Shown here: piece after piece, positions 1 to 25,205 of the stretch
Position numbering within the stretch: position 1 is the first letter of the stretch
Layout of the letters: each line of letters begins with the position of its first letter
IMG/VR virus record: IMGVR_UViG_2541047688_000007
Coordinates: 1 to 25,205 of that record
Strand: one strand, 5' to 3'
Length of the DNA stretch: 25,205 bases
Origin: a virus
Taxonomy: Duplodnaviria; Heunggongvirae; Uroviricota; Caudoviricetes
Translations under genes and position numbers: made by a program
Notes under the pieces: model-generated
Told to the model about the DNA's origin: nothing
Databases searched by the model: none
Seen by the model: the letters and a program-made list of their open reading frames with translations, nothing else

Positions 1-141
1 TTACTCAAAAAAAAGCGACGAGAAAATCAGCATCAACGAACAATAAGCGCCAATACGTGATAACAAATGGCAGCCATATTTATCTGCAGTATAAGCAATG
101 GACAGGATAACCACACCAGAAACCGTCAGCATAAAATCCAT
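1..141 (-). CDS. hypothetical small hydrophobic peptide (46 aa)
   Basis: Complete minus-strand ORF below the length cut-off of the supplied track: ATG at 139-141, TAA at 1-3, translation MDFMLTVSGVVILSIAYTADKYGCHLLSRIGAYCSLMLIFSSLFFE; GGGGAAG SD-like motif ~6 nt upstream; no homolog recognised. Confidence 0.2.
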   Translation of the reverse strand: MDFMLTVSGVVILSIAYTADKYGCHLLSRIGAYCSLMLIFSSLFFE

Positions 142-491
142 TTGAACTTCCCCGGACAAAATCGACTCATCTAAAGATTTACAGCTCTTTTTATTATCAA
201 TATGTTAAAAGTAAAATAAACAGATGTTCAATAACACGAATACAAAAACGTGCTGAAATTCAATGAATCCATTTCTGTGTCATCAATTAATAGTGATAAA
301 CATCCGGCTTCTTCCACCATCGCACCGGACAGGCGACTATGAGGGGACAACGCCGCGCTCCGTTAACGCGGTAAACCCCGGTGTGTATCGTTTTTGATTA
401 TCCCCGCACACTCGCGCAGAGGAGTCTCCCTGTCGGGCTGCGGTCTCTGTTAATGAGGGAATACAGCGACGATACGGCGCATCAACAAAAC

Positions 492-965
492 TTATTTCAG
501 GCACTGAGTGCGGATATAGTCCTGTGCCCCTTCCAGTTGCTTGTGCATCGTCATCAGCCGCTCTCTGAGGGTGAAATAATCCCGTGTAACGGTGTCTGCC
601 AGTTGGGGGCCGGTTGCATTATCCACGCCGGAGGTGGTGGGGGCTTCACGCACGGAGCCTGGACAGGTGGCGTTGATCCGCAGGCGCTTACGACCAGCGG
701 CAACATCAGCGCGCAGAGTTTCATTTTCAGCTCTCGCATCGGATAATTCCCTCGAGTATTTTGCATCGAGCGCAGCAACATCGCGCTGGCGCACCTGCAT
801 ATCAGTAATGGTTGCGTTCGCCAGCTTCAGTTCACTGGCTTTGTTATCGCGCTGCGCTTTGTAGGTAATCGCGTTATCACGGTAATGGTCTGTTGCCATC
901 CACAGCGCACCACAGGCCACCAGCAGAATAACGATAAACGCGGAAAGCATTCGGTTTATGTTCAC
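492..965 (-). CDS. Rz: i-spanin Rz (inner-membrane spanin subunit)
   Basis: 157-aa ORF with N-terminal TM segment and clear by-eye similarity to lambda Rz ([27 protein letters not shown]); apparent GTG start at 963-965 overlapping the stop of the upstream small ORF (GTGA); alternative ATG at 948-950. Confidence 0.85.
554..739 (-). CDS. Rz1: o-spanin Rz1 lipoprotein, embedded in the +1 frame of Rz
   Basis: Embedded [25 protein letters not shown]... with lipobox (VSAC) and proline-rich [11 protein letters not shown] core as in lambda Rz1; start chosen at internal Met by analogy with lambda Rz1 length (~60 aa); track ORF 554..781 is the unprocessed reading frame. Confidence 0.7.
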
Positions 966-1093
966 CCCAGCAACCCCGACGAAGACAACATCATCCAGGC
1001 CATGGAAAGAAAAAGAGCAACCAGCATTAGTGAAAATGAAATGCCGACAATTACACAGAGGATCTTCGCCAGCGTTATGAGTTTGTCTGACAT
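962..1093 (-). CDS. hypothetical single-TM peptide (43 aa) between endolysin and Rz
   Basis: ATG at 1091-1093 preceded by GGGAGG SD at ~7 nt; [43 protein letters not shown]; stop overlaps Rz start. Confidence 0.35.
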
Positions 1094-1107
1094 GCTTAAT
1101 CCTCCCT

Positions 1108-1290
1108 TCACGATTTCAACGCAATGACCAGTTTTGCCAGCCCATACAGCATCGGGGACACAGCAACACCGACCGCCACCCACTTAATGGCAAAAGCCAG
1201 TGCTCTGCTGATGTCATCAGTTACAGGCGCTTTCAGTTCAAGGCCATTTTTCATAGTCAACCTCAACAGAATTCGTTTATACTTCGCCAT
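1108..1290 (-). CDS. hypothetical small membrane protein (60 aa)
   Basis: ATG at 1288-1290 preceded by AGGGAG SD; [60 protein letters not shown], hydrophobic C-terminal half; the track start at 1323 lies inside a terminator hairpin and was not used. Confidence 0.35.
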
Positions 1291-1320
1291 GTTCTCCCTT
1301 GCCTTACTCAAGGTCAGAAA

Positions 1321-1360
1321 CACAAAACCCCGCTTGGTACCAACAAACGGGGTTTTTACT
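1321..1360. terminator. bidirectional rho-independent terminator-like hairpin between endolysin and downstream small ORFs
   Basis: CCCCG (1328-1332) pairs with CGGGG (1348-1352) around a palindromic TTGGTACCAA core; T-run follows on the plus strand (1353-1357) and A-run precedes (1324-1327), giving a T-run on both strands. Confidence 0.35.
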
Positions 1361-1446
1361 TTTATTCACTTACGTTTCGCCAGTTCGCAGGATTTCGTGT
1401 TATCCGCCCGCGTGGCCATACCTTATTTTTCAGCAAAATATTCTGC

Positions 1447-1980
1447 TTATCTGTCGATTCCCCAGCACGCCAGCGCGCTCTCCTGGTCACGACGGGATAC
1501 CTGACCATAACAGTTATTTGAGCGGATACGGCAGTCTCTGCCACCGTCCTTAATCCACCAGCGAATCGCCTCACACGCTCCCCTGCGATCACCTGCATTA
1601 ATTCGTTTATAAAACGTCGACGGGAAACACTTACCGGGACCAATGTTGTACGGACAGAATGACGCGATCCCCGCTTTCTGGGGTTCACTCAATGGCACTC
1701 TGATGTTTTTCTCCACCCATGCCAGCGCCTTATCACGCTCAATGGCGTTAACCCGGTCGCATTTTTCCTTCGACAACTTCATGCCCGGGACGACAGGTTT
1801 ACTATCCACCAGGATGGCACCGCGGCAGATGGTCCAGATACCCGCGCCATCACGGTATGCCGTGGTGTGGTTACCTTCCTTTTCATCCAGAAACTGGTCG
1901 AGGATTTCAGGCGCAGGCGCACCTGCGGCAATCAGCGCCAGAACGGCAGCCGACAGGCCGTATCTGATTTTTGCGTTCAT
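1447..1980 (-). CDS. R: endolysin, GH24 T4-lysozyme-like muramidase with N-terminal SAR/signal-anchor segment
   Basis: 177-aa ORF; catalytic E-x8-D-x5-T signature (EGNHTTAYRDGAGIWT); Gly/Ala-rich hydrophobic N-terminus (GLSAAVLALIAAGAPAP) as in SAR endolysins that partner with pinholins. Confidence 0.85.
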   Translation of the reverse strand: MNAKIRYGLSAAVLALIAAGAPAPEILDQFLDEKEGNHTTAYRDGAGIWTICRGAILVDSKPVVPGMKLSKEKCDRVNAIERDKALAWVEKNIRVPLSEPQKAGIASFCPYNIGPGKCFPSTFYKRINAGDRRGACEAIRWWIKDGGRDCRIRSNNCYGQVSRRDQESALACWGIDR

Positions 1981-2043
1981 GGATATTTATCAGGATTTAT
2001 CGGTTTCTGCCCACGGACAGGTTTATCTGTTCTGGTCAGTGAC

Positions 2044-2394
2044 TTAAGGTTGTGATTCCGGAGGAGTCTTCAGAGAACCAGTAATTCTTCCTGGTAGCTT
2101 TCCTTTGTAGGTTATCCACACATTCTGCGCCTCTAAAATTACGGGGCGCTTTTCCGGCGACTGCTCATCCCCTTCACATAACCCGGCAGCAACATCCAGG
2201 AAGACCTGTCTGATGCTCCTTCTGGCTGCTGCCTCATAAAACCCCAGCGCGGCACCTTCAACACGGTCCAGCGAGATGTCCAGGTCAAAAATTTCACCGT
2301 CAAAGCGTTTTTTGTCCCGTAACGCTAAAGTTACCGTAACTTTATTCTCAAAATTGCGGATCCCTTTCACAATCAGTTCATAGTTTTGAATCAT
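2044..2394 (-). CDS. hypothetical soluble protein (116 aa) inserted between holin and endolysin
   Basis: ORF starts 5 nt after the holin stop with GGAGAG SD ~7 nt upstream of ATG 2392-2394; hydrophilic sequence, no TM segment, no recognised motif. Confidence 0.5.
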   Translation of the reverse strand: MIQNYELIVKGIRNFENKVTVTLALRDKKRFDGEIFDLDISLDRVEGAALGFYEAAARRSIRQVFLDVAAGLCEGDEQSPEKRPVILEAQNVWITYKGKLPGRITGSLKTPPESQP

Positions 2395-2398
2395 TGAA

Positions 2399-2614
2399 TT
2401 ACTCTCCCCGCGCAGCCTTACGACGGTCCTCTCTGATTTTGAAATACAGGTTAGTCAGATATGTCAGGAAGCCCAGAACCAGACTCCCCAGTACACCAAT
2501 CGCAGCCCACTGTGACGGACTGACCTGATCAAGCCACTGTAAAAACCAGTAGCCAGCACTGCCTGCGGAGGTGCCGTAGGCAATGCCCGTTGAAATTTTA
2601 TCCATGGATTTCAT
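2399..2614 (-). CDS. S: holin, phage 21 S21-type pinholin (class II, dual-start)
   Basis: 71-aa product [71 protein letters not shown], which I recognise as essentially the phage 21 pinholin; dual-start motif M-K-S-M; strong GGAGGTGA SD; track ORF 2399..2713 over-extends upstream. Confidence 0.85.
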
Positions 2615-2751
2615 AGCCTCACCTCCGCAGCGAACGGATGGCGTAGTTATAAGGGGAGCGAAAAAGAAAGAATGCGCGATTGCGCAATATGGTAACGTCA
2701 GGGTATTATCCACTGGCTGAATAGATCACTTCACGTTTTTTGTTCCTTGCC

Positions 2752-2779
2752 GCCCGTATCCATATGCGGGCTTTTTTTT
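2752..2779 (+). terminator. rho-independent terminator-like hairpin, plus-strand oriented
   Basis: 8-bp stem GCCCGTAT/ATATGCGGGC (one G-U) with 4-nt loop, followed by T8 (2772-2779). Confidence 0.35.
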
Positions 2780-2785
2780 GCATGT

Positions 2786-2815
2786 AAAAAGGCCCCAACA
2801 CATGTGCGTGGGGCC
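2786..2815 (-). terminator. rho-independent terminator-like hairpin upstream of the lysis cassette
   Basis: Minus-strand GGCCCCA...TGGGGCC 7-bp stem with 11-nt loop followed by TTTTT (plus-strand A-run 2786-2790). Confidence 0.4.
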
Positions 2816-3015
2816 TGAGAGTATACATGGTTTCAGTCAACTGCATGGTGCCGGGTGCCTCCCGGTGAATTCAGTACCAGCACCTGAATCCGCGATTATC
2901 CCATATACCTACTCGCTGATTGCCCCTCCGCACAGGGGGATTCACCATGCCAGTTTCTTTTAACAAACTCCCCGCAAACCAGACAACAGTCAACCGCCTG
3001 AATTGTGAGACATTT

Positions 3016-3040
3016 AAAAAAAAGCCCGCAAAAGCGAGCC
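3016..3040 (-). terminator. rho-independent terminator immediately downstream of the tRNA cluster
   Basis: Minus-strand GCTCGC-TTTT-GCGGGC hairpin followed by T8 (plus-strand A-run 3016-3023), 15 nt after the tRNA-Arg(UCU) 3' end. Confidence 0.45.
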
Positions 3041-3054
3041 AGGGAAAATAAGTG

Positions 3055-3131
3055 TGGCGCGTTGTACTGGATTCGAACCAGTGACCGATTGCTTAGAAGG
3101 CAATTGCTCTGTCCGGCTGAGCTAACAACGC
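3055..3131 (-). tRNA. argO: tRNA-Arg (anticodon UCU)
   Basis: Hand-folded cloverleaf on minus strand: 7-bp acceptor GCGTTGT/ACAACGC, D-arm GCTC...GAGC, anticodon arm ATTGC-CTTCTAA-GCAAT (UCU), T-arm ACTGG-TTCGAAT-CCAGT, encoded CCA; symbol by analogy with the ileZ-argN-argO cluster of Stx/lambdoid phages. Confidence 0.8.
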
Positions 3132-3144
3132 AGGATACAGATAA

Positions 3145-3221
3145 TGGACCGCCTTCGGGGACCCGAACTCCGCGCAACCAGCTTCGAAGGCTGGCGCTCT
3201 TTCCTGATGAGCTAATGGCGG
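3145..3221 (-). tRNA. argN: tRNA-Arg (anticodon UCG), possibly degenerate
   Basis: Minus-strand cloverleaf with anticodon arm CCAGC-CTTCGAA-GCTGG (UCG) and encoded CCA, but one A-A mismatch in the acceptor stem and one A-C mismatch in the T-stem, G at T-loop position 58. Confidence 0.55.
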
Positions 3222-3228
3222 TATGTGA

Positions 3229-3304
3229 TGGTGGCCCTTGCTGGATTTGAACCAGCGACCTGGCGATTATGAGTCGCTCGCTCTCACCACTGAGCTAAAG
3301 GGCC
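3229..3304 (-). tRNA. ileZ: tRNA-Ile2 (anticodon CAU, lysidine-type; formally Met-like anticodon)
   Basis: Minus-strand cloverleaf GGCCCTT...AAGGGCC acceptor, anticodon loop CTCATAA (CAU), T-arm GCTGG-TTCAAAT-CCAGC, encoded CCA; very similar by eye to E. coli ileX-type tRNA. Confidence 0.8.
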
Positions 3305-3353
3305 GGGAGCAGAATAATAATGGTGCGTAATTAATTCTGCAATCTCATCCGTT

Positions 3354-4403
3354 TCAAACGATTAAATCCTGAACTTCCCTGACTGTCTGCTCAAAACGTC
3401 CGGTCTCCAGTTCAACGCCAATCGCACGACGCCCGAGCGCCAGTGCCGCTTTTACCGTTGAACCTGAGCCCATAAAAAAATCTGCAACCAGGTCACCCGG
3501 ACGACTGCTTGCGCTGATTATCTGCTGCAGCATTTCTGCCGGTTTTTCGCACGGATGTTTCCCGGGATAGAACTGCACCGGTTTATGTGTCCATACATCC
3601 GTGTACGGCACCTGCGCCGTCACACCAAAATACCGCCGCAGATGCTTATATTCACTCTGCAGCTCCACATACTGCCGGTTCAGTGACGTATACGTATCCA
3701 CCAGCTGGTGGTGGGGCTTTTCCAGTTCACCGCGCTGATGTTTCTCTTCTGCCACCCGGGCAAACAGCGACTGTAATTTCAGATAATCGCTTTCGTTCGG
3801 TAGCTGCCACTGACTGGCACTGAACCAGTGCGACACCATGTTTTTCTTTCCTGTGACATCTGCAATCTGTTTTGCCGTTATCCCCAGGGCCGCGCGCGCA
3901 TCACGAAAGTAAGAAATCAGCGGGGCCATCACATGCTGTTTCAGTGCACTGCCCTTCGCCGCATACCCGGCATCTTTCGGACGATACGGCCCCTGATAAT
4001 GTTCCGCGAACAGAATGCGCTCTGTGGCGGGGAAATACGCCCGCAGGCTTTCCTTGTTGCATCCGTTCCAGCGTCCGGACGGCTTCGCCCAGATAATATG
4101 GTTCAGCACACTGAAGCGTTCACGCATCATGATTTCGATATCAGATGCCAGGCGATGACCACAGAACAGGTAAAGACTTCCGGCAGGTTTCAGCACCCGC
4201 CAGAACTGCGCCAGACACTGGTCCAGCCACTTCAGGTAATCATCGTCGCCCTTCCACTGGTTATCCCAGCCCTCAGGCTTCACTTTAAAGTACGGCGGGT
4301 CCGTGACTATCAGGTCAACAGAATTTTCGGGTAACGACCGGATAAATTCCAGGCAGTCGGCGTTGATTAACTCACAACTGGATATTTTTACAGTATTAAG
4401 CAT
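3354..4403 (-). CDS. DNA amino-methyltransferase (N6-adenine or N4-cytosine), beta-class
   Basis: 349-aa ORF with catalytic DPPY motif near N-terminus (LIVTDPPYF) and AdoMet-binding FxGxG motif near C-terminus (DFFMGSGST). Confidence 0.85.
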   Translation of the reverse strand: MLNTVKISSCELINADCLEFIRSLPENSVDLIVTDPPYFKVKPEGWDNQWKGDDDYLKWLDQCLAQFWRVLKPAGSLYLFCGHRLASDIEIMMRERFSVLNHIIWAKPSGRWNGCNKESLRAYFPATERILFAEHYQGPYRPKDAGYAAKGSALKQHVMAPLISYFRDARAALGITAKQIADVTGKKNMVSHWFSASQWQLPNESDYLKLQSLFARVAEEKHQRGELEKPHHQLVDTYTSLNRQYVELQSEYKHLRRYFGVTAQVPYTDVWTHKPVQFYPGKHPCEKPAEMLQQIISASSRPGDLVADFFMGSGSTVKAALALGRRAIGVELETGRFEQTVREVQDLIV

Positions 4404-4540
4404 GGATCATTAAGCCTGTCTCTGATAGGCTCATTCTGCTTTTGCGCAAAGCAGTGGGCCTGAGGTTTGCTTGTGAACCCAACGCATGAGCAGATGGCTG
4501 GTGGGTGCCCCTAACACCCACCAGCCGCCCATTTACCACA

Positions 4541-4567
4541 AATAAAAAAGCCTTCACTGCGGAAGGC
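4541..4567 (-). terminator. rho-independent terminator after small wHTH gene
   Basis: Minus-strand GCCTTC-CGCAGT-GAAGGC hairpin followed by TTTTTTATTT; hairpin overlaps the stop codon at 4554-4556. Confidence 0.45.
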
Positions 4568-4751
4568 GTCTGTAACAACCGAACTGATAGTCTGCCAGAC
4601 CCGCCATAACCAGCTGGGTCAGTATTAACTGGCAGCGTTCGCGTGAAAGGTAAGTATTCTGCGCTATCTCCCCGACTGTCGCCGGTTCGGTAACGCTTAA
4701 TTCATTAAACACTACTCTGGCGGTTTCTGTCATATCCTGCTGTTTTAGCAT
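4554..4751 (-). CDS. small winged-helix/HTH-like DNA-binding protein (65 aa), hypothetical regulator
   Basis: Internal ATG at 4749-4751 with AAGGGA SD; MLKQQDMTETARVVFNELSVTEPATVGEIAQNTYLSRERCQLILTQLVMAGLADYQFGCYRRLPQ has an HTH-like core; the 144-aa track form has a low-quality N-terminal extension running through a terminator and the neighbouring promoter. Confidence 0.45.
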   Translation of the reverse strand: MLKQQDMTETARVVFNELSVTEPATVGEIAQNTYLSRERCQLILTQLVMAGLADYQFGCYRRLPQ

Positions 4752-4874
4752 GTCTTTTTCCCTTTTCCGGTTAACGTGACACACCAATAACTCTTGTCGA
4801 AAAAGCCAGCAAGCTGAAAGACAGGTATTCGCAACCACCAGCACGTTTAACGTACTGCGCCGTTTTTCGGACAC

Positions 4875-4895
4875 AAAAAACCGCCTGGCGGCGGG
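4875..4895 (-). terminator. rho-independent terminator-like hairpin (minus strand)
   Basis: Minus-strand CCGCC-GCCA-GGCGG hairpin followed by TTTTTT (plus-strand A6 at 4875-4880). Confidence 0.35.
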
Positions 4896-4943
4896 TTTAA
4901 GCTGTGTGGCGTAGTAACCACTCTTAACACGATATAATATTTT

Positions 4944-4972
4944 TTGCGTACGCGTTATAGTTTTCTTACAAT
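4944..4972 (+). promoter_or_regulatory. candidate sigma70 promoter for the DUF262-HEPN operon
   Basis: TTGCGT (4944-4949), 17-bp spacer, TACAAT (4967-4972), about 30 nt upstream of the AAAGGAAC SD and ATG at 5005. Confidence 0.45.
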
Positions 4973-5004
4973 CTATTTCCAACTCCAATTAAAGGAACAG
5001 TGAT

Positions 5005-6162
5005 ATGACCACACTCAAAGAACTCAAAGAAGAGCTTGCTCAGATTCAAGATGAAAACGCGAAAAATAGAAAAAAAGCTGAAATTGCAGCCTTGGTCACT
5101 TCTGCCGACAACGAGATTAGGCTTGCTCAGAGAAATATTGGATACAACGTACGTGAATGGACCGTTGAATTAATTGTACAAAAGTATGGCAATAATCTTG
5201 AAACTGACAAAAACGAACTTTTTATTCCTGATTATCAACGCGATTACAAATGGGATATCAAAACAGCCTCTCGATTCATCGAAAGTATATTATTAGATTT
5301 TCCAATCCCGTACCTCTACATCTCCGACGTATTTAATGAAGATCCTGAGTTGGATGGTCGTGTAGAAATTATTGACGGTTCACAAAGGATTCGCTCAATT
5401 TACTACTTTTGGAACAATCAGTTTGAATTGAAAGACTTAAAAGAACTCAAAAGTTTAGAGGGCTTCAAATTTTCAGATCTTTTGGCTAGCCGCCAGAGGC
5501 GATTTTTAAGGGCATCACTAAGATTTATTGAATTGAAAGGTGATGTTGAGGAGCAGCATAGAAGAGATTTATTCGAAAGAATAAATTCAGGTGTTAAGAG
5601 ACTGGAAGCGATGGAGGTTAGACATGGTTCAGATGCGGCCACTTCAATTTTCTATAGGGATGTTGTGACTCCTTGCTCAACAAATCCACTTTTCGCTAGT
5701 CTAGCTCCATTATCAGATCGGAAACGTTCGAATGGCGATCATCGTGAGTTAGTTTTGAGATTTTTTGCATACTTAAATGATTTAGAAAATTATAAGGGTT
5801 ATGTCGCTCCTTTTATTGACAATTATCTTAATGTTCAGGCCGAAAGGGTCACACAACAAGATGTAGACAAATTTAAACATGATTTTGAAAGCATGCTTGC
5901 TTTTGTAGATGCTCATTTCCCTATGGGGTTTAAAAAGACACCAACAAGCAAAACCACCCCCCGTGCTAGATACGAAGCCATAGCAGTGGGAACTGCTCTT
6001 GCCTTAAAAGCCAATCCACATCTACAGGCTCCGGTTATTCCTGTAGGAGACTGGCTGTTTGGGGAGGAATTTGAAACCATAGTTACTGCTGATAGTGCCA
6101 ACAACACCAGCCAACTCAAAAACAGAATATTTTATGTCAAAGATAAATTATTAGGAATGTAA
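5005..6162 (+). CDS. DUF262 (ParB/Srx-like) domain protein, GmrS-type N-terminal module without recognisable DUF1524 nuclease domain
   Basis: 385-aa ORF; DUF262 signatures FIPDYQRDYKW and IIDGSQRIRS (DGQQR-type motif); no His-Me finger motif seen in C-terminal half; AT-rich codon usage. Confidence 0.75.
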   Translation: MTTLKELKEELAQIQDENAKNRKKAEIAALVTSADNEIRLAQRNIGYNVREWTVELIVQKYGNNLETDKNELFIPDYQRDYKWDIKTASRFIESILLDFPIPYLYISDVFNEDPELDGRVEIIDGSQRIRSIYYFWNNQFELKDLKELKSLEGFKFSDLLASRQRRFLRASLRFIELKGDVEEQHRRDLFERINSGVKRLEAMEVRHGSDAATSIFYRDVVTPCSTNPLFASLAPLSDRKRSNGDHRELVLRFFAYLNDLENYKGYVAPFIDNYLNVQAERVTQQDVDKFKHDFESMLAFVDAHFPMGFKKTPTSKTTPRARYEAIAVGTALALKANPHLQAPVIPVGDWLFGEEFETIVTADSANNTSQLKNRIFYVKDKLLGM

Positions 6163-6164
6163 CT

Positions 6165-6854
6165 ATGAGTTTGATTGATTTAAGAGATGAATACGAAGAA
6201 AGAGCAAGAGATATTATGGAATTGCTTTCTCTTGCGTCATCTTTAGAGGCTCAGACTCAGCAGTTAGATCAGCAAACGCATAAAGATGAAATAGAATCAA
6301 ATACCCTTAGGGTTAACATTTTAAAATCATCCGTGCACATGATGCTGTACAATCAGGTTGAAAACACTGCCAGAGGATGCATTGAGTCAATTTATGACCA
6401 TTTGCAAGATAATGAAGTAAATTACGCATCACTCAGGGAGAAATTCCAAGTAAATATCTTGCACCGTATCATTTCAGATAATGAATCGGGAAAATCTCTT
6501 TATCAAAAAATTGGTTCCGATATATCTAAAAGGATCATTTCAGCCTCATTAAACATACGTAAAGAATTCAATGGTAATGTTTGCAAGTCTGTATTGCACA
6601 AAATAACACAAGCTTACGGAATAACTGTTGCAAACTCACCAGAGTGTAGAAATGGTGTTGACTTAGATTTACTTAAAGATATCAGAAATGAGCTGGCACA
6701 TGGAAGTACCAGCTTTTCTAAAAAAGGTCAAATAGACCCTTTAGAAGAAGTCAAATCGAGGTCAGAAAGAATTGATCTATATTTGCGTTTATTAATCAAC
6801 TCAACAGAAAATTATATTACCTCTAACGGGTATTTATCCCCTCAACATGTCTGA
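6165..6854 (+). CDS. HEPN-like domain protein (putative RNase/abortive-infection effector)
   Basis: 229-aa ORF starting 2 nt after the DUF262 stop; C-terminal R-x4-H-G motif DIRNELAHG (residues ~174-180) typical of HEPN superfamily; assignment from motif only. Confidence 0.6.
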   Translation: MSLIDLRDEYEERARDIMELLSLASSLEAQTQQLDQQTHKDEIESNTLRVNILKSSVHMMLYNQVENTARGCIESIYDHLQDNEVNYASLREKFQVNILHRIISDNESGKSLYQKIGSDISKRIISASLNIRKEFNGNVCKSVLHKITQAYGITVANSPECRNGVDLDLLKDIRNELAHGSTSFSKKGQIDPLEEVKSRSERIDLYLRLLINSTENYITSNGYLSPQHV

Positions 6855-7863
6855 TAAATGTTTCCCCTATTATCTGACCAATTATAGGGGGAACAGCATT
6901 TCCAATCATTGTCCCCAATTTTTGGAATGAAAAAGGCGTCTCCTTGTCAAGGAATTTATAATCCATTGGAAAGGATTGCAAAATCGCAGCTTCACGCAAA
7001 GTTATGGCGCGATTTTGCTCAGGATGGCCAAATCGTCCATTTCCATATCCATAACACTGGGTAGTTATCGTAGGGCTAGTATCGTCCCAAACCATCCGTC
7101 CATAAACGCTTTTATAGGTAGCACCTGAATTCTTTTTATGACAGTCTGCTCTAATTTCTTCAGGCCAGTCATCCCACGTACCACCAGGTAAAGAATGCAT
7201 GATTCGTTTAAGATTGATATCCATCAATTTAGGCGAACGATGCAAGGGATCGCTTTCCAGCTTCTCACCTGCCCCTACTTTTGGCAACCTACCAATAGCA
7301 TCCTTAACAGTAACTTTACGGCTAACTTTTTTTTGATCAAGGCTGATCGGCCCCAATTGGGAACCAATTAGAATTAATCTACGTCTATTTTGAGGTAAGC
7401 CATACTCAGAACATCTTACAACGTCGTACCACAAATGATATCCAAGAGTCTTTAATGCACTAACAAACCCTTCAAAAACCTTATGGTTTCTAAGTTGAGG
7501 AACATTCTCCATCGTCACAAGCTCTGGCATTACATCACTTACAAGCCTTTGAAACTCATATAACAAACGCCACTTTGTATCGTCTTTACGGCTATTTGGA
7601 TTACGATACTTGGAAAACGGTTGGCAAGGAGCACATCCAGCAAGCAATCTAATATTTCCTTCCTTGAACATAGCAGACACATCGCAGGATTGCAGTTCTG
7701 TAACTGACTGATTAATGAACTGCGTTAAAGGATTATTGCTCTCAATAGCAAAACGGCAGGATTCATCAATATCAATACCATGAGAAACCTCAATCCCGGC
7801 TTTTTTTAGCCCAAAAGTTAAGCCCCCCGCACCACAAAAAATGTCTACTGCCTGAATGTTCAC
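6823..7863 (-). CDS. DNA (cytosine-5)-methyltransferase
   Basis: 346-aa ORF with C5-MTase motifs I (FCGAGG), IV (GCAPCQPFS, catalytic Cys), VI (ENV), QRRR and GNAV; GTG start at 7861-7863 with GGAG SD; 3' end overlaps HEPN gene by 32 bp (convergent). Confidence 0.9.
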   Translation of the reverse strand: MNIQAVDIFCGAGGLTFGLKKAGIEVSHGIDIDESCRFAIESNNPLTQFINQSVTELQSCDVSAMFKEGNIRLLAGCAPCQPFSKYRNPNSRKDDTKWRLLYEFQRLVSDVMPELVTMENVPQLRNHKVFEGFVSALKTLGYHLWYDVVRCSEYGLPQNRRRLILIGSQLGPISLDQKKVSRKVTVKDAIGRLPKVGAGEKLESDPLHRSPKLMDINLKRIMHSLPGGTWDDWPEEIRADCHKKNSGATYKSVYGRMVWDDTSPTITTQCYGYGNGRFGHPEQNRAITLREAAILQSFPMDYKFLDKETPFSFQKLGTMIGNAVPPIIGQIIGETFIRHVEGINTR

Positions 7864-7926
7864 AAGATTCTCCGTTACTTTATCCTGGTATTATATACAC
7901 ATAAAAGTTGGGAAAGTAGAACGATT

Positions 7927-8295
7927 TTACATAGAACTTAAGTCATTGTAGTAAATGAAAAATGACAAGCAGCCATCAATAAACCCCATTGCTGTTTGCA
8001 TCTCTTTCCGTATTGTTCCATCTGAACATTTCCGTTTTTTAGCAATAGCGCGTAATGAGATACCAATAACAAAGTGAGCAATGATCAACTCATACTCTTC
8101 GGGTTTATACTTTCGCAACCGAGCCACACAACCGTCTATCATGATACCTTCGTCATCATCACACTGGAGACGTGACTTTTTACCGTGTGGTAAAAGCCCC
8201 TTGAAGCCTGCTGCTATCGGCTGCCAGTCCACACCACTGTTATCTGCTGCAGCCCAGGCCCCCCAACGATCTAAAACTTCGTACATATCACGCAT
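7927..8295 (-). CDS. Q: late-gene antiterminator Q (phage 82/QuuD-like family)
   Basis: 122-aa ORF MRDMYEVLDRWGAWAAADNSGVDWQPIAAGFKGL... with Cys-rich zinc-binding-like region; resembles the small Q proteins of phage 82 and the DLP12 prophage as I recall them; last gene of the coupled early operon. Confidence 0.7.
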   Translation of the reverse strand: MRDMYEVLDRWGAWAAADNSGVDWQPIAAGFKGLLPHGKKSRLQCDDDEGIMIDGCVARLRKYKPEEYELIIAHFVIGISLRAIAKKRKCSDGTIRKEMQTAMGFIDGCLSFFIYYNDLSSM

Positions 8296-8552
8296 CAGCG
8301 CAGTACCTCCTGCACCAGTTTTTCAAACTTACCAACTCTGGTTTCCAGCTCTGCCACACAATCCACCAGCTCATCCACTGCTTTTTGTGCACGGTGTTTT
8401 GCCTGCATCAGTTCCCTGAGCGCTGGCACCATATCCCGACGAATGGCATCTTTTGTTACACCTGTTTTTTCCAGTTGTTCCGCCTGCCGCAACATTTCCT
8501 GTGCCTGTTTACGTAATTGCTCAGGGGTAAAAGTCATTGTCTGGTTGTTCAA
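8295..8552 (-). CDS. hypothetical coiled-coil protein (~80-85 aa)
   Basis: ORF overlapping the DnaB stop (TTG at 8550-8552 or ATG at 8535-8537) and the Q start (ATGA); charged helical sequence, no recognised motif. Confidence 0.45.
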   Translation of the reverse strand: MNNQTMTFTPEQLRKQAQEMLRQAEQLEKTGVTKDAIRRDMVPALRELMQAKHRAQKAVDELVDCVAELETRVGKFEKLVQEVLR

Positions 8553-9949
8553 AAGAAACGCTCCATCTTACTGCTGTCAGTTCGTTTGTTGCTGTATCTG
8601 CGCGGCTGGGGCTGTTGCATTGGGGTGGAAAGAACCTGTGCGCTTTCCTGATCCACAGGCAGAAAATGTCCGTTATAAAAACGCCGATAAATCGTCCCCA
8701 GAGAACCGTTACGTTGTTTCGTGATATTGATTTCTGCGATGCCCCTGGCCTGCGTATCCGGGTTGTACACTTCATCCCTGTAAAGCATCAGAATGATGTC
8801 TGCATCCGCCTCTATTTCTCCGGAATTTTTCAGGTCTGAGTTCATGGGGCGTTTATTGGGTCTGGACTCCACACCGCGGGAGAGCTGGCTCAGCGCAATC
8901 AACGGAAAACCACCGGATTTTGCCAGGCCTTTAAGCCCCTTTGAGATTTCACCCACGGCAAGGTCATGACGCCCCGTGGTTCGGGTTTTTATCAGCCCGA
9001 GATAATCAACCACCACCAGCGCCGTTTCCGGATGTTTAATCAGGTGATGTTTCGTTGTTGCGCATATCTCATCAATGGTCAGGTTCGCCTGGTCCACCAT
9101 CCAGATATTGCGCCCGGTCATCCGCCCCACTCCTTGTGAGAAACGTGCCCAGTCTTCGTCTTCAAAGTGAGTGACAGATTTCAGGCGTGATACCGGCATT
9201 CCTCCAGCCGCAGATACCATGCGTTCACCAATCTGGATGTTCGCCATTTCCATTGTGAACAGGAGAACGCCGTGCCCCTGTTCAGTCACCTTGTCGATGA
9301 TATCCAGCGCCAGTTCGGTTTTACCCATCGAAGGACGAGCAGCAATAAATACCAGGTCGCCGGGCTCCATGCCGCCTGTTTTTGCGTCCAGTTCATCAAT
9401 ACCGGTCATCAACGTTCTGGATTTCTCCTGTCCCTGATTCCGGCATTCAACACGCTCAACCACCTCCGGAAGCACATCATCAATATGTACCGGCTGAATA
9501 ATGCCCTTTTCCGTCGACAATGAGGCCATCATGTTCTGCGCATCCTTCAGGGCATCTTCAGCTGCTTCACAGGTATGCGCATCACGTAATTTCTGCAACG
9601 CCTCATTCAGCGTTTTTTCTGCATCGCGCAATGCGGCATTGCGCCGCAACGCTGCAACATAGTGCTCCAGTGAAGACTTCACCCAGGTTTTGCGCCCGGT
9701 ATCAGTAATCACCGGGGCAAGTTCCGGCATCTCATTACACAACAGCACAGGGTCAATCACGCCTGAAACACGGGCCTGTCTGCAGATGCCTGTGTAGATA
9801 TCCCTATACGCTCGTACAGAAAAAACGTCCGCAGGTAGTGTGACCAGAATATCCATCACTTCAGGATCTGCCCCACGCAGAAAGAACGCACCGATGACAG
9901 CGCCTTCCAGGTCATCGTTACGCCATGCCGGGGTGTTCTGGCTGGTCAT
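8549..9949 (-). CDS. replicative DNA helicase, DnaB family
   Basis: 466-aa ORF with Walker A (ARPSMGKT), Walker B-like (LVVVDYLGL) and DnaB-type N-terminal domain. Confidence 0.9.
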   Translation of the reverse strand: MTSQNTPAWRNDDLEGAVIGAFFLRGADPEVMDILVTLPADVFSVRAYRDIYTGICRQARVSGVIDPVLLCNEMPELAPVITDTGRKTWVKSSLEHYVAALRRNAALRDAEKTLNEALQKLRDAHTCEAAEDALKDAQNMMASLSTEKGIIQPVHIDDVLPEVVERVECRNQGQEKSRTLMTGIDELDAKTGGMEPGDLVFIAARPSMGKTELALDIIDKVTEQGHGVLLFTMEMANIQIGERMVSAAGGMPVSRLKSVTHFEDEDWARFSQGVGRMTGRNIWMVDQANLTIDEICATTKHHLIKHPETALVVVDYLGLIKTRTTGRHDLAVGEISKGLKGLAKSGGFPLIALSQLSRGVESRPNKRPMNSDLKNSGEIEADADIILMLYRDEVYNPDTQARGIAEINITKQRNGSLGTIYRRFYNGHFLPVDQESAQVLSTPMQQPQPRRYSNKRTDSSKMERFF

Positions 9950-10854
9950 GCGGCAACACCTCCGATACGAGAACGGTAGCTGGGCCAGTTAAACGACAAC
10001 CAGTTGCGCCCGCCATCGGTGATTCTGTCGGCAATCCGGGGACTGATGAACGCCCACAATTCTTCCGGTGAAAGGTTGCTGATCAGGATAGTTGGCAAAA
10101 TACCCTCATACCGGGCATTGATAATTTCCTGCAAAATGGCCATTTCAGCCGCACTGCCAAACTGAACGCCGACTTCGTCGACAATCAGCAAATCCAGTGA
10201 CGCATAATGCTCAATGACGTCATCCGCTGTTTTTTCACTGTCATTCCGCCAGCAGTTTTTCACAGCCCGGGTAAGGCGCATCACGTCGGTGATCTCCACA
10301 CTGGCCAGATAGTTACGGATGATGTGTTTTGCCATTGATACCGCCAGATGATTTTTCCCGGTACCGCAACTGCCGGTCATAACAAGACTGGTACCGTTCT
10401 CCAGCATATCTGGCCAGTTCTCCGCATAGCGGCGACAGGCCGCAAGATTTCTGGCTGCGTCAGGATTAACCTCCAGATAATTATCAAACTCGCAGTCCCG
10501 AAAACGCAGAGCAATTCCGGCGTTATCAGTCAGTTCTTCCGCCTTGAGGGACGACAGTTCCATGGTCAAATCACTGGCCTCAGCGATCAAGCAGTCAGGG
10601 CAGCATGAAATTTTTTCTCTGTCCTCGCCATTACGATCGATCCACACCAGTATATGCGTACGATATTTACCGTGTTTTTCGCAATATCCGCGACCTTCAC
10701 GCATCAGGCAGGAACGATAAGGCCATGGCTTTTCGCCCTTCTGAGCAAATGCAATCTCTGCCCGTAACTCATCCATTTCTGCCCGTAAATCATCCATTCG
10801 CGCCTGTAGTCTTGTTTGTTTCTCACGTTGGTCAATCGTCATCATCGCTGTCAC
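9946..10854 (-). CDS. DnaC/IstB-like AAA+ helicase loader with N-terminal Cys/His zinc-binding-like region
   Basis: 302-aa ORF; P-loop GSCGTGKNHLA, Walker B LLIVDEVG; N-terminal C-x2-H...CC-x2-C cluster. Confidence 0.8.
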   Translation of the reverse strand: MTAMMTIDQREKQTRLQARMDDLRAEMDELRAEIAFAQKGEKPWPYRSCLMREGRGYCEKHGKYRTHILVWIDRNGEDREKISCCPDCLIAEASDLTMELSSLKAEELTDNAGIALRFRDCEFDNYLEVNPDAARNLAACRRYAENWPDMLENGTSLVMTGSCGTGKNHLAVSMAKHIIRNYLASVEITDVMRLTRAVKNCWRNDSEKTADDVIEHYASLDLLIVDEVGVQFGSAAEMAILQEIINARYEGILPTILISNLSPEELWAFISPRIADRITDGGRNWLSFNWPSYRSRIGGVAA

Positions 10855-10855
10855 C

Positions 10856-11782
10856 TCAGAATGTCAATTTGTTACTGGATTTACCGAATTTGTCAGACAT
10901 GGCTCCCAGGCCAGCCAGGACATCGACCTGTCGCTGTCGCCCACCTCCGTGAGCGGCTGGCTGTTGCCAGTAATCTTCGAAGTGACGATCGGGTCCAAAG
11001 AACGTCGCAGCCTGCTTCACGAACTGTGTGCCGGTATTTCCTGTAGCACGTACCCAGGCGGCATACCGCTTCACGCCATCAAGCATGGTCTCCGGTTTTA
11101 TTCCCTCCCTGATACGGGCTTTCCAGGCTTTGAAGGCTGCAGATTTTGAATTGCCACCAGCACGTTTGGGATATTCCTGCCAGGCCTGTTCAAATTCCGG
11201 TGAATATTCCTGTCTGGCAGAACGCGCTGGTGCAGACGCGTCAGCGGATGCGCCAATATCTTGCGGTTCATGTTTTGAATTTACTGGTGGTTCATGTTTT
11301 AAACCTTGTGGATCTGGAGTCAGATTCTGAAGGGTCAAACGCGTATTTTTGCCAGAATCTGAAGGCTCAAACACGCCTGAACATACAGATTCTGACGGTT
11401 CAGATTTTGAAAGTTCAGAATCTGAAGGGTCACGTAATACTGAAAGTCTGCGCTGCTGTTTCAGTTCTGCAACCTTATCCCGCTCAGTTCTGGCAAGCTG
11501 CTCAAGCCGATCAGCATTCAGATGATAAAGATTGGACGTATTACGGTTACCTTTGCGGCGTGACTGACGCGTCAGCCAGCCATCAGCCTCCAGTTCGGAG
11601 ATTGCCGTTCTGACTGTACTTTCTCCCAATCCAAGCTGTCGACATATGGTTTCAACACCCGGGTAGCACACCCCGTCATCATTCGAATAATCAGCCAGGC
11701 GCGCCATAATCATCAGTTTTGCACCTTTGACGCCATATGCTGCGCATGCATCCCAGACATTACCGAGGATCTTGCTACTCAT
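10856..11782 (-). CDS. replication initiator, O-like (N-terminal HTH domain) containing internal iterons
   Basis: 308-aa ORF with N-terminal winged-helix region (DGVCYPGVETICRQLGLGESTVRTAISELEADGWL); position immediately upstream of DnaC/DnaB-like genes; internal direct repeats consistent with an ori embedded in the gene. Confidence 0.7.
   Translation of the reverse strand: MSSKILGNVWDACAAYGVKGAKLMIMARLADYSNDDGVCYPGVETICRQLGLGESTVRTAISELEADGWLTRQSRRKGNRNTSNLYHLNADRLEQLARTERDKVAELKQQRRLSVLRDPSDSELSKSEPSESVCSGVFEPSDSGKNTRLTLQNLTPDPQGLKHEPPVNSKHEPQDIGASADASAPARSARQEYSPEFEQAWQEYPKRAGGNSKSAAFKAWKARIREGIKPETMLDGVKRYAAWVRATGNTGTQFVKQAATFFGPDRHFEDYWQQPAAHGGGRQRQVDVLAGLGAMSDKFGKSSNKLTF
11266..11435. 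repeat. candidate iteron array / replication origin inside the O-like gene
   Basis: Two copies of GGTTCATGTTTT (11266-11300) followed by 4-5 imperfect direct repeats of CAGA(A/T)TCTGAAGG(G/C)TCA (11319-11433). Confidence 0.5.
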
Positions 11783-12003
11783 ACGACACCTCCCAGACGC
11801 TTAAACATTTTTCCGGACTGAAACGCCACCAGCGGGTAACTCAGGGTATAAGTACGCCCCTGCACCTGGCAGACAACCTTCTGACTTTCTGCATTGACCA
11901 GGCAAACCCGCAGAACGAGGCCGTTGCTGGTGGTAAACCACTGCCCCACTCGGGGGCAACGGTTGTATCGGTGATACAGGGAATTAACGATGTGGCGGAT
12001 CAT
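11779..12003 (-). CDS. hypothetical protein (74 aa)
   Basis: ORF with ATGA overlaps to both neighbours (translational coupling) in early operon; no recognised motif. Confidence 0.4.
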   Translation of the reverse strand: MIRHIVNSLYHRYNRCPRVGQWFTTSNGLVLRVCLVNAESQKVVCQVQGRTYTLSYPLVAFQSGKMFKRLGGVV

Positions 12004-12194
12004 GGACGCACCTCCGCCGTAGTTACGTATTTAACCGGGCTACCTTTCATTGAGATGGTTTCACACATCTCTGCCGCTTTCAGTTCCGCTGTTTTTCTGG
12101 ATTTATAGCGACGGTGCCAGACAGATACATCCGTGCGAACTGATACATCGTTTCTGTATTCCGTAGTGGAGATGATGATTTCGTAACTAATCAT
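12000..12194 (-). CDS. hypothetical protein (64 aa)
   Basis: ORF with ATGA overlaps to both neighbours; no recognised motif. Confidence 0.4.
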   Translation of the reverse strand: MISYEIIISTTEYRNDVSVRTDVSVWHRRYKSRKTAELKAAEMCETISMKGSPVKYVTTAEVRP

Positions 12195-13042
12195 GGGCGA
12201 ACCTCCTTGTCAGAACCATTCAGCCTGGAATCAACAAGTGCAGCGCCAAAAACAGCATCACCAACACGGTCGTACAGTTTGCTAGCCAGCGGAGATTCAA
12301 CGGCCTTAAGCATTGGATAAAGCTGGCTTGTCCAGATTTGATGGATTTCACGCAAATGCAGGTATACGCCTCTGGCGTTTCGTGCGACAGCTGACATATC
12401 AGACGTATCGGCACCTGATAAACTCTTCTCCATCAGGTTAAAGGCGTTGATGTATGCCTCTTTGAACCGGGCAGCACGTTTACCAGTGAAGCCCATGGCA
12501 AGGAACGCGAAGCCATCGCGGGTGATTTGATAGCAAGGTAGTTTGCGGCCTGATGCGTCGGTGTATTCACTTAACACAAAATTGTGTTCAGTAAATTCAG
12601 CGGAACATTCGAGGTTTCTAATTCTATCTAAAACCCGCTCATGCCGTTTAGTAAAGTAATTAGCTACTGCAAGAGATGTGGTGACAACGCGACCATTGAT
12701 AATCGTGATTTCAGGGTGAGATTGGGTTGGGAGAGTAGTCATGGTGACAGCCCCTATGTTGAATTCAATGAACTCACCACCAAGGCTTTCCACGACCATA
12801 TAGGTGGTGAGACGTACAGGGGTGGAAATACCGGTCAACATAGAACCCGGCCCAACCGAAGTTGGCCCTGCACGCCCCACCATAATTTGGGCGTAACGAT
12901 GCTCATGACACGAAAAAACCGCATGAGCGCGGTTGTGCTCTATATTGAATTTCGGGTTTCCACGCCCGGCACCCGCTTTATAAGGTGCAGAGACAGTGTA
13001 ACGTCCCGAAATTGCAGAATCAATATGCTGGTGGCGGATCAT
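12191..13042 (-). CDS. Rha-family phage regulatory protein (paralog 2)
   Basis: Core ITIINGRVVTTSLAVANYFTKRHERVLDRIRNLECSAEF...ITRDGFAFLAMGFTGKRAARFKEAYINAFNLME matches the Rha (Phage_pRha) pattern as I recall it; ~100-aa N-terminal extension whose first residues are shared with the upstream paralog. Confidence 0.7.
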   Translation of the reverse strand: MIRHQHIDSAISGRYTVSAPYKAGAGRGNPKFNIEHNRAHAVFSCHEHRYAQIMVGRAGPTSVGPGSMLTGISTPVRLTTYMVVESLGGEFIEFNIGAVTMTTLPTQSHPEITIINGRVVTTSLAVANYFTKRHERVLDRIRNLECSAEFTEHNFVLSEYTDASGRKLPCYQITRDGFAFLAMGFTGKRAARFKEAYINAFNLMEKSLSGADTSDMSAVARNARGVYLHLREIHQIWTSQLYPMLKAVESPLASKLYDRVGDAVFGAALVDSRLNGSDKEVRP

Positions 13043-13701
13043 AGGTGCACCTCCCGTTGATTACGACGGAACGCGGAGTGACCCTGGACGGTTTCAGCCT
13101 CATGGAATGCTTCAATACAGCTCTCGTAGTACCGCATTGTGCGCAGACTTAACCCAAGCTGAAGCATCATCAGACCATCAAGGGTGATGTAATAACCACG
13201 CAGGGAGTCACCGTAGATGTGATAAGTACCCGGTATGAAATTGCGGGTAAAAAACTCGCGTGAGCAGTTCAGATACTCGATTTTGTCGACGATGTTCTGG
13301 TGCATGCGCTTAAAGTGGCAGGCAACATGCAGGGAGAAAATAACGGCCTTGCCGTTGACAACTTCAATTTTGAGGAATGGGGAAGTTGGGACTGTAGCCA
13401 TGATGGCAGCCTCCGTTGACTGTGGAAAACTTCCACCACCGGAGCTGCGAAACTCACTGGTGGCAGACTGAACAGGGTTCGCAGTACCGGCGTCAACGGA
13501 GACCGGCGAGCCTTTCGGCTCCCCTGCCCAGCCCACCATAATTCTGGCGTGCGTGAGCGCGGACGATAAAAAAGACGCTGGCGCGTCATATATCGCCGTT
13601 GACAATTCCGGGCTGCGACCCCCGGCACCCGCTTTATAAGGTGCAGAGACAGTGTAACGTCCCGAAATTGCAGAATCAATATTTGGTCTTGAAATGATCA
13701 T
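13039..13701 (-). CDS. Rha-family phage regulatory protein (paralog 1, divergent)
   Basis: Core EVVNGKAVIFSLHVACHFKRMHQNIVDKIEYLNCSREF...ITLDGLMMLQLGL resembles the Rha domain; N-terminal DSAISGRYTVSAPYKAGAG shared with the downstream paralog. Confidence 0.6.
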   Translation of the reverse strand: MIISRPNIDSAISGRYTVSAPYKAGAGGRSPELSTAIYDAPASFLSSALTHARIMVGWAGEPKGSPVSVDAGTANPVQSATSEFRSSGGGSFPQSTEAAIMATVPTSPFLKIEVVNGKAVIFSLHVACHFKRMHQNIVDKIEYLNCSREFFTRNFIPGTYHIYGDSLRGYYITLDGLMMLQLGLSLRTMRYYESCIEAFHEAETVQGHSAFRRNQREVHL

Positions 13702-13785
13702 ATAGCTGCTGATATCTTTAGAACTGTTCTTGGATGTTTCGGAGCCGTTTTATGCGAAACAGCTCCCCGTTATTGATGTTGAGTG

Positions 13786-13810
13786 AGCCGGGTTACTCCC
13801 GGCTTTTTTT
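13786..13810 (+). terminator. rho-independent terminator-like hairpin, plus-strand oriented
   Basis: 7-bp stem AGCCGGG/CCCGGCT with 5-nt loop followed by T7; T-run abuts the stop codon of the minus-strand Rha gene. Confidence 0.35.
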
Positions 13811-14517
13811 CATCGCTGCCAACCAATAACCTGAAATAACCCCATTTTCGGGTGATACCAGCGAGTCCCTCGCGGTTCTGCTTCCTCCATAACCCGATAA
13901 AAAGCAGCCATAAACGGTTCCACAGCAACAATTGCGCGACGTGACAACAATCCGTCCGGCGTCATGAACTCATGTGTGTCTGTAGGAATTTGATAGGCGT
14001 TCACCAGATTGCGGCATTTATCATCTGACAAACCGGTTTTTGCTTTCAGTTGGCGATATCCGGCATAGCCCTCACGAATAGTGCCCTTTTTAATTTGCTC
14101 GACTGTTTCAGCAACGTGGCTGACTTTTTCTTCCACCTGAGTGATCCGTTTCTGTTGGCGAACGGCTTCAAGAGCCATCGCGGCAACCATTTCGATTTCG
14201 CTCATTGGCTTACGGATCTGTTCTTCCAGTTCGCGCCAGCGATCTACCAGGCGAGCTGTGAATTCAGGACAGAGCTGTGCGACGACAATGATGCTGTCGC
14301 GCTTACCTTGTTCGCCTTCGAAGATGTAAGCACCTACATTTCGTTTTAATCCTAAGTTGTTGATTATTTCGAAATTCGCCATTGGCGCACTTCGAATAAT
14401 CCCCTTATCCATGAGCCTTTCAATGCTGCGCTTAACATCTTTGTGTTGGCTGCCCACCAACTCTGCGATTTCAAGGCTGGTCATGGATGCTTTGCCGTTA
14501 AAAATTGCGGTGTTCAC
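13810..14517 (-). CDS. Rha-family regulatory protein / antirepressor-like (paralog 3)
   Basis: N-terminal MTSLEIAELVGSQHKDVKRSIERL fits the Rha N-terminal pattern; start placed at GTG 14515-14517 (AAGGAG SD at 6 nt); ATG alternatives at 14521-14523 and 14557-14559. Confidence 0.6.
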   Translation of the reverse strand: MNTAIFNGKASMTSLEIAELVGSQHKDVKRSIERLMDKGIIRSAPMANFEIINNLGLKRNVGAYIFEGEQGKRDSIIVVAQLCPEFTARLVDRWRELEEQIRKPMSEIEMVAAMALEAVRQQKRITQVEEKVSHVAETVEQIKKGTIREGYAGYRQLKAKTGLSDDKCRNLVNAYQIPTDTHEFMTPDGLLSRRAIVAVEPFMAAFYRVMEEAEPRGTRWYHPKMGLFQVIGWQR

Positions 14518-14636
14518 TGCCATCTCCTTACGGATAAATTCTTTTAAGATTCCGCACATTCGTACTTATTGGTGCCGAACCTTCCTTCAGTTATCCTTTT
14601 GATCCCTATAAACAAAAGAACCAAAGGAGGTTCGAC

Positions 14637-14930
14637 ATGAAAGTTCAGGCCGTTGGTTTATTCTGGTTTCGCGATGCGATTCAGTATCATGAGCTCAAAA
14701 ATATTTTTACTGATGCTGATGTGCTCTCCGACAGTTACACCGAGTGGAAACACGACGCTGAAAAATTGATTAAGCGTGTCGAAAGAGGCGGGCAACGAGT
14801 TATTAAAGTTGAAGCGGATACAGCCGAGTTCATCGCTTGGTGTACAAGCGAAGGCATTGGAATCAATGCCGAAGGTAGAATGCAGTTCGCATCCTTTAAG
14901 GCTTACCAACAACTTCTCAGCGAACGCTAA
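14637..14930 (+). CDS. hypothetical protein (97 aa)
   Basis: ATG preceded by strong AAAGGAGG SD at ~7 nt; protein-like composition; overlaps an alternative minus-strand ORF (14658..15011), so only one of the two is likely real. Confidence 0.4.
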   Translation: MKVQAVGLFWFRDAIQYHELKNIFTDADVLSDSYTEWKHDAEKLIKRVERGGQRVIKVEADTAEFIAWCTSEGIGINAEGRMQFASFKAYQQLLSER

Positions 14931-15000
14931 TGTGATCGGGGCAATCGAAATGGTTGTCCCATCGTATTTAATAGTTATTTTTTCGCTCATATCACCACCA

Positions 15001-15210
15001 TCACTTCCCATCTTCCGTGTGCGCTAGGCTTGGGTGTGTATATGGAATGCTCGGATCCAAATGACAAAGAATGGCAACATCCTCCGGAACACCTCGCGTT
15101 TTCCACTTTCCAACACCTTGACTGCCACGAGGCCTTCCTTTCTTTGGGAACCTGCGACCAATAGCGGCATTGGTTTTAAATTGAATTTTTAATATTTCAT
15201 AAAGGGTCAT
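15001..15210 (-). CDS. hypothetical small basic protein in the cro position
   Basis: 69-aa ORF immediately leftward of the cI-divergent operator region; contains PKKGRPRGS (AT-hook-like); weak SD; no clear Cro HTH recognised. Confidence 0.3.
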   Translation of the reverse strand: MTLYEILKIQFKTNAAIGRRFPKKGRPRGSQGVGKWKTRGVPEDVAILCHLDPSIPYTHPSLAHTEDGK

Positions 15211-15321
15211 TCTTTAGTCTCACACCAGATACTTTGTTATCCAACGATGTTAACCACAGGAATCCAAAGTATCAAGAAATTCTGTTACTTTAGTATCAAC
15301 AGCCATGAGAGGAGAAGAAAA
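15211..15321. promoter_or_regulatory. immunity-region operator/promoter zone (divergent PR/PRM-like)
   Basis: Intergenic region between the cro-position ORF and the cI-like gene; ATACTTTG (15229-15236) and its inverted copy CAAAGTAT (15265-15272), plus imperfect 26-bp palindrome 15266-15291. Confidence 0.4.
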
Positions 15322-15978
15322 ATGAAGTCTTTAGGTGAACGTCTCATCAACGCACGGCAAAAAGCTGGGTTAACACAAGATGCGTTGGCTAAAAAAGCTG
15401 GGATCACCAGAGTTGCAATCAGTAAAGCCGAGCAAGGCCTTACAAAAAGTTTCAACGGTGACACCCTTTTTAAAGTTGCAGCTGCACTGCGGTGTTCACC
15501 GCAGTGGCTTCAGAACGGAGATGAAAAAGATAAGCATTGGGAAAATAATGTTAAGAGCTGCCCACAGAGAGACACAGCACACTCTTACCCTGTAATTAAC
15601 TGGGTTCAGGCAGGATTATTCGCAACTTCTGGTGATGACTACAACATGTATGATCAGGATAATTGGAGGCATTCTGTAAAATACGCTGGTGAGAGGGGGT
15701 TCTGGCTGGAAGTGCACGGAGACTCAATGACTTCGCCCGTAGGAATAACATTTCCTGAAGGAATGTCGATCCTTGTCAACCCAGATAAAGAAGTTTTTTC
15801 AGGGTGTTACGTCATCGCCAGAAAAAAATCTACCAATGAAGCAACATTCAAAAAATATATTTCTGACATGGGAAAGGCGTTTCTAAAGCCCCTTAATCCA
15901 CAATATCCAATCATAGAAATGGACAATGATTGCGAAATAGTAGGTGTTGTGGTTGATGCCAGGTGGGATATTTTCTGA
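15322..15978 (+). CDS. CI-like prophage repressor (XRE HTH + LexA/S24 peptidase domain)
   Basis: ATG at 15322 with GAGAGGAG SD; N-terminal HTH (LTQDALAKKAGITRVAISKAEQG), C-terminal S24 autopeptidase with GDSM Ser motif and downstream Lys (ATFKKY); track ORF from 15247 over-extends. Confidence 0.85.
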   Translation: MKSLGERLINARQKAGLTQDALAKKAGITRVAISKAEQGLTKSFNGDTLFKVAAALRCSPQWLQNGDEKDKHWENNVKSCPQRDTAHSYPVINWVQAGLFATSGDDYNMYDQDNWRHSVKYAGERGFWLEVHGDSMTSPVGITFPEGMSILVNPDKEVFSGCYVIARKKSTNEATFKKYISDMGKAFLKPLNPQYPIIEMDNDCEIVGVVVDARWDIF

Positions 15979-16081
15979 CCAGACACAAAACACAAAAAGA
16001 AACCAAAGTATCAAAAATCACTTGCCACACCTTGATACCTTAGTTACCATAAAACAAAGTTCGTAACTGAGGTATCATCTC

Positions 16082-16585
16082 ATGATCAATAAAGCTACAA
16101 CTCTTGACTGTCTCGAAGAACTGAAAAACCTCGGCAGCCTCATTACACTAATAGCAAAAGCAACACCTGATGCTACGCTCTCTAGCGATATAGAGTCATG
16201 CGCAGGACTGGCATGGGATATGACAAATAGCATATCCAGAAAGCTATCGTCAGCAATGCTTTTACAGAACAAAAATTCTGCAATCAACAACCGTCTTCGC
16301 ACCCAACGCGAAGCCTGCGGCTTAACAACCGCCGAACTCGCCAGGCTGCTCGATCTCGATGAAGAAATTATCATCCAGTGGGAGAGCGGAGAGTATGAAC
16401 CAACTATCAGTATGCTTATCCCACTGGCAAATATTCTTGGCTGCGATCCGATGTGGCTGTTAACTGGTGAGGTTACTCCTCCGGAGCAACCAAAAAGTGA
16501 GGAGCAGCAACACCATGACGCATCTCAACAAGTTTGCCCCTTATCTCGCGAAGCTCTTCTGCGGAAGAACCAATACCAATGGTGA
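16082..16585 (+). CDS. XRE-family HTH transcriptional regulator
   Basis: C-terminal HTH_XRE-like region (INNRLRTQREACGLTTAELARLLDLDEEIIIQWESGEYEPTISMLIPLANILGCDPMWLL); start uncertain (16082 or internal ATG 16256). Confidence 0.55.
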   Translation: MINKATTLDCLEELKNLGSLITLIAKATPDATLSSDIESCAGLAWDMTNSISRKLSSAMLLQNKNSAINNRLRTQREACGLTTAELARLLDLDEEIIIQWESGEYEPTISMLIPLANILGCDPMWLLTGEVTPPEQPKSEEQQHHDASQQVCPLSREALLRKNQYQW

Positions 16586-16763
16586 CATAATCGCCGCTTC
16601 GCCCTTCAAGGTACATGCGAACATTTTTATCAATCATTGCGGAAACAGTCTCAATATGAAAACACTTCTGAGACTCGCTATATAGCAGAACTGAAGTGGT
16701 TTACTGAATTTGGCCACCTGAACAGAGGTGATATGCTCACCTCAGAACAACACAGGTGCCATA

Positions 16764-17911
<1,148 letters not shown>

Positions 17912-17967
17912 CTCGGTGGCCAGTTTTTGTTGACCACTTCAGAACATATAAGTCAGCTGAGGAAGCC

Positions 17968-18333
17968 ATGAAAAAGTTCGAAAACATAACTGTTCTCCAT
18001 GTTGATGACTTTGATTATACAAACCCGGAACTTCTCCCGGAGGTTGTAAAGGCAATAGATGTTGCCGATATAGTGATTAGAGAAAAGAGAATTGTCAAAA
18101 ACAGGCTCGCATGCACTTCAGGAGCAATGACAGAAACAACCTCACAGCAAGATAATTACGAAGGCATTTGTCTGGAGCCTGATTCATTTGCGGTAAATGT
18201 TTATCATTTATTGCATGCAACACAGGTATTACATATGTCCAGTAATCACGAAACGAAAACACTCGGCAGCGAAATTCTGAGTTTTGCATGTGAGTATACA
18301 AAAGCTGCTGCCGAAAAAGAATTAGCGCAATAA
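17968..18333 (+). CDS. hypothetical protein (121 aa)
   Basis: ORF with GAGGAAG SD; no recognised motif. Confidence 0.45.
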   Translation: MKKFENITVLHVDDFDYTNPELLPEVVKAIDVADIVIREKRIVKNRLACTSGAMTETTSQQDNYEGICLEPDSFAVNVYHLLHATQVLHMSSNHETKTLGSEILSFACEYTKAAAEKELAQ

Positions 18334-18527
18334 CAACAAATATGCCCTGAACGTTTATTGCGGTTTTATCGCCGGGGATTATTACAACCTTAATCCACAG
18401 GAGGCTTTATTGTGACTTTTATAAAGAATATGGCATCACACAAGACCGCCTGCCTTATTGCACAATACGGTGAAAATTACATGCATATTGCCTGCTTATT
18501 TCTGCGTAAAGCATACGGGAGATAATA

Positions 18528-18728
18528 ATGCATCAGAAAACAGCAGAACACGAACAAACCAGAGTATTGCTGACCATCAAAAACGGGAAAGTAATATTCA
18601 TTCGCCATGTTCATGACGATGAACTTGTAGGAACTCTTTCAACATTCCTGTTTATTGCAGAAAAGGCAGGATATGACGTTATTGCACCAGCAGATGAAGA
18701 TGAAGATGAAGATGAAGATGAGGAATAA
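18528..18728 (+). CDS. hypothetical protein with acidic DE-repeat tail (66 aa)
   Basis: ORF ending ADEDEDEDEDEE, encoded by a GATGAA hexanucleotide tandem repeat. Confidence 0.4.
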   Translation: MHQKTAEHEQTRVLLTIKNGKVIFIRHVHDDELVGTLSTFLFIAEKAGYDVIAPADEDEDEDEDEE

Positions 18729-18733
18729 ATATC

Positions 18734-19315
18734 ATGCAATACGATGAATTCCAGGCTGAAGCAACAGCCAATGGTATACGAACTGGCAGTATGACGATTG
18801 ATTATCACGACGCCATACGTCGTCTGGATGCCGGAGAATTCGATACTCCTAATGTGCGAGGTTTACGTATCCTTCAGTGTCTGGCGCAAGCCGACGAAGC
18901 AGGATTACTGGGTAAACTTCCGGTTGAGATGAAGGTTGCTCAGTGGCGATGGTTGTATGTGACGACATTCATCAACGAAGAAGAAGACAAGAACGGCACA
19001 ATTGATATCCTGAATGAACACGGAACAACTGAACACGCCGTGGTATATAACGGGATGTATGGGTTTATGACGATATATCCCGGCCCCATTCGATTTGCCT
19101 TACAACAGTATATTGAATGGAATTTAATTCAAAAATACGGCGAAGCTGAAGGAATGGGAAGAGCGCTGTTTCTTTATCAGAAAATGCTCACTACTTCCCC
19201 TGATAAAGGTTTCATTCTTTCAGATATGGGTCGAGAAGGGCTTGAAATTCTTCTGGATGAAATTATTAACGAAATGAATACTCATGGCATGCAATCCGAA
19301 ACAGATATTAAGTAA
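18734..19315 (+). CDS. hypothetical protein (193 aa)
   Basis: ORF 5 nt downstream of previous gene; protein-like composition; no recognised motif. Confidence 0.5.
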   Translation: MQYDEFQAEATANGIRTGSMTIDYHDAIRRLDAGEFDTPNVRGLRILQCLAQADEAGLLGKLPVEMKVAQWRWLYVTTFINEEEDKNGTIDILNEHGTTEHAVVYNGMYGFMTIYPGPIRFALQQYIEWNLIQKYGEAEGMGRALFLYQKMLTTSPDKGFILSDMGREGLEILLDEIINEMNTHGMQSETDIK

Positions 19316-19325
19316 AAGGGACCAC

Positions 19326-19574
19326 ATGACCGTTATCGAGTATATCCAGGAAAATCCAGATTGCAGTAGAGAAGATATATCCCTCGCACTTGGAAGAAGC
19401 GCAACTTCTATCAGTAATGAATTATCACGGTTATTGTGGAATGGGTTAATAGTACGAACTGGAGAAAAAAACAAAATGATTCTGTACTGCGTAAACAATC
19501 TGCCGTTTGGATACAGCAATCCCCTAAGTGTTATGTTCAACCAGTTACTTAAACAGGTAAGAAATGGCAACTGA
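19326..19574 (+). CDS. small winged-helix DNA-binding protein (hypothetical)
   Basis: ATG 19326 with AAGGGA SD; MTVIEYIQENPDCSREDISLALGRSATSISNELSRLLWNGLIVRTGEKNK resembles wHTH regulators; track ORF from 19284 over-extends. Confidence 0.45.
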   Translation: MTVIEYIQENPDCSREDISLALGRSATSISNELSRLLWNGLIVRTGEKNKMILYCVNNLPFGYSNPLSVMFNQLLKQVRNGN

Positions 19575-19854
19575 CTCACAACTAACCATAGAAACGGCCC
19601 TGAATGTCGGCCTGGCACTTCTCGGTTGGCTTTACATCATGTCCCGTACATGGCGATGGCTGGGTTCCATTTTCCTAAAACAGTGGAAAAAACGGCGCAA
19701 ACAGGAACTACGCCAGAAGGCATTAGAAGCGTTCTATGACGCATTTGAGCTTAGCCGCATTGAACCAGGTACAACAGCCAGGATAGCGACAAAAGGCGAC
19801 CTGATGATAGTGATGTTCCGACAGGAGAGAGCAGAGAAAGGGGAATCAGCATGA
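19564..19854 (+). CDS. hypothetical membrane protein (96 aa)
   Basis: One predicted TM helix (ALNVGLALLGWLYIM) followed by basic stretch; SD AGGTAAGAA. Confidence 0.45.
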   Translation: MATDSQLTIETALNVGLALLGWLYIMSRTWRWLGSIFLKQWKKRRKQELRQKALEAFYDAFELSRIEPGTTARIATKGDLMIVMFRQERAEKGESA

Positions 19855-20591
19855 AATTTTCCAAATTTTCTGAGTTGGTGAATCGTATTTTGTCCAACAA
19901 CCACAGCCATCGTCGCGATATGGATGTAACGATCGTTGTTCATTCGCCTGGCAGCATTGGTTCAACACCCTCAGTTGAAGTTCAGTCAATTCACGCTGGT
20001 TTTGATTGGGATTCCGGGAAAGTGCTGATTTTCCCAGCACAGCCACTGACCACTCTAACACCAGAACAGATTACTGATATTACTGATAGTGTGCGCAAAG
20101 GTCAGTCCTGGCACGCATATCAGGAATACAAGAAGCATAAAGAGCAGTTGGAAAAATTATCGATTGAACTTGATGCCGCAAAACAGCGCATTGCAGAGCT
20201 GGAGGGTAATTTCACGGCGCTGGCAGCGGAGAATGCGGGAATAAAGTCTGCAATTCCAGAATCACGGGATATTGAAGATGACAATGACAATATGGATGAC
20301 GTATCTCTCGCGGAAGACTTCGGGTTCAATCATGCAATAGAACGGATGAGGAGACAGATACCTGAAACGCCAACCACTGATGCTTTCCTGGCTGAAGTCC
20401 TGGCGCAGGGGGTGGATGCTGCTATAGAAGCTGCAAAAAATCTGGTGGCCCAAGAATATGAGTATAAGGATTTCAAAGCGGCGCAGAGTGATTGCTGTAT
20501 GTACCCTGGTTCAGACCTGGTAGGGAAGGTTGAAATGACTGAGTGGTTAGTTGACTTTGCTGCCCAGCTTCGCAAAGGAGGCAACCAGTGA
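19851..20591 (+). CDS. hypothetical coiled-coil protein (Ea22-like early-left accessory protein)
   Basis: 246-aa ORF with ATGA overlap to upstream gene; central coiled-coil (KEQLEKLSIELDAAKQRIAELEGN); Ea22-like label is a weak guess from position and composition. Confidence 0.5.
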   Translation: MKFSKFSELVNRILSNNHSHRRDMDVTIVVHSPGSIGSTPSVEVQSIHAGFDWDSGKVLIFPAQPLTTLTPEQITDITDSVRKGQSWHAYQEYKKHKEQLEKLSIELDAAKQRIAELEGNFTALAAENAGIKSAIPESRDIEDDNDNMDDVSLAEDFGFNHAIERMRRQIPETPTTDAFLAEVLAQGVDAAIEAAKNLVAQEYEYKDFKAAQSDCCMYPGSDLVGKVEMTEWLVDFAAQLRKGGNQ

Positions 20592-21073
20592 GCGAAATTA
20601 ATTACCAGGCACTGCGTGAGGTGGCGGAACGTGCAATTCCAGCAATGGAACGCCTGTTAATGTTGCCAGCTGATGATGACTTGTTAAGTGAACAGGAACT
20701 TAAAGATTACGGTGTGGATATTGATGCGCTCAACGCCTTCAAATTTCTGACCGGACCAGAAACCGTGCTGGCACTGCTGGATGAACGGGAAAGAAACCTG
20801 CAATACATCAAAAGCCGCGATCAGGAGAACGAGGATATTGCGCTAACGGTAGGGAAGCTGCGCGTTGAGCTTGAAGCAGAAAAACAGCGGGCAAAAGTTC
20901 TATTTATGGAAAATGCTCGGCTTAAGTCAGGCATAGCCGGTCTGATACACCTCGGTATTCGATATGCAGATGTTGAGGTCATGAAAATTGCTGGAGATGC
21001 CCAGCTTTCTACCCCATGCACTGACAGCATCATAAACAGCATTGCAACAGGCATTCGCATCAAAGGAGAGTGA
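20588..21073 (+). CDS. hypothetical coiled-coil protein (161 aa)
   Basis: GTG start overlapping previous stop, AAAGGAGG SD; no recognised motif. Confidence 0.5.
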   Translation: MSEINYQALREVAERAIPAMERLLMLPADDDLLSEQELKDYGVDIDALNAFKFLTGPETVLALLDERERNLQYIKSRDQENEDIALTVGKLRVELEAEKQRAKVLFMENARLKSGIAGLIHLGIRYADVEVMKIAGDAQLSTPCTDSIINSIATGIRIKGE

Positions 21074-21074
21074 T

Positions 21075-21338
21075 ATGGCAACTTTGACAAAAAAAGAACA
21101 AGCATGGTTGAGCGAATTACAGGACGTTCTTGATCGCTGTCCATCACCGAAAAAAATTGGTTTTTACACCATTGGCGATAAAAGCATTTACCTGTATGAC
21201 CTGCGCCGCATGGATGAAATCATGGAGGCTCTTGATAATCGTTCGTCGATGGATTGGTGTGTTGCTGTTCATGATATGAATGCAGGGTTTGATGAAAAGA
21301 TTTTGTTCCCCTCATCAGTTGAAAGCACTGCGGGTTAA
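21075..21338 (+). CDS. hypothetical protein (87 aa)
   Basis: ATG 21075 with AAAGGAGAG SD directly after previous stop. Confidence 0.45.
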   Translation: MATLTKKEQAWLSELQDVLDRCPSPKKIGFYTIGDKSIYLYDLRRMDEIMEALDNRSSMDWCVAVHDMNAGFDEKILFPSSVESTAG

Positions 21339-21348
21339 GGAGTAACAC

Positions 21349-21861
21349 ATGACCACTATAACCAAAGAGCGACTGCTGACAATCAAGCAGTGGCGCGAAA
21401 CATACGGACCGGGTAGCAACGTTGTGCTTCCAGCAGAAGAAGCGGAAGAGCTGGCACGGATTGCGCTGGCATCACTGGCAGCAGAGCCGGTGGCAAAGAT
21501 TATAGCTCATTACCCATTAGGAGTTGACGTAGGCAAACAAAAATTCGTACAGGCCATTAGAGAGCTTCCTGACTTTGGCGGATATCTATTTGCCGCCCCT
21601 CCAGCGCCGATAGTGCCGGAAGAAATGTATTGGCAGGATGCGCCAGTTGAAGGCAGCAGCAAAGCGGCTGCATACGCTACAGGCTGGAACGATTGCCGCG
21701 AAGCCATGCTTCAGTCCGGAAACTTTCGGGAAAATAAAGATTCGTCAACCAATAATTTTCGGAAAATCCCGGAAGCGTCAACCAGCTCTCCGGTAACTCC
21801 GGATGGTTGGATAAGCTGTAGTGAGCGAATGCCGGACGACAGGCAGGAGGTGAATCAATGA
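21349..21861 (+). CDS. hypothetical phage protein, DUF551-like C-terminus
   Basis: 170-aa ORF; C-terminal DGWISCSERMP resembles the W-x-x-E-R-(L/M)-P motif I associate with DUF551. Confidence 0.5.
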   Translation: MTTITKERLLTIKQWRETYGPGSNVVLPAEEAEELARIALASLAAEPVAKIIAHYPLGVDVGKQKFVQAIRELPDFGGYLFAAPPAPIVPEEMYWQDAPVEGSSKAAAYATGWNDCREAMLQSGNFRENKDSSTNNFRKIPEASTSSPVTPDGWISCSERMPDDRQEVNQ

Positions 21862-21945
21862 GCTGGCCTGATGCAATCGTAACTCTGGGGGTGGTATTCG
21901 CAGCAGCGTTTGTTGTGTTCTCGATTTGTCGATGGGGATAACCAC

Positions 21946-22188
21946 ATGTTCGCTTTGATTCAACGCGGTCAGATATACACGGACAGAGCCGGATACCCCG
22001 TGGTGATTACTCGCATCACTGAGCACTCAGTGTTCTTTCGACGGATGGACGGACGATCCGGGCGGGTACGCATTGGTGAGTTAAACTGCCTGTTCGAACA
22101 TATTGACCACCAGGAGTACCGCAAAATTCTCGCGGACACTGAGCAGGAAAAGCACCTGAAAAAATTACGAGCCATAAAAAGGAAGTAA
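21946..22188 (+). CDS. hypothetical protein (80 aa)
   Basis: ATG 21946 with GGGGA SD; MFALIQRGQIYTDRAGYPVVITRITEHSVFFRRMDGRSGRVRIGELN... Confidence 0.45.
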   Translation: MFALIQRGQIYTDRAGYPVVITRITEHSVFFRRMDGRSGRVRIGELNCLFEHIDHQEYRKILADTEQEKHLKKLRAIKRK

Positions 22189-22520
22189 AGAATGAATAAA
22201 GCATTTGAACGATGGGTCCACCAGCGTTACGGCAATCGCTATGACCTGACGCGAGATGTTGACGGCTTCTACTGTCGTGAAGTTGTGAAGCGAATGTTTG
22301 AAGTGTGGTGCCACTGCCGTGGGCTGAGTGTTGTGTGAGGTAATACATGGGCAATGTGATTCAACTGGCTCCCAATGAATGGGTTTGTGAAAGCGTTCTT
22401 ATCGCAATTACCGGGCTCAAACCAGGCACAATTCTTCGGGCCCGGAAATGAAGTGGTTTACTGAATTTGGCCACCTGAACAGAGGTGATATGCTCACCTC
22501 AGAACAACACAGGTGCCATA

Positions 22521-23668
<1,148 letters not shown>

Positions 23669-23891
23669 CTCGGTGGCCAGTTTTTGTTGACCACTTCAAA
23701 AGAATGCTGGATGGTTGGAAGAGAGTATATTCACGTATCACCAGACGGTAATCCAAAGCCTTCCAGTGAATGTATGTATAACAGAAAAGCAATAGATGCC
23801 TGGGTCGCCTCAATGAAAAACAAACAACCCAGGTGATTTAATATCATGAAATATGTAAGCTCGTATCGCTCTTGGGCGTCTGGAGGTATCG

Positions 23892-25205
23892 ATGGATAAA
23901 GTCAAATATCCAACAGGCGTCGAAAACCACGGCGGCACATTACGCATCTGGTTTAATTTTAAAGGTAAACGTGTCAGGGAAAATCTTGGTGTCCCTGACA
24001 CTGCCAAGAACAGGAAGATCGCCGGGGAACTGCGGACATCAGTATGTTTTGCCATCCGCACAGGAAGCTTTGATTATGCTGCACAGTTCCCTGACTCCCC
24101 CAACCTTCAGGCTTTTGGGGTAAGTAAAAAAGAAATTACGGTGAAGGAACTTGAAGAAAAGTGGCTGGATCTGAAACGAATGGAAATCTCTGCAAATGCA
24201 TTCAATCGCTATGAATCCGTTGCAAGAACGATGGTTCCGAAAATTGGAGGCAGTAGACTGGTGTCATCGGTAACCAAAGAGGAATTGCTGTATATCAGGA
24301 AAGATTTGCTGACCGGGTATCAGAATTCAACGAAAAACAAAGCAGCAGCAAAAGGACGGAGCGTCGTTACTGTAAATTATTACATGACGACAATCGCTGG
24401 AATGTTTCAGTTTGCTGCAGATCACGGTTACTTAGAAGCAAATCCCTTCCAGGGAATTAAGCCTCTTAAAAGAGCCAGGGCAGAGCCAGATCCGCTAACT
24501 CGTGACGAATTTATTCGCCTGATAGATGCTTGCCGACATCAGCAGACGAAAAACCTGTGGTCATTGGCTGTGTACACAGGAATGCGTCACGGTGAACTGG
24601 TCTCCCTGGCCTGGGAAGATATCGATCTGAAGGCAGGAACAATTACCATCAGGCGCAATTATACGAAACTTGGTGAGTTCACTCTACCGAAAACTGAAGC
24701 AAGCACAAACAGGGTTGTGCACCTTATCCAGCCCGCTATCAGTGTCCTGAAAAATCAGGCTGAAATGACAAGACTGGGTAAGCAGTACAACATCAAGGTG
24801 CAACTACGTGAATATGGACGTTCAGTGAACCATGAATGTACTTTCGTGTTTAACCCTCAAGTGGTTAGAAAAAGCGAACAGGTAGGTTTTGTCTACAAAG
24901 TCGATTCTGTAGGTGACTCATGGGAAACAGCCATTAAGCGTGCAGGGATCAGGCATCGAAAGGCATACCAGTCACGACACACTTATGCGTGCTGGTCATT
25001 ATCTGCCGGAGCAAACCCAAGCTTCATTGCCAGCCAGATGGGCCATGCAAGTGCCCAGATGGTATTCAATGTATACGGAGCATGGATGACTGACAGCAAT
25101 GCAGAACAGATCGCAATGCTGAATCAGAAGCTGACAGATTATGTCCCAATGATGCCCCATAGTCACCAAAGTGACACCAGAGGCTTATTAAAATCAGTAA
25201 GTTAA
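23892..25205 (+). CDS. int: tyrosine site-specific integrase (phage integrase family)
   Basis: 437-aa ORF with GGAGG SD; N-terminal arm-binding-like region; catalytic residues in TGMRHGEL (Arg), HRKAYQSRHTYA (His/Arg) and VYGAWM (Tyr); complete, stop TAA at 25203-25205. Confidence 0.9.
   Translation: MDKVKYPTGVENHGGTLRIWFNFKGKRVRENLGVPDTAKNRKIAGELRTSVCFAIRTGSFDYAAQFPDSPNLQAFGVSKKEITVKELEEKWLDLKRMEISANAFNRYESVARTMVPKIGGSRLVSSVTKEELLYIRKDLLTGYQNSTKNKAAAKGRSVVTVNYYMTTIAGMFQFAADHGYLEANPFQGIKPLKRARAEPDPLTRDEFIRLIDACRHQQTKNLWSLAVYTGMRHGELVSLAWEDIDLKAGTITIRRNYTKLGEFTLPKTEASTNRVVHLIQPAISVLKNQAEMTRLGKQYNIKVQLREYGRSVNHECTFVFNPQVVRKSEQVGFVYKVDSVGDSWETAIKRAGIRHRKAYQSRHTYACWSLSAGANPSFIASQMGHASAQMVFNVYGAWMTDSNAEQIAMLNQKLTDYVPMMPHSHQSDTRGLLKSVS

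Follow-up and report, generated by a model that had tools for sequence, protein, structure and literature searches.

Between the endolysin gene R and the spanin gene Rz, an E. coli prophage carries a hairpin and two short open reading frames. What are these elements doing in a lysis cassette, and do they belong to the lysis machinery at all? They lie in a window of 25,205 nucleotides, the whole stretch of DNA that was analysed, from a tailed virus of the Caudoviricetes (IMG/VR record IMGVR_UViG_2541047688_000007). The original prediction took the hairpin for a terminator that separates R from Rz, and suggested that the two encoded membrane peptides might act as antiholins, lysis inhibitors or exclusion factors.

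An insert between the endolysin and Rz genes

The module occupies the junction of the cell-wall enzyme gene with Rz, and its parts all lie on the minus strand (Table 1). The host cassette is of the phage-21-like type, with a pinholin and a SAR endolysin, and the N-terminus of R (MNAKIRYGLSAAVLALIAAGA) is hydrophobic and SAR-like. In many E. coli prophages, the 90-nt spacer is conserved as one piece with the R 3' end that it follows (matches covering query 3-169), and the 17-codon ORF inside the spacer is also open in P27 and ATCC 11775. At the module's opposite end, the predicted overlap of ORF2 with the Rz start depends on which start is used: it holds for GTG 965, where the ORF2 TGA and the Rz start share the letters GTGA, and fails for ATG 950, which lies 11 nt downstream and is the start given in the RefSeq (PGAP) annotation of SF-088. 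In P27, ORF2 has no overlap with Rz, which there has its own annotated ribosome-binding site.

Table 1. Positions in the window of the insert, the surrounding lysis genes and related features
Feature	Position	Strand	Details
Rz, i-spanin	492-965	-	start GTG 965 or ATG 950; Pfam Phage_lysis, E 7e-47
Rz1, o-spanin	about 554-739	-	embedded in Rz; Pfam Rz1, E 7e-20
ORF2	1093-962	-	43 aa; ATG 1093, stop 962-964
ORF1	1290-1108	-	60 aa; ATG 1290, stop 1108-1110
Promoter-like site TAGTCA-18-TATACT	1254-1283	+	antisense to ORF1; 9/12 matches
Leader GTGTTTCTGACCTTGAGTAAGGCAAGGGAGAAC	1291-1323	-	carries SD AAGGGAG (1300-1294)
Hairpin	1324-1356	both	GC-rich stem-loop with U-runs on both strands; bidirectional intrinsic-terminator shape
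Spacer	1357-1446	-	90 nt, between R stop and hairpin
17-codon ORF	1419-1366	-	inside the spacer; ends 10 nt 5' of the hairpin
R, SAR-type endolysin	1447-1980	-	177 aa; Pfam Phage_lysozyme, E 2e-23; PHROG 7, endolysin
Holin of the cassette, S21-type	2399-2713		pinholin of the phage-21-like cassette
Q antiterminator gene	7927-8295		found within the window

The departure from the canonical cassette that had been proposed was borne out by comparison with insert-free cassettes. In K-12 Qin and DLP12 the R gene overlaps Rz by 4 nt, and R also overlaps Rz in six other genera (L090-L094, with L095 as a frame-shifted case); therefore, the R-Rz junction is a site at which cargo is inserted. A scan of genome contigs with Rz returned only six loci, all with canonical R/Rz adjacency; they served as a control and carried no information on the insert. 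The cargo itself varies. In addition to the module described here, we found ant with ORF2 (Stx phages), an ant-like gene with a 45-aa membrane peptide and ORF2, the 45-aa membrane peptide alone, ORF1 alone, ORF1 with a 28-aa RWW peptide, and ORF1 and ORF2 with a methylase. Three unrelated families of small membrane peptides (phrog_1115, 4906 and 6632) recur directly before Rz, and all three retain the hydrophobic character of a single helix. Of 5426 complete E. coli genomes, 989 contain 80% or more of the module, and its genes are accessory, with a patchy distribution; both ORFs are annotated only as "hypothetical" in the E. coli records listed.

The hairpin, its leader and nearby promoter-like sites

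A hairpin with T-runs on both strands had been predicted downstream of the endolysin gene, and it is indeed present, beginning 91 nt past the R stop, with a 13-bp stem that includes six GC pairs and a 7-nt loop. Its 81-nt context folds at -25 kcal/mol (z -3.4), and none of 200 shuffled sequences folds equally well. On the minus strand UUUUGUGUUU stands directly 3' of the hairpin, whereas on the plus strand, where the flank is UUUUUACUUUUAUU, the stem is weaker (9 bp plus 3 bp); the plus strand nevertheless has a good U-run, and an A-rich 5' flank is present in all homologues. Across 14 contexts 94% of the cells are paired, as against 31-63% in slid controls, and there are 22 double-change cells compared with 8.1 ± 2.2 in shuffles, none of 500 of which scored as high. 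Compensatory changes occur in five of the 12 hairpin pairs, and P27 has a hairpin of different sequence at the equivalent place after the spacer. Having a stem-loop, a U-run and a structure that is kept in relatives, the hairpin is of the intrinsic-terminator type, and it is predicted to terminate transcription. The comparative data back the hairpin as well as both ORFs, unlike the single-sequence terminator scan, which showed no enrichment (4 sites against 4.1 expected).

It does not follow that the hairpin separates R from Rz at the time of lysis. As the window contains a Q antiterminator gene, the hairpin should be read through in lytic growth, and the separation of the two genes by a terminator, as originally proposed, probably does not apply at that stage. 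Its importance probably lies chiefly in the lysogen, or in a role as an RNA element.

The leader between the hairpin and ORF1 is strongly conserved, with only two of its 33 columns variable among 31 distinct E. coli module sequences, and its motif TTTCTGACCTTGAG is found again in distant contexts (L005, L006 and L102). Pairing of CCTTG (1313-1309) with CAAGG (1301-1297) may form a mini-stem in the leader, so that masking of the SD is possible; as the mini-stem is invariant, covariation gives this idea no support, and its fold is no better than that of shuffles.

The distance from the hairpin to ORF1 is only 33 nt, and a consensus scan of the minus strand, which a weak promoter could escape, found no sigma-70-like promoter near 1291-1446. 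On the plus strand there is a promoter-like site antisense to ORF1. Transcription from this site, if it is active, would stop at the hairpin and yield a speculative RNA of about 75 nt with complementarity to the ORF1 SD. The corresponding motif, T(A/G)G(T/A)CA-18-TATA(C/A)T, is retained in seven enterobacterial homologues and absent in distant ones; however, the site overlaps conserved ORF1 codons, and its retention is therefore confounded by coding constraint. The promoter scan showed no enrichment over shuffles, and Rfam gave no family above threshold. Sub-threshold plus-strand matches to Rfam (rimP leader, ohsC) were rejected as generic matches to terminators. In the Hfq-CRAC data, no sRNA is listed at the R-Rz junctions of O157 Sakai Sp6 and Sp10 (PMC4104026, table S2); since these junctions carry ant and not ORF1, the test is a weak one. 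The same study places EcOnc11 downstream of Rz in Sakai (PMC4104026).

Two predicted single-pass peptides and their relatives

The two short ORFs with strong SDs and hydrophobic segments are present as originally described and are conserved. In the alignment of relatives that had been proposed as a check, both frames are intact, with no gaps among 53 loci. The ORF1 ATG stands 3 nt after its SD, AAGGGAG, and the ORF2 ATG 7 nt after AGGGAGG, which the ORF1 stop abuts. Each peptide has one hydrophobic segment, at residues 38-56 in ORF1 (mean Kyte-Doolittle 1.88) and at residues 11-29 in ORF2 (mean 2.89), and topology prediction, another proposed check, gives one helix per peptide with the N-terminus inside. 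ORF1 is predicted to begin with a basic helix and to end in a membrane helix, and is thus of the tail-anchored type, whereas ORF2 is predicted to be a single-pass membrane peptide. The AF2 model of ORF1 has helices at 2-14 and 23-59 (pLDDT 75); a fold search with this 60-aa helical hairpin was judged uninformative.

The PHROG matches are to families of unknown function only, phrog_1115 for ORF1 (E 2.6e-42, residues 1-60) and phrog_4906 for ORF2 (E 2.1e-23, residues 1-43). Searches of Pfam, NCBIfam and PDB sequences gave nothing significant for either peptide, neither matched a holin in Pfam, NCBIfam or PHROG, PADLOC returned no matches, and no homology to holin, antiholin, exclusion or defence families was found. 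Our literature search found no paper that deals with either ORF or with any small gene located at the R-Rz junction, and a comparative paper on Stx phages makes no mention of the ORFs (PMC8136144).

The codon-level comparison clearly indicates that ORF1 is under purifying selection: its pN/pS is 0.07-0.33, its variable columns fall 2/1/9 on the three codon positions, and its membrane helix holds conserved residues. ORF2 is less constrained (pN/pS 0.34-0.69), and its homologues, of 43-44 aa, nearly all come from records named E. coli. Within ORF1 there is an in-frame start at M13 (ATG 1254-1252), preceded by the SD GAGG (1264-1261), which would yield a 48-aa form. The GAGG-6nt-ATG arrangement is created by a rare Arg codon, AGG, that is present in every ORF1 homologue compared at the codon level, while the codons upstream of this internal SD change synonymously. 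M13 is therefore a probable second start of ORF1.

Relatives of ORF1 were also found well away from lysis cassettes. In other phages, genes of this family, which encode tail-anchored peptides of 50-64 aa, stand between the tail genes K and I, between the tail tube and chaperone genes, following capsid or fibre genes, and where capsid and connector genes meet, in every case with a similar hairpin 30-60 nt upstream. Many of them end in ...RWW-stop, encoded by TGGTGGTGA (or TGGTGGTAG), and in L097, L100 and L102 the next gene starts 1-4 nt past the stop. Among the genes that accompany them, one codes for a lysozyme, one for an M15 peptidase and one for an endolysin-like protein that has a PG-binding domain, and tandem copies occur in L104, L117 and L039. 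A scan of viral contigs with the ORF1 alignment returned 80 near-identical loci of low diversity, whereas the P0246 search returned no loci. The remote members are so divergent that their alignment was no suitable query for such a scan. Two further loci (L118 and L119) were rejected as spurious. A third (L006), which appeared to show a non-lysis context beside a Mu-like transposase, proved to be the same post-endolysin region as in phiSTEC1575-Stx2k (L120), upstream of which a Mu-like prophage has probably inserted; it is therefore not evidence of independence from lysis genes.

The presence of hairpin-fronted family members at head and tail junctions weakens the lysis-specific role, as antiholin or lysis inhibitor, that had been suggested for the peptides. 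As the pairing of the hairpin is kept and the family always stands behind a hairpin, the hairpin together with the leader and the peptide gene behaves as a single portable unit. However, the motif at the base of the hairpin, AAAACCCCG/CGGGGTTTT, is one generic to terminators, so that some of the upstream hairpins could belong to the preceding gene rather than to the cassette.

Function of the insert and comparison with known systems

On the evidence above, the insert looks like accessory cargo rather than core lysis machinery. The reading that we favour, and consider the probable one, is that of a portable, terminator-fronted and promoter-less accessory cassette, a 'moron' in Hendrix's sense, whose inner-membrane peptides are expressed late in a Q-dependent manner. 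Its three parts are the hairpin of the intrinsic-terminator type, the conserved leader, and the two tightly packed genes for single-pass peptides. In the lysogen, the hairpin would stop stray transcription from either direction, and since there is no sense promoter detected between the hairpin and ORF1, and expression would depend on the Q antiterminator, the peptides should be silent. Upon induction, Q-modified RNA polymerase would read through the hairpin; this would allow translation of ORF1 (probably as a 60-aa and a 48-aa product), ORF2 and Rz/Rz1, whose cistrons are close together or overlap, and the peptides would insert into the inner membrane with their N-termini inside. As to what they do there, our best guess is a self-contained late membrane activity, either tuning membrane energisation and the timing of lysis or blocking the entry of DNA from superinfecting or returning phages. 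We consider it less likely that the peptides are specific partners of R or Rz. ORF2, with its weak constraint and near-confinement to E. coli, could do little beyond acting as a leader for the coupling of Rz.

The most direct alternative is that ORF1, ORF2 or both are dedicated regulators of lysis, which act on the S21-type pinholin, on the membrane-tethered SAR endolysin or on the Rz spanin in the manner of an antiholin or a releasin and thereby set the timing of lysis. We find this rather unlikely, even though E. coli and Salmonella-like prophages have the genes within their lysis cassettes, immediately before Rz, where three unrelated families of small membrane peptides recur. Precedents exist in P2 lysA, located between the endolysin gene and the Rz-equivalent lysB, and in Mu gp25, which is reportedly a releasin; moreover, the two apparent starts of ORF1, a basic 12-residue extension apart, recall the holin/antiholin dual start of lambda S107/S105. 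However, ORF1 relatives between head and tail genes are far from any lysis gene, the variety of cell-wall enzymes beside other members means that the family is not tied to SAR endolysins, and canonical cassettes, in which R simply overlaps Rz, function without these peptides, neither of which matched a holin family in Pfam or PHROG. Another possibility is that the peptides are morons for superinfection exclusion or progeny protection, which block DNA entry or receptor function at the inner membrane in the way of HK97 gp15 or of Pseudomonas prophage Sie genes. LES-phi3 and JBD44 of Pseudomonas carry Sie genes at tail tube/chaperone and post-endolysin junctions (10.1101/2024.03.05.583538), positions typical of morons at which the ORF1 family is also found, and the products here are likewise small membrane proteins encoded by patchy, accessory genes. 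Nevertheless, this is an unlikely explanation, as the scan found no promoter for expression from the prophage, a terminator stands directly upstream, and the searches showed no similarity of the peptides to known exclusion or defence families.

Two other explanations are still less probable. ORF1 might be the membrane toxin of a unit resembling a type I toxin-antitoxin system, its ribosome-binding site covered by the cis-antisense RNA of about 75 nt that would run from the plus-strand promoter-like site to the hairpin. The plus-strand U-run, the A-rich 5' flank in all homologues, the motif in seven enterobacterial ones, the tandem copies, the perhaps partly masked SD and the small hydrophobic products (60 aa and 43 aa, one helix each) suit such a unit. 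Yet we regard it as improbable: the site falls on conserved codons and is missing in distant homologues, the promoter scan did not exceed shuffles, the Rfam matches are sub-threshold and terminator-driven, and the Sakai junctions, in a test weakened by the ant genes there, yielded no Hfq-bound sRNA. It is also quite doubtful that the peptides are functionless and that the ORFs, ORF2 above all, are kept as translated leaders that restored coupling to Rz, and perhaps directed the mRNA to the membrane, once R and Rz had been split by the hairpin and cargo. Although the shared GTGA, the pN/pS of up to 0.69 in ORF2, the TGGTGGTGA (or TGGTGGTAG) ends with closely following genes and the 4-nt R-Rz overlap of canonical cassettes would fit coupling, the purifying selection on ORF1 with its conserved membrane-helix residues, the helix hydrophobicity kept in all three peptide families, and the P27 arrangement without overlap argue against it. 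Returning to the portable accessory cassette, a more elaborate version may be put forward tentatively, and we would not call it likely: the hairpin, the leader, the dual-start peptide gene and an SD-like 3' end (...RWW-stop, encoded by TGGTGGTGA) would form a promoter-less mini-cassette that has spread among many different late-operon junctions, with the upstream bidirectional terminator as a gate, so that synthesis of the peptide would require Q-modified RNA polymerase, or would be repressed by an antisense RNA with its end at that same hairpin. Such an arrangement, if real, would be a previously undescribed way of building a membrane-active accessory gene of a phage, whether late-only or addictive.

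These possibilities are important because about one in five complete E. coli genomes carries the module in a prophage lysis cassette, with both of its peptides nameless. If the peptides tune lysis or block DNA entry, they would affect the outcome of prophage induction in pathogenic E. coli, including phage release and, in stx-carrying relatives, the release of toxin. A peptide family travelling with its own upstream terminator would also be an example of how essential operons can accept small accessory genes and remain intact, and it identifies the R-Rz junction as a hot spot for cargo beside the known site downstream of pR'.

Among known systems, phage morons (Juhala/Hendrix; HK97 gp15) share several features with the insert, which likewise interrupts a pair of genes that are neighbours in related phages, is patchily distributed in a late operon, and codes for small membrane proteins. 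However, a classical moron is preceded by a promoter and followed by a terminator of its own, and it is expressed in the prophage state, whereas here the terminator-like hairpin lies upstream, ORF2 runs into Rz, and the consensus scan found no promoter. The membrane helix of HK97 gp15, a YebO-like protein, is N-terminal; ORF1 differs from this protein in being tail-anchored and without a Pfam family match. The dual-start holin/antiholin genes (lambda S107/S105, phage 21 S71/S68) and P2 lysA also encode small membrane proteins in or beside lysis cassettes, and ORF1 resembles the former in its apparent two in-frame starts, the longer form with extra positive charge. In contrast to them, it has one C-terminal helix and starts 12 codons rather than 2-3 codons apart, shows no sequence similarity, and belongs to a family found outside lysis cassettes as well. 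With type I toxin-antitoxin systems (hok/sok, including hokW-sokW of Sakai Sp5) the insert shares a gene for a small hydrophobic peptide, a leader with structure and a terminator that an antisense RNA could use; on the other hand, there is no family match above threshold, and the conserved 30-residue cytoplasmic part of ORF1 is unusual for such toxins.

The Sie morons of Pseudomonas (LES-phi3 and the two-gene system of JBD44) are small accessory genes at the same kinds of late-operon junction, but they have another host and unrelated sequences. One of these Sie genes, Zip, has a mapped promoter and is expressed from the prophage (10.1101/2024.03.05.583538). The ant genes of Stx phages (933W/P27/Sakai Sp5-Sp10 type) occupy the same site as the insert, with the same R 3' end, the 90-nt spacer and an ORF2-family gene before Rz; the difference is that an antirepressor-like gene, of 190 aa in P27 and Sakai and of 231 aa in an Stx1a phage (L003), stands in the place of ORF1.

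Two small membrane-peptide genes between R and Rz

The module formed by a hairpin, its leader, ORF1 and ORF2 between the endolysin gene R and Rz is real and common. Rechecking the sequence features bore out the original prediction's account of the hairpin, both ORFs, their Shine-Dalgarno sequences and their hydrophobic segments. A 561-bp stretch recurs with 100% identity in E. coli SF-088, and 989 of 5426 complete E. coli genomes carry at least 80% of it. Neither ORF contains a gap in 53 full-length copies (31 distinct sequences). Variation in ORF1 falls mostly at third codon positions (2/1/9; pN/pS 0.07-0.33); ORF2 is less constrained (pN/pS 0.34-0.69) and conserved in its N-terminal half, but its length is kept at 43-44 aa. 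Each peptide has one hydrophobic stretch exceeding the usual membrane-helix threshold. As basic residues precede the helix in both, the N-terminus is predicted to lie inside, and with just four residues past its helix ORF1 is predicted to be tail-anchored.

Features of the module and its surroundings (window positions)
Feature	Position	Strand	Remarks
Small hydrophobic ORF	1-159	-	46-52 aa; ~330 nt downstream of Rz; hypothetical in SF-088
Candidate sRNA region	~370-418	+	just downstream of Rz, opposite strand
Rz with embedded Rz1	492-965	-	downstream of module
ORF2	ATG 1093 to stop 962	-	43 aa; behind AGGGAGG, which abuts ORF1 stop
Promoter-like site	1254-1283	+
ORF1	ATG 1290 to stop 1108	-	60 aa; behind AAGGGAG
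Hairpin	1356-1324	-	starts 91 nt past lysozyme stop; 13-bp stem, 6 GC pairs, 7-nt loop
Spacer ORF MATRADNTKSCELAKRK	1366-1419	-	17 codons; in 90-nt spacer, ends 10 nt before stem
Lysozyme (R)	1447-1980	-	N-terminus hydrophobic, SAR-like
DUF1327/YdfR gene	2044-2394	-	116 aa; between S21-type pinholin and SAR endolysin
S21-type class II holin	within 2399-2713	-	first of the lysis genes in order
STnc100 sRNA	2780-2979	-	Rfam, 139 bits; directly upstream of holin
Three tRNA genes	3055-3304	-	upstream of STnc100; Met/CAT (Ile per RefSeq, SF-088), Arg, Arg
Cargo block	3354-8295		between Q and holin
N6/N4 methylase	3354-4403	-	cargo block
GmrSD_N and HEPN proteins	5005-6854	+	cargo block; defence-like
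C5 DNA methylase	6823-7863	-	cargo block
Q antiterminator, PF06530	7927-8295		upstream of late genes
C4 antisense RNA and isrK RNA	12800-12988; 13456-13644	-	tandem copies; adjoin Rha/Ash-type regulator genes
Direct repeat	16688-17941; 22445-23698		1254 bp, 99.9% identity

ORF1 probably has two starts, M1 and M13. The M1 ribosome-binding site lies merely 3 nt from the ATG and may pair with an upstream CCTTG; this mini-stem shows no variation and folds no better than shuffled sequence. M13 has GAGG 6 nt ahead, a motif that all the homologues compared owe to the rare Arg codon AGG. The twelve codons ahead of M13 vary synonymously (ATT/ATC/ATA, CTG/CTC/CTA/CTT), which indicates that they are also translated. 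Two products are predicted: one of 48 aa and a longer one of 60 aa that adds four basic residues. At the compared loci L005 (2561-2590) and L113 (~40 nt before the ORF1-like start), the conserved leader Shine-Dalgarno sequence and ATG open an 8-codon mini-ORF (MGREVLYL and MCREVYSL, respectively) whose TGA shares bases with the GTG at which the ORF1-like gene starts, so that leader-peptide coupling replaces the direct start.

Some neighbouring features also deserve mention. The DUF1327/YdfR-family gene, placed as in K-12 Qin (essQ-ydfR-rrrQ), is a further uncharacterised passenger of the lysis cassette. The plus-strand region beyond Rz, 94.5% homologous to the Sakai Sp10 region bearing the Hfq-CRAC peak EcOnc11 (Tree et al. 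2014), may encode an Hfq-bound sRNA that runs towards the lysis genes convergently. The C4/isrK copies suggest a duplicated P1/P7-style antirepressor control module, and the direct repeats, each with a 112-aa and a 272-aa ORF, probably represent an insertion sequence present twice.

The R-Rz junction and settings beyond lysis

As originally predicted, the layout departs from the canonical cassette, since in K-12 Qin and DLP12, as in Rz loci of Atlantibacter, Enterobacter, Pantoea, Dryocola and Pluralibacter, the endolysin gene ends within or directly against the start of Rz. The predicted overlap of ORF2 with Rz holds for a possible GTG start (GTGA), but not for the RefSeq PGAP start, ATG 950, 11 nt downstream. 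The junction is a cargo site. In E. coli prophages a hairpin comes after a constant R 3' end and 90-nt spacer, and the cargo beyond it varies: ORF1 and ORF2 in the window; ORF1 alone in L113, a Salmonella-like locus; ORF1 with a 28-aa '...AIRWW' peptide (L059); ORF1 and ORF2 with an ORF1 fragment and RWW peptide (L039, L046) or with a DNA methylase (L065); ORF2 with an antirepressor gene in Stx phage P27 and in Sakai Sp6 and Sp10; in L003, ORF2 together with an ant-like gene and a 45-aa membrane peptide; and, in ATCC 11775, a 45-aa membrane peptide with nothing else. Small membrane peptides of three unrelated families (phrog_1115, 4906 and 6632) recur just before Rz. The small-ORF array is recombinationally unstable, since some E. 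coli (L039/L046 2426-2646; database proteins P0085-P0099) show it partly duplicated or fused by frameshift: in one type the ORF2 N-terminus is joined to the ORF1 C-terminus, and in another an ORF1 fragment stands with an RWW peptide.

The 81-nt context of the hairpin has a folding energy of -25 kcal/mol (z -3.4). A single-sequence terminator scan gave no enrichment over shuffles; the case for the module rests on comparison with relatives. P27 carries a differing hairpin at the same position after the spacer, so that this spot seems to retain some hairpin regardless of its sequence. In P27 and ATCC 11775 the spacer ORF carries substitutions but no interruption; putatively, a ribosome halted on it could hinder hairpin formation.

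A full HMMER search with the ORF1 profile recovered remote relatives of 42-64 aa with the rough pattern M-x-K-Y-K/R-R-I-L-x-R-L-T/S-M-K-N-G-L-E-V-D-A-P-V-T, then a membrane helix and, in many, a C-terminal A-I-R-W-W. Judged by Pfam on neighbouring genes in viral contigs, lysis cassettes are not the sole setting of the family. Members lie between genes for a lambda K-like JAB plus NlpC/P60 protein and a Lambda_tail_I protein (L102 and L103, with L105 similar), between those for tail tube protein and tail assembly chaperone (L099) or for major capsid protein and a DUF4054 protein (L106), after tail fibre genes (L096, L101, L116), and after endolysins, namely lysozymes (L100, L113), M15 peptidases (L005, L120) and a PG-binding-domain protein whose motif was read as GH19-like (L097). 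In phiSTEC1575-Stx2k (L120, 2127-2837) and L006 (1730-2598), an M15 endolysin is followed by a 93-aa protein (phrog_33497), an ORF1-family RWW peptide and a three-Cys lipoprotein of 60 aa (phrog_7528), and the annotation lists no Rz/Rz1.

Every ORF1-family locus listed has a GC-rich stem-loop 30-60 nt upstream of the ORF, flanked by A-rich (5') and T-rich (3') sequence. Aligned over 14 distinct contexts, the consensus helix has 12 bp with 94% of cells paired; in slid controls pairing drops to 31-63%. Five pairs show compensatory double changes (22 cells against 8.1+-2.2 in shuffles, the observed value being reached in 0 of 500). The leader motif TTTCTGACCTTGAG...AAGGA is common to contexts as unlike as L005, L006, L102 and the window. 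Several RWW-type genes terminate in TGGTGGTGA (or TGGTGGTAG), resembling a ribosome-binding site, and the next gene begins 1-4 nt on in L097, L100 and L102. We take the hairpin, the leader and the peptide gene together for a single portable unit able to sit within an operon; to a portable hairpin-plus-peptide design as such we give a fairly low probability. The stem base is a generic terminator motif, so some hairpins could belong to the upstream gene.

Expression and possible functions

No sigma-70-like site was found on the minus strand from R to ORF1, and the ORF1 ATG lies only 33 nt from the hairpin. In lambdoid late transcription, intrinsic terminators are ignored by Q-modified polymerase. 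With a Q antiterminator in the window, the hairpin would halt stray transcription, sense and antisense, in the lysogen; after induction it would be read through, and ORF1, ORF2 and Rz/Rz1 would be produced together.

With moderate confidence, we regard the module as an accessory cassette with a terminator at its front, whose inner-membrane peptides would be made late. The lysis role originally raised is in keeping with the genes' usual location, the predicted dual start of ORF1 and the fact that membrane peptides recur ahead of Rz. However, the head and tail contexts of the ORF1 family, the varied associated endolysins and the lack of any holin similarity found weaken it, and we consider a function in lysis timing rather doubtful. 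Exclusion or progeny protection is unlikely: the positions fit morons, and in Pseudomonas phages Sie genes lie between tail tube and chaperone and also after the endolysin (10.1101/2024.03.05.583538), but no promoter was found.

A type I toxin-antitoxin-like layout would suit a terminator predicted to work both ways and the plus-strand promoter-like site, conserved in seven close homologues. That site, however, coincides with conserved codons and is missing from distant homologues, and no RNA evidence for it was found; we consider such a layout improbable. A purely coupling-leader role is conceivable for ORF2, with little probability; for ORF1, purifying selection rules out a purely coupling function.

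Relation to known systems

The genes for ORF1 and ORF2 are already in databases, uncharacterised, as hypothetical proteins (their only label in the E. coli records listed) and as PHROGs 1115 and 4906, both function-unknown families. Neither peptide has a significant match in Pfam, NCBIfam, PADLOC or PDB, and the module falls in no holin, exclusion, defence or toxin family among those tested. The ant gene of Stx phages, which is antirepressor-like, occupies the same site. Among known kinds, phage morons come closest. In contrast to the module, for which no promoter was found and whose terminator lies upstream, a classical moron has its own promoter and a terminator downstream.

Follow-up and report, generated by a model that had tools for sequence, protein, structure and literature searches.

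A YdfR-family gene between the holin and endolysin genes of a lambdoid Escherichia coli prophage: an optional late-operon gene with a possible role at RNase E or RNA

The gene between holin and endolysin, and its family

What does an extra gene do between the holin gene S and the endolysin gene R of a phage 21-type lysis cassette? The DNA analysed here (25,205 nucleotides, hereafter called the window) is a lambdoid Escherichia coli prophage read from the end of its late region, and the gene in question occupies positions 2044 to 2394 on the minus strand. The first-pass annotation had described its product as an unrecognised soluble protein of 116 residues lodged between a pinholin and a signal-anchor-release endolysin, and had proposed that it is either a modulator of lysis timing or a moron expressed at lysis. 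The cassette is composed as follows.

2399..2614, minus strand: S21-type class II holin (pinholin), 71 aa, dual start M1/M4; PF04971, E 8.6e-36
2402..2407, minus strand: Shine-Dalgarno sequence GGAGAG within the last holin codons, read from the sequence
2044..2394, minus strand: ydfR-family (DUF1327) gene, 116 codons plus stop; ORF list, PF07041 and phrog_406
1981..2043, minus strand: spacer from the ydfR stop to the R start, 63 nt, without a Shine-Dalgarno-like tract before R
1447..1980, minus strand: endolysin R (lysozyme family), 177 aa; PF00959, E 2.3e-23, and phrog_7 (endolysin)
492..965, minus strand: Rz spanin; PF03245, E 7e-47, and phrog_13
554-781 (ORF): Rz1, embedded in Rz; from the ORF list, the lipobox start position being probable

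Both neighbours had been named correctly. The Pfam family matched by the upstream gene is described as 'Bacteriophage P21 holin S', and the lysozyme downstream begins with MNAKIRYGLSAAVLALIAAGAPAP and carries an Ala/Gly-rich N-terminal segment, YGLSAAVLALIAAGAPAP, of the signal-anchor-release type. On the coding strand, the sequence upstream of ydfR reads ...GGGGAGAGTAATTCAATG, in which GGAGAG lies 7 nt 5' of the ATG and the holin stop TAA is followed by TTCA and then the ATG; the gap is thus 4 nt where 5 nt had been given, and the earlier description of the start site was essentially right. The protein also proved to be soluble as proposed: its peak Kyte-Doolittle hydropathy over 19 residues is only 0.69, so that it has no membrane segment. 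Neither promoter-like nor terminator-like sites were found flanking ydfR on the minus strand, nor was a terminator-like site found between S and R on that strand. The 4-nt gap and the lack of a terminator-like site between S and R imply that ydfR is co-transcribed with both genes, as had been suggested.

The protein is virtually certain to belong to the YdfR/DUF1327 family. Residues 1-112 align to positions 1-92 of the 93 in PF07041 (DUF1327) with 139.6 bits and an E value of 3.9e-41, against a Pfam cut-off of 25 bits for this family, and PHROG 406 (phrog_406) is matched with an E value of 1e-66. E. coli SCU-387 carries a copy with 100% identical DNA that RefSeq annotates as 'YdfR family protein'. 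The length of the ORF would by itself say little, as the window holds 59 ORFs of at least 90 aa; that it is a genuine gene is seen from the Pfam score, from near-identical proteins, which sit in clusters of about 1000 member sequences, and from the dN/dS of its core (see below).

The gene is common in the host species. The ydfR DNA alone was present in 4349 of 5426 complete E. coli genomes (about 80%), in up to 10 copies per genome, and megablast with the whole stretch from S through the ORF to R matched 4896 of the 5426, with at least 80% of the stretch covered in 2536; the annotation under these matches reads 'class II holin family protein | YdfR family protein | lysozyme'. The cryptic prophage Qin of K-12 has the gene order essQ-ydfR-rrrQ-rzpQ, which is matched by the order in the window. 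Among phages, DUF1327 was found in 101 records, including many Stx1a, Stx2a and Stx2c phages as well as H-19B, YYZ-2008, Stx2-86 and mEp460, and the family is thus a constituent of lysis cassettes in Stx1 and Stx2 phages and in Qin. The gene is therefore neither unrecognised nor without a known motif: it belongs to a family that is routinely annotated and present in most E. coli genomes, and it is a known, conserved component of such cassettes, K-12 Qin having ydfR at the same position. The earlier label arose because the sequence had been read without databases, and finding the gene is by itself a minor result.

Beyond this assignment, the searches returned little. Only 89 clusters were recovered when 1.84 billion representative proteins were searched exhaustively with HMMER, by which count the family is small, and NCBIfam has no model for it. 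When 32 family members were scanned against Pfam with E values up to 10, no second family recurred; DUF6408 appeared in five and ROF in three, all with non-significant E values. Sequence and profile searches of the PDB with YdfR found no relative, the lone match being eL18 (E 0.28), and PADLOC-DB, with E up to 0.1, returned nothing for the window protein, its distant family members or three of the convergent partner ORFs described below. A canonical lysis protein (holin or antiholin, endolysin, spanin) was considered and rejected, since the protein has no transmembrane segment and DUF1327 is its sole Pfam domain. A double-stranded RNA-binding domain was likewise rejected; the window protein lacks the combination of an alpha-beta-beta-beta-alpha order, an N-terminal helix and a structural match by which that fold was judged.

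The rest of the prophage includes replication genes, two DNA methyltransferases and three tRNAs, together with the following elements.

23892-25205: integrase
15247-15978: cI-like repressor
7927-8295: Q
12191-13042 and 13039-13701: Rha/Ash-domain genes
12800-12988 and 13456-13644, minus strand: C4 antisense RNA and isrK RNA modules, two tandem copies in or next to the Rha/Ash-domain genes
5005-6854, plus strand: GmrSD_N protein (385 aa) and HEPN protein (MAE_28990/RiboL-PSP type, 229 aa), between Q and the lysis cassette
2780-2979, minus strand: match to the STnc100 sRNA family (Rfam), 139 bits, E 6e-31, directly upstream of the holin and downstream of the tRNAs
1108-1323, minus strand: second extra ORF of the cassette, in the R-Rz interval, 71 aa, phrog_1115, with a hydrophobic C-terminal segment
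16692-17941 and 22449-23698: two identical IS3-family elements of 1250 bp, with ends TGAAGTGG...

The GmrSD_N and HEPN genes have the opposite orientation to the late genes and are flanked by C5 and N6/N4 DNA methyltransferases, and the pair is a candidate for a prophage-borne defence module. The doubled C4/isrK region represents a duplicated antirepressor control region of the P1/P7 type. The STnc100 match may be a leader or a short transcript of the late promoter region. The 71-aa phrog_1115 ORF is preceded by a strong terminator-like hairpin of 13 bp (1356-1324, minus strand), and the 481-nt R-Rz spacer in which it lies occurs in 2121 E. coli genomes, where it is annotated as two hypothetical proteins. 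The two IS3-family elements, which we take to be IS911-like, have target duplications of GAAC and AAA and bracket about 4.5 kb of early-region genes; the prophage, laden with IS elements, may be defective.

A conserved core, a variable tail and the start of the endolysin gene

Alignment of the length variants of YdfR showed a shared core of about 72-77 residues (MxxxYELxVKG...DRxEGxxLEFYEAxA...) followed by tails of unrelated sequence, by which the protein varies in length among 103, 104, 114, 116, 176, 183 and 268 aa. In the window the two parts are as follows.

2179..2394, minus strand: conserved core, aa 1-72; from alignments, the AF2 core model, dN/dS and the K-12 comparison
2047..2178, minus strand: variable C-terminal tail, aa 73-116, predicted to be disordered; from pLDDT and homology breakpoints

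The charge is divided in a similar manner, residues 1-77 being acidic (pI 4.9) and residues 78-116 basic (pI 9.8). An AF2 model of the core alone, made with distant homologues included, reached a pLDDT of 86.6 and a pTM of 0.72 and has strands at 5-14, 18-27 and 34-43 and a helix at 50-73, while in the full-length AlphaFold model residues 74-116 have a pLDDT below 50. No convincing structural relatives of the 72-aa core were found. At the DNA level, the left block of homology (S plus core) stops at window position 2234, 2189, 2145 or 2055 depending on the relative compared, and the right block (R) starts near 2005; the variable segment between the two blocks is about 50 nt long in the window and about 900 nt long in Stx2-86. 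Judging from these breakpoints and the models, the tail is probably a disordered appendage that is prone to recombination. The functional unit is the 72-aa core, for which there are both a confident model and stand-alone homologues of 72-76 aa.

A tail of this kind could also be taken as a sign that the ORF is a decaying, non-functional passenger: the C-termini are mosaic and of varying length, truncated and fused entries occur in the databases, and reads from ydfR were nearly absent in K-12 grown under standard conditions (PMC13232886). The core tells otherwise. Its dN/dS (Nei-Gojobori) was 0.19-0.45 in most informative pairs, some close pairs with very few substitutions giving higher values, and this range indicates that the core is under purifying selection as a protein. 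Because most E. coli genomes, and functional phages such as mEp460 and the Stx phages, also carry intact copies, and because homologues are conserved across Enterobacterales, we regard decay as highly improbable.

The gene is optional in S21-type cassettes. An S21-like holin was found in 438 phage records as against the 101 with DUF1327, and there are close relatives in which the endolysin follows S directly, so that the gene had rightly been called an addition to the cassette. The holin protein of phi458 is 100% identical to that of the window, with a 165-aa lysin gene directly after the holin region, and in phage 933W R starts 4 nt after the S stop, at the very junction that ydfR takes elsewhere. 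The junction itself, (A/G)GGAGAGTA(A/G) followed by 4 nt and the ATG, is kept in eight ydfR loci and is the same before R in 933W, where R initiates from GGGGAGAGTAA, 4 nt and ATG, using the S-embedded GGAGAG. Since the passage from S to the next gene is alike with or without ydfR, ydfR holds the strong initiation slot otherwise used by the endolysin. Behind ydfR, in six of seven loci, R is preceded by a leader poor in purines, CCTGATAAATATCCATG, in which no Shine-Dalgarno-like tract is seen; the observation covers the window at 1981-2043 and the R leaders of L001, L002, L009, L010, L012 and L013. The K-12 leader is a close variant, TCATAAATATCTATG, and the R start there overlaps the ydfR stop (ATGA).

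From this arrangement, insertion of ydfR may alter translation of the endolysin, and one could suppose that the effect of the gene is mainly in cis: the ORF would capture the S-embedded Shine-Dalgarno sequence and lower or uncouple R translation, and its protein would matter little. The site that R uses in 933W does serve ydfR here, leaving R with the purine-poor leader. It is, however, the amino-acid sequence of the core that is under purifying selection, and stand-alone homologues with 24-36% identity are kept in other genera and at other junctions; moreover, the spacer between ydfR and R shows no special RNA structure, its predicted fold being no better than that of shuffled sequence (z 0.05). 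A mainly cis effect is thus very unlikely.

Only the constant linkage to S21-type holins in E. coli favours the lysis-timing proposal, in which YdfR would advance or delay triggering by acting either on the signal-anchored endolysin or on the pinholin (e.g., at the short, charged C-terminus that the pinholin has in the cytoplasm). At every E. coli locus examined, ydfR starts 4 nt past the stop of an S21-type holin gene, and S plus core formed one unbroken block of homology in all comparisons. In phiSTEC1575-Stx2k (L011 2281-4299), an S21-type holin gene and ydfR are followed by convergent ORFs and then by an unrelated second lysis set of two holin-family genes and an M15 peptidase, so that S-ydfR is kept despite different downstream lysis genes. 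This phage has two holin systems, yet no lysozyme after ydfR. On the other side, YdfR is an acidic, soluble protein without a membrane segment, and roughly three-quarters (~77%) of the phage records with an S21-like holin do without ydfR. The relatives outside E. coli weigh further on this proposal.

Relatives at other late-operon junctions

Distant DUF1327 members were found in Yersinia and Pantoea prophages; they are 72-76 aa long and 24-36% identical to the window core. Several of them are located among tail genes with no holin adjacent. The gene lies at the tail M/L junction in L006 and L016, the M/L cases including a Pantoea-type cassette; it stands between a tail I-like gene and J in L021, before J in L022, and after an I-like gene in L003, a short contig. 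In L007 it is located about 550 nt upstream of holins of other families. The genes at tail junctions have the same orientation as their upstream neighbour and begin about 20-160 nt behind it, 20-42 nt in four of five cases. A relative in Salmonella enterica (AAOLDM010000022.1; L019 6001-6513) encodes 170 aa with two tandem DUF1327-like domains and is placed at the Q/S junction, with a HicA/HicB pair on one side and an S21-like holin gene on the other; a convergent ORF of 83 aa comes after it.

Because the distant members occupy other late-operon junctions, we consider the core to be a mobile accessory late gene rather than part of the lysis machinery; no one holin or endolysin can therefore be required for the function of the core. 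This leaves the lysis-timing modulator without support. The Salmonella relative also adjoins an S21-like holin gene, though it lies upstream of it, but the Yersinia- and Pantoea-type homologues in tail-gene junctions have no holin beside them, and overproduction in K-12 gave no growth phenotype, in a test that did not include holin induction (PMC13232886). Taken with the many S21-type cassettes that lack the gene, a role in lysis timing appears distinctly unlikely.

A second feature of the distant loci is a small convergent ORF after the DUF1327 gene, within about 30 nt of it or slightly overlapping, which was present in all ten distinct distant contexts and likewise in the E. coli S/R cassettes of three phages (Evi, Stx2-86 and phiSTEC1575-Stx2k). 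These partner ORFs are 58-104 aa long, 58-100 aa in the ten distant contexts. A gap of about 130-200 nt comes after them, by its length large enough for a promoter of the convergent ORF; in the distant loci whose contig includes the next gene it measures 150-230 nt. Two-gene cassettes of this form are seen at L006 511-966, L016 8001-8486, L021 6001-6506 and L022 4642-5086, and further at L019 6001-6789, L009 4989-5528 and L010 2501-3631. Across Enterobacterales prophages the DUF1327 gene almost always has such a follower, and the junctions used are tail M/L, tail I/J, Q/S and S/R. At least six groups can be told apart among the partners, and between these neither BLASTP nor hhalign detected homology; those partners that were scanned had no Pfam or PADLOC match. 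The window, searched by tblastn, contains no convergent partner, and the ydfR genes of K-12 and mEp460 likewise stand without one.

The recurrence of the pair, ten times in ten distant contexts and three more times in S/R cassettes of E. coli, at classic moron sites (tail M/L, tail I/J, Q/S and S/R), would fit a mobile two-gene cassette serving host benefit, exclusion or counter-defence, of which the window copy would be a remnant that has lost its partner. A specific protein pair is made unlikely by the at least six unrelated groups of partners, however; PADLOC defence models match neither gene, the scanned partners have no Pfam match, and in the partner-less copies (window, K-12 and mEp460) the core is still under purifying selection. 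We regard this explanation as unlikely.

The RNase E lead and comparison with known systems

A function for the core itself is suggested by the one functional study on the family that we found, in which K-12 YdfR was studied experimentally (Gopel et al., RNA Biol 2026; PMC13232886). A bacterial two-hybrid screen with RNase G, the paralogue of RNase E, as bait yielded a fragment comprising residues 1-72 of K-12 YdfR three times, and the signals of this fragment were stronger with RNase E constructs; with the full-length protein, RNase E 1-597 was the sole construct to give a signal (PMC13232886). FLAG-tagged RNase E 1-598 co-eluted with Strep-YdfR, and the eluate contained large amounts of nucleic acid resistant to DNase (PMC13232886). 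The authors cautioned that a contaminating protein might explain the retention of RNA by YdfR (PMC13232886). As no nuclease-treated pull-down is reported there, RNA could bridge the co-purification of YdfR and RNase E. Overexpression of ydfR in K-12 changed few transcripts and left growth unaffected (PMC13232886). That paper also cites for ydfR an envelope-integrity screen whose main text makes no mention of ydfR (PMC3879167); an envelope phenotype of a ydfR deletion, if any, could be polar on rrrQ/rzpQ.

By analogy with K-12 YdfR, whose residues 1-72 are 79% identical to the window core, we infer that the window protein may share this binding and that the binding may matter to phage RNA metabolism. 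In the mechanism we propose, ydfR would be transcribed with S, R and Rz on the Q-dependent late transcript and translated from the strong Shine-Dalgarno sequence at the end of S, the site that serves R where ydfR is absent. The core would then work as a cytoplasmic protein in the late stage of infection: by contacting the N-terminal, catalytic half of host RNase E, RNA, or both, it would alter RNA processing or decay, and YdfR would take no part in membrane permeabilisation or murein degradation. That the window core binds RNase E and/or RNA as a cytoplasmic late protein is an extrapolation from the K-12 study, which we make tentatively and at somewhat less than even odds. Overall, the best explanation of the gene seems to be an optional YdfR protein of the late operon with a role at RNase E or RNA, to which we give a probability of roughly 0.4. 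Several points speak against it: the binding comes from a single study with an overproduced, tagged K-12 protein, in which RNA could have bridged the co-purification; overexpression had little effect on transcripts and none on growth; an acidic core (pI 4.9) is atypical as an RNA-binding surface; the PDB has no sequence relative; and the constant linkage of the gene to an S21-type holin in E. coli is not explained by it.

[quoted passage not shown] Such a module would retune host RNA decay late in infection, for example by protecting the long late transcript or by handling the sense/antisense RNA formed with the convergent partner. Should the reported binding to RNase E or RNA be real and of consequence for the phage, YdfR would represent a small phage effector directed at the catalytic half of this enzyme and, for Shiga-toxin phages, a handle on how long late transcripts last and thereby perhaps on when toxin is released and cells lyse. 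The recurrence of a core gene with a convergent ORF at several late-operon junctions provides a concrete comparative framework for this idea.

Among known systems, the closest is YdfR of the K-12 prophage Qin (P76160), which is of the same family, shares the order holin-ydfR-lysozyme-Rz and the junction after the holin, and is 79% identical to the window protein over the core (residues 1-72 of K-12 YdfR). It differs in its unrelated tail, being 103 aa long as against 116 aa with the homology ending near window position 2189, and in the overlap of the ydfR stop with the rrrQ start, where the window has a 63-nt spacer before R. The cassettes of phage 21 and 933W resemble that of the window in the Shine-Dalgarno sequence embedded in S and the 4-nt junction, as seen in 933W, but have no gene between S and R. 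Phage-encoded effectors of RNase E or the degradosome are known, namely T7 gp0.7 and Dip (gp37) of phiKZ; K-12 YdfR resembles them as a small phage protein that is reported to contact host RNase E (PMC13232886).

Lambdoid phages, as in the HK97-like group, carry morons, accessory genes placed between late genes. The DUF1327 gene resembles these in being optional, in its position at late-gene junctions (M/L, I/J, Q/S and S/R) and in its mosaic distribution, and the earlier suggestion of a moron expressed at lysis accordingly fits better than that of a timing modulator, as long as the word is used loosely for an accessory late gene. In the strict sense of a gene with its own promoter and terminator, it does not hold, as the DUF1327 gene begins mostly 4-42 nt past the preceding gene and has no terminator. 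With no room for a promoter and no terminator, the gene is a passenger of the operon and not a self-contained transcription unit, and it is the convergent partner ORF that fits the definition of a moron better.

Follow-up and report, generated by a model that had tools for sequence, protein, structure and literature searches.

A tRNA and small RNA block ahead of the lysis genes of a lambdoid, Stx-phage-like Escherichia coli prophage without toxin genes

The RNA island and its position in the prophage

Three tRNA genes precede the holin gene in the 25,205-nt stretch of viral DNA analysed here (IMG/VR record IMGVR_UViG_2541047688_000007; the window), in an order known from Stx-converting phages. 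This raises the question whether the ~440 bp between them and the holin gene are a vacated toxin slot or hold something else. Positions 2615-3342 are very probably an accessory RNA island of lambdoid, Stx-phage-like prophages, lying downstream of the Q-controlled late promoter region and ahead of the lysis genes. As such it is a known, ordinary block of tRNAs and small RNAs ahead of the lysis genes of Stx-type E. coli prophages, here without the toxin genes, and the seemingly empty gap of 440 bp contains a known small regulatory RNA gene and no spare DNA (Table 1). Both Q (7927-8295) and the holin gene are encoded on the minus strand, with the tRNA cluster downstream of Q and upstream of the lysis genes. 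Holin S is the first lysis gene and forms the downstream edge of the island. Scanning for consensus promoters, both near Q and ahead of the methylase gene, turned up no usable candidate for pR'.

Read along the minus strand, the island would consist of four units. The first is a tRNA operon with a pT-like promoter, ileZ(CAU)-argN(UCG)-argO(UCU) and an intrinsic terminator; directly against this terminator follows the second, a putative Hfq-type sRNA gene of the STnc100/EcOnc05 kind with its own terminator. The third would be a small unit on the opposite strand, its terminator facing that of the sRNA, and the fourth a further late-strand hairpin, after which holin S begins. The putative promoters and 5' ends were placed from the conservation of hexamers and from published Northern sizes of homologues. 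With such terminators, the lysogen could make the tRNAs and small RNAs while transcription stops short of the lysis genes; after induction, Q-modified RNA polymerase would be expected, from lambdoid biology, to pass all of them.

Table 1. Features of the RNA island and the adjoining holin gene (window positions; motifs are given 5' to 3' on the strand named)
Feature	Position	Strand	Basis
Candidate tRNA-operon promoter pT; -35 TTGCAG (3342-3337), 17-nt spacer, -10 TATTAT (3319-3314)	3314..3342	-	
ileZ, tRNA-Ile2 type, anticodon CAU, CCA encoded	3229..3304	-	ARAGORN; Rfam tRNA 72.5 bits
argN, tRNA-Arg(UCG), structurally weakened copy	3145..3221	-	ARAGORN; Rfam 43.4 bits
argO, tRNA-Arg(UCU), reads AGA/AGG	3055..3131	-	ARAGORN; Rfam 70.1 bits; identical to Sakai Sp4 argO1
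tRNA-operon intrinsic terminator, GGCTCGC-TTTT-GCGGGC then T8	3016..3040	-	Terminator scan
stx insertion point, unoccupied	3012..3023	-	Alignments and motif-anchored comparison with 933W and Stx2a_1447
STnc100-family sRNA gene, EcOnc05 type	2780..2979	-	Rfam RF02076, 139 bits
Minority variant of the sRNA 3' ~60 nt, presumed seed region and terminator hairpin 2786-2815; window-type sequence AGUUGACUGAAACCAUGUAUACUCUCA	2780-2841	-	
Convergent small transcription unit, candidate ~64-nt RNA	2680..2779	+	Terminator scan, homology; expression inferred
Parts of the convergent unit: -35 TTGCGC; -10 TATTAT; body	2680-2685; 2704-2709; from ~2716	+	
Terminator of the convergent unit: stem; T8	2752-2771; 2772-2779	+	
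Second late-strand terminator-like hairpin, TGCGCAATCGCGCA and T-rich tail	2673..2686	-	Terminator scan
Holin S (P21-type, class II), dual-start MKSMD motif	2399..2614	-	Pfam PF04971, 122 bits; RefSeq 'class II holin family protein'

The tRNA operon

Exactly three tRNA genes, each encoded on the minus strand, are predicted by ARAGORN in the window, and their order and spacing fit the annotations of 933W and Sakai, which bears out the identification of the cluster in the preliminary description as the ileZ-argN-argO of Stx phages. The 281-nt tRNA block is 93.6% identical to that of 933W and 95.4% identical to that of Stx2a_1447. The CAT tRNA is labelled Met by ARAGORN, while RefSeq gives tRNA-Ile for the same sequence and the annotations of 933W and Sakai give ileZ, codon AUA; the CAU anticodon of ileZ decodes AUA after lysidine modification. 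Its Rfam score equals that of the copies in 933W, Stx2a_1447 and Nil3. The cloverleaves of ileZ and argO are canonical, and all three tRNAs are full-length with encoded CCA ends. The Rfam score of argN lies below those of the Stx2-phage copies (54.8-55.9 bits), and comparison with the canonical 933W copy reveals mismatches in the acceptor stem (A6/A67) and the T-stem (A/C) as well as the T-loop change A58G. With these three structural defects, which argN1 of Sakai Sp4 has as well, argN may be non-functional.

The candidate promoter pT was read directly from the sequence; the consensus promoter scan did not pick it up, because its -35 matches the consensus at only 3 of 6 positions. Its -10 lies 9 nt ahead of the mature 5' end of ileZ, and the hexamers are conserved in Stx2a_1447, Sp4 and 933W, where they are annotated as 'pT; putative tRNA promoter'. 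The terminator behind argO is kept in Stx2a_1447, 933W, Nil3 and Sp4, and the annotation of 933W describes the same hairpin as a 'possible rho-independent terminator upstream of the stx genes'.

In a preprint, tRNA matches near Pas sRNAs of prophages were read as marks of integration hotspots (Zhu et al.). Applied here, that interpretation would make the tRNAs remnants of a host tRNA integration site, i.e. att-site duplications instead of functional phage genes, and the degraded appearance of argN, which is a pseudogene in an O169 prophage, could be taken in the same sense. We regard this as extremely unlikely. The genes are complete to their CCA ends and have a central position in the prophage, with Q on one side and the holin gene on the other, whereas the prophage end is at yecE by the integrase gene. 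They are also present in packaged phage genomes (933W, PhiR49_2), promoter and terminator are conserved, ileZ and argO are perfectly conserved, and the codons that they read are enriched in phage genes.

This enrichment is strongest for AGA and AGG, which together make up 15.2 of every 1000 codons in the prophage genes but 0.8 of every 1000 in five host genes next to the prophage (p = 2e-7, on a host baseline of 1,323 codons). Differences were borderline for AUA (9.0 versus 3.8 per 1000) and for CGA and CGG (18.1 versus 10.6 per 1000), with p about 0.05 in both cases. The counts rest on the gene annotation of strain FAH. Its prophage and the window are 99.5%, not fully, identical over 1442-16691; the window has two extra IS copies and is divergent at 888-1441. 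Given that the prophage genes favour the codons concerned, above all AGA/AGG, the tRNAs for AUA, AGA/AGG and CGA/CGG would serve the phage with or without a toxin, and they are better seen as phage equipment than as toxin accessories.

A small RNA gene of the STnc100 family

The interval between the tRNAs and the holin gene had been described as containing only terminator-like hairpins. This is wrong, as 2780-2979 (minus strand) is a full-length match to Rfam STnc100 and 2674-2796 (plus strand) is homologous to the 3' portion of another published Hfq-bound RNA. The match to RF02076 (gathering score 47, E 6e-31) covers model positions 1-206 of 206, with only two non-standard pair positions in the cmscan alignment, and includes the family's closing helix (GCAUGGUG...CACCAUGC) together with its inner hairpins. 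RNAalifold on 8 homologues gave 38 pairs, 8 of them with compensatory changes, in a long-range helix around the hairpins plus the terminator. The three hairpins noted earlier are real, and they are the terminators of the tRNA operon and of the two RNA units, although not the sole content of the interval: the terminator scan finds two of them (minus strand, 3040-3023 with its T-run; plus strand, 2752-2771 with T8), and the one at 2786-2815 corresponds to the terminal stem in the STnc100 model.

By analogy with its homologues, the full transcript would run from ~3005 to ~2786 and measure ~220 nt. From argO through the sRNA 5' domain (the first ~165 nt of the sRNA, conserved to ~2842) the window is identical to Sakai Sp4, save for a 1-nt difference in a T-run. 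The Sp4 homologue is EcOnc05, which was positive in Hfq-CRAC and ~222 nt long on Northern blots (PMC4104026 Table S2). A discrete Hfq-associated RNA has been demonstrated for EcOnc05, EcOnc27 and PasD, and the window copy may behave likewise. Published Northern sizes of ~222 and ~235/247 nt were used to place the 5' end. The -10-like TTAAAT (3017-3012) has no recognisable -35, because the terminator stem of the tRNA operon occupies that position, and the ~220-nt species could thus be a processed read-through product.

PasD (EPEC) / EcOnc13, a relative of STnc100, has the 5' domain in common with the window sRNA, and PasD is Hfq-dependent on Northern blots. Its own promoter, TTGACT-18-TAAAAA, is placed right before GCAUGG, whereas the corresponding spacing in the window is 25 nt. 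A sigma-70 promoter for the sRNA built on the conserved TTGAC(T/A) was accordingly rejected for its wrong spacing to any -10 (25 nt to TAAAAG). Also considered was an extended -10 (TGTTAAAAG) from which, as in PasD, transcription would begin at GCAUGG. This was dropped for the STnc100 type, because the published probe for EcOnc13 maps upstream of GCAUGG and the Northern sizes put the 5' end ~55-75 nt further up. The 3' ends are unrelated, and alignment and motif search found neither the PasD seed (UGUGAG) nor its Northern-probe sequence in the window copy.

Among 5,426 complete E. coli genomes, 97 carry the window's 3' variant, as do 7 of 123 IMG/VR loci, and in all seven of these loci the holin gene follows directly, with no esterase gene. 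The same empty-junction scaffold carries at least five different 3' ends. It is possible, though we put this forward tentatively and think it less probable than not, that STnc100-family sRNAs are modular regulators, in which a ~165-nt 5' scaffold doubles as a recombination joint and ~60-nt 3' cassettes of seed plus terminator are swapped together with the lysis module, so that the window variant is a distinct regulator. If this is true, the variant would act on host targets of its own, and would do so in commensal and extraintestinal strains of E. coli instead of EHEC.

Small open reading frames

The statement that the gap holds no ORF is right only in a loose sense. Five ORFs of 40-61 aa overlap the interval, with no Pfam match for any of the four that were scanned, and annotators called two: a RefSeq pseudo-CDS at 2802-2960 (plus strand) and, in the annotation of PhiR49_2, a 46-aa 'hypothetical protein' (2706-2846, minus strand). 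That the interval codes for small proteins, with the RNA-family match being incidental, would agree with the presence and annotation of these ORFs and with an EPEC 'hypothetical protein' CDS that is annotated antisense to PasD1. Nevertheless, we consider it very unlikely. Besides the negative Pfam scan there is the 139-bit covariance-model match, with paired columns kept by compensatory changes, and the homologues are Hfq-bound RNAs that are visible on Northern blots. The 46-aa ORF moreover covers the variable 3' end of the sRNA and both terminators, a region that is wholly different between relatives. The gap ORFs lie on the RNA genes or antisense to them, and the DNA between tRNAs and holin is best described as a dense series of small RNA genes, which standard annotation overlooks or takes for hypothetical proteins.

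The putative convergent unit on the plus strand

On the plus strand, 2674-2796 is 72-74% identical to Nil3, Stx1 phages and Sakai Sp4, with the hexamers and terminator stem conserved and the spacer and loop differing among homologues. The published probe sequence of EcOnc08/21/42 maps to the Nil3/Sp4 homologue of this unit. However, homology to EcOnc08/21/42 (Sakai Sp4, Hfq-bound, ~271 nt) is limited to the 3' ~105-120 nt, and the 5' ~165 nt have no counterpart in the window; the unit may be shorter, differently driven or silent in comparison. Convergent sRNAs at the moron site were reported for Sp3, Sp4, Sp5 and other prophages (Tree et al.). The geometry is indeed the same in 933W, where AsxR (3446-3498, plus) faces STnc100 (3500-3705, minus), while in the window the plus-strand terminator ends at 2779 and abuts the end of the STnc100 match at 2780.

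An assignment of the plus-strand hairpin to AgvB or AsxR was rejected on the scores of the Rfam models RF02702 and RF02703, which represent the conserved ~42-nt 3' region: the AgvB score, 11.9 bits (E 7.5), is below the gathering score of 56, and AsxR was unlisted even at E up to 10. The positional analogy and the homology to EcOnc08 are kept. PasC was likewise set aside, as alignment with the EPEC PasC region revealed no real similarity.

The unoccupied toxin site

As the preliminary description had supposed, the prophage is stx-negative and carries no toxin remnant: across the whole window, tblastn and blastn gave no significant match to the A or B subunit of Stx1 or Stx2 (best E 0.07-0.7). 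The proposed relation to Stx-phage flanks also holds. Stx2 phages align with the window on both sides of a 1,328-nt cassette (stx2 promoter-stx2A-stx2B) that is missing here, while pT, ileZ-argN-argO and the terminator are in common with 933W / Sp5 (Traversvirus) and Stx2a_1447 (Sawaravirus). In 933W and Stx2a_1447 the cassette lies between the terminator T-run and TGTAAT-CTGTGTCACAATTCAG. Its length is identical in these two unrelated phage genera, and in both it is placed exactly between the terminator of the tRNA operon and the RNA gene that comes next. In the proposed layout, stx2AB of Stx2 phages is an add-on exactly between the first and second units. Because a cassette of the same extent sits so precisely between two transcription units in unrelated phages, the tRNA block and the sRNA scaffold are likely the homology arms for the spread of stx2.

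The idea of an empty cargo site stands insofar as the toxin site is unoccupied, but there are no ~440 bp of vacant DNA: the site is a zero-length junction at ~3012-3023, where the terminator T-run directly meets the TTAAAT of the sRNA, and the rest consists of the sRNA gene, the convergent unit and terminators. Judged by its sequence, the junction of this prophage is the unoccupied form, as in Sp4 of E. coli O157:H7 Sakai. The TTAAAT...CAATTCAG leader is also found ahead of STnc100 in DUF3927-type and Stx1-type prophages.

An unoccupied site could in principle also result from recent loss of stx from a Stx2a phage, by deletion of the cassette, perhaps between flanking ATCTG repeats, that left a scar at ~3012-3023. 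The prophage is integrated at yecE, a known insertion site for Stx2 phages, with the integrase gene beside it, and a Stx2a phage record among the matches is named 'Stx2_12E129_yecE'. The same history would suit the methylase-tRNA side, which is ~93-94% identical to Stx2a phages, and the 5-nt ATCTG that borders the 1,328-nt cassette on either side in 933W and Stx2a_1447, although so short a repeat, lying within a few bases, can easily arise by chance. The junction itself argues otherwise: it reads TTTTTTTTAAATGTCTCAC, while deletion between the Stx2 flanks would give TTTTTTATATCTGTGTCAC, a difference at ~5 of 9 positions. Nearly the same junction is present in 123 IMG/VR loci, where the T-run is 7-9 T long among the variants listed and a few bases are substituted, and in Sakai Sp4 and Nil3. 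The right flank (sRNA 5' domain) is just 71% identical to the Stx2-linked allele and 100% identical to the stx-free Sp4 allele, and stx remnants are absent. Recent loss is disfavoured by the junction and by the sRNA 5' domain, and we consider it unlikely; most likely, going by the alleles compared, stx was never carried here. An 'empty toxin slot' beside ileZ-argN-argO is the common state in E. coli lambdoid prophages and no sign of toxin loss. In such stx-free prophages at yecE, incoming Stx phages find matching flanks with which to recombine.

Occurrence and relatives

The arrangement is common and already described, contrary to the rarity implied before. The same contiguous order is present in 1,011 of 5,426 complete E. 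coli genomes and in at least 119 IMG/VR contigs, and it occurs in the phages Nil3 and PhiR49_2; an exact-pattern scan with one genome per species gave no match, which speaks for the species representatives only. The same stx-free block is found in Sakai Sp4, as ileZ1-argN1-argO1 followed by EcOnc05 and the convergent EcOnc08/21. There the last ~60 nt of the sRNA (presumed seed and terminator) differ from those of the window, and a nanS-p-type esterase gene is next, whereas in the window the holin gene follows directly. Stx2 phages likewise have an esterase gene between sRNA and holin, and their STnc100-family sRNA (EcOnc27 / sRNA103) is the ~71% identical allele; Stx2a_1447 shares in addition the methylase region (~93%). 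Nil3, a stx-negative phage from O157:H7, has the same empty junction (99.7%) with a Sp4-type sRNA 3' end. PhiR49_2 (ECOR13) is 97.7-100% identical over the tRNA-sRNA-holin block, including the minority 3' variant, but its Q lies just upstream of a truncated methylase gene and the tRNAs, and the ~4.5 kb of methylase/nuclease cargo in the window is missing. Lastly, the second late-strand hairpin, ~60 nt ahead of the holin start, has a homologue in each of 933W, Sp4 and Nil3.

An STnc100-type sRNA gene between the tRNA cluster and the holin

The 440 bp between the tRNA cluster and the holin had been described as containing only terminator-like hairpins, but an Rfam scan found a full-length gene of the STnc100 sRNA family there (see table). 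The three hairpins listed are real, two by terminator scan and the third (2786-2815) as the terminal stem of the sRNA. A consensus fold of eight homologues gave 38 pairs, eight with compensatory changes, and reproduced the family structure, in which a long-range helix (GCAUGGUG...CACCAUGC) encloses hairpins and is followed by the terminator.

Features of the window
Feature	Position	Strand	Evidence or remark
tRNA-Ile, CAT anticodon (ileZ)	3229-3304	minus	ARAGORN; Rfam tRNA, 72.5 bits
tRNA-Arg(TCG) (argN)	3145-3221	minus	ARAGORN; Rfam tRNA, 43.4 bits
tRNA-Arg(TCT) (argO)	3055-3131	minus	ARAGORN; Rfam tRNA, 70.1 bits
tRNA-operon terminator	stem 3040-3023, then T8	minus	terminator scan
STnc100 (RF02076)	2780-2979	minus	Rfam, 139 bits (gathering score 47 bits); model positions 1-206 of 206
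Convergent terminator	stem 2752-2771, then T8, to 2779	plus	terminator scan
Late-strand hairpin, T-rich tail	2686-2673	minus	terminator scan; ~60 nt ahead of holin
Holin, P21-type	2399-2614		Pfam, 122 bits
Candidate intrinsic-terminator-like hairpins	4894-4881 and 4567-4550	minus, late strand	flank 65-aa ORF
DUF262/GmrSD_N protein and MAE_28990-type HEPN nuclease	5005-6854	plus	between Q and tRNAs
Cytosine and N6/N4 methyltransferases	6823-7863 and 3354-4403	minus	bracket DUF262/HEPN genes
Hypothetical protein, partial pseudo	2802-2960	plus	RefSeq; antisense to sRNA
46-aa hypothetical protein	2706-2846	minus	PhiR49_2 record; spans sRNA 3' end and both terminators
C4 antisense RNA and isrK pairs	12800-12988 and 13456-13644	minus	tandem, 656 bp apart
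1,257-bp insertions	16692-17939 and 22453-23698		direct orientation

From argO through the tRNA terminator to the first ~165 nt of the sRNA, the window is identical to Sp4, a stx-free prophage of E. coli O157:H7 Sakai, except for one T in the T-run. This is where, in Sp4, Tree et al. located the sRNA EcOnc05, which crosslinks to Hfq and measures ~222 nt on Northern blots (PMC4104026 Table S2). The Stx2-phage allele is EcOnc27, alias sRNA103, which lies 75 nt downstream of stx2B by annotation (PMC12370729) and was placed immediately downstream of stx2B elsewhere (PMC12711010). The EPEC relative PasD is Hfq-dependent on Northern blots (PMC8550237), and a 2026 preprint argued for a common origin of PasD and STnc100. 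Sequence comparison found neither the PasD seed nor its probe sequence in the window copy, which rules out PasD and identifies the sRNA as STnc100 proper.

The hexamer TTAAAT (3017-3012; TGTAAT in Stx2 phages) resembles a -10 element. A promoter there would start transcription 6-8 nt downstream (~3004-3006) and, with a 3' end at the U-run near 2786, yield an RNA of ~220 nt, which agrees with EcOnc05; the same logic predicts ~230 nt for EcOnc27, in agreement with ~235/247 nt. Since no -35 element was recognisable ahead of this hexamer, the ~220-nt sRNA may instead be a processed read-through product.

The RefSeq and PhiR49_2 protein calls over this region had no Pfam match and are therefore probably annotation artefacts on RNA genes.

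The convergent plus-strand unit

The plus-strand terminator stops one base short of the end of the STnc100 match, and the two terminators thus oppose each other. Over 2674-2796 the window shares 72-74% identity with its counterpart in Nil3 (a phage from an O157:H7 strain), Stx1 phages and Sp4. The Sp4 region is that of the Hfq-bound RNAs EcOnc08/21/42, and the published probe maps exactly to the Nil3/Sp4 homologue. Window and Sp4 agree in the terminator stem and in the hexamers TTGCGC and TATTAT, which are 18 nt apart, but not in spacer and loop, a pattern which fits a small transcription unit of ~64 nt (~2716-2779). The unit may be expressed in this prophage; the 5' ~165 nt of the ~271-nt RNA in Sp4 have no counterpart here. 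In the Stx2 phage 933W, the anti-sRNA AsxR holds the matching convergent position, abutting STnc100. Membership of the AgvB/AsxR family was rejected, as AgvB scored 11.9 bits in Rfam against a threshold of 56 and AsxR gave no score.

The stx site is a zero-length junction

Stx2a phages match the window at ~93-94% and carry an extra block with stx2A and stx2B. Homology between the window and the Stx2 phages 933W and Stx2a_1447 covers argO and the terminator GGCTCGCTTTTGCGGGCC-T6, breaks off where the phages enter the stx2 promoter region, and returns at TGTAAT-CTGTGTCACAATTCAG, for which junction alignments give TTAAAT-GTCTCACAATTCAG as the window counterpart. The cassette so delimited measures exactly 1,328 nt in each of the two phages, which belong to different genera. 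In the window, the terminator T-run is directly joined to TTAAAT. The stx site is thus unoccupied, as proposed, but it is a zero-length junction at about 3012-3023 and not a void of 440 bp. Alignment to stx-flanking regions gave homology on both sides of the cassette, and no stx1 or stx2 remnant was found anywhere in the window.

Had the Stx2 cassette been deleted between its flanking ATCTG pentamers, the product would read TTTTTTATATCTGTGTCAC; the window has TTTTTTTTAAATGTCTCAC. The junction is essentially unchanged in 123 loci (119 IMG/VR contigs plus reference loci), apart from T-run length and a few substitutions. The leader TTAAAT...C(A/T)CAATTCAG is also found ahead of STnc100 elsewhere, behind a DUF3927 gene in other prophages and behind stx1B in Sp15. 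The 5' domain of the sRNA matches the allele of stx-free Sp4 at 100% identity and the Stx2-linked allele at only 71%; the tRNA block is 94-95% identical to the Stx2-linked block. Taken together, these comparisons speak against a recent occupation of this allele by stx; probably stx was never there. For the stx2 cassette, the most likely route of movement is homologous recombination in the tRNA and sRNA modules on either side of it.

A small DUF3927-family ORF lies directly upstream of STnc100/PasD in the O169:H41 prophage (L003 2707-2838) and in EPEC E2348/69 PP2, PP4 and PP5 (L006 2562-2720; L007 1459-1617; L008 33-119), in some such prophages behind a 744-nt ORF. At least three states of the site thus occur: without cargo, with stx, or with DUF3927-type cargo. 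The T-run (window 3016-3023; homologous junctions L013-L131) varies from 7 to 9 T, among the variants listed, between otherwise near-identical junctions, probably by replication slippage. A different length would affect the strength of the terminator as well as the distance to the -10-like element of the sRNA.

The prophage lies at yecE. In the stretch from 23699 to 25205 and beyond it (L009 6722-8787), the window runs out within the prophage integrase; in the related E. coli strain FAH, yecE is the insertion site of the prophage. Among the matches listed, one Stx2a phage record is named 'Stx2_12E129_yecE', and yecE is a known insertion site of Stx2 phages. With this location and no stx remnant, 'stx-negative relative' is a fair description.

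Distribution and the 3' variant of the sRNA

Among 5,426 complete E. coli genomes, 1,011 have argO and STnc100 contiguous; so do at least 119 viral contigs of IMG/VR, Nil3 and the complete temperate phage PhiR49_2. Convergent sRNAs were reported at the 'moron' site of Sp3, Sp4, Sp5, Sp9, Sp10, Sp11, Sp15 and Sp17 (Tree et al., 2014). The arrangement is common, already described in literature and databases, and ordinary; the preliminary description was right about the tRNAs and in substance about an unoccupied stx site, but the interval is not empty. The small additions made here are the exact cassette boundaries with the zero-length junction, a minority sRNA 3' variant linked to an esterase-less lysis module, the apparent decay of argN and the probable mis-annotation of the sRNA region as hypothetical proteins.

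The last ~60 nt of the sRNA are the less common part: the 231-bp segment 2615-2845 was found in 97 of the 5,426 genomes, every match at ≥99% identity. Among the 123 empty-junction loci, the 3' end is of the Sp4 type in 92 (one with a single substitution included), of the window type in seven, and of at least three further types. The window type leads directly to the holin (7/7), the others to an esterase gene. These linked variants place a recombination joint inside the sRNA gene, where the conserved 5' domain ends.

tRNA genes and codon usage

ARAGORN found exactly three tRNA genes in the 25-kb window, and Rfam agreed on this tandem cluster. ARAGORN labelled the CAT tRNA as Met, but the same sequence is tRNA-Ile in RefSeq and ileZ, reading AUA, in the 933W and Sakai records. 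The candidate pT-like promoter, TTGCAG-17-TATTAT, shares its hexamers with the promoter annotated in 933W. Conservation is perfect in ileZ and argO; in line with its weaker CGR codon signal, argN alone looks degraded, with an A/A acceptor-stem mismatch, an A/C T-stem mismatch and A58G in the T-loop relative to the canonical 933W copy. Sp4 argN1 shares these departures, and the O169:H41 prophage retains only a remnant at this position (L003 3415-3518), a clear pseudogene. Selection on argN may thus be relaxed in lineages free of stx.

Codons were counted from the FAH annotation (prophage 99.5% identical over window 1442-16691). The five codons of these tRNAs account for 35-55 of every 1000 codons in the groups of prophage genes and for 15 in the host, a small sample of five flanking genes (1,323 codons). 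Genome-wide, E. coli uses them at roughly 17-18 per 1000, of the same order as this sample. By tRNA, prophage and host values per 1000 were 15.2 and 0.8 for AGA+AGG (argO; p = 2e-7), 9.0 and 3.8 for AUA (ileZ; p = 0.05) and 18.1 and 10.6 for CGA+CGG (argN; p = 0.05). These codons are used most heavily by the lysis genes and by the cargo encoded between Q and the tRNAs (methylase, DUF262 and HEPN genes). The enrichment agrees with the common explanation of phage tRNAs as a supplement for rare codons in phage genes (for example PMC3636060), and since it concerns the prophage's own genes, the cluster would be useful without stx.

Proposed transcription and other features

Genes and their order, terminators, homology to experimentally detected RNAs, cassette boundaries and codon enrichment were observed directly; the regulation proposed here is conditional. 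The tRNA operon would be driven by the pT-like promoter and halted at its own terminator, with the sRNA and the convergent unit transcribed separately in the lysogen. Terminators 3016-3040, 2786-2815 and 2673-2686, the last conserved in 933W, Sp4 and Nil3, would keep lysogenic transcription out of the lysis genes until, after induction, Q-modified polymerase reads through them. The candidate hairpins flanking the 65-aa ORF lie in a region conserved with Stx2a_1447. They might be the tR' region of a late promoter (pR') that inserted cargo has moved ~3 kb away from Q; the sequence near them (intergenic 4895-5004) yielded no convincing promoter.

The DUF262/HEPN and methyltransferase genes are defence-like cargo with the highest AGA/AGG/AUA content in the prophage, and late transcription would cross DUF262/HEPN antisense. 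The C4 antisense RNA (82 and 79 bits) and isrK Hfq-binding RNA (62 and 59 bits) pairs lie in the early/immunity region, beside antirepressor genes of Rha/ash type in the related prophage of FAH, and look like a duplicated P1/Gifsy-type immunity RNA module. Lastly, the two 1,257-bp insertions are 99.8% identical to each other and absent from the FAH prophage, which is otherwise 99.5-99.98% identical. With ends TGAAGTGGT... and ...ACCACTTCA and overlapping ORFs of 112 and 272 aa, they look like an IS3-family element, possibly IS911-like by its inverted repeats.

Follow-up and report, generated by a model that had tools for sequence, protein, structure and literature searches.

What do two DNA methyltransferases of different chemistry do next to each other in the late region of a tailed phage, and do they belong together? 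The question is raised by positions 3354–7863 of the window (the whole stretch of DNA analysed, 25,205 nucleotides, IMG/VR record IMGVR_UViG_2541047688_000007), where the original prediction had placed two orphan enzymes of anti-restriction, adjoining a DUF262 protein and lacking an adjacent recognisable restriction endonuclease. Both reading frames proved to be present and intact, with Pfam scores far beyond chance (N6_N4_Mtase, E 2e-44, profile positions 1–219 of 221, for the DPPY-containing N6 enzyme; DNA_methylase, PF00145, E 1e-53, profile positions 2–322 of 324, for the PCQ-containing C5 enzyme), and the DUF262 neighbour was confirmed by its match to GmrSD_N (E 1e-25, residues 69–206). 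The late-region placement was also borne out. On the minus strand the replication genes are followed by the Q antiterminator gene, a three-gene cassette, a 65-aa ORF, the N6 methylase gene, three tRNA genes, and the holin and lysozyme genes (table 1). The interval is part of an E. coli prophage carrying two independent modules, in which the methylase genes are mere unrelated neighbours. On balance we favour, with moderate confidence, a reading in which the N6 enzyme is of the M.EcoGII type and the C5 enzyme belongs to a separate, mobile, restriction-modification-like cassette of 3 kb.

Table 1. Features of the locus, in window coordinates.
Feature	Position	Strand	Remarks
Three tRNA genes (Arg-tct, Arg-tcg, Met/Ile-cat)	3055–3304	−	ARAGORN, Rfam, phage annotations ileZ/argN/argO
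Beta-class N6-adenine DNA methyltransferase, M.EcoGII family	3354–4403	−	349 aa; backbone late gene outside the cassette
65-aa conserved backbone ORF	4554–4751	−	phrog_331, PHROG E 1e-37, unknown function
Terminator-like GC-rich hairpin, then T-run	4881–4894	−	terminator scan
Three-gene low-GC cassette	4930–7920	.	2,991 bp; between Q stop codon and backbone
Candidate sigma-70 promoter of the DUF262-HEPN operon	4944–4972	+	TTGCGT, 17-nt spacer, TACAAT; read from sequence
DUF262 / ParB-like NTPase-fold protein, NsnA-like	5005–6162	+	proposed sensor
MAE_28990-type HEPN nuclease	6165–6854	+	229 aa; proposed effector
Overlap of convergent 3' ends, HEPN and C5 methylase genes	6823–6854	.	32 nt; ORF coordinates, sequence
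C5-cytosine DNA methyltransferase	6823–7863	−	346 aa; proposed modification component of the cassette
63-bp spacer, candidate methylase promoter	7864–7926	−	between Q stop codon and C5 methylase start
Antiterminator Q	7927–8295	−	Pfam Phage_antitermQ, E 3e-47; flank marking the insertion slot

The N6-adenine methyltransferase

The motifs of the N6 methylase (DPPY at residues 34–37 and FxGxG, as FFMGSGST, at residues 309–316 near the C-terminus) are in the order of the beta class. Comparison with M.EcoGII yielded 330 identical positions out of 350 (94%) over the full 349 residues with two single-residue gaps, a count in which one or two mismatches may be reading errors, since the M.EcoGII sequence was machine-read from the PDF of Table S1 of PMC11551740. 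The enzyme has the same length (349 aa) as M.EcoGII and M.EcoGI of the E. coli O104:H4 prophages (Murray et al. 2018, PMC5778455), the same order of DPPY motif, target-recognition domain and FxGxG motif, and a similar location in an E. coli lambdoid prophage. It differs from M.EcoGII by about 20 substitutions, concentrated in the central residues 148–275, the region of the target-recognition domain. The gene has a GC content of 52.9%, and its region is approximately 94% identical at the nucleotide level to phage 1720a-02, named as the carrier of a very similar methylase (PMC5778455).

M.EcoGII, a characterised enzyme of E. coli prophages, methylates adenine without sequence specificity. It is described as being silent in the lysogenic state and is presumed to protect phage DNA against restriction; M.EcoGI, which differs from it at 16 of 349 residues, has also been reported to be non-specific. 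By extrapolation from the 94% identity the present enzyme would be non-specific as well, bearing in mind that most of the differences fall in the target-recognition region, and identity together with late-region position suggests that it would be silent in the lysogen. It lies downstream of Q and of the terminator-like hairpin, in the direction of the late genes, and would probably be made only after induction. It would then modify the DNA of the progeny broadly and thereby protect it from many of the restriction systems met in the next host.

No linked nuclease was found for the N6 methylase. The gene is part of the conserved lambdoid late backbone. Among 5426 complete E. coli genomes, 2366 contain its region, and in only 103 of these is the cassette beside it, as would be the case for an orphan. 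The ‘two classes side by side’ that had been singled out as a notable pairing are therefore an accident of insertion. The proposal of an orphan, anti-restriction role survives for this enzyme, which has no linked nuclease and is 94% identical to M.EcoGII, and is not supported for the C5 methylase, which has conserved DUF262 and HEPN partners. The N6 methylase is another allele of the M.EcoGII family, routine and already explained.

A cassette in a variable slot of the late region

The cassette stands out by its GC content (38.1%, versus 48.5% in the rest of the window). Homology with the phiP27 and Stx-phage backbones breaks sharply at approximately position 4929 and is picked up again in Q. 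Both ends of the cassette recur in the cassettes of S. bongori and Y. mollaretii prophages; Klebsiella prophages have its left end in common as well. In phiP27 the same slot is filled by a GIY-YIG nuclease gene. The slot beside the backbone N6 methylase gene is, as judged from these alignments, a variable insertion site. The hairpin lies inside a backbone stretch (approx. 4881–4929) that alignments showed to be common to phiP27, which is without the cassette, and to Yersinia and Klebsiella prophages; this stretch is a candidate late-operon leader/terminator region. The 65-aa ORF carries a CDS annotation in strain FAH as well as in phiP27, and the tRNA trio sits downstream of the N6 methylase gene in the same arrangement as in Stx-type phages. 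In the RefSeq record of phiP27 the 65-aa ORF is named ‘TrmB family transcriptional regulator’.

Both promoters of the cassette are candidates, recognised as conserved sequence patterns. That of the DUF262-HEPN operon, which a generic promoter scan did not pick up, carries the palindrome GCGTACGC (4946–4953) within its spacer and is kept in the enterobacterial cassettes; the copies of Vibrio and Pseudoalteromonas have a box resembling TATAAT. The 63-bp spacer ahead of the C5 methylase holds a TATAAT box (7895–7890) and a GGAG ribosome-binding site, in a stretch that is also conserved in the cassettes of S. bongori and Y. mollaretii.

The proteins encoded by the cassette

The DUF262 protein contains three motifs of NTPases of the GmrSD, BrxU and SspE type (QR, DG(x)QR and FxxxN). 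GmrSD_N is its only Pfam domain, with no nuclease domain detected by Pfam, and in the structural model the C-terminal half is predicted to be helical, with no nuclease match. Structural matches of the protein include BrxU (ranked first), SspE and DndI, and among PADLOC models the best is NsnA (E 6e-46, residues 16–313), PD-T4-2_A being matched with E 4e-27.

The gene stops 2 nt ahead of the start of the HEPN gene, an ORF lying between the DUF262 and C5 methylase genes that the original prediction had missed. The HEPN protein matches PF18737 (E 4e-16; 60.4 bits against a cut-off of 26.8) and PF18735 (E 7e-8), with an Rx4H motif (R174-x4-H179) in which both residues are invariant, and belongs to a family of approximately 700 clusters at 50% identity. 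No PADLOC defence model was matched, PD-T4-2_B included, and raising the cut-off to 10 only yielded a marginal RT-associated HEPN (E 0.008). PHROGs lists both the DUF262 and the HEPN protein as ‘unknown function’.

The C5 methylase has motifs I, IV, VI, VIII, IX and X in order (FCGAGG, GCAPCQPFS, MENV, QNRRR, REAAILQSFP and GNAVPP), conserved across 45 non-redundant orthologs, and matches the PADLOC models MTase_II (E 2e-87) and DrmMII (E 4e-85). Across phyla, no part of the protein is better conserved than its target-recognition region. Restriction-modification specificities normally diversify, and a fixed target region is unusual.

Linkage, mobility and partner swapping

The association of the three genes was followed in 80 distant loci from many phyla (23–37% HEPN identity), 77 of them informative for the methylase. 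The DUF262 gene is directly upstream of the HEPN gene in all 80. Of the 77 informative loci, 69 have a C5 methylase adjoining the pair, and three gene orders occur. The methylase is orthologous (approx. 50% identity) and adjacent in 64 of the 80 loci, either convergent (41, with recurrence of the end-overlapping layout of the HEPN and methylase genes), co-directional downstream (12) or co-directional upstream (11); the other methylase-bearing loci comprise one cut by the contig end, one fragment and three with more distant C5 methylases. In 66 complete trios the three proteins diverge in step, their pairwise identities being correlated (Pearson 0.91–0.98, Spearman 0.63–0.80). Carriers of the trio include a Tn7-like element, lambdoid prophages of Yersinia, Salmonella and Klebsiella, and a Vibrio integrase/AlpA/VapE island, and an M.EcoGII-like neighbour is absent in the six other settings of the trio for which the neighbouring genes were compiled (Yersinia, Salmonella, two Klebsiella prophage types, Vibrio and Pseudoalteromonas). 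Thus, both in descent and in transfer between genomes the three genes stay together across phyla.

When the search was anchored on the methylase, 121 informative loci were obtained, 86 of which contain the full trio and 35 the methylase only. In the latter, nearby genes encode a GHKL ATPase (22 loci), a Vsr endonuclease (16), a NERD-UvrD helicase (4) and an SNF2 helicase (3). Since the methylase-only loci mostly adjoin such candidate restriction modules, the DUF262-HEPN pair appears to fill the position of one.

These data bear directly on the view of the original prediction, namely that both methylases are orphan anti-restriction enzymes; the DUF262 gene, together with the overlooked HEPN gene, would then be an unrelated neighbouring moron, perhaps a type IV-like system against modified phage DNA. 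No classical restriction endonuclease fold was found next to either methylase, phage orphan methylases are common, the N6 enzyme being one, and Dazbog and GmrSD-type DUF262 systems have been linked to modified DNA. However, adjacency of the C5 methylase in three gene orders, co-divergence and joint movement on unrelated elements all speak against it, and a sensor targeting 5-methylcytosine beside a 5-methylcytosine writer would be self-destructive, so that we regard this view as highly improbable. An orphan status of the C5 methylase was rejected on the 64 of 80 distant loci and on the 86 of 121 methylase-anchored ones. Sensing of modified DNA by the DUF262 protein was a fair lead, but linkage to its own methylase points to self-marking rather than to type IV restriction. 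What looked like a ‘second orphan methylase’ of the prophage is better annotated as the modification component of a candidate defence system, which PADLOC v2 does not model as a unit.

Eight of the 77 informative loci, all cyanobacterial, have DUF262-HEPN pairs with intact motifs and no C5 methylase within the 1.5–6 kb of flank available on each side; a sister locus of these pairs retains only a 75-aa methylase fragment. Either the absence of a neighbouring methylase does not make these pairs lethal, or the methylase is encoded elsewhere in the genome. This observation is of importance for the possibility that the cassette is mainly an addiction (post-segregational killing) module stabilising the prophage, transposon or island that bears it, the loss of which would dilute methylation and leave the remaining DUF262 and HEPN proteins to attack the cell, with phage defence secondary or absent. 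Such a role would suit the constant presence of the trio on mobile elements, its movement as a compact unit that has putative promoters of its own, and a convergent overlapping layout that resembles selfish type II restriction-modification systems. We consider it improbable, because pairs that have lost the methylase and yet remain intact argue against strong killing upon such a loss, and a related pair, PD-T4-2, protects its native strain against phage.

The cassette was found in 107 of the 5426 complete E. coli genomes, ST131 strains included, with matches over at least 80% of its length in all 107, and one Klebsiella pneumoniae variant is indexed in 761 blocks of an assembly collection. In clinical Enterobacteriaceae it may influence the host range of phages, the outcome of phage therapy and the uptake of DNA. 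Being only 3 kb long and self-contained, it is directly clonable and easy to test.

Proposed function of the cassette

Gene content, motifs, folds, cassette borders, linkage across phyla, co-divergence, mobility and the exchange of partner modules are observations. In the working model, for which we infer the identities of sensor and cutter, the substrate cut, the protective role of methylation and the timing of expression of each gene, the C5 methylase would place its mark at a single fixed target in resident DNA. Reading of DNA would fall to the ParB-like DUF262 NTPase, which on detecting unmarked incoming DNA would engage the HEPN nuclease to cut nucleic acid, most likely RNA. Cutting would stop the invader or abort the infected cell, and the lysogen would be protected and the element stabilised. 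The assignment to a restriction-modification-like class is suggested by genomic linkage and partner swapping, and the methylase-less pairs urge caution. In its most specific form the model would describe a widespread, horizontally mobile immune system in which self-marking by 5-methylcytosine controls an RNA-cutting HEPN protein through a ParB-like NTPase sensor, with one fixed target throughout the family, from cyanobacteria to enterobacteria; we put this form forward tentatively, as possible rather than probable. If true, it would combine restriction-modification logic with an abortive-infection output and a fixed specificity instead of the usual diversifying ones.

Several points go against a restriction-modification reading, namely the methylase-less cyanobacterial pairs, the conserved target region of the methylase and a HEPN protein outside the PADLOC models. 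Furthermore, PD-T4-2 is active in K-12 from a cloned fragment that has no methylase, and the characterised DUF262 enzymes GmrSD and BrxU attack modified, not unmodified, DNA.

Another possibility is a defence licensed by the self mark, after the manner of SspE and DndI. The 5-methylcytosine marks laid down by the methylase of the cassette would be bound by the DUF262 protein as a licence or anchor that sets its NTPase state, and the HEPN protein would act on unmarked DNA or transcripts, methylation being needed for activity beyond protection. The DUF262 domain of SspE indeed senses the host's phosphorothioate mark, triggering the NTPase and activating the nuclease domain. Structural matches of the present protein include both of these enzymes, and a methylase target region that is invariant across phyla would suit a sensor co-adapted to one mark. 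By taking into account that intact pairs persist without a nearby methylase, that PD-T4-2 works without one and that binding of 5-methylcytosine is putative, this mechanism has little probability in our estimate.

A different division of labour was outlined by Anantharaman et al. (2013), whose computational work lists MAE_28990 operons in its Table 1 and with which the cassette shares the PF18737 HEPN domain, the Rx4-6H motif and the ParB-fold and methylase neighbours. By analogy with PrrC, the DUF262 protein would be the DNA-cutting restriction subunit working with the C5 methylase, and the HEPN protein a latent suicide RNase, held inactive by the restriction pair and released when a phage neutralises restriction. 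However, in GmrSD, BrxU and SspE the DUF262 domain is the NTPase/sensor and cutting is carried out by a separate DUF1524 domain, which is absent here. Furthermore, DUF262 and HEPN are never apart (80 of 80 loci) while the methylase may be missing, a pattern that a sensor-effector pair fits better. A PrrC-like arrangement is therefore held to be unlikely. The 2013 entry consists of one table line and the general proposal, without the gene orders, mobility, methylase subfamily, exceptions and prophage context given here; the gene association was thus noted in 2013, and no experimental study of the trio was found in the literature.

Comparison with characterised systems

A precedent for the working model is PD-T4-2 of E. 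coli ECOR65 (Vassallo et al. 2022), an experimentally validated anti-T4 system of E. coli in which a DUF262 gene is likewise followed by a HEPN gene, with PF18735 listed as its HEPN domain (PMC10952713). PD-T4-2 is a two-gene system of 1.54 kb cloned with no methylase, whereas the cassette has a 1.85-kb core and a dedicated C5 methylase. The cassette DUF262 protein is also closer to NsnA than to PD-T4-2_A, and its HEPN protein does not match PD-T4-2_B.

With Menshen (NsnABC; Millman et al. 2022; Li et al. 2025, PMC12065111) the cassette shares the NsnA-like ParB-DUF262 protein and the helical C-terminal region, but it lacks the NsnB ATPase and the NsnC effector, in whose place the HEPN protein stands. 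The cassette bears on a question raised by Li et al. (PMC12065111), namely whether a ParB-DUF262 sensor that has a methylase as its partner can recognise unmodified DNA. As for GmrSD, BrxU, SspE and DndI, the N-terminal fold and the QR, DGxQR and FxxxN motifs are shared. The DUF1524 His-Me nuclease domain of GmrSD-type enzymes is replaced in the cassette by a separate HEPN protein as the nuclease, and while GmrSD and BrxU target modified DNA, the DUF262 protein of the cassette is linked to a methylase of its own.

Genetic setting of the two methyltransferases

A lambdoid prophage of E. coli makes up the window (see table). The stretch 3354-8000, searched as two pieces (4400-8000 and 3354-7900), was found at 100% identity in the chromosomes of FAH and a number of other strains. 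In Stx phages the toxin genes lie downstream of the tRNA genes that here follow the N6 (adenine) methylase gene.

Features of the prophage
Feature	Position	Strand
Holin, DUF1327, lysozyme and Rz genes (after the tRNA genes in minus-strand order)		-
STnc100 sRNA family	2780-2979	-
Three tRNA genes	3055-3304	-
N6 methylase gene	3354-4403	-
65-aa ORF	4554-4751	-
GC hairpin and T-run	4881-4894	
Cassette	4930-7920	
Palindromes in candidate promoter spacer	4946-4955	+
DUF262 gene	5005-6162	+
HEPN gene (229 aa)	6165-6854	+
C5 methylase gene	6823-7863	-
Antiterminator Q gene	7927-8295	-
Replication genes (O-like, DnaC-like, DnaB-like)	8549-11782	-
Ash/Rha-family ORFs	12191-13042, 13039-13701	
C4 antisense RNA then isrK RNA, two tandem copies	12800-12988, 13456-13644	-
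Insertion-sequence-like element, two direct copies	16688-17911, 22445-23668	+
Integrase gene	23892-25205	

Some other features of the prophage were also recorded. The STnc100 match is full-length (139 bits, E 6e-31) and falls in the interval that separates the tRNA genes from holin. The C4/isrK copies (Rfam, 59-82 bits) lie within or adjoin the two Ash/Rha-family ORFs and resemble a c4-ant immunity module of P1/P7 type that has been duplicated. The copies of the insertion-sequence-like element, which encodes a 272-aa transposase with the Pfam rve integrase core domain, are 5757 bp apart and bracket the early-left genes upstream of the integrase gene; gene offsets, with approximately 1254 bp extra in the window, suggest that the otherwise matching FAH prophage is without the first copy.

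The original prediction was of two orphan DNA methyltransferases side by side, next to a DUF262 gene. Both methylase ORFs are indeed complete, with the Pfam families matched end to end (E 2e-44 for the N6 and 1e-53 for the C5 enzyme) and all catalytic motifs present, and the DUF262 assignment was correct (GmrSD_N, E 1e-25). The orphan reading stands for the N6 enzyme, which belongs to an already known family, and fails for the C5 enzyme, which has partner genes in its cassette.

The N6 methylase

The N6 methylase is identical at 330 of 350 positions (94%) to M.EcoGII, both proteins being 349 residues long, when compared with the M.EcoGII sequence printed in Table S1 of the SUPREM supplement and machine-read from the PDF (PMC11551740). 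M.EcoGII is prophage-encoded, methylates adenine in any sequence context (PMC5778455), stays unexpressed during lysogeny and does harm when its expression is forced. Its sister M.EcoGI, differing at 16 of 349 residues, is likewise reported to be non-specific, and an ST131 allele, M.EcoMV, gave no detectable signal in a lysogen methylome.

Together with the 65-aa ORF and the tRNA genes, the N6 gene forms a conserved backbone with 93-94% nucleotide identity in many Stx-type phages, among them phage 1720a-02, which is named in the M.EcoGII paper (PMC5778455), and the region is found in 2366 of 5426 complete E. coli genomes. The gene has the orientation of the lysis genes and lies downstream of a GC hairpin and T-run that belong to a stretch also present in phiP27, so that its expression is likely to be late and Q-dependent.

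The cassette and its borders

At 38.1%, the cassette is lower in GC content than the N6 gene (52.9%) and the remainder of the window (48.5%), and homology to the phiP27 and Stx-phage backbone stops at approximately 4929 and restarts in Q; on these sequence features the C5 methylase is evidently resident in an inserted cassette. The corresponding slot of phiP27, bounded by Q and the 65-aa ORF, is occupied by a GIY-YIG nuclease family gene (L087, 3454-4683, minus strand); phages of this kind thus appear to accommodate varying accessory or defence genes at that point.

The cassette is present in 107 of the 5426 E. coli genomes, each copy matching along 80% or more of its length, as two alleles (at least 99% identical in 73 genomes, about 87% in 34), and in 103 of the 107 it adjoins the N6 gene. 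Since the N6 gene is nearly always found without the cassette, the adjacency of the two methylases reflects a landing site rather than a joint function. A functional link between them was rejected: of the settings outside E. coli, the six with listed neighbours show no M.EcoGII-like gene beside the trio, and the trio is nearly always missing where the N6 gene occurs.

Both non-coding ends of the cassette are common to prophage cassettes of Salmonella bongori and Yersinia mollaretii, and the left end also to those of Klebsiella prophages. At the left end, TTGCGT, a 17-nt spacer and TACAAT precede the DUF262 gene, and at the right end a TATAAT box and a GGAG site precede the C5 methylase gene. 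Conservation across cassettes makes these candidate promoters suggestive; a generic promoter scan picked up nothing at either end of the cassette, and its site count was below that of shuffled controls. The perfect palindromes GCGTACGC and ACGCGT lie inside the spacer of the candidate DUF262 promoter, are kept in the Yersinia and Klebsiella cassettes and not in that of S. bongori, and might serve as an operator or as a site sensitive to methylation.

Linkage of DUF262, HEPN and C5 methylase genes

Taken as a whole, the finding is a DUF262 and HEPN system with a dedicated methylase. The gene association was published in 2013 (Anantharaman et al. 2013); no study, experimental included, of the DUF262, HEPN and methyltransferase trio was found in the literature, papers on V. 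cholerae WASA and on DefensePredictor proving to have no bearing on it, and PADLOC v2 has no dedicated model of it.

The trio with a close HEPN homologue recurs in a Pseudoalteromonas Tn7-like element, in a Yersinia prophage (between Q and holin), in an S. bongori prophage, in two kinds of Klebsiella prophages and in a Vibrio integrase/AlpA/VapE island. A HEPN profile scan of one genome per species yielded 80 loci at 23-37% identity from cyanobacteria, proteobacteria, Collinsella, Bacteroidota, Leptospira, Micromonospora and others. A DUF262 ORF lies directly upstream of the HEPN gene on the same strand in all 80, and an orthologous C5 methylase (phmmer E below 1e-90) is adjacent in 64, being convergent downstream in 41, co-directional downstream in 12 and co-directional upstream of DUF262 in 11. 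The remaining loci have an ortholog cut by the contig end (one), a methylase fragment only (one), a more distant C5 methylase (three), none in the flank examined (eight) or are indeterminate because of a contig end (three).

Persistence of the linkage through these changes of gene order argues for a functional tie among the three predicted proteins, and the same linkage far outside E. coli contradicts the orphan status proposed for the C5 methylase. When pairwise identities were compared among 66 complete trios, those of the three proteins were correlated with one another (Pearson 0.91-0.98, values inflated by near-identical Collinsella loci; Spearman 0.63-0.80). The median identity to the window protein is 40% for DUF262, 25% for HEPN and 51% for the C5 enzyme.

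The C5 methylase with and without its partners

In the reverse test, in which a methylase profile was run against metagenome and viral collections and loci flanked on each side by 2.2 kb or more were kept, the full trio was found on 27 metagenome and 59 viral contigs, and the methylase without the pair on 21 and 14, respectively. The neighbours in these 35 methylase-only loci include a GHKL ATPase (HATPase_c_3, 22 loci), Vsr (16), a NERD-UvrD helicase (four) and a SNF2 helicase (three), so that the C5 subfamily behaves as a shared modification module for various candidate restriction partners, DUF262-HEPN being one of them. The association with Vsr suggests that the subfamily makes 5-methylcytosine in vivo.

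The pair-less orthologs (loci L095-L253, about 50-55% identical; for example, L206:5242-7551, minus strand, and L170:3924-4466, plus strand) mostly lie beside a GHKL ATPase of 550-760 residues, often with a Vsr mismatch endonuclease, and such loci resemble a separate candidate module of the restriction-modification-like kind, assembled around this methylase.

Among 45 non-redundant orthologs, conservation of the enzyme is highest from motif VIII to motif IX, the region containing the target-recognition domain; this points to one specificity probably shared by all. In PDB sequence and profile searches the catalytic half aligns to HaeIII, HhaI and DNMT1; the target could not be read from these known structures, only the segment before motif IX aligning, to DNMT1. 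The ST131 EC958 methylome paper lists Dcm and M2.EcoMI as the only C5 methylases and is uninformative for the cassette enzyme.

The DUF262 and HEPN proteins and a proposed mechanism

All three motifs known from the NTPase domains of GmrSD-type proteins are retained (as PDYQR, DGSQR and FERIN) in the DUF262 protein, whose structural model (pLDDT 81) best matches BrxU, PadC, ParB-N, SspE and DndI. Its C-terminal half is helical in the model, with no nuclease match, and the DUF1524 domain is absent. The PADLOC hits of the protein are to Menshen NsnA (E 6e-46) and to PD-T4-2_A (E 4e-27); neither system fits as the identity of the cassette, only parts of each being matched, through the DUF262 protein. 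The HEPN protein matched no PADLOC model or NCBIfam family; its family comprises 699 representatives at E up to 1e-10 (50%-identity clusters), and PHROGs labels both proteins 'unknown function'.

HEPN enzymes usually act on RNA. We infer that the C5 methylase would mark resident DNA, that the DUF262 NTPase-fold protein would distinguish marked from unmarked DNA, and that the HEPN nuclease would be the effector, with RNA, given this habit, as its most likely substrate. The linkage data, the swapping of partners around the methylase and the precedent of PD-T4-2, a validated anti-T4 system of E. coli consisting of DUF262 and HEPN (Vassallo et al. 2022), are among the grounds on which the cassette is best read, from sequence comparison, as a putative restriction-modification-like defence unit.

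PD-T4-2 functions without a methylase, whereas the window cassette carries a dedicated one, and GmrSD and BrxU target modified DNA. Moreover, eight of the 77 informative loci, all cyanobacterial (L008, L011, L019, L024, L030, L034, L035 and L043; DUF262-HEPN at about 4700-6700 in most), have an intact pair with all motifs and no C5 methylase in the flanking sequence, which extended roughly 1.5 to 6 kb to either side; Nostoc carneum NIES-2107 (AP018180.1) is one of the genomes concerned. Because of these three observations some weight is left, beside the linkage and partner swapping that favour the restriction-modification-like reading, to a PrrC-like layered system, which is unlikely, and to an SspE-like system licensed by its own mark or a mainly addictive module, both of which are rather improbable.

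In four of the methylase-less loci, from Nostocales (L024, L030, L034 and L043), the pair comes after the same large chromosomal gene, which suggests that these pairs are vertically inherited. In the Dolichospermum locus L014 a 75-aa methylase remnant is all that is left, the sister loci L026 and L036 having the full gene.

Follow-up and report, generated by a model that had tools for sequence, protein, structure and literature searches.

Adenine methyltransferases of the M.EcoGII type methylate almost all adenines; they are host-toxic and have found wide use as research tools. To our knowledge, how phages silence such enzymes and then switch them on has not been described. M.EcoGII itself is a prophage-borne, adenine non-specific enzyme of 349 amino acids which is silent in the lysogen, harmful if constitutively expressed, and active on its own in vitro (PMC5778455). 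A described arrangement of a small regulatory gene and an adenine-modifying enzyme is found in Mu-like prophages, where com homologues precede genes for non-specific adenine methylases (PMC3299994), and the Com protein binds a hairpin adjoining a translation-inhibiting structure (PMC6483171). The late genes of lambda and of Stx phages are controlled by the pR'-tR' arrangement, in which a constitutive late promoter gives a short terminated RNA and read-through depends on Q (PMC7547250).

The stretch of DNA analyzed here (25,205 nucleotides; hereafter the window) is a lambda-like prophage of Escherichia coli. Over 3.7 kb, its sequence matches strain FAH and several further human isolates at 100% identity, and an ST131 genome shows approximately 99% identity to it. 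The late genes of the prophage lie on the minus strand, and a block of three genes (DUF262, HEPN and Dcm; 5005..7863) lies between the Q gene and a Q-linked element (Table 1). The first gene after a terminator at the position of tR' in this lambda-like prophage is a small ORF of 65 codons. It is followed by a methyltransferase gene and then, in the order of transcription, by three tRNAs, an STnc100 RNA, a holin, a DUF1327 protein, a lysozyme and a spanin. Because the terminator is found at the tR' position, the small ORF is probably the first gene of the Q-dependent late transcript.

Table 1. Features of the window around the small ORF (positions are those of the window).
Feature	Position	Strand	Details
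Replicative helicase	8549-9949	minus	
Q antiterminator	7927-8295	minus	Pfam PF06530 type
Dcm C5-cytosine methylase	6823-7863	minus	
HEPN protein	6165-6854	plus	MAE_28990-type
DUF262 gene	5005-6162	plus	
Q-type-specific element	4895..4960	minus	AACGCGTACGCAAAA ... TGTTAAGAGTGGTTAC
Intrinsic terminator, read as tR'	4874..4894	minus	CCGCCGCCAGGCGG + TTTTTTGTGT; stem 4894..4881
Bipartite promoter-like motif	4780..4813	minus	CTTGCTG-N11-(A/C)AGAGTTA; core bases invariant in 21 loci from many genera
Small ORF, 65 aa	4554..4751	minus	WP_000917767; phrog_331
Hairpin + T-run, terminator or attenuator before methylase leader	4541..4567	minus	GCCTTCCGCAGTGAAGGC + TTTTTTATTT; stem 4567..4550
Structured RNA leader	4404..4535	minus	long hairpin, then three-stem domain (RNAalifold)
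N6-adenine DNA methyltransferase, 349 aa	3354..4403	minus	Pfam N6_N4_Mtase, 2.2e-44

The initial annotation had described the small ORF as a gene with a good Shine-Dalgarno sequence that is transcribed away from the DUF262 promoter, and the description was confirmed. The frame runs from an ATG to a TGA codon at the location given for it, an SD-like AAGGGA (4764..4759, minus strand) can be read in the sequence, its final G 8 nt upstream of the ATG, and the DUF262 gene lies on the opposite strand at a distance of 253 bp. A purine-rich GG(A/T)AAAA block occupies the place of the SD sequence in most of 21 aligned loci. The ORF is also conserved and no chance frame, as indicated by its match to phrog_331 and by purifying selection. 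Compared to phiP27, 22.5% of the synonymous sites differ without a single replacement (pS = 0.225, pN = 0), the dN/dS ratio is 0.028 in the comparison with SfV, and the median dN/dS over 150 pairs is 0.138. The small ORF is thus a real gene under strong purifying selection. Of 5426 complete E. coli genomes, 2269 contain its DNA, with 4243 copies in total. The family is small and restricted to prophages of Enterobacterales, with 334 clusters when grouped at 90% identity and 61 representatives when grouped at 50%; among 1.84 billion cluster representatives, 61 relatives were found, mostly fragments of the same family. Databases already hold this family, either as 'hypothetical protein' or under the over-reaching name 'TrmB family', and a full-text literature search found no published description of the small gene.

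The methyltransferase encoded downstream contains the motifs DPPY (residues 35-38) and FMGSGS (near residue 310) in the beta-class order (DPPY before the TRD, FxGxG after it). It is 95% identical to the enzyme of phage 1720a-02, which was called very similar to M.EcoGII (PMC5778455), and 65% identical to p25 of Serratia OS31, a homologue described as non-specific by authors who predicted the same for the phiP27 enzyme (PMC7556043). Judged through its identity to the 1720a-02 and OS31 enzymes, the window methyltransferase belongs to the M.EcoGII family, and it would be expected to be non-specific as well. Among the 24 loci that encode a relative of the small ORF in one-genome-per-species data of other Enterobacterales species, the methyltransferase gene starts 337-354 nt after the start of the ORF in 23, with a gap of 142-154 nt between the two genes. 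The methyltransferase is also found at a fixed spacing downstream in every phage and E. coli locus inspected. This linkage spans lambdoid phages with at least four Q types and differing cargo (stx, tRNAs, holin), several genera and telomere phages. The small ORF and the M.EcoGII-type methylase form a conserved two-gene late module that is present in thousands of lambda-like prophages.

The spacer of approximately 150 nt between the two genes has a mean column identity of 78% across genera, far above that of the synonymous sites of the ORF, and contains a structured RNA leader. In the RNAalifold prediction, GGUCA forms the outer stem of the three-stem domain with a UGAUC that immediately adjoins the methylase AUG on its 5' side, and a Shine-Dalgarno sequence is absent before this AUG. 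The leader of the window folds with -60.1 kcal/mol (z = -4.4). In a MAFFT alignment, 97.5% of the cells pair and seven double-change pairs were found compared to 0.7 in shuffles. When distant leaders were included in the MAFFT alignment, most of the structure was lost on folding, and a covariance-model alignment was used instead. In this alignment, which is fitted to the model and leans towards its structure, 93.1% of the cells pair and compensatory changes are present in 25 of the 35 leader pairs, compared to 12 ± 2 in shuffles and 7-12 with slid partners. The G-U pairs show that the sense strand of the leader is that of the late transcript. As judged from this covariation, the leader is a real and conserved RNA structure. 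A search of region 4380-5010 against Rfam at gathering and permissive thresholds gave no family, with only weak, sub-threshold hits to P26 and mir-2008, and no paper on the conserved leader was found. A 60-aa ORF with a TTG start across the spacer (4396-4578) was discarded, because single-nucleotide indels between homologues break its frame, and the prophage sRNAs AgvB/AsxR, Pas and StxS map elsewhere or differ as elements according to the literature.

The covariance model places the end of the leader at the methylase AUG in 25 of 27 loci matched. Leaders ending exactly at the methylase start were found in phages of Morganella, Hafnia and Enterobacter, in N15, phiKO2 and PY54, and in E. coli phage PhiR46_1. 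Serratia OS31 and Vibrio VHML have a leader match just upstream of the methylase gene, and a second Vibrio phage has a weak match that is displaced about 130 nt upstream. The winged-helix ORF was not detectable beside leader and methylase in OS31 and VHML, so that the protein is not obligatory for either the leader or the enzyme.

The minus-strand terminators which had been noted on both sides of the ORF were recovered by a terminator scan as two sites with a hairpin and a T-run. Region 4200-5200 contains five terminator-like sites, compared to 1.1 ± 1.0 expected from shuffles, and the hairpins of the upstream and the downstream terminator have energies of -10.1 and -8.9 kcal/mol, respectively (z about -2). 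The stem of the downstream hairpin overlaps the stop codon of the small ORF; in other genera this hairpin is kept by different pairing sequences and its T-run is degenerate. The position of the upstream terminator is kept in nearly all of 21 aligned loci with stem sequences that differ and still pair, and the SfV record contains an annotated terminator at the same place. In an alignment of six phages, similarity starts at this terminator and runs through the ORF to the methylase. The stretch from the ORF to the terminator is conserved together with the ORF-methylase module, and beyond the terminator the sequence follows the type of Q, of which at least four types precede the module in the loci inspected. 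We interpret the upstream terminator as tR', at which the late operon is antiterminated by Q. A reading of it as an insulating terminator did not hold up: it has the position of tR' and is conserved there behind the different Q types.

The Q-type-specific element comprises the 45-65 nt before the terminator and is common only to loci with a phiP27-type Q. It directly follows the Q stop codon in two loci that lack insertions (L011 and L018), and it precedes the terminator in phiP27, EcPF16 and three further loci (L008, L020 and L031). From this distribution, the element is the probable late promoter and Q-utilization region for the phiP27-type Q. Precise or confident placement of the late promoter hexamers by eye was not achieved, and a sigma-70 scanner found no promoter in region 4200-5200. 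A promoter-like TTGCGT-17-TACAAT on the plus strand (4945-4973) was read by eye and is absent from the scanner list.

A second conserved element, the bipartite motif, lies between the upstream terminator and the ORF. It can be read as a -35-like TTGCTG (4812..4807) and a -10-like TATTGG (4789..4784) with a spacer of 17 nt. Across the loci the motif takes the form TTGCTG-17-TAT(T/C)(G/T)G, with G instead of T at the last -10 position; as sigma-70 needs a T at -7, it cannot be called a promoter. The motif occurs once in the window. Its exact form is present once each in 23 of 31 loci, in 22 of which an intact small ORF has its ATG approximately 60 nt further downstream; the remaining copy precedes a truncated ORF (L028). 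In 24 of 27 loci the AGAGTTA part has a position of about -42. Ten of the 27 loci carry another AGAGTTA 21 nt upstream of the methylase AUG, and CAGAG is found there in 21. No convincing dyad symmetry or palindromic operator was seen in the motif before the ORF. The idea that the AGAGTTA box lies in an RNA hairpin was discarded, because substitutions between the two motif variants break the pairing in a manual reading of the alignment.

The product of the small ORF had been described as winged-helix-like, and the predicted model supports this description. The 65-aa protein is confidently predicted (pLDDT 93) to form a minimal winged helix with H1-(beta1)-H2-H3-beta2-beta3 topology, consisting of helices at residues 9-16, 26-33 and 37-49 and a beta-hairpin wing at residues 53-62, and the model has close structural neighbours of that fold. 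Residues 1-64 match positions 35-98 of the 111 positions of the phrog_331 profile (E = 1.4e-37), a phage protein family of unknown function. The match to TrmB (Pfam PF01978) remains below the gathering cut-off (18 bits compared to 25.6; E = 0.0026). No match was found in NCBIfam, none of the PADLOC defence-system models matched, and a sequence search against the PDB gave only a chance match (E = 0.63). The sequence of helix 3 (CQLILTQLVMAGL) is near-invariant at the protein level, with codons that are free to vary. One cysteine (C40) is near-invariant and a second is present in one subtype; a zinc-ribbon pattern is absent. The key residues of Z-alpha (Z-DNA binding) domains, an Asn and Tyr in helix 3 and a Pro-Pro-x-Trp wing, were not found.

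Our main reading, to which we assign a probability of about 0.4, is that the product of the small ORF serves the toxic methylase as an accessory regulator or as a partner, following a Com-Mom-like logic with a different fold. This reading is based on the linkage of ORF and methylase in 23 of 24 species loci and beside gp51 of N15 and phiKO2, on the real leader, the conserved cis boxes, the near-invariant helix 3 and the position behind tR'. The silence of M.EcoGII in lysogens and the harm caused by its constitutive expression provide a reason for control (PMC5778455), and the com genes of Mu-like prophages provide a precedent (PMC3299994, PMC6483171). The reading is weakened by the leaders and methylases that exist without the ORF (OS31 and VHML), by the activity of M.EcoGII alone in vitro, by the acidic nature of the ORF family and its non-basic helix 3, and by ORF subtypes that swap independently and truncated ORFs (L024 and L028) that leave the methylase intact; common descent of the entire block may also account for part of the conserved linkage.

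In the lysogen, the constitutive late promoter would give transcripts that end at tR', the second hairpin or terminator at the ORF stop codon would add to the shut-off, and the leader would occlude the methylase start, which lacks an SD sequence. These three elements could jointly keep the toxic methylase silent. Upon induction, Q-modified RNA polymerase would pass both terminators and transcribe the ORF first, followed by the leader and the methylase. The small protein may then tune the amount or the action of the methylase. Its likeliest targets would be cis elements, namely the AGAGTTA box before its own gene, the related CAGAG(TTA) box before the methylase AUG, or the leader hairpins; binding to the enzyme itself would be less likely. 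Within the methylase-accessory reading, a Com-like action on the leader or on the AGAG boxes is somewhat favoured. A bolder version is unlikely to hold as a whole. It states that the protein and the leader of 130-150 nt act together as a post-transcriptional switch of non-specific adenine methyltransferases in Stx-converting phages, other lambda-like phages and telomere phages, a Com-Mom analogue of unrelated fold, in which the leader would constitute a novel family of cis-regulatory RNAs and the protein would be a rare stand-alone winged helix that binds or remodels RNA.

The surface of the protein lends itself to another explanation, which we consider rather unlikely: the small protein would be an adaptor that binds a protein of the host or of the phage, without a role in gene expression. 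Such an adaptor could modulate the activity or targeting of the methylase, or inhibit a host factor that harms heavily m6A-modified DNA, for example an m6A-dependent restriction enzyme. The ORF family is acidic (median net charge -1, pI 5.6), and in an alignment to the TrmB profile the exposed face of the nearly invariant helix 3 (Q41, L42, T45, Q46, V48 and M49) is non-basic. These two properties argue against nucleic-acid binding, and the helix 3 face, as judged from sequence, fits better to a protein-binding surface. The structural neighbours include the small winged helices RPA32C and MotA, both of which bind proteins, and gp51 of N15 gives a weak match to the protein-scaffold PCI domain (E = 0.0019, which does not reach the curated cut-off). 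The ORF occurs in at least three allelic subtypes, which differ in helices 1-2 and in the wing, and variable surfaces of this kind would suit an adaptor. However, no fusion of the small protein to the methylase or to another domain was found among the 61 cluster representatives, the methylase works alone in vitro (PMC5778455), and an adaptor leaves the invariant DNA motif before the ORF unexplained.

It is unlikely, in our judgement, that the ORF is a passenger of the late operon that does something else or is dispensable in lytic growth, and that its linkage to the methylase is only inherited synteny. The absence of the ORF beside leader and methylase in OS31 and VHML is consistent with a passenger, as is the independent exchange of ORF subtypes: SfV and mEp460 have nearly identical flanks and ORFs that are only 53% identical. 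The same applies to N15-like phages, in which the homologue has the opposite position relative to the annotated late promoter. On the other hand, the linkage persists across the Q types, cargo, genera and telomere phages listed above, and the surrounding DNA is highly mosaic, so that persistent linkage is unlikely to be accidental; the strong purifying selection on the ORF also speaks against a passenger.

The proposal of the initial annotation that the ORF encodes a C-protein-like transcriptional controller of the divergent DUF262-HEPN cassette is highly improbable: although the ORF has a winged-helix product, is divergent from DUF262 and adjoins the cassette in 103 of 107 cassette-bearing E. 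coli genomes, only about 2.5% of the ORF copies have a cassette nearby, the ORF is not accompanied by a cassette-specific operator, and the small ORF has no match among the PADLOC models. The cassette DNA was found at 108 places in these 107 genomes and always overlaps a cytosine methylase. EcPF16 has the order Q, Dcm, cassette with the same upstream and promoter region and directly thereafter the holin; the small ORF is absent within 5 kb of the cassette and the adenine methylase is lacking. Neither DUF262 nor HEPN was found within 4 kb of the ORF in any of the 24 loci from other species. In phages with an identical or near-identical small ORF, the place of the cassette is taken by a GIY-YIG nuclease (phiP27), a 138-aa unknown protein (mEp460) or nothing (SfV). 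The DUF262 protein itself matches NsnA and PD-T4-2_A in PADLOC. We infer that the DUF262-HEPN-Dcm cassette is an unrelated insertion in a variable slot between Q and the late promoter, and this insertion site accounts for the ORF beside the cassette in the 103 genomes. A regulatory role of the ORF remains plausible, with the adjacent methylase module and not the cassette as its target, and the cassette is best analyzed without the small ORF.

In many Shiga-toxin phages, the ORF-methylase module has Q on one side and the stx genes on the other. The Q-to-stx region is among the most closely studied stretches of phage DNA, and yet neither the tight coupling of the ORF to M.EcoGII-type enzymes nor the conserved leader RNA appears to have been described. 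If the protein and the leader form a switch, the pair would offer a direct way to test the timing of wholesale DNA methylation and would represent a second, structurally unrelated solution to the problem solved by Com and Mom.

Compared to known systems, the context of the ORF, and not the ORF itself, resembles the pR'-tR' paradigm of lambda and Stx phages (6S RNA, StxS), with the terminator (4881-4894) at the tR' position. The window differs in that the Q gene is separated from its Q-linked element by a 3-kb insertion, and its terminated RNA would be short, about 50-60 nt. In N15, phiKO2 and PY54, a small ORF adjoins the same leader and an M.EcoGII-like methylase at the start of the lysis or late region. 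N15 gp51 (75 aa) is a remote homologue of the small protein (hhalign probability 91%) and phiKO2 gp51 is annotated as a winged helix in RefSeq; the likeness drawn to PY54 ORF59 is one of position beside leader and methylase. The gp51 gene in N15 and phiKO2 lies upstream of the annotated late promoter and terminator and not downstream, and helix 3 of gp51 differs in sequence (FIIEQMVCFG).

The C proteins of restriction-modification systems share with the small protein that a small HTH-class protein is encoded beside a DNA-modification gene, with a conserved DNA motif before its own gene. C proteins are Xre-type five-helix dimers that act at palindromic C-boxes and time a restriction endonuclease. 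The small protein is not a C protein: it is modelled as a winged helix with no HTH_3/Xre match in Pfam, an endonuclease partner is absent and no palindromic operator was apparent on inspection. The conserved neighbour of the ORF is an orphan methyltransferase, after which come tRNAs, stx or lysis genes, and the only nuclease nearby is the HEPN protein, whose distribution is not shared with the ORF. From TrmB, MarR and ArsR factors the small protein differs as a bare domain of 65 aa without a dimerization or ligand domain, which is acidic and has a sub-threshold TrmB score.

The likeness to Com-Mom of phage Mu is found in the arrangement: a small protein (62 aa for Com and 65 aa here) is encoded just upstream of a late, host-toxic adenine-modifying enzyme, and the start of the target gene is buried in an RNA structure beside a separate hairpin (PMC6483171, PMC3299994). 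Com contains a CCCC zinc finger, whereas the small protein is a winged helix without a zinc motif and, for lack of the zinc finger, is not a member of the Com family. The two genes in the window are 150 nt apart with a hairpin or terminator between them, and the M.EcoGII-type leader also occurs without the ORF in some phages. By analogy, with a small gene placed upstream of a toxic adenine-modifying enzyme whose start lies within an RNA structure, the module would work most like Com-Mom, without membership of the Com family.

We found that genes for M.EcoGII-type N6-adenine methyltransferases are preceded by a strongly conserved structured leader RNA in lambdoid, N15-like and Vibrio phages (see table). 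Compensatory changes were observed in 25 of the 35 base pairs of the alignment fitted to the model. The leader has no family in Rfam and is unannotated. Its pairing takes in the bases directly 5' of the methylase AUG, and the methylase gene lacks a Shine-Dalgarno sequence. The leader was also found in some phages without the small ORF, the 65-aa winged-helix gene that lies upstream of the methylase in the window.

The 25-kb window contains 14 Chi sites (GCTGGTGG), compared to 0.86 expected, and the late-sense strand carries 10 of these. The flanks of the small ORF hold two invariant Chi sites, and one pair of Chi sites makes up both arms of the leader hairpin. In Providencia the leader hairpin is present without Chi.

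Upstream of the small ORF lies a promoter-like bipartite motif, the exact pattern of which occurred as a single copy in each of 23 of the 31 loci examined, at constant spacing from the start of the ORF. Use of this motif by sigma-70 is doubtful because of the G at -7. A related box was found again upstream of the methylase AUG. The start codon of the small ORF could be Met7 rather than the first ATG: codon 7 (4731-4733) is a second in-frame ATG (GAT ATG AC) that is nucleotide-invariant in 21 of 22 homologues, and the confidence of the protein model is lower at residues 1-8.

Coordinates of the sequence features in the window
Feature	Position (nt)	Strand	Remarks
Structured RNA leader	4404-4535	minus	In comparison loci L002-L043, likewise directly before every gene for an M.EcoGII-like methylase
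Chi sites (examples)	4835-4842; 4518-4525; 4497-4504	minus; minus; plus	
Bipartite motif, promoter-like	4780-4813	minus	TTGCTG-17-TAT(T/C)(G/T)G with AGAGTTA core; invariant
DUF262 promoter-like site	4945-4950; 4968-4973	plus	TTGCGT; TACAAT
TATAAT and ribosome site	7864-7926	minus	Perfect TATAAT, GGAG; 63 bp from Q stop to Dcm GTG start
C4 antisense RNA and isrK pair, two tandem copies	12800-12988; 13456-13644	minus	Rfam, above gathering score
IS3-family element (HTH_Tnp_1 and rve ORFs), two copies	about 16688-17950; 22445-23700	plus	

The genes for DUF262 (PADLOC matches NsnA and PD-T4-2_A), HEPN and Dcm (block at 5005-7863), the last of which is convergent with the HEPN gene and overlaps it by 32 bp, form a three-gene block that is never split at any of its 108 places in E. 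coli. It seems to have been inserted between the late antiterminator gene Q and the late promoter region of Q. The same slot is filled by other genes in other phages, such as GIY-YIG in phiP27, which suggests that it is a cargo hotspot. Within 4895-4973, the Q-linked element (minus strand) and the DUF262 promoter-like site (plus strand) overlap around a GCGTACGC palindrome; if the late promoter is located here, it would stand back-to-back with the DUF262 promoter, and mutual interference may follow. Judged from its sequence, the gap between Q and Dcm probably provides Dcm with its own promoter; its TATAAT and GGAG are kept in EcPF16, a strain that carries the block and not the small ORF.

The two IS3-family copies, identical (100%) across the 300 nt compared, are in direct orientation, 5757 bp apart, with early-left prophage genes between them, adjoining the integrase. 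The C4 antisense RNA/isrK copies sit within a region of ash/Rha-family genes. Two comparison contigs labelled Bacillus sp. MAG (L008) and Chryseobacterium sp. (L018) carry the enterobacterial prophage module of small ORF and methylase with 79-98% protein identity and are probably contaminating or mis-binned sequence.

The duplicated C4/isrK pairs recall a P1/P7-like secondary immunity element. Zinc-ribbon or zinc-finger proteins are encoded near the methylase in two further phages. In the P2-like Aeromonas phage phiO18P (L040), where a search for the leader gave no match, a DksA/TraR-type zinc finger (599-808) is encoded two genes upstream of the methylase. In Vibrio phage Val-yong3 (L041), the M.EcoGII-like methylase gene is preceded, at a distance of 22 nt, by a gene for a 38-aa zinc-ribbon protein (1032-1148), an arrangement that recalls Com.

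Follow-up and report, generated by a model that had tools for sequence, protein, structure and literature searches.

The window analysed here (the whole stretch of 25,205 nucleotides) contains a cassette of three genes, in which a DUF262 gene and a HEPN gene lie in tandem on the plus strand and face a convergent C5-methyltransferase (C5-MTase) gene on the minus strand. The cassette and its immediate flanks comprise the following features:

4870-4894, minus strand: terminator-like GC hairpin with a T-run, on the late-gene strand, in the flank directly left of the cassette
4958-7972, no strand: inserted cassette, approximate extent, with promoter, DUF262, HEPN, C5-MTase and MTase leader
4944-4972, plus strand: putative sigma-70 promoter of the DUF262-HEPN operon (-35 TTGCGT 4944-4949, 17-nt spacer, -10 TACAAT 4967-4972)
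4992-4996, plus strand: Shine-Dalgarno sequence AAGGA of the DUF262 gene, 8 nt ahead of the ATG at 5005
5005-6162, plus strand: DUF262 (ParB/Srx-fold NTPase) gene, 385 aa, NsnA-like, with FIPDYQRDYKW (residues 73-83) and IIDGSQRIRS (122-131)
6165-6854, plus strand: HEPN gene, 229 aa, MAE_28990 family, with DIRNELAHG (Rx4H = R174-H179)
6823-6854, no strand: convergent overlap of the HEPN and MTase 3' ends, 32 bp
6823-7863, minus strand: C5-MTase gene, 346 aa, GTG start, Shine-Dalgarno GGAG at 7873-7870, convergent with HEPN
7890-7895, minus strand: -10-like perfect TATAAT, between the Q stop (7927) and the MTase start
7927-8295, minus strand: antiterminator Q (Pfam Phage_antitermQ, 3.3e-47; RefSeq annotation), in the flank, outside the cassette

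The cassette and its phage context

Composition and phage comparisons support an AT-rich, horizontally acquired cassette, inserted after Q in an E. coli prophage. The composition scan gave a GC content of 0.35-0.40 between 4750 and 8000, and about 0.50-0.55 in the flanks, while similarity to phage records ends at 4929-4957 on the left and restarts at 7973 on the right. The flanks are common to Stx/phiP27-type phages that do not carry the cassette, and 4905-4957, beside the hairpin (which may be the late-operon tR'), is shared by cassette-free Stx phages and a Yersinia prophage. On the minus strand the genes run DnaB, Q, C5-MTase, [DUF262 and HEPN, antisense], small ORF, N6-MTase, three tRNAs and holin, which places the cassette within the Q-to-holin interval, with the C5-MTase transcribed in the same direction as Q and the lysis genes. 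An earlier note on this DNA had given the same interval, but its wording, "the stx position", was imprecise, as stx2e of phiP27 sits one slot further, beyond the N6-MTase and the tRNAs. The site of the cassette is a cargo hotspot, which in phiP27 houses a PD-Lambda-1-like gene. ORF and composition analysis reproduced the note's gene-level description in full, i.e. the three ORFs and their motifs, the 2-nt gap, the 32-bp convergent overlap and the AT-richness. The HEPN gene starts 2 nt past the DUF262 stop, and from this gap its translation is probably coupled to that of DUF262.

The operon promoter has the hexamers, the 17-nt spacer and the Shine-Dalgarno sequence previously described, but "near-consensus" was an overstatement, given that 8 of 12 positions match the consensus and that the site is absent from the list of our promoter scan (five promoter-like sites found versus 8.8 expected). 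Both hexamers are kept in the diverged cassettes of E. coli allele 2 and S. bongori, and partly in that of Yersinia, and a palindrome, GCGTACGC (4946-4953), overlaps the -35 element. The TATAAT upstream of the MTase gene, which has no good -35 and was missed by the scan, is a possible promoter of the MTase itself.

Domain composition of the three proteins

The DUF262 protein consists of a long N-terminal helix, a ParB-DUF262 domain (residues ~45-200) and an all-helical C-terminal domain (~200-385), and its top structural matches are BrxU and SspE. Pfam profiles and structural matches revealed no nuclease domain in it, and DUF1524/His-Me nucleases are absent from the cassette. Among PADLOC models, NsnA matched best (5.6e-46, 155 bits, residues 16-313), with PD-T4-2_A below it (4.3e-27, 93 bits, residues 72-336); REase_II model PDLC03418 matches the DUF262 proteins of this family weakly. 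A sequence search of solved structures returned nothing close (best 4e-4), and NCBIfam holds no specific model for either this protein or the HEPN protein. We propose that the DUF262 protein is a DNA sensor.

The HEPN protein, a proposed RNase effector judging by its motif, scored 60.4 bits against PF18737 (curated cutoff 26.8), and both R174 and H179 are invariant in 75 of 75 homologues. PADLOC model PD-T4-2_B did not match it even at E<=10, a sequence search of solved structures gave no hits, and its structure was predicted with moderate confidence, the fold search with the model being uninformative. The profile searches that the earlier note had suggested yielded a HEPN assignment above cutoff and two defence-system matches (NsnA and PD-T4-2_A) for the DUF262 protein. 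The picture drawn in that note, in which the DUF262 protein has no nuclease tail and is accompanied by a separate and active-looking HEPN protein, agrees with the profiles and the invariant catalytic motifs.

The third protein is identified as a C5-MTase by Pfam DNA_methylase PF00145 (9.5e-54) and TIGR00675 (6e-35), and in PADLOC by MTase_II (1.6e-87) and DrmMII (4e-85), while its FxGxGG, PCQ (C80), ENV, QxRxR and GNAVP motifs are kept in 47-49 of 49 homologues. Searching solved structures with its sequence found only generic C5-MTases (DNMT1, M.HaeIII), from which the target motif is not inferable. Dcm-like CCWGG specificity was considered and is unsupported, E. coli Dcm being 27% identical over the catalytic half only and without similarity in the target recognition domain (TRD). 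Its proposed role is that of a self-marking component.

Distribution and linkage of the triad

The three genes occur together on a wide range of mobile elements, including lambdoid prophages of E. coli (two different ones), Yersinia and S. bongori, a Tn7-like transposon, an integrase/AlpA/VapE island, a McrBC-adjacent island, the P2-like coliphage P24B2 and Moraxella phages Mcat24-32. In a species-level scan, a C5-MTase adjoins 39 of the 66 assessable DUF262-HEPN loci, either convergent and downstream (30 loci) or co-directional and immediately upstream (9 loci), and in nearly all convergent triads the HEPN and MTase ends overlap or nearly abut (-86 to +26 nt). The other 27 loci (41%), mainly from filamentous cyanobacteria, lack a C5-MTase over a distance of at least 1.2 kb; complete genomes with such a pair include those of Nostoc carneum NIES-2107 and Tolypothrix tenuis PCC 7101. 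The gene neighbourhoods, whose conservation had been put forward as a check, are divided, with triads on varied mobile elements, but MTase-less cyanobacterial loci mostly flanked by housekeeping genes.

Within E. coli, the query 4958-7926 was found whole, as one of two alleles, in all 107 genomes (107/107) that have any part of it; in no genome does either the pair or the MTase occur alone. Among complete E. coli genomes, ~2% have the cassette, ST131 isolates included. Family-wide, the three proteins keep their catalytic motifs almost without exception (MTase 47-49/49), and the divergence of DUF262 co-varies with that of HEPN (Spearman 0.84, family loci). In P24B2 the MTase is frameshifted, perhaps through a sequencing error in a run of eight G (G8), and DUF262-HEPN is intact.

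The MTases of 41 of the 44 other triads are 45-79% identical to the prophage MTase, typically ~50%, nearly all triads giving 45-59% with the TRD included. Mean TRD identity among triads is 49%, whereas HEPN goes down to ~25%. Because MTase identity is held at this level as HEPN diverges, the comparison points to one dedicated MTase subfamily, probably with one specificity. Triads account for 62 of the best 80 MTase homologues in IMG/VR. In 11 others of these best 80, a GHKL-ATPase protein of 650-760 aa, scored by PADLOC as a type II REase (1e-91), replaces DUF262-HEPN; the MTases beside it are 51-57% identical to the prophage MTase, and equally similar in the TRD. Viral contigs also contain solitary MTases of the same subfamily, adjoining Vsr or RNR genes.

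Whether the MTase was an unrelated orphan or a partner had been left as a question, which the conserved linkage and the all-or-none presence in E. coli answer in favour of the partner. The orphan is ruled out by this linkage, and the sequence comparisons resolve DUF262-HEPN and the C5-MTase as a single conserved module, with the MTase as its third component.

A proposed mechanism and its alternatives

At a probability of roughly 0.45, we propose that the cassette is an R-M-like abortive-infection system, in which the methylase labels self DNA for DUF262 to read, and HEPN is the RNA-cutting effector. Shown directly are the identities of the domains, the integrity of their catalytic motifs, the conservation of the triad as a unit, and the type II REase that shares both MTase subfamily and position. 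Building on these, the C5-MTase would methylate the DNA of host and prophage at a fixed motif, and the DUF262 protein, a ParB-fold NTPase whose helical domain would bind DNA, would scan DNA for this self mark. Upon meeting unmarked DNA from an infecting phage or plasmid, it would undergo a nucleotide-dependent conformational change, releasing or activating the co-translated HEPN protein, a dimer of which would cut tRNA or mRNA and arrest translation, so that infection would be aborted or growth arrested, instead of DNA being cleaved. In the lysogen, DUF262-HEPN would be expressed from its own promoter, antisense to lytic phage transcription, and the MTase, which follows Q immediately on the lytic strand, would as a result be boosted during phage replication. 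We infer that DUF262 reads a methyl mark, that absence of the mark, rather than its presence, is the trigger, and that HEPN cleaves RNA, as well as this regulatory logic. Put more specifically, and more tentatively, the cassette could represent epigenetically gated abortive infection, where a C5-methylase writes, a nuclease-less ParB/DUF262 NTPase reads and a HEPN RNase executes, DUF262-HEPN having taken the place of a type II REase.

Several observations touch on this R-M-like reading from both sides. It is favoured by the co-travelling of the three genes in unrelated mobile elements, by the adjacent C5-MTase, in two gene orders, at 39 of 66 loci, by the single MTase subfamily with its conserved TRD, by the type II REase that partners this subfamily elsewhere, by their all-or-none presence in E. 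coli, by the conserved catalytic motifs, by the co-variation and translational coupling of DUF262 and HEPN, and by precedents in the literature, i.e. PD-T4-2, the DUF262 NTPase sensors of GmrSD, BrxU and SspE (PMC10952713), the DUF262 protein SspE, which works with host modification and causes growth arrest without it (PMC12707154), and the remark of the Menshen study authors that a methylase-linked ParB-DUF262 protein possibly targets non-modified DNA (PMC12065111). It is disfavoured by the 41% of loci without an adjacent MTase, by the frameshifted MTase of P24B2, by the known DUF262 sensors of GmrSD, BrxU and probably Dazbog, which detect modified, not unmodified, DNA (PMC10952713), and by PD-T4-2, which is methylase-free. 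Since PD-T4-2, cloned as two genes, is non-toxic and active in MG1655 (PMC9519451), the trigger of a DUF262-HEPN pair need not be unmethylated host DNA.

The missing MTases, the preference of known DUF262 sensors for modified DNA and the action of PD-T4-2 on T-even phages without a methylase would all fit a system closer to PD-T4-2 and type IV enzymes, as would the solitary MTases of the same subfamily next to Vsr or RNR genes in viral contigs. Here DUF262 would sense modified or phage-specific DNA (hmC/glc-hmC of T-even phages, foreign methylation) and activate HEPN, with the co-travelling MTase shielding the element from host restriction and being dispensable for self-tolerance. We regard this as rather unlikely; it leaves unexplained why one MTase subfamily stays beside the pair in different phyla and kinds of element, with two gene orders, why a type II REase takes the same position elsewhere, and why E. 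coli genomes with only the pair or only the MTase are absent.

For HEPN genes inside R-M loci, Anantharaman et al. (2013) predicted a two-pronged, PrrC-like scheme (PMC3710099), which in this cassette would make ParB/DUF262 a DNA-nicking restriction component working with the methylase, and HEPN a latent suicide RNase, freed when a phage inhibits or overwhelms restriction. Some ParB/Srx proteins do nick DNA, according to a citation in PMC12839542, and the weak REase_II matches of the family's DUF262 proteins point the same way, but in GmrSD, BrxU and SspE, DUF262 is the NTPase sensor and cleavage is carried out by DUF1524 (PMC10952713). With no nuclease domain detectable in the DUF262 protein, and with tight DUF262/HEPN co-variation and coupling suggestive of a single sensor-effector unit, this scheme appears improbable.

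Least probable of all is that the triad mainly stabilises its element, MTase loss leading to unmethylated DNA and to killing of the segregant by longer-lived DUF262-HEPN with any anti-phage effect secondary, an idea in keeping with the all-or-none presence in E. coli, the many kinds of mobile element used and the convergent, R-M-like layout, but one that overlaps mechanistically with the R-M-like reading, does not exclude defence, and sits poorly with a location in defence hotspots and with a relative, PD-T4-2, that defends in its native strain. Type II R-M systems are known to act as addiction modules.

If the R-M-like reading is true, methylation-based self/non-self discrimination would be wired to an RNase abortive-infection effector via a ParB-type sensor, which would join two broad classes of bacterial immunity, and modular exchange with a type II REase would illustrate a route for their evolution. 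The cassette would then also be a tractable model for DUF262 sensing without an attached nuclease (cf. PD-T4-2, Menshen, Dazbog). Since ~2% of complete E. coli genomes and temperate phages of several genera carry it, it could influence both superinfection exclusion by prophages and the host range of phages used in therapy.

Comparison with known systems

PADLOC would call neither PD-T4-2 nor Menshen at the prophage cassette, and its matches include no Dzb model of Dazbog. PrrC-EcoprrI resembles the cassette in having a HEPN anticodon nuclease embedded in, and regulated by, an R-M locus, but PrrC is an ABC-ATPase-HEPN fusion, and the type Ic hsd operon that contains it encodes a functional DNA endonuclease, whereas the cassette has neither hsd genes nor an endonuclease. 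As in a type II R-M system, the predicted MTase has the expected profiles and catalytic motifs, and the type II systems with the same MTase subfamily share the convergent or adjacent layout and the occurrence on phage and prophage contigs; their partner, however, is a single REase_II-type protein with HATPase_c_3 and a weak Shedu-like nuclease region. The cassette contains no nuclease-fold protein as a cognate restriction endonuclease, and DUF262-HEPN occupies the REase position. With GmrSD, BrxU and SspE it shares the DUF262 NTPase fold and the DGxQR pocket, but not the DUF1524/His-Me nuclease, the effector being a separate HEPN protein; a GmrSD-type enzyme split in two is ruled out, as there is no DUF1524. 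SspE likewise has a host DNA modification partner, with phosphorothioation there and C5-methylation here.

In Menshen (NsnABC; Millman et al. 2022), NsnA is the best match of the DUF262 protein (ParB-DUF262 plus a helical ParBDB-type domain; PMC12065111), and the sensor plus RNase-effector logic proposed for it is analogous. Menshen itself was rejected as an identity, there being no matches to NsnB (ABC-ATPase) or NsnC (inactive PIN plus effector), and the neighbours being HEPN and a methylase.

The same three components, with the same HEPN family, form the MAE_28990-ParB-methylase triad, one row in Table 1 of Anantharaman et al. 2013 (PMC3710099), to which the cassette belongs; two Microcystis aeruginosa loci (L025, L028) are likewise arranged as convergent triads. 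That entry comes from comparative genomics, with no name or experiment, reads ParB as a nuclease, and is accompanied only by the general idea of a "multi-pronged defence" combining R-M and HEPN. Our literature search found no experimental study of the triad, and no name for it.

The earlier note had left the arrangement without a named system, yet a close one exists, namely PD-T4-2 of E. coli ECOR65 (Vassallo et al. 2022), a DUF262+HEPN pair that protects against T-even phages and requires the HEPN histidine (PMC9519451). It is the nearest of the named systems, and, judged from PADLOC profiles and published HHpred tables, the two are related, although with NsnA scoring above PD-T4-2_A the DUF262 protein is a relative of PD-T4-2 more than a clear member. 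In both, a gene for a DUF262 protein lacking DUF1524 precedes one for a small HEPN protein of the RiboL-PSP/MAE_28990 clade, within a two-gene operon of the E. coli accessory genome, and for PD-T4-2 defence is proven in the native strain. This shared architecture and HEPN clade, together with the phiP27 cargo hotspot, bear out the earlier view of the cassette as a candidate anti-phage module. PD-T4-2 differs in working without a methylase and in the span of its ORF pair, 1540 bp versus 1850 bp in the prophage cassette, so that its HEPN protein is much shorter. An already named DUF262+HEPN pair lowers the novelty of the cassette, an outcome for which the earlier note had allowed; the main new result is its methylase-coupled form, absent from the experimental literature searched, in which the MTase is a conserved partner.

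Genes and signals of the cassette

The cassette consists of three genes in the window:

5005-6162, plus strand: DUF262 ORF, 385 aa
6165-6854, plus strand: HEPN ORF, 229 aa
6823-7863, minus strand: C5-methyltransferase (C5-MTase) ORF, 346 aa

The ORFs, the motifs quoted for them in the earlier note, the 2-nt gap between the first two genes and the 32-bp convergent overlap of the last two were all found in the sequence. The domain calls likewise held, with Pfam matches above the curated cutoffs to GmrSD_N/DUF262 (1.1e-25), HEPN_MAE_28990 (3.8e-16), RiboL-PSP-HEPN (6.7e-8) and C-5 DNA_methylase (9.5e-54), and the claimed lack of a nuclease tail agrees with a Pfam search that returned no DUF1524 match. 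The block is AT-rich as described, with a GC content of 0.35-0.40 over about 4750-8000 vs about 0.50-0.55 in the flanks. Six HEPN residues (R174, H179, N63, E66, G137 and N138) are unchanged throughout the family (75/75); the AF2 model of this protein is helical, at moderate confidence, and a fold search with it was uninformative.

The DUF262 ORF is preceded by the reported SD (AAGGA). The proposed promoter (TTGCGT-17-TACAAT, 4944-4972) also exists, but 'near-consensus' overstates it, since it matches only 8/12 consensus positions; a consensus scan missed it, and promoter-like sites were not in excess there. In a sequence comparison, its putative hexamers were kept in three diverged cassette copies. 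A perfect palindrome, GCGTACGC (4946-4953), overlaps the -35 hexamer, is kept in Yersinia and in the second E. coli version of the cassette (allele 2), is changed in S. bongori, and is a possible operator. Starting 5 nt past the HEPN stop, within the 3' coding part of the MTase, a 15-nt inverted repeat (6859-6895; 87% complementary, 7-nt loop) may be a terminator or processing site of the convergent transcripts, or a coding coincidence.

Prophage setting and insertion slot

In this E. coli lambdoid prophage, the minus-strand gene order runs from DnaB through a small ORF, antiterminator Q (7927-8295) and the C5-MTase to the opposite-strand DUF262 and HEPN genes, beyond which come a small TrmB-like ORF, an N6-MTase, three tRNAs, holin and lysozyme. 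Sequenced Stx/phiP27-type phages match the flanks only, up to 4929-4957 and again from 7973, which delimits an insert of about 4958-7972 holding all three genes. The slot directly downstream of Q is a hotspot with variable cargo: in phiP27 it is occupied by a GIY-YIG gene with a match (2e-89) to PD-Lambda-1, a validated defence gene, and in the Stx1a phage Stx1_14040 (L094 1338-3445) by three antisense ORFs of 350, 130 and 220 aa, for which a PADLOC search gave no match. The cassette had been assigned to the stx position; a cargo hotspot in the Q-to-holin interval is correct, but the stx slot itself is not, because stx2e of phiP27 sits one slot further along, past the N6-MTase and tRNAs.

Several further features were recorded. 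The part of PD-Lambda-1 that the phiP27 GIY-YIG protein (L22; L093 4067-5296) matches is its C-terminal half. On the late-gene strand, 4894-4870 forms a terminator-like hairpin with a T-run, next to a stretch (4905-4957) common to cassette-free Stx phages and the Yersinia prophage; the late promoter/terminator unit may lie left of the cassette, in which case the cargo would sit between Q and pR'. Two identical IS-like copies (16688-17911 and 22445-23668; 5757 bp apart), each with ORFs of 112 aa and 272 aa, are missing in strain FAH (L001), where the prophage region is otherwise identical. The tRNA at 3229-3304 is Met(CAT) according to ARAGORN, and RefSeq calls the identical gene tRNA-Ile (ileZ-type, as in phiP27); with the two tRNA-Arg genes that follow, it makes up the rare-codon tRNA set usual for Stx-type phages, but there are no toxin genes.

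Distribution in E. coli and phages

With 4958-7926 as the query, the cassette was detected in 107/5426 complete E. coli genomes, whole in 107/107 and chromosomal every time. Allele 1 (at least 99% identity) accounts for 73 genomes, ST131 isolates among them, and allele 2 (86.6% identity) for 34; the latter resides in another prophage, of yfdP-yfdR type, again in the order Q, MTase, DUF262-HEPN pair, holin. A third version (DUF262 identity 40%) occupies the variable region beside gene A of the P2-like phage P24B2 and occurs in 3 (+4) E. coli genomes, and a fourth is carried by Moraxella phages Mcat24-32. In 4/4 lambdoid contexts the MTase shares its direction with Q and the lysis genes, to which DUF262-HEPN is antisense. 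The MTase of Peduovirus P24B2 is split by a frameshift within an eight-G run (L090 2355-2370), explained either by a sequencing error or by the tract being phase-variable; chromosomal E. coli copies of the same P2-like cassette are one base shorter, with the MTase annotated intact.

Linkage of the three genes

When HEPN or DUF262 homologues were placed on their contigs, five contexts all showed one order, DUF262 then HEPN and after them a C5-MTase in convergent orientation, the 3' ends overlapping or abutting: a Pseudoalteromonas Tn7-like transposon, a Yersinia mollaretii prophage (Q-to-holin interval), S. bongori prophages, a Vibrio owensii integrase/AlpA/VapE island and a Pseudomonas locus adjoining McrBC. 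A DUF262-profile scan of one genome per species yielded 80 loci, which were sorted by ORF calling and by iterated HMMs made from the window proteins; 11 were not assessable. Convergent triads were present at 30 loci; at nine others, from Bacteroidota, Verrucomicrobiota, Planctomycetota, Lentisphaerota and Deltaproteobacteria, the C5-MTase is directly upstream and co-directional. For another 27 pairs, at least 1.2 kb to each side is free of any C5-MTase, and three loci lack an intact pair (two DUF262 matches without HEPN, one with no DUF262 ORF called). Thus 41% of the 66 assessable DUF262-HEPN loci, largely from filamentous cyanobacteria, are without an adjoining MTase. The pair itself is near-universal among the scanned loci, with a gene gap of -4 to +9 nt in most, and the pairwise identities of its two proteins co-vary (Spearman 0.84).

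The MTase-less cyanobacterial pairs are flanked by genes for aconitase B, ClpB or ABC1 kinase. This housekeeping synteny, with aconitase B upstream, is conserved in Nostocales (L054, L056, L059, L062, L075, L076 and others) and in L046/L048, in contrast to the mobile contexts elsewhere.

A dedicated methylase and a possibly exchangeable partner

Whether the MTase was an orphan or a partner had been left undecided; it is kept beside the pair and belongs to a dedicated subfamily, which bears out the partner side. In 41/44 other triads it is 45-79% identical to the window MTase, with identity dropping to about 40% for DUF262 and about 25% for HEPN; three loci carry an unrelated C5-MTase instead (about 28%). 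The C5-MTase motifs are complete and conserved, and the target-recognition region (TRD, residues 170-250) is conserved as strongly as the catalytic core (mean 49%), which suggests one specificity common to triad MTases. No closely related solved structure was found for the window MTase, and its TRD is not Dcm-like.

Among the best 80 homologues of the window MTase in IMG/VR, 62 are in triads, some identical to the window. The 16 assessable exceptions include 11 loci (L126, L127, L129, L136-L138, L140, L141, L162, L167 and L168; MTase 51-57% identical, TRD included) where a GHKL-ATPase protein of 650-760 aa takes the DUF262-HEPN position. This protein matches a PADLOC type II restriction enzyme model over its full length (1e-91) and, in Pfam, HATPase_c_3 and a weak Shedu-nuclease (SduA_C) region. 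Three further exceptions have the MTase beside Vsr and a NERD-helicase. The MTases of both groups resemble the window MTase as closely as triad MTases do, TRD included. On these comparisons, the simplest reading is that one 'M' has two alternative 'R' modules, DUF262-HEPN and the GHKL restriction enzyme. Some MTase and GHKL-ATPase copies adjoin the P2 gpD tail gene.

Mechanistic interpretation

The feature is real and its reading as a defence cassette is supported. As the best-supported reading we tentatively propose, at a probability of about 0.45, an R-M-like abortive-infection system, in which the MTase would put a self mark on DNA, the DUF262 NTPase would read it, and DNA without the mark would license the coupled HEPN RNase. 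Support comes from the obligate MTase linkage in the clade holding the E. coli cassette, the occurrence of two independent gene orders, an MTase subfamily dedicated to the module, the exchange of the pair for a type II restriction enzyme at its position, a cassette that is either whole or absent in E. coli, a convergent layout like that of R-M systems, and the precedent of SspE, a DUF262 protein acting together with host modification (PMC12707154). It is weakened by the share of loci without an adjoining MTase, by PD-T4-2 being harmless and active without one, and by the DUF262 sensors characterized so far, which detect modified rather than unmodified DNA (PMC10952713). That the pair is a PD-T4-2-like sensor with which the methylase merely co-travels seems unlikely beside the methylase-coupled R-M-like reading; a PrrC-like two-pronged system with the ParB protein as nickase is improbable, and an addiction module slightly more so.

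Comparison with known systems

HEPN genes within R-M loci were proposed as second-line suicide RNases by Anantharaman et al. (PMC3710099). PD-T4-2 from ECOR65 pairs a DUF262 protein with a short HEPN protein (HHpred probability 97.8% to RiboL-PSP, 96.9% to MAE_28990); its two genes were cloned in MG1655, T4 resistance of the native strain depends on it, a PD-T4-2B H127A strain was constructed, and protection reportedly required the conserved residues that were mutagenized (Vassallo et al. 2022; PMC9519451). PD-T4-2, Menshen and Dazbog have DUF262 without DUF1524, and reviews describe their mechanism as uncharacterized (PMC12065111, PMC10952713). At the cassette locus PADLOC would call neither PD-T4-2 (B component unmatched) nor Menshen (NsnB and NsnC absent), and our literature search retrieved no study naming or testing the methylase-coupled triad.

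The arrangement had been left unassigned to a named system, yet its two-gene form is validated as PD-T4-2, and the methylase-coupled form was recorded bioinformatically in 2013. What this analysis adds is evidence for the methylase as an integral, dedicated component and for the DUF262-HEPN pair filling a restriction-enzyme slot; together these provide a specific, testable mechanistic hypothesis. PD-T4-2 and the cassette share the same DUF262-HEPN architecture, but the former acts without an MTase and the latter is methylase-coupled; the cassette is a methylase-coupled form of this architecture, not a new kind of system.

Follow-up and report, generated by a model that had tools for sequence, protein, structure and literature searches.

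A probable lambda-like replication origin embedded in the initiator gene of a phiP27-like prophage

The segment 11262-11432 of the DNA analysed here (a stretch of 25,205 nucleotides, hereafter "the window") very probably serves as the replication origin of a phiP27-like E. coli prophage; it lies within that part of the replication initiator gene which encodes the linker of the protein. The window represents such a prophage. Several complete E. coli chromosomes match the region at 100% identity, and strains such as SCU-387 and FDAARGOS_1252 carry the identical prophage. The arrangement is an expected one, similar to the classic lambda origin, and brings no new principle; it is a well-known kind of origin, of which this member is apparently undescribed. 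The evidence comprises an array of iterons with an adjoining, modest AT-rich element, a placement and order shared with lambda, co-variation of the repeats with the DNA-binding domain of the initiator and selection on the repeats as DNA.

Genomic Context and the Replication Initiator

The initiator gene (10856-11782, minus strand; 927 nt, 308 aa) was recognised as an ORF with matches to Pfam HTH_36 and PHROG 270. The HTH_36 match lies at aa 23-70 (E = 9e-12, over the Pfam cut-off), the match to phrog_270 "replication initiation protein" extends over aa 2-307 (E = 8e-81), and the PHROG labels matched read "replication initiation protein / O-like". With its N-terminal HTH_36 and full-length PHROG match, the protein fits the HTH_36 winged-helix phage replication initiators (PHROG 270/391/11896); phiP27 L17 shares 94% identity with it over the whole gene.

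The layout of the initiator is an N-terminal winged-helix domain, a repeat-carrying linker and a C-terminal module. The N-terminal DNA-binding domain is predicted at aa 1-95 (11498-11782, minus strand) from Pfam, homologue comparison and a low-confidence AF2 model, with GESTVRTAI (aa 53-61) as the putative recognition helix. The C-terminal module (10856-11258, minus strand) is a 403-nt segment common to phages with different N-termini and, by analogy, would be the domain which recruits the helicase or its loader. The structure was modelled with AlphaFold from the single sequence (pLDDT 49, low confidence) and is taken as a weak hint: the N-terminus is winged-helix-like (helices 43-49 and 54-66, beta-hairpin 70-73/85-88), followed by a long helix (90-116), a stretch without secondary structure (aa 117-194) and a helical C-terminus. 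Such a model fits, as weak evidence, with a tolerant linker being what the repeats encode.

Directly downstream of the initiator, on the same strand, lie a gene for a DnaC-like helicase loader (9946-10854, minus strand; Pfam IstB_IS21; PHROG 50 "DnaC-like helicase loader", E = 1.5e-87) and then a gene for a DnaB-family replicative helicase (8549-9949, minus strand; Pfam DnaB_C, E = 8.5e-73, together with similarity to NCBIfam DnaB and phage_DnaB). The NCBIfam DnaC similarity of the loader product falls under the cut-off.

The Iteron Array

Five direct copies of CAGAWTCTGAAGGNTCA are present at 11321-11432, inside the initiator gene (gene nt 350-461). A preliminary description of this DNA had proposed an iteron-like array here, with two copies of one motif followed by four to five imperfect direct repeats of another, inside the coding sequence of an HTH initiator. 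Both repeat sets were recovered to within 1 nt, as GGTTCATGTTTT (two copies) and CAGAWTCTGAAGGNTCA (five copies), and both lie within ORF 10856-11782, the product of which carries the HTH_36 domain. Since this ORF is on the minus strand, the motifs as first written must be reverse-complemented to give the coding strand. The repeat-finder check suggested for the array returned it again, both by repeat search and by TRF.

The copies are spaced, start to start, by 32, 33, 15 and 15 bp on the plus strand, that is 15, 15, 33 and 32 bp in coding order, with starts in the coding orientation at gene nt 350, 365, 380, 413 and 445. Iteron 1 (TGACCCTTCAGATTCTG on the coding strand; 11416-11432, minus strand) is read as D-P-S-D-S and opens a run of three 15-bp tandem units; it is followed by iteron 2 (TGAACTTTCAAAATCTG; 11401-11417, minus strand), read as E-L-S-K-S, and iteron 3 (TGAACCGTCAGAATCTG; 11386-11402, minus strand), read as E-P-S-E-S, after which an inverted partial copy reaches 11378. 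These three, the closest to the HTH-coding end, constitute the 15-bp tandem array found by repeat search and TRF. Iteron 4 (TGAGCCTTCAGATTCTG; 11353-11369, minus strand), read as E-P-S-D-S, lies 33 bp from iteron 3, and iteron 5 (TGACCCTTCAGAATCTG; 11321-11337, minus strand), at 32 bp from iteron 4, is the sole perfect match to the consensus and is read as L-T-L-Q-N-L. When up to 3 mismatches were allowed, CAGAWTCTGAAGGNTCA gave 8 matches (the five direct copies and three overlapping ones on the reverse strand) against 0.52 expected, a number reached by none of 100 shuffles; at the same threshold, no copy was found elsewhere in the 25-kb window.

The repeat unit can be written T(T/C)TGA-CCCN-TCAGA-W-TCTGA, with the 11-bp palindrome TCAGAWTCTGA as its core. 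The array is an alternation of TCAGA and TCTGA half-sites at centre-to-centre distances of 6 and 9 bp, in which two overlapping dyads can be read, one of 11 bp (TCAGA-W-TCTGA) and one of 14 bp (TCTGA-N4-TCAGA). As the TGA upstream is conserved, the unit may span both, and either dyad could be the one which is bound. Predictions of a promoter or terminator within the element were not above chance.

The Adjoining AT-Rich Element

The candidate DNA-unwinding element is an AT-rich tract at 11262-11315 (minus strand), which contains two copies of AAAACATGAACC and one GATC (11311-11314). On the plus strand this motif is GGTTCATGTTTT, which has exactly two copies in the 25-kb window (11265-11276 and 11289-11300); the pair is weak evidence when taken alone, because 5 of 100 shuffles gave at least two matches. 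The least stable 40-mer of the gene (11267-11307, gene nt 475-515) begins 13 nt past the last iteron, has an AT content of 71% (z = 2.2 against the gene) and is A-rich on the coding strand (A:T 21:8). An AT-rich element next to the repeats had been proposed as a check on the origin; such an element is present and flanks the iterons on the side where lambda has its own, though it is a modest one. On the window scale, this 40-mer merely ranks in about the top 7%, and more AT-rich stretches exist, for example 6126-6166 and 15176-15216 (83% AT each). A homologous 24-bp AT-rich repeat, GATCCACAAGTAAATTCAAAACAT, is kept in relatives, with a third-codon-position conservation of 0.79. Searches beside the iterons for DnaA boxes (at most 1 mismatch) and the IHF consensus found none in the window.

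Comparison with Lambda and Other Origins

Lambda O (900 nt) and the initiator of the window (927 nt) were measured with the same tools. The earlier likening of the array to lambda, in which the ori iterons lie within gene O, is borne out by position, the iterons occupying gene nt 350-461 here and 348-432 in lambda, which has four of them (annotated). In both cases, repeats with internal dyad symmetry are located in the initiator gene between the parts for the N-terminal DNA-binding and C-terminal recruiting domains, and the least stable 40-mer lies past the iterons and is A-rich on the coding strand: nt 435-475 in lambda (78% AT, z = 3.0, A:T 25:7) as compared to nt 475-515 in the window (71% AT, z = 2.2, A:T 21:8). 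The two systems differ in the iteron word and in its spacing, which is 20, 24 and 23 bp start to start in lambda as against 15, 15, 33 and 32 bp; the lambda sites measure 18 bp and recur every 20-24 bp, whereas three of the five copies in the window are a 15-bp tandem with overlapping half-sites. The partners are different as well, since the phage of the window encodes a DnaC-like loader and a DnaB-like helicase, while lambda P captures the host DnaB. The Pfam scan of the initiator (E <= 0.01) listed HTH_36, GntR, PaaX and others, but not Phage_rep_O, and BLASTP against lambda O gave no significant similarity (best E 0.027, out of register). By analogy, the element is lambda-ori-like, but its initiator is outside the lambda O sequence family.

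Typical plasmid iterons are ~17-22 bp long, placed outside the rep gene and separated by about two helical turns, whereas those of the window are inside coding sequence and have a 15-bp period. At iteron plasmid origins of the RepA/RepE/pi type, a winged-helix initiator binds direct repeats adjoining an AT-rich unwinding region (PMC2647930). Among phages, the lambda-type origin is made up of iterons together with an AT-rich tract, both midway along O, and synonymous mutations in the iterons abolish plasmid replication (PMC7466680). Lambda, P22 and L have distinct iterons, each within its own initiator gene (PMC8022706), gene 18 of P22 and gene 18 of phage L holding the equivalents of lambda ori; that iterons differ between lambdoid initiators is thus already on record (PMC8022706, PMC7466680). 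The "P27" of one of these studies (PMC7466680) was considered as evidence for the present module and set aside: it has lambda-type O and iterons, its O being lambda O with two substitutions, and hence does not represent this replication module.

Relatives and Copy-Number Variation

More than 580 relatives were obtained in one scan of viral contigs with an alignment query; a single-protein scan of genome contigs gave 4 loci only. The family figures are based on 80 of the >580 relatives, representing 76 unique genes. The linkers of these 76 genes carry 2-7 copies of the word, at spacings of 15 (135 cases), 30, 32/33 and 48 bp, and the word is ~230-fold enriched there, at 36 per kb in the linker as compared to 0.16 per kb over the remainder of the loci. 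Furthermore, the 60 nt past the last copy are 63% AT, compared to 50% over the whole genes. Close relatives (n = 8) differ solely in how many 15-bp tandem units they have (2, 3, 4 or 5), while neither iteron 4, iteron 5 nor the AAAACATGAWCC pair changes. With the tandem part so variable (2-7 copies across the family), not all copies need be functional. The loss of similarity at window position 11386 in two E. coli genomes was considered as a recombination junction; this was rejected, the difference being one of 5 tandem units in copy number.

The HTH_36 "O-like" initiators of the Shigella phages SfIV, SfII and SfV, Klebsiella phage 1 LV-2017, "Elizabethkingia" phage EKP1 and E. coli phiP27 (L17) have the same N-terminal domain (43-99% identity) and the same word, TCA-NAN-TCTG, at a 15-bp period, followed by the same 24-bp AT-rich repeat. 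Unlike the window, however, members of this group have other C-terminal domains and downstream genes, and SfIV is without DnaC/DnaB after its initiator. The last iteron is in frame in SfIV/EKP1-type relatives and frame-shifted in the clade of the window. In the search for DnaA boxes and IHF sites, TGATCCACA was seen in the AT-rich repeat of some relatives, but not in the window.

Co-variation of the Repeats with the N-Terminal Domain

Many Stx and other phages which have different "O" N-termini carry the 403-nt C-terminal segment at 92-99% identity. The mosaic junction is at ~11258, and identity at the protein level starts at IGASADAS, in the shared part. PhiR49_2 and Stx1_14040 share with the window a near-identical C-terminal module as well as the DnaC-like and DnaB genes. 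They differ from it in the N-terminus, and directly upstream of the junction each carries repeats of its own: those of PhiR49_2 are of the GGTGAATCTCCTGCAC type, while Stx1_14040 has three 23-bp GGTTTTCCCTTCTCCGCGGCGAG repeats and then four 12-bp TATTCTCTGTAG repeats. HTH_36 initiators at a greater distance follow the same pattern: Min27 O carries three 21-bp GGGGTGGGGCAGGAGCTGCCC repeats, and homologues in Snodgrassella prophages have TGCA-NAW-TCTGCA at the same 15-bp period, read as A-x-S-A, with three AGAACCATCAAT repeats after it. Changes in the putative recognition helices keep step with the repeats (GESTVRTAI, SPRSLIDQI, SKRSVMNHI and SRSTVKSHI). These comparisons indicate that the N-terminal domain and the repeats are one exchange unit, and the C-terminal domain and the loader/helicase genes another, a modular logic already known for lambdoid O proteins. 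Together with the DNA-level constraint described below, this co-variation shows that the repeats act in cis, as DNA, and belong with the N-terminal domain.

Selection on the DNA Rather than the Peptide

The preliminary description had named a finding which would count against an origin, namely a coding artefact, with the repeats arising from constraint on a repetitive linker. As a by-product of an acidic, Ser-rich linker, they would have no function at the DNA level. Four of the five copies do encode similar peptides: iterons 1-4 share one phase (phase 2) and encode (D/E)-P/L-S-(D/K/E)-S, the (D/E)PSxS peptide is fairly conserved as well and may have some role at the protein level, tandem units grow and shrink in-frame among close relatives in the manner of slippage-prone coding repeats, and the low-confidence model has no predicted secondary structure in the segment. 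Iteron 5, the perfect copy, is nevertheless in phase 1 and encodes L-T-L-Q-N-L. Its homologue is in frame elsewhere (FDPSDSGG in EKP1, FHPSESGG in SfIV), which implies that small indels flank the word in the lineage of the window and that the peptide was changed while the DNA was kept; the frame-shifted copy is retained by all members of the clade of the window, down to 72% protein identity. The word likewise survives changes of the peptide in other subfamilies, where Ser is replaced by Pro (TCA to CCA, "PPESG") with CAGAWTCTG retained.

Synonymous sites provide a further argument. A codon alignment was made of 26 representatives less than 93% identical to one another in the HTH-coding part. 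Third-position conservation was 0.53 in the HTH domain, 0.69 in the repeat segment and 0.79 in the AT-rich segment, and the fraction of the commonest codon at conserved degenerate residues was 0.52 (48 columns), 0.90 (13 columns) and 0.90 (4 columns), respectively. For the 17 repeat and AT-rich columns against the 48 HTH columns, the difference in codon fraction (0.90 versus 0.52) had a Mann-Whitney p of 2e-8, so that, contrary to what a linker by-product would give, synonymous sites are almost fixed. TCA and TCT together account for 89% of Ser codons in the repeat/AT-rich segment versus 27% elsewhere in the same genes. Within the units, the spacer positions are variable, in contrast to the fixed core and flank positions; at two places which the search pattern did not impose, T (-7) and A (-5) are found in 111 of 112 sites. 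Variable spacers between fixed cores imply site-specific selection and argue against a simple recent transfer of the whole segment. An overlapping or antisense gene was considered as the cause of the synonymous constraint and rejected, as stops occur in every alternative frame in most relatives (L031, L052 and L053 were left out of this check). Taken together, the out-of-frame copy, the synonymous constraint and the peptide changes which keep the word, along with the lack of a conserved alternative-frame ORF and the co-variation of repeats with the N-terminal domain, lead to the rejection of the coding artefact; at the level of sequence comparison, they demonstrate that the repeats are selected as DNA, independently of the encoded peptide.

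Proposed Mechanism and Alternative Explanations

By analogy with lambda, dimers of the N-terminal winged-helix domain of the initiator would bind the five palindrome-containing iterons, the resulting nucleoprotein complex would strain and open the adjoining A-rich, AT-rich element (11262-11315), and the C-terminal module would then deliver the loader (DnaC-like) and the helicase (DnaB-like), both encoded by the phage, to the melted region. Each of these steps, from binding by the initiator to loading of the helicase, is inferred through this analogy, and so is origin activity itself. A more elaborate joint reading goes further and is rather unlikely as a whole: dimers on the overlapping dyads would form a continuous, face-alternating filament, unlike the lambda O-some; the number of units (2-7) would evolve fast by slippage and tune origin strength or the incompatibility of replication modules; and the dual-coded acidic S-x-S peptide might be functional.

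The best surviving alternative, though an improbable one, is that the repeats are regulatory sites bound by the initiator (for autorepression of transcription downstream, copy control or replication-module incompatibility) and that replication starts elsewhere in the prophage. DNA constraint and co-variation with the HTH domain demonstrate a cis-acting site and not initiation itself, and the AT-rich element is unexceptional on the window scale, where stretches of 83% AT occur elsewhere. Against regulatory sites, the window has no iterons elsewhere, and relatives have 0.16 per kb outside the linker (in ~3.5 kb around the gene). Moreover, the position in the gene, the order of the parts and the A-rich strand bias duplicate the proven ori of lambda, the iterons of which are its origin (PMC7466680), and the AT-rich repeat is also constrained at its synonymous sites.

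Still less probable is a synonymous constraint which stems from mRNA structure, from a site bound by a different protein (of the phage or the host) or from a conserved recombination boundary at the module junction. Folding of the single strand does surpass that of shuffled sequences (z = -4.1), but palindromic repeats give such a score automatically, the variation in copy number (2-7) and spacing would break a specific RNA fold, and there is no Rfam match at the gathering score within 10856-11782, which also disposes of a known RNA family as a candidate. While the mosaic junction (~11258) does adjoin the element, the repeats change with the N-terminal domain, whereas the junction sequence IGASADAS is in the shared part; for another protein, the lack of a DnaA or IHF consensus is unfavourable. 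The linker by-product is the least credible of all and can practically be discounted, given the evidence above and the Snodgrassella homologues, which encode A-x-S-A with a related palindrome.

Significance and Distribution of the Module

Reading 11262-11432 as an origin locates the probable start of replication for a widespread module, with more than 580 relatives in one viral-contig scan. It occurs in Stx2e phages of the phiP27 type, in serotype-converting phages of Shigella and in prophages of Klebsiella, Citrobacter and E. coli. A literature search on phiP27/SfIV iterons and origin returned no description of these repeats and no binding or origin data for the phage family; as far as this search went, the genome papers of related phages make no mention of the origin and leave it unannotated. 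The established picture of lambdoid replication is unchanged by these findings. What they provide is a defined cis element of ~170 bp with a testable consensus, of use for minimal replicons, for predicting the incompatibility of replication modules and for interpreting mosaic junctions in the evolution of Stx phages. In addition, the frame-shifted yet sequence-preserved iteron is a clean natural case of coding DNA which is selected as DNA and not for its product. As for plasmids, a collection was searched for the module as the sole replicon of a small plasmid; its matches were prophages which sit within very large records, and one 16-kb circularised prophage fragment.

Possible regulatory words in the candidate origin and nearby repeats

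In many relatives (the compared loci L033, L032 and L012, among others), nucleotides about 450-520 of the initiator gene hold a 24-bp AT-rich repeat, GATCCACAAGTAAATTCAAAACAT, which carries 2-4 GATC sites and includes the word TGATCCACA, matching the DnaA box at 8 of 9 positions. In the window counterpart (11262-11315), by contrast, GAACC replaces two of the three GATC sites, and no DnaA-box-like word with up to one mismatch is left in the window. This difference in sequence between many of the relatives and the window suggests that Dam/SeqA or DnaA input differs between lineages. Apart from the five iterons, a sixth, weak iteron-like word, TGGCAATTCAAAATCTG (11140-11156; 4 mismatches), lies inside the shared C-terminal module of the initiator and is probably a chance match, since this module also occurs in phages with other iterons. 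Further, within the DnaC-like loader gene, the stretch that codes for the N-terminus contains a tandem repeat of its own (10757-10798; two copies of a 21-bp unit, 95% identical), encoding the peptides MDDLRAE/MDELRAE.

Nomenclature and database records

In PMC7466680 the name ‘P27’ stands for a phage whose O protein is of the lambda type, differing from lambda O by two substitutions, and which carries six lambda-type iterons, whereas the GenBank phiP27 genome (NC_003356; L001) encodes the HTH_36 initiator L17 along with DnaC-like and DnaB genes. The one name therefore covers different replication modules, posing a trap for annotation transfer. The host assignment of another relative, ‘Elizabethkingia phage EKP1’ (OM284015.1; L010), looks doubtful: the recorded host belongs to Bacteroidota, while the N-terminal domain of its initiator is 70% identical to that of the enterobacterial initiator and its iterons are the same. 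The 15,977-bp record NZ_CP148542.1 (L099), listed as a ‘plasmid’ in a plasmid collection, harbours an initiator homologue without an annotated CDS. With cI, cro, Q and lysis genes, the record is a circularised lambdoid prophage fragment and not a plasmid replicon.

RNA genes and a possible antirepressor region

Just upstream of the replication genes, Rfam matches above gathering scores place two pairs of isrK sRNA and C4 antisense RNA in tandem on the minus strand of the window (12800-12988 and 13456-13644). Two ORFs of the Ash/Rha type (12191-13042 and 13039-13701) each share their 5' part with one of these pairs, and the arrangement looks like a duplicated antirepressor control cassette of the P1/P7 immI-like type. 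Elsewhere on the minus strand, genes for tRNA-Arg(tct), tRNA-Arg(tcg), tRNA-Met and the sRNA STnc100 are clustered at 2780-3304, an arrangement typical of the late-region tRNA clusters of Stx-type lambdoid phages.

Follow-up and report, generated by a model that had tools for sequence, protein, structure and literature searches.

In the analysed stretch of 25,205 nucleotides (the window), three Rha-type open reading frames lie in tandem on the minus strand: ORF A at 12191-13042 (283 aa), ORF B at 13039-13701 (220 aa) and ORF C at 13810-14559 (249 aa). The element carrying them is an E. coli lambdoid prophage. An earlier note, made from the letters alone, had described the three genes and a shared N-terminus of the two long ORFs A and B. 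Both do open with ...IDSAISGRYTVSAPYKAGAG, and both have, as it stated, approximately 100 codons ahead of the Rha core; the Rha match begins near residues 121-123. Its assignment to the Rha family was upheld by the Phage_pRha HMM for ORFs A (105.4 bits) and C (34.3 bits) but not for ORF B, which scores 27.9 bits, under the cut-off of 29.9. What it called low-complexity N-terminal extensions are an isrK-type leader RNA and a C4 antisense RNA, in which strong RNA-RNA covariation is found and a coding-type substitution pattern is not. The protein-coding features are as follows:

12191..12742, minus strand: cargo A, Rha-family protein of 183 aa (MTTLPTQSHPEI...), pRha 105.4 bits
13039..13401, minus strand: cargo B, short Rha-like protein of 120 aa (MATVPTSPFLKI...), PHROG 995/821/518, Rha-like or transcriptional regulator
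13810..14559, minus strand: Rha-C, third Rha/Ant-type gene, pRha 34.3 bits (cut-off 29.9), PHROG 63 'anti-repressor Ant' 168 bits
12000..12194, minus strand: orf64, small ORF travelling with module A, PHROG 7046 over its full length, function unknown

Cargo A also matches TIGR02681 (100.8 bits, cut-off 45.95) and PHROG 821/995/518/373, annotated as Rha-like or anti-repressor. Cargo B is under both cut-offs (pRha 27.9 bits against 29.9; TIGR02681 37.9 bits against 45.95). The cores of the two cargo proteins are nevertheless clear homologs (37% identity, E = 2e-22), and a cargo of 120-122 aa, like cargo B, recurs in many phages. Rha-C passes the Rha-family cut-off in Pfam (PF09669) only. Its true start is likely ATG 14523, which has an AAGGAG Shine-Dalgarno sequence (SD) and is used by RefSeq (CDS of 714 nt). 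It lacks an RNA cassette; a search of its upstream region with C4 models gave no match. The product of orf64 has 64 aa, and the start of the gene overlaps the Rha-A stop (ATGA).

In phage P1, the a' and b' sequences of the c4 RNA pair with upstream a1/b1 and downstream a2/b2 sites. Corresponding elements precede cargo A and cargo B. On the minus strand, both modules have the order promoter-like site, IsrK-type leader, C4 and Rha-family cargo gene, with the following RNA parts:

13568..13644, minus strand: module B isrK-type leader RNA, Rfam isrK 58.7 bits (gathering 50)
13456..13543, minus strand: module B C4 antisense RNA, Rfam C4 78.8 bits (gathering 45), own model R1 90.8 bits
13410..13451, minus strand: module B target region, with b2 TTCGCAG 13451-13445, a small hairpin and a2 GTCAACGGAGG 13420-13410
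12912..12988, minus strand: module A isrK-type leader RNA, Rfam isrK 61.6 bits (gathering 50)
12800..12887, minus strand: module A C4 antisense RNA, Rfam C4 82.4 bits (gathering 45), own model R1 98.8 bits
12751..12793, minus strand: module A target region, with b2 GTGGAAA 12793-12787, a small hairpin and a2 TCAACATAG 12762-12754

Each cassette consists of a 77-nt leader (b1, a1 and an intrinsic terminator), an 88-nt C4 fold, and b2 and a2 downstream. The C4 fold exposes a' in a hairpin loop and b' in the 3' joint; a2 overlaps the SD of the Rha core ORF. In the module B leader, b1 (TCGCAG, 13618-13613) lies in a hairpin loop, a1 (GTCAACGG, 13603-13596) is single-stranded, and the terminator scan places a terminator hairpin at 13587-13574, followed by a T run. 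The module B C4 has its a' loop at 13502-13491 (UCUCCGUUGACG; a' is CUCCGUUGAC) and b' at 13484-13478 (CUGCGAA). Its a2 overlaps the SD GGAGG, 8 nt ahead of ATG 13401, and in the minimum-energy fold of the full leader a' pairs in cis with a2/SD. The module A leader carries b1 (GTGGAAA, 12963-12957), a1 (TCAATATAGA, 12948-12939) and, in the same scan, an intrinsic terminator at 12934-12917 with a T run behind it. Its C4 has the a' loop at 12846-12835 (GUUCUAUGUUGA; a' is CUAUGUUGA) and b' at 12828-12822 (UUUCCAC), and a2 runs into the SD GGGG (12754-12751), 8 nt ahead of ATG 12742. The hairpin-1 sequences of the two C4 copies are entirely unlike, yet each forms a perfect 5-bp stem.

Both leaders reach the gathering threshold of isrK (RF01394). 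Both C4 RNAs reach that of RF01695 and are thus members of the c4 antisense RNA motif (Weinberg et al. 2010, PMC2864571). The leader is the functional counterpart of the a1/b1 target motif c4-a1b1 (RF03163, PMC2864571), but that model has no match at gathering in the window, and formally the leaders are not members.

Upstream of each leader, the promoter-like site lies within a repeat:

12995..13023, minus strand: module A promoter-like site, -35 TTGATT 13023-13018, 17-nt spacer, -10 TACACT 13000-12995
13651..13679, minus strand: module B promoter-like site, -35 TTGATT 13679-13674, 17-nt spacer, -10 TACACT 13656-13651
12966..13026, unstranded: 61-bp repeat copy 1, module A promoter-like region and leader nt 1-23
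13622..13682, unstranded: 61-bp repeat copy 2, module B promoter-like region and leader nt 1-23

The sites of both modules score 8/12, below the scan cut-off of 9/12. The first base of the module B leader is 7 nt downstream of its site. The geometry before the leader (-35, 17 nt, -10, 6 nt) is kept by five unrelated promoter sequences in other modules, and the Gifsy-1 isrK promoter has been demonstrated experimentally (PMC4825925). The exact 61-bp repeat reported in the earlier note is present twice, at 12966-13026 and 13622-13682 in plus-strand coordinates (2 matches in 0/100 shuffles), although the second copy had been placed 2 nt off, at 13624-13684. Self-comparison of the window widens the repeat to 79 nt at 94% identity (12948-13026 / 13604-13682), with a spacing of 656 nt. 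The repeat comprises the cassette's promoter-like hexamers and the first 23 nt, or predicted 5' hairpin, of the leader. An identical 61-mer is found in single-module phages; it is therefore a conserved functional block and no sign of recent duplication.

The repeat had been taken as a trace of duplication by recombination. Against this, the two modules are old paralogs, with cargo proteins 37% identical and antisense specificities that differ, and the 61-mer also occurs in single-module loci. Identity is only 37% in the cores but 100% in the promoter block, a mosaic pattern that does not point to a recent duplication. Two copies of a gene-junction repeat mark how module A was acquired:

13031..13054, minus strand: gene-junction repeat copy 1 (GGAGGTGCACCTATGATCCGCCAC), holding the Rha-B stop, SD and ATG 13042; repeat family D3
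11992..12015, minus strand: gene-junction repeat copy 2 (GGAGGTGCGTCCATGATCCGCCAC), at the orf64 stop / orf74 start

When the locus is aligned to a single-module Stx2 phage (L002), from which orf64 is missing, the junction at copy 1 is the insertion point of module A and orf64. Judged from these alignments, module A and orf64 entered together as a cassette at a repeated SD-ATGA gene junction and did not arise by local tandem duplication. A recent tandem duplication was rejected on the divergence of the cargo cores, the single-module occurrences of the 61-mer and this mapped junction. The potential for repeat-mediated rearrangement that the note raised is borne out; related phages have arrays of one, two or three modules, often with the 656-nt period. 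Phage phiP27, a candidate second two-module phage from its annotation, was discarded, as Rfam finds only one isrK-C4 module in it.

The two modules differ in predicted pairing. Cognate duplexes reach -18.8 (a':a2) and -9.3 kcal/mol (b':b2) in module B, and -12.1 (a':a2), -15.1 (a':a1) and -8.3 kcal/mol (b':b2) in module A. Against the target region of the other module, C4-B gives -7.9 (a') and -6.4 kcal/mol (b'), and C4-A gives -6.7 (a') and -7.5 kcal/mol (b'). For a' the overall ranges are -12 to -19 kcal/mol for cognate and -6.7 to -8.0 kcal/mol for cross-module pairs. The contrast is weaker for b' (-8.0 to -9.3 versus -4.3 to -7.5 kcal/mol), and the b' of module A, at -7.5 cross-module versus -8.3 kcal/mol cognate, gives no clean separation. 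Each C4 is predicted to pair well only with the sites of its own module.

Covariation was assessed in 72 unique related modules. Compensatory changes are found in 6/7 pairs of b1:b' (97.4% paired), 9/11 pairs of a':a2 (92.3% paired) and 8/10 pairs of a1:a' (88.6% paired). C4 hairpin 1 is compensatory in 4/5 pairs, and in the outer helix pairing is 99.9%, 3 pairs showing changes in both partners; slid-register controls are 27-47% paired. The formal pair count excludes b2, whose register in alignment A1 is broken by a real 1-3-nt indel; the support for b2 includes a permutation test of cognate against random assignment. This test covers 20 distinct a' and 8 distinct b' sequences, and for each of the four site pairs cognate pairing exceeded random reassignment in 10000/10000 permutations.

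A natural swap is seen in E. coli SCU-387 (99.5% identity over 2621 nt). Its 15 differences are all located in 13645-13417, and 10 form a concerted change of a1 (TCA>CAT), a' (TGA>ATG) and a2 (TCA>CAT). Three independent mutations are not needed to explain it: the differences are confined to 229 nt and leave b1/b'/b2 intact, so that a single short recombination tract could account for them if the donor shared the b code. Within 13 arrays, no two modules have both a' and b' in common, where, by an estimate based on the type frequencies, approximately 10% of random pairs would be expected to match. Selection for unlike specificities within arrays is not significant and is not claimed; several of the 13 arrays are of the same lineage. 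Because their a' and b' sequences differ, the two switches at this locus would act independently, both of one another and of those in related prophages.

Taken together, the region most probably holds two tandem copies, with unlike specificities, of the known phage regulatory cassette represented by P1 c4 and Gifsy-1 IsrK. Promoter use, termination, C4 processing and repression at this locus are assigned by homology to these precedents. On that basis, most transcripts would stop at the leader terminator and yield a short IsrK-like RNA. C4 would come from transcripts that read through, and would be either released by processing or active in cis. It would pair with b2/a2 and hide the ribosome-binding site, so that the Rha cargo stays off. 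The short leader RNA, which mimics the target through b1/a1, could titrate C4 and turn the cargo on.

The Salmonella Gifsy-1 locus isrK-orf45(STnc1160)-anrP has the same RNA anatomy. C4 lies over orf45/STnc1160, b1/a1 lie in the leader, the leader terminator is read through, and the conserved AUG at the C4 5' edge is the first AUG of orf45. In our scan this locus gave isrK, c4-a1b1 (RF03163, 48.1 bits, cut-off 46.7) and C4 matches, with a2 at the anrP SD. Terminator read-through and an approximately 80-nt processed RNA (STnc1160) have been shown there, IsrK pairing has been validated, and IsrK in trans activates the cargo 100-fold (PMC4825925). Unlike Gifsy-1, the prophage described here has two tandem cassettes with unlike a'/b'. 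AnrP has an ORF6N domain whereas the cargo here is pRha, with no homology to AnrP detectable by BLASTP (E = 3.6). In Gifsy-1, orf45 is separate and ends in an AUGA overlap with the cargo start; here the C4-edge AUG and the cargo ATG share a frame, with no stop between. The Gifsy-1 locus is downstream of Q, and the present one lies in the early-right region, with cro on one side and the replication genes on the other. The immI region of P1/P7 (Citron & Schuster 1990, cited in PMC8198154) is an operon of c4 antisense RNA, icd and ant1/2. As is predicted here, C4 comes from the same transcript as its target and blocks an antirepressor-type cargo, and specificity varies between related phages. The present cassettes differ from P1 immI in that no icd-like small ORF lies between C4 and cargo, a2 overlaps the cargo's own SD, the cargo is of another family (pRha, a putative antirepressor), and the leader belongs to the IsrK-type sRNAs and carries a terminator of its own. 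The host element also differs, being a lambdoid prophage with a LexA-like CI repressor, not P1's C1, and having two cassettes in one phage.

The reading implied by the earlier note takes ORF A (283 aa) and ORF B (220 aa) for true two-domain proteins ('Ash' plus Rha) from a recent tandem duplication, with a shared N-terminus encoded by the repeat and with incidental RNA-family matches. Pfam PF10554 (Phage_ASH), whose name 'Ash protein family' we take to be linked to satellite phage P4, does match both extensions above its cut-off of 26 (35.7 and 59.5 bits). The frame is open, and RefSeq annotates the long ORFs, taking ATG 13042 as the start of ORF A. However, the annotated starts 13042 and 13701 are upstream of the modules' own predicted transcription start, and the DNA matched by Phage_ASH is isrK and C4, which covaries as RNA. 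Third-codon-position bias is absent from the RNA region, unlike the Rha core, and the synonymous fraction is 0.15-0.16 versus 0.26-0.29 in the core; the extension peptide is therefore not conserved as a protein. Entropy and synonymous fraction were used here, the codon-position count of variable columns being uninformative because the cores are too diverged. The same extension precedes unrelated protein families, and its peptide matches the N-termini of five different PHROG families. Four Rfam matches above gathering, compensatory changes in the C4 helices and in three distinct site pairs (unexplained by a protein domain), the natural three-site swap, the mosaic identity of core and promoter block and the mapped insertion junction all stand against two-domain proteins. 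This reading is largely refuted already and very improbable; the N-terminal 100 codons of the long ORFs, annotated as 'ash family protein' and 283-aa 'Rha family protein', appear to be owed to RNA genes. It is also improbable, though less so, that the C4-like RNA acts mainly through premature transcription termination, as P4 CI RNA does at seqA/seqC, and not by blocking translation. The P4 CI RNA is a related processed antisense RNA with targets (seqA/seqC) on both sides (PMC4825925), a1/b1 lie immediately before the leader terminator, and many modules in the genome scan with an approximately 150-aa cargo of unknown family may be P4-like satellites. P4 CI acts by transcription termination, whereas a2 here overlaps the SD at a fixed 8 nt from the ATG in both modules and in relatives, a geometry to be expected if translation is blocked. 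Translation in Gifsy-1 is affected far more strongly (over 100-fold) than transcription (8-fold) (PMC4825925).

The reading frame across the RNA region is a separate matter. Among the 64 unique Rha-cargo modules taken from viral contigs, none has a stop in the cargo frame (frame 0). Stops do occur in frames 1 and 2, at 16 and 18 positions respectively; most of these positions are polymorphic, and many lie within a'/a1/a2. Across diverse genera the frame is open through the leader in 7/7 Rha-cargo modules versus 10/56 with other cargos (Fisher p = 3.5e-5). A purely non-coding leader would not predict this absence of stops. Because every Rha-cargo relative keeps this frame open, the RNA region may be translated to some extent, and as the frame lacks protein-like conservation, ribosome read-through itself may be selected. 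A dual use, in which the RNA switches operate and the RNA region is also deliberately kept within the translated frame of Rha-cargo modules, is a real possibility, although we do not favour it. Ribosomes on long transcripts from an upstream early promoter would arrive from the preceding gene (SD-ATGA junction, 13042), or enter at the conserved AUG at the C4 5' edge (12883 / 13539). They would traverse leader, C4 and a2/SD, and the product would be a Rha protein with an N-terminal extension. Control by C4 would thereby be circumvented, and the translationally coupled operon would be left with no untranslated gap. Besides the open frame, both indels between subgroups are of 3 nt, an in-frame ATG is found directly 5' of the -35 in 37/64 modules, in many cases with an SD and in overlap with the stop of the preceding gene, and another 15 modules are fused in frame to the upstream ORF. 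In Gifsy-1, orf45, which has the same C4-edge AUG, was detected by SPA-tag and is required for cargo translation, and a Shigella version fused to anrP (287 aa) is reported (PMC4825925). On the other side, the peptide is not conserved, as set out above, the module B ATG 13701 lacks an SD and follows a 108-nt gap, and an intrinsic terminator lies within the frame. Long open frames can also arise without function: small-cargo modules have a 148-codon open frame with no family match. That long ORF, in the C4-AUG frame, was rejected as cargo, the SD-linked 76-aa ORF (Derepression family) being the real one.

With two tandem cassettes of unlike specificities, the locus is a new example of a known mechanism in which the cassette is present twice. 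In RefSeq, Pfam ('Ash protein family') and several PHROG families, two small-RNA genes are entered in translated form as if they were protein, and this mis-annotation touches more than a thousand E. coli prophage loci (a match in 1347/5426 complete genomes). The family is a natural RNA-specificity set of 20 a' and 8 b' variants, assorting independently and each matched at three sites, and is useful for studies of antisense-specificity evolution and as parts for synthetic regulation. The stop-free frame over RNA genes, specific to Rha cargos, could reveal how a reading frame is accommodated alongside an RNA switch and by what route a phage might escape the antisense control that it encodes. A joint interpretation, in which lambdoid Rha-cargo IsrK-C4 cassettes combine a selected continuous translated frame, two expression regimes and array RNA 'immunity barcodes', is offered only tentatively and is rather unlikely. 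If it is true, cargo in the lysogen would be limited by C4 on transcripts from the cassette's own promoter, and after induction it would be C4-independent, driven by ribosomes on read-through transcripts. Stacked arrays of two or three modules, with a'/b' codes exchanged by short recombination tracts, would then act combinatorially among co-resident prophages. Located next to cI/cro, a pair of independent switches on antirepressor-like genes could have an effect on induction and on cross-talk among co-resident Stx-type and other lambdoid prophages.

Two tandem minus-strand modules, A and B, each consist of a promoter-like site, an isrK-type leader, a C4 antisense RNA and a Rha cargo gene. The 61-bp direct repeat described in the earlier note is present twice as an exact match, at 12966-13026 and 13622-13682 (none of 100 shuffles had two matches); that observation is confirmed by the sequence, although the second copy lies 2 nt away from where it had been placed. 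The copies are spaced 656 nt apart, and the repeat can be extended to 79 nt at 94% identity. The same note saw three tandem Rha genes with scope for repeat-mediated rearrangement, and this is accepted. Pfam Phage_pRha matches ORF A (residues 121-206, 105.4 bits) and the third gene, Rha-C (residues 26-113, 34.3 bits), but the match to ORF B (residues 123-203, 27.9 bits) is slightly below the 29.9 cut-off. The note was wrong on the nature of the repeat, read there as a shared N-terminus, and of the low-complexity extensions. The repeat spans the promoter-like region and the first 23 nucleotides of the leader, and the roughly 100 codons before each Rha core are occupied by four isrK and C4 RNAs. 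The isrK-C4 pair of module A recurs 656 nt upstream as that of module B.

Minus-strand features of the modules and Rha genes (ORFs from ORF calling on the window; RNAs from an Rfam scan of the window at gathering thresholds; terminators from a terminator scan, which found both; Rha core starts read from the sequence)
13810-14559, minus strand: Rha-C
13039-13701, minus strand: ORF B
13644-13568, minus strand: isrK of module B, 58.7 bits
13587-13574, minus strand: leader terminator of module B
13543-13456, minus strand: C4 antisense RNA of module B, 78.8 bits
13401, minus strand: Rha core start ATG of module B
12191-13042, minus strand: ORF A
12988-12912, minus strand: isrK of module A, 61.6 bits
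12934-12917, minus strand: leader terminator of module A
12887-12800, minus strand: C4 antisense RNA of module A, 82.4 bits
12742, minus strand: Rha core start ATG of module A

The Pfam Phage_ASH match spans the same DNA as isrK and C4; RefSeq names for the long ORFs are "ash family protein" and "Rha family phage regulatory protein".

Both modules read alike. The promoter-like site is TTGATT, a 17-nt spacer and TACACT, with leader base 1 a further 7 nt on. It scored 8/12 in a promoter scan, below the tool's cut-off; the geometry (-35, 17 nt, -10, 6 nt) recurs in other modules with five unrelated promoter sequences. The leader has a 5' hairpin and a second hairpin with b1 in its loop; a1 is single-stranded and precedes a GC hairpin with a T run behind it. 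C4 exposes a' as a 12-nt hairpin loop and b' as a 7-nt joint. In the target region, b2 is followed by a small hairpin and by a2, which runs into the Shine-Dalgarno (SD) sequence 8 nt before the ATG; a1 and a2 are complementary to a', and b1 and b2 to b'. In predicted folds of the full leader, a' of module B is paired in cis with a2/SD, and module A retains the C4 fold. The module B hairpin between b2 and a2 (13430-13417, GTGGAAgtTTTCCAC) holds the module A b' sequence (TTTCCAC) plus its complement, which could be cross-talk between modules or coincidence. On the plus strand between Rha-C and module B (13785-13805), the terminator scan found a hairpin that resembles a terminator and has a T run; it would halt transcription antisense to both modules.

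This layout is also that of the Gifsy-1 genome, which has isrK, Rfam c4-a1b1 ("a1, b1 targets of C4 antisense RNA") and C4, with a2 at the anrP SD. In Gifsy-1, IsrK activates anrP translation over 100-fold in trans, its pairing is proven by compensatory mutations, its terminator permits partial read-through, and the locus yields a processed RNA of ~80 nt (PMC4825925). The published orf45/STnc1160 of Gifsy-1 (34131-34214, minus strand) is located where Rfam places a C4 antisense RNA (69 bits). The discussion of PMC4825925 likens STnc1160 to P4 CI RNA; a search of that paper for 'phage P1' gave no match. The founding example is the P1 immI operon, with c4, icd and ant1/2, in the part of PMC8198154 that cites Citron & Schuster (1990); PMC2864571 catalogues the c4 and c4-a1b1 motifs. 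Given this shared layout, the window modules are members of a known mechanism. They differ from both Gifsy-1 and P1 immI in being two cassettes in tandem, in sitting between cro and the replication genes, and in having no separate icd or orf45 ORF. Their cargo is pRha, whereas AnrP is an ORF6N protein without detectable relation to it. Among the comparison loci, the cassette precedes proteins of the pRha, ORF6N, Bro-N and "Derepression" families and of two unknown ones. In genome contigs (L124-L243), many C4-like modules from Enterobacterales, and a few from Pseudomonas, stand in front of one of two proteins without a Pfam family, a conserved one of ~150 aa (MATIPTQTHPLL...) or one of ~64 aa; such modules may be P4-like satellite elements.

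The two modules have different antisense specificities. Module A has a' = CUAUGUUGA and b' = UUUCCAC; module B has a' = CUCCGUUGAC and b' = CUGCGAA. Duplex energies for a' are -12.1 to -18.8 kcal/mol for cognate pairs versus -6.7 to -8.0 across modules; those for b' are less separated (-8.0 to -9.3 versus -4.3 to -7.5 kcal/mol). Relatives collected with a pattern fixing only the C4 stems came from 119 viral contigs and represent 28 distinct (a', b') types. The alignment used to count pairs contained 72 unique modules.

Covariation of paired sites (pairs compensatory on both sides; alignment cells paired)
b1:b', 6/7 pairs; 97.4%
a':a2, 9/11 pairs; 92.3%
a1:a', 8/10 pairs; 88.6%
C4 hairpin 1, 4/5 pairs; 99.4%
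Control, slid registers; 27-47%

An indel kept b2 out of the formal count; its 7 nt are perfectly complementary in 28/28 types. For all four site pairs, cognate pairing energy is better than 10000/10000 random reassignments. The clearest single result is a swap in E. coli SCU-387, which is 99.5% identical over 2621 nt, with all 15 differences inside 13645-13417. Ten of these change a1 (TCA>CAT), a' (TGA>ATG) and a2 (TCA>CAT) together; since b1, b' and b2 are unchanged, one short recombination tract would be enough. The 13430-13417 hairpin is also changed in this allele.

The cargo cores of A and B are 37% identical, against full identity in the promoter and leader block, and the same 61-mer is found in single-module loci. 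An Stx2a phage has module B only, its stop overlapping the start of a 77-aa ORF with 92% identity to orf74 of the window. A 24-nt SD-ATGATCCGCCAC junction occurs twice in the window (13054-13031 and 12015-11992), on either side of module A and the small ORF that travels with it, orf64. The duplicated junction and the module-B-only phage therefore show that module A came in as a cassette where two genes meet; by sequence comparison, ATG 13042 is a duplicate of the start of orf74. With a C4 model made in this analysis, at least two C4 copies are found in 13/119 viral loci. No modules within any of these 13 arrays share both a' and b', a result that is statistically not significant. One locus (L014, 9709-11108, minus strand) has three tandem isrK-C4 modules with a 656-nt period, all differing from one another in both a' and b'. 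In another (L026, 3626-3716, plus strand), a second C4 copy (55 bits), far more diverged and with another loop length, lies 360 nt past the first.

An unexpected finding is the open frame across the RNA region. Every unique Rha-cargo module (64/64) has a conserved AUG at the C4 5' edge (the first AUG of orf45 in Gifsy-1) in frame with the cargo ATG, and no stop interrupts the cargo frame between the beginning of the leader and that ATG. The other two frames do contain stops, at 16 positions in frame 1 and 18 in frame 2, mostly polymorphic and many within a', a1 or a2. In 37 modules an in-frame ATG lies just 5' of the -35; it often has an SD and overlaps the preceding gene's stop. A further 15 modules are fused to the upstream ORF, and ATG 13701 of module B has no SD. 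In an independent scan of species-representative genomes, the frame is open through the leader in 7/7 unique Rha-cargo modules versus 10/56 with other cargos (p = 3.5e-5). Codon-position entropy in the RNA region lacks the third-position enrichment of the Rha core: summed over positions 1/2/3 in two subgroups, it is 27.5/26.1/22.1 and 32.8/38.3/37.7 (synonymous fraction 0.15-0.16), against 82.8/78.4/101.8 and 88.1/73.8/126.9 (0.26-0.29) in the core. The extension peptide is probably not a conserved domain, but the passage of ribosomes may be selected. Possible reasons are that a translationally coupled early operon is kept continuous, or that C4 is bypassed on read-through transcripts.

A 97-aa gene with a strong SD and a full-length PHROG 4753 match lies on the plus strand (14637-14930) between a cro-like ORF (15210-15001) and Rha-C; this inverted gene therefore separates Rha-C from cro. 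Overlapping it is a 117-aa minus-strand ORF that matches no family and is probably spurious. A CI-like repressor is encoded at 15247-15978. At 11320-11432, a ~18-nt unit (TCAGATTCTGAAGGGTCA) occurs five times, with several inverted repeats among the copies, inside an HTH_36 replication-protein-like ORF (10856-11782), where it encodes an S/E/D-rich repeat. These may be origin iterons within an O-like gene, an arrangement known from lambda. Further downstream and in the same orientation, Rfam places an STnc100 sRNA (139 bits) and three tRNA genes (2780-2979 and 3058-3304, minus strand), a stretch which we take to resemble the region after the Q antiterminator of Stx-type lambdoid phages.

The modules are of value mainly for correcting annotation, as a clean natural collection of antisense specificities that co-vary, and for raising dual coding as a testable question.

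Follow-up and report, generated by a model that had tools for sequence, protein, structure and literature searches.

Probable primary immunity region of a lambdoid, phiP27-like Escherichia coli prophage: a lambda-like switch with a P22-type Cro variant and a moron-like accessory gene

Organisation of the locus and its prophage context

The window, that is, the whole stretch of 25,205 nucleotides that was analysed, carries a compact group of genes consisting of a cI-like repressor gene, a divergently oriented 69-codon gene and a 97-codon gene, which is convergent with the latter and overlapped by a long antisense reading frame. The group is flanked by genes for a Rha/Ant-type regulator and for a helix-turn-helix (HTH) protein, and candidate operators and promoters are found on either side of cI (Table 1).

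The segment 14400-16100 occurs with 100% identity in a chromosomal prophage of E. coli SCU-387 and in several other human isolates, and a match to it is present in 283 of 5,426 complete E. coli genomes. According to the RefSeq annotation, the neighbourhood is that of a lambdoid prophage, with genes for terminase, lysis, the Q antiterminator, helicase/loader and other replication functions, Rha/Ant regulators, excisionase and integrase. On its cI side, the region shows 95% identity with phiP27, an Stx2e phage. The Rha/Ant-type gene matches Pfam Phage_pRha (E 3.7e-8) and phrog_63, anti-repressor Ant (E 8e-49), and in a Yersinia locus (L005) a Rha homologue comes directly after cro.

Table 1. Genes and predicted elements of the immunity region, with positions in the window
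Feature	Position	Strand	Remarks
Rha/Ant-type regulator	13810-14559	-	next early-right gene after cro; RefSeq start 14523
Conserved 5' leader of the cassette, ~70 bp	14567-14636	+	contains AAAGGAGG Shine-Dalgarno (14623-14630) and predicted hairpin
97-aa gene, moron-like	14637-14930	+	phrog_4753; convergent with cro; RefSeq WP_000867909.1
Putative shadow frame, 117 codons, judged non-coding	14658-15011	-	antisense to 97-aa gene, codon position 2 in common
10-bp stem-loop, candidate terminator/stabiliser	14938-14960	+	directly after 97-aa stop codon; weak T tract
cro, 69-aa lytic repressor, all-alpha P22/N15 type	15001-15210	-	phrog_4749 (E 5e-49); phiP27 L12 homologue
5-residue insertion in HTH turn	15127-15141	-	codons 24-28 (KGRPR), core of PKKGRPRGS
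Candidate OR site nearest cro ('OR1')	15228-15241		GATACTTTGTTATC; just downstream of PR -10; position kept in 7 lineages
PR-like promoter for cro	15247-15275	-	TTGATA, 17-bp spacer, TAACAT; -35 inside middle operator
Candidate middle OR site	15260-15273		GAATCCAAAGTATC; 32 bp centre to centre from OR1
Candidate OR site nearest cI	15284-15297		GTTACTTTAGTATC; 24 bp from middle site; over likely PRM -10 region
cI, lambda-type repressor, 218 aa	15322-15978	+	HTH_3 and S24 autopeptidase domains
OL region, three candidate operators	15999-16076		sites 15999-16012, 16034-16047 and 16063-16076, around PL-like promoter
PL-like promoter	16022-16050	+	TTGCCA-17-TACCAT; overlaps middle OL site (spacer and -10)
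First gene of PL operon, 167-aa HTH protein	16082-16585	+	phrog_4739 (E 3.6e-99); Pfam HTH_3 (E 3.8e-11)

The repressor and the operators flanking its gene

In the CI repressor of lambda, an Ala-Gly bond is the cleavage site and a Ser and a Lys form the catalytic dyad. The window cI matches Pfam HTH_3 (E 1.7e-14) and Peptidase_S24 (E 3.2e-22) and aligns over its full length with the lambda repressor 3BDN in a phmmer search (E 8.7e-34), its residues VQAG/LF, GDSM and FKK aligning with the Ala-Gly, Ser and Lys positions of lambda. The N-terminal HTH, the C-terminal S24 domain, the Ala-Gly site and the Ser/Lys dyad of a lambda-type CI are thus all recognisable in its sequence.

The octamer ATACTTTG and its inverted copy CAAAGTAT had been proposed as operator half-sites in the initial annotation. 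Both are present, at 15229-15236 and 15265-15272, and both belong to a larger set of six 14-bp candidate operators that conform approximately to GATAC-N4-GTATC, counted at up to two mismatches. All six lie in the intergenic stretches on either side of cI (111 and 103 bp, 214 bp in all), three in OR and three downstream of cI in OL. Shuffled sequence contains 7.19 such sites per 25,205 bp, which corresponds to about 0.06 expected in 214 bp as against the six observed, with our own Poisson estimate at about 7e-11; the rest of the 25-kb window holds nine, close to the shuffle expectation of 7.2. As members of six clustered sites whose spacing recurs in other genera, the octamers go beyond a chance occurrence.

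Seven lineages, namely the window, phiP27 and five other genera, share exactly the same spacing of the OR sites (24 and 32 bp). The register TTGATA-17-TAnnnT of the PR-like promoter can be read in the relatives L003-L007 and L010, in which the OL/PL arrangement is also homologous, with two or three OL sites. Proteus and Providencia, whose cI is only about 43% identical, carry a GAAAC-type variant of the operator. A half-site derived from 38 sites reads (A/T)(T/A)T-G-A-(T/A)-A-C-T-(A/T), i.e. TGAWACTW, and the flanks and spacers of the operators are A/T-rich. Related palindromes, three and three, are found on both sides of cI over divergent promoters, where they cover the -35 and the start region of PR and the spacer and -10 of PL, which is the arrangement of a tripartite operator. 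The name 'OR1' for the site nearest cro is used in a positional sense only, and does not stand for an order of occupancy. The promoter scan gave no consensus match for PRM, so that its position over the cI-proximal site is one that we infer.

An imperfect palindrome of 26 bp had also been listed among the candidate operators. Its best version (15266-15291) pairs at 9 of 13 positions, a score that 70 of 500 shuffled sequences reach, and it was rejected as an element of its own, being made up of the facing half-sites of two neighbouring operators.

Identity of the 69-residue protein

The 69-codon frame and its PKKGRPRGS motif (residues 22-30) are present as first described. The protein gives no direct match to Pfam or NCBIfam, even at E 0.1, and PADLOC is also blank; a search of the PDB with the profile of its own family returned noise only (a Nup358 repeat). 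An exhaustive profile search of 1.84 billion representative proteins (50% identity) recovered only 16 representatives, which points to a very narrow clade. The close homologues (n=42) come from Escherichia, Klebsiella, Yersinia, Salmonella, Photorhabdus, Xenorhabdus, Providencia and others, and are strongly conserved up to residue 59, beyond which the tails vary.

Kinship with known Cro proteins was traced transitively, through a sister clade. Ten distant relatives (P0064-P0073) have in common the framework LYxxL...WK..G(V/I)PE..A.LCHL...PY and an ordinary turn, FGV(S/T)R. Seven of the ten match Pfam P22_Cro (PF14549) at E <= 0.002, one of them above the gathering score (31.2 vs 30.2 bits). 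The sister-clade profile matches the sequence of the P22 Cro structure 1RZS (E 3.6e-5), and hhalign aligns the clade of the 69-residue protein with the sister clade at 99.7% (E 5e-26), leaving a single gap of five residues.

An AlphaFold2 model built from the family alignment (pLDDT 92) predicts a small single-domain, helical repressor-like fold with an HTH and four helices (residues 3-11, 14-20, 30-39 and 43-51). The best structural matches are Cro proteins. A Foldseek comparison with the PDB was not significant (best E 0.77), but here too Cro proteins stood at ranks 1 and 3. The earlier impression that the protein has no obvious HTH is thus mistaken, since both the model and the alignment of the relatives indicate an HTH whose turn has been lengthened.

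The position of the gene is also that of cro. It is divergent from cI across a gap of 111 bp in the window, and the same divergent arrangement with a cI homologue is seen in phiP27 and in all 10 loci examined from other Enterobacterales species (Raoultella, Phytobacter, Yersinia, Photorhabdus, Pantoea, Proteus, Xenorhabdus and Providencia), the cI homologues of the latter being 42-72% identical and the cro-cI distance ranging from 100 to 137 bp. L12 of phiP27 has previously been treated as cro ('Cro12'), with degenerate cro12 primers published for phage P27 (Smith et al. 2012, PMC3430580). Translated, these primers give MTLYEI and GKQSEV, with which phiP27 L12 begins and ends. Taken together, homology, predicted fold and gene position identify the 69-residue protein as a Cro of the P22/N15 all-alpha type, and as a variant of that family, given its 5-residue insertion relative to the relatives with the turn FGV(S/T)R.

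The AT-hook-like motif as an insertion in the HTH turn

The motif PKKGRPRGS had been likened to an AT-hook. One could accordingly regard the 69-residue protein not as a Cro but as an A/T binder of the AT-hook or nucleoid-associated type and the phage as one without a classical Cro, and the resemblance of K-K-G-R-P-R-G in the window copy to an AT-hook, the lack of a direct family match and the A/T-rich surroundings of the operators would all agree with this. We consider it very unlikely. Across 36 family sequences P22, G25 and R28 are invariant, but position 26 varies between K, R, S, T and N and position 27 between P, A, S, T and V, so that the RGRP core is not conserved. The segment is modelled with confidence (block pLDDT 95) as an ordered loop between two helices of the repressor-like fold rather than as a flexible stretch. 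The Cro proteins among the structural matches, the P22_Cro membership of the relatives that have no insertion and the cro position of the gene in 12 of 12 loci point in the same direction.

The AT-hook is thus not borne out, and the motif is better explained as an insertion in the turn of the HTH of a P22-type Cro. MAFFT and hhalign both place a clean gap of five residues against the relatives with the canonical turn, and these relatives are P22-type Cro proteins; the 'AT-hook' therefore corresponds to K24-R28. In the model, the helices at 14-20 and 30-39 are joined by a connection of nine residues, an atypical 'turn' that departs from the canonical tight HTH of about 19-20 residues. The pattern P-x-K/R-G-x-x-R is, judging by the family alignment, a family trait and no true AT-hook. 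The inserted residues may contact the A/T-rich outer flank of the operator half-sites through the backbone or the minor groove.

Coding strand of the overlapping reading frames

To the left of cro, a plus-strand and a minus-strand reading frame overlap almost completely, and the coding strand had on this account been described as unresolved. Both frames are confirmed, the plus-strand one being preceded by a AAAGGAGG Shine-Dalgarno sequence six bases before its ATG. Substitution patterns and homology searches settle the matter in favour of the plus strand. In four diverged homologous loci, with 66-76 substitutions, the third codon position of the plus frame takes 64-67% of the substitutions and the second about 10%; dN/dS is 0.06-0.14 in the plus frame vs 0.8-1.03 in the minus frame, and the protein identity is 77-81% vs 48-54%. 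The 97-residue protein matches phrog_4753 at 97 of 97 positions (E 2.5e-49), has homologues of 95-97 residues with 60-98% identity in several Enterobacterales genera, and is the product annotated by RefSeq at this place.

The minus-strand frame of 117 codons is read in the direction of the early-right operon and begins within the end of cro, with an ATG 8 bases ahead of the cro stop codon. It is free of stops in all four diverged loci and in the majority of E. coli alleles. These features would suit a real or second overlapping gene translated from the PR transcript after cro. Such a gene is nevertheless barely credible. Apart from its high dN/dS and low amino acid identity, most substitutions fall on the first codon position of this frame, no match to it was found in Pfam, PHROG or NCBIfam, no Shine-Dalgarno sequence lies at a usable distance, and alleles with stops in the frame exist (L024 and the L034 group). 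Its openness is itself accounted for by the composition of the plus-strand gene. The stops of the minus frame correspond to the sense codons TTA, CTA and TCA; the only such codon of the plus gene, a TTA, marks the end of the minus ORF, while the diverged homologues have none among their 4 Leu and 2-5 Ser codons. Leu and Ser codons are few in the plus gene as a whole (4-6 Leu, 2-5 Ser). With so few Leu and Ser codons, and TTA, CTA and TCA nearly absent, a long antisense frame is to be expected as a shadow. The patterns of substitution and the family match thus indicate that the plus-strand ORF is a real protein-coding gene and the minus-strand ORF its shadow frame.

A mobile cassette behind cro

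In diverged loci, the 97-codon gene is part of a conserved cassette of about 415 bp (14567-14981) that consists of leader, gene and hairpin, the homology starting at 14567-14569. In the consensus fold of the leader, the Shine-Dalgarno sequence and the start codon are predicted to pair with 14572-14590 (MFE -21.5 kcal/mol, z -3.7); a leader that would occlude its own Shine-Dalgarno sequence suggests regulated translation of the gene. The promoter scan detected no consensus sigma-70 promoter in the conserved leader. The stem-loop at the 3' end keeps 10 of 10 pairs in six diverged sequences, with one-sided wobble changes only. A terminator-like hairpin on the minus strand at 14633-14618 is not claimed as an analogue of tR1, since its T tract is absent from the diverged cassettes and its sequence is the complement of the conserved Shine-Dalgarno region.

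Neither phiP27 nor any of the 10 loci of other species with the same cro-cI pair contains the cassette. In the comparison with phiP27 the homology is interrupted between 14543 and 15007, the gap in phiP27 being filled by an unrelated plus-strand gene, L13 (223 aa), and a Phytobacter prophage carries a reverse-oriented ORF of 141 aa in the slot after cro; neither L13 nor the 141-aa ORF has a family match. The cassette immediately follows the 3' end of cro, in convergent orientation, in loci with at least five different types of Cro (P22-like, YdaS-like and others), and the neighbours on its other side vary among the loci. In the E. coli loci the shared homology extends to 15033-15038, and thus takes in the last ~30 nt of cro, as a result of which different Cro proteins share the tail PSLAHTED(G/E)K.

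Separating genes that are neighbours in relatives, and mobile among phages, the 97-codon gene is, by its sequence context, a moron-like accessory cassette gene. Of the earlier suggestion of a moron or an unconventional regulator, the first part is upheld by this plus-strand gene; the second survives only in so far as the Cro is somewhat unusual on account of the basic 5-residue insertion in its HTH turn. The 97-residue protein has no functional family and no DNA-binding or other domain in Pfam, NCBIfam or PADLOC, profile searches returned no more distant relatives, and its AlphaFold2 model is poor (pLDDT 58). Since transcription from PR meets the gene head-on, the gene is most likely expressed when PR is off, i.e. 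in the lysogen.

In view of its constant position after cro, the cassette might conceivably have a function connected with cro. The 97-residue protein might be a part of the switch, as a modulator of Cro or of Rha/Ant, or the convergent transcription of its gene might damp the read-through from PR into the antirepressor genes. The convergent placement behind at least five unrelated Cro types with differing downstream neighbours is strikingly constant for a gene carried as mere cargo, and the inclusion of the end of cro in the shared homology and the occluded Shine-Dalgarno sequence would also fit such a role. We nevertheless consider it unlikely, since the absence of the cassette behind the same cro-cI pair implies that the switch works without the gene, two natural alleles of the gene have premature stops, the protein has no recognisable domain, and the slot is occupied elsewhere by unrelated reverse-oriented genes (L13 and the Phytobacter ORF), as expected for a hot spot of insertion. 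A moron-like accessory gene is thus the reading preferred here.

Comparison with known systems

The immunity region of lambda has the same gene order and orientations (OL/PL - cI - OR/PRM/PR - cro), with three OR and three OL operators over PR and PL, as predicted here, and the window cI is a full-length homologue of lambda CI with the Ala-Gly site and the Ser/Lys dyad. The two regions differ in several respects. Lambda Cro is an alpha+beta protein, whereas the window Cro is predicted to be helical. The operators differ in sequence and spacing (here 24/32 and 29/35 bp, centre to centre). The window cI is preceded by a Shine-Dalgarno sequence, whereas that of lambda has a leaderless start; the PL operon opens with a gene for an HTH protein and not with N; and cro is followed by a gene in reverse orientation.

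The Cro proteins of P22 and N15 (PF14549; 1RZS, 2HIN, 3BD1), whose all-alpha fold class is described in PMC6649833, resemble the window Cro in size, in the helical repressor-like fold and in gene position as the first gene of PR. Besides the transitive homology, the recognition-helix region 'AV..WK..G(V/I)P' is held in common. The window Cro differs from them by the basic insertion, which lengthens its HTH motif to ~24 residues from the usual 19-20, as well as by the lack of a direct Pfam match and the narrowness of its clade.

In phiP27, L11 (repressor) is 98% identical to the window cI and L12 91% identical to the window Cro, and the OR is the same. phiP27 differs in the presence of L13 as the reverse-oriented gene after cro, and in the C-terminal tail of Cro.

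Morons, a concept attributed to Hendrix and colleagues, are independently transcribed accessory genes located between conserved genes of lambdoid phages. The cassette is likewise a compact leader-gene-hairpin unit that separates genes lying side by side in relatives, and it occurs in several otherwise different phages. It differs from morons in that its promoter is putative, in that it lies antisense within the early-right operon and not in the late region, and in its unusually constant position directly after cro.

Proposed mechanism and conclusions

The stretch 14560-16080 very probably represents the primary immunity region of a lambdoid prophage that resembles phiP27, and comprises a lambda-like switch and an accessory gene. 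This interpretation draws upon the homologies, the predicted fold, the geometry and conservation of operators and promoters, the coding strand and the boundaries of the cassette. In such a switch, dimers of cI would bind the three ~16-bp palindromes (TGAWAC-TWWA-GTWTCA) on each side of cI, and thereby shut PR, which is directed leftward in the window into cro, and PL, which is directed rightward. RecA-stimulated self-cleavage at the Ala-Gly bond would inactivate cI. Cro would be the first product of PR, and presumably binds the same operators and lowers the synthesis of cI. The cassette of ~415 bp would have been inserted backwards behind cro, ahead of the Rha/Ant gene that comes next among the early genes.

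The view expressed in the initial annotation, that the region does not look like a canonical cro-cI switch, is contradicted by the lambda layout, the three sites in each operator region and the full-length homologue of lambda CI. Homology fixes the coding strand and identifies what is essentially a standard Cro, which are the findings that had been named as speaking against that view. The impression of ambiguity arose from the interrupted HTH of Cro, the shadow ORF and the reverse-oriented moron. The immunity module is conventional and its switch ordinary, and it has in part been recognised in the literature already.

A more far-reaching proposal, to which we attach a low probability, concerns both of the less usual components. 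The invariant P-x-(K/R)-G-x-x-R hairpin in the HTH turn might be a functional additional arm for reading DNA. By touching the A/T-rich outer flank (WWT) of each half-site, in the minor groove or along the backbone, it would make Cro and cI differ in their preferences among the same operators. Separately, the 97-codon gene might encode a factor that is expressed in the lysogen, specific to its position and functionally tied to cro, and not a random piece of cargo. If this were true, the DNA-reading arm would represent a previously undescribed means of tuning the Cro/CI switch.

Two 'hypothetical proteins' of hundreds of E. coli prophages and of the Stx2e phage phiP27 can now be annotated, as a P22-type Cro and as the product of a plus-strand accessory gene. 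The effect of the insertion on DNA recognition, and the role of the 97-residue protein behind cro in at least five immunity types, are further points of modest interest. Operators and promoters can likewise now be defined for this type of immunity, which helps to predict, for Stx-related prophages, both the immunity group and the behaviour on induction.

The cro end and the adjoining cassette

The C-terminal tail PSLAHTED(G/E)K of Cro in the window is shared with unrelated Cro proteins of three loci (L014, L023 and L025), which are 90, 89 and 81 aa long and belong to YdaS-like and other types. The mosaic junction of the cassette that carries the 97-aa gene, convergent with cro, falls within the 3' end of cro (window 15001-15038). 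In the leader of the 97-aa gene (window 14570-14640, plus strand), a long hairpin is predicted (MFE -21.5 kcal/mol, z -3.7), which would sequester the gene's own Shine-Dalgarno sequence and start codon; its arms are kept in the diverged cassettes, with few compensatory changes. Premature stops (W37* and E36*) are present in two natural alleles of the gene, on the IMG/VR contigs L033 and L040, and are consistent with its being a dispensable accessory gene.

After cro, five of the relatives examined encode a conserved protein of about 90-113 aa carrying the motif DDGKWIQE...YRKDN.ARR.AN.RLREF; the window lacks this protein. No Pfam family was found for the one member scanned, and the protein is possibly the product of the cII-position gene of this phage group.

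Coordinates of the additional features identified in the window and its relatives
Feature	Position	Strand or orientation	Evidence
STnc100 sRNA and three adjoining tRNA genes	2780-3304	minus	STnc100, 139 bits
IsrK sRNA and C4 antisense RNA pair, two tandem copies	12800-12988, 13456-13644	minus	Rfam
Post-cro protein of about 90-113 aa	about 3190-3560 in L006, L007, L008, L010, L011
IS3-family insertion sequences (n=2)	16692-17939, 22453-23698	direct	HTH_Tnp_1 and rve ORFs

Structured RNAs

The region of the window carrying the STnc100 and tRNA genes aligns with the annotated tRNA cluster (Arg, Arg, Ile) of the SCU-387 prophage, a chromosomal relative in E. coli, in which the cluster is located upstream of the lysis genes. 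Searches against Rfam identified IsrK (RF01394, 58.7-61.6 bits) and C4 antisense RNA (RF01695, 78.8-82.4 bits) in pairs located a short way downstream from the first Rha/Ant gene. These tandem pairs look like a duplicated, C4-controlled antirepressor module of the P1/P7 immI type. The ORFs enclosing them carry the RefSeq annotations 'ash family protein' and Rha-family protein (N-terminus), and the N-terminal portions of both annotated proteins may represent translated RNA genes.

Insertion sequences

The two IS3-family elements, which are 100% identical across 1,244 bp, bracket about 4.5 kb of early-left sequence, and neither is present in the SCU-387 prophage, which is otherwise >99% identical. 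Since the second copy maps within the position of the excisionase gene (21694-21930 in locus L001), the prophage copy represented by the window may be unable to excise.
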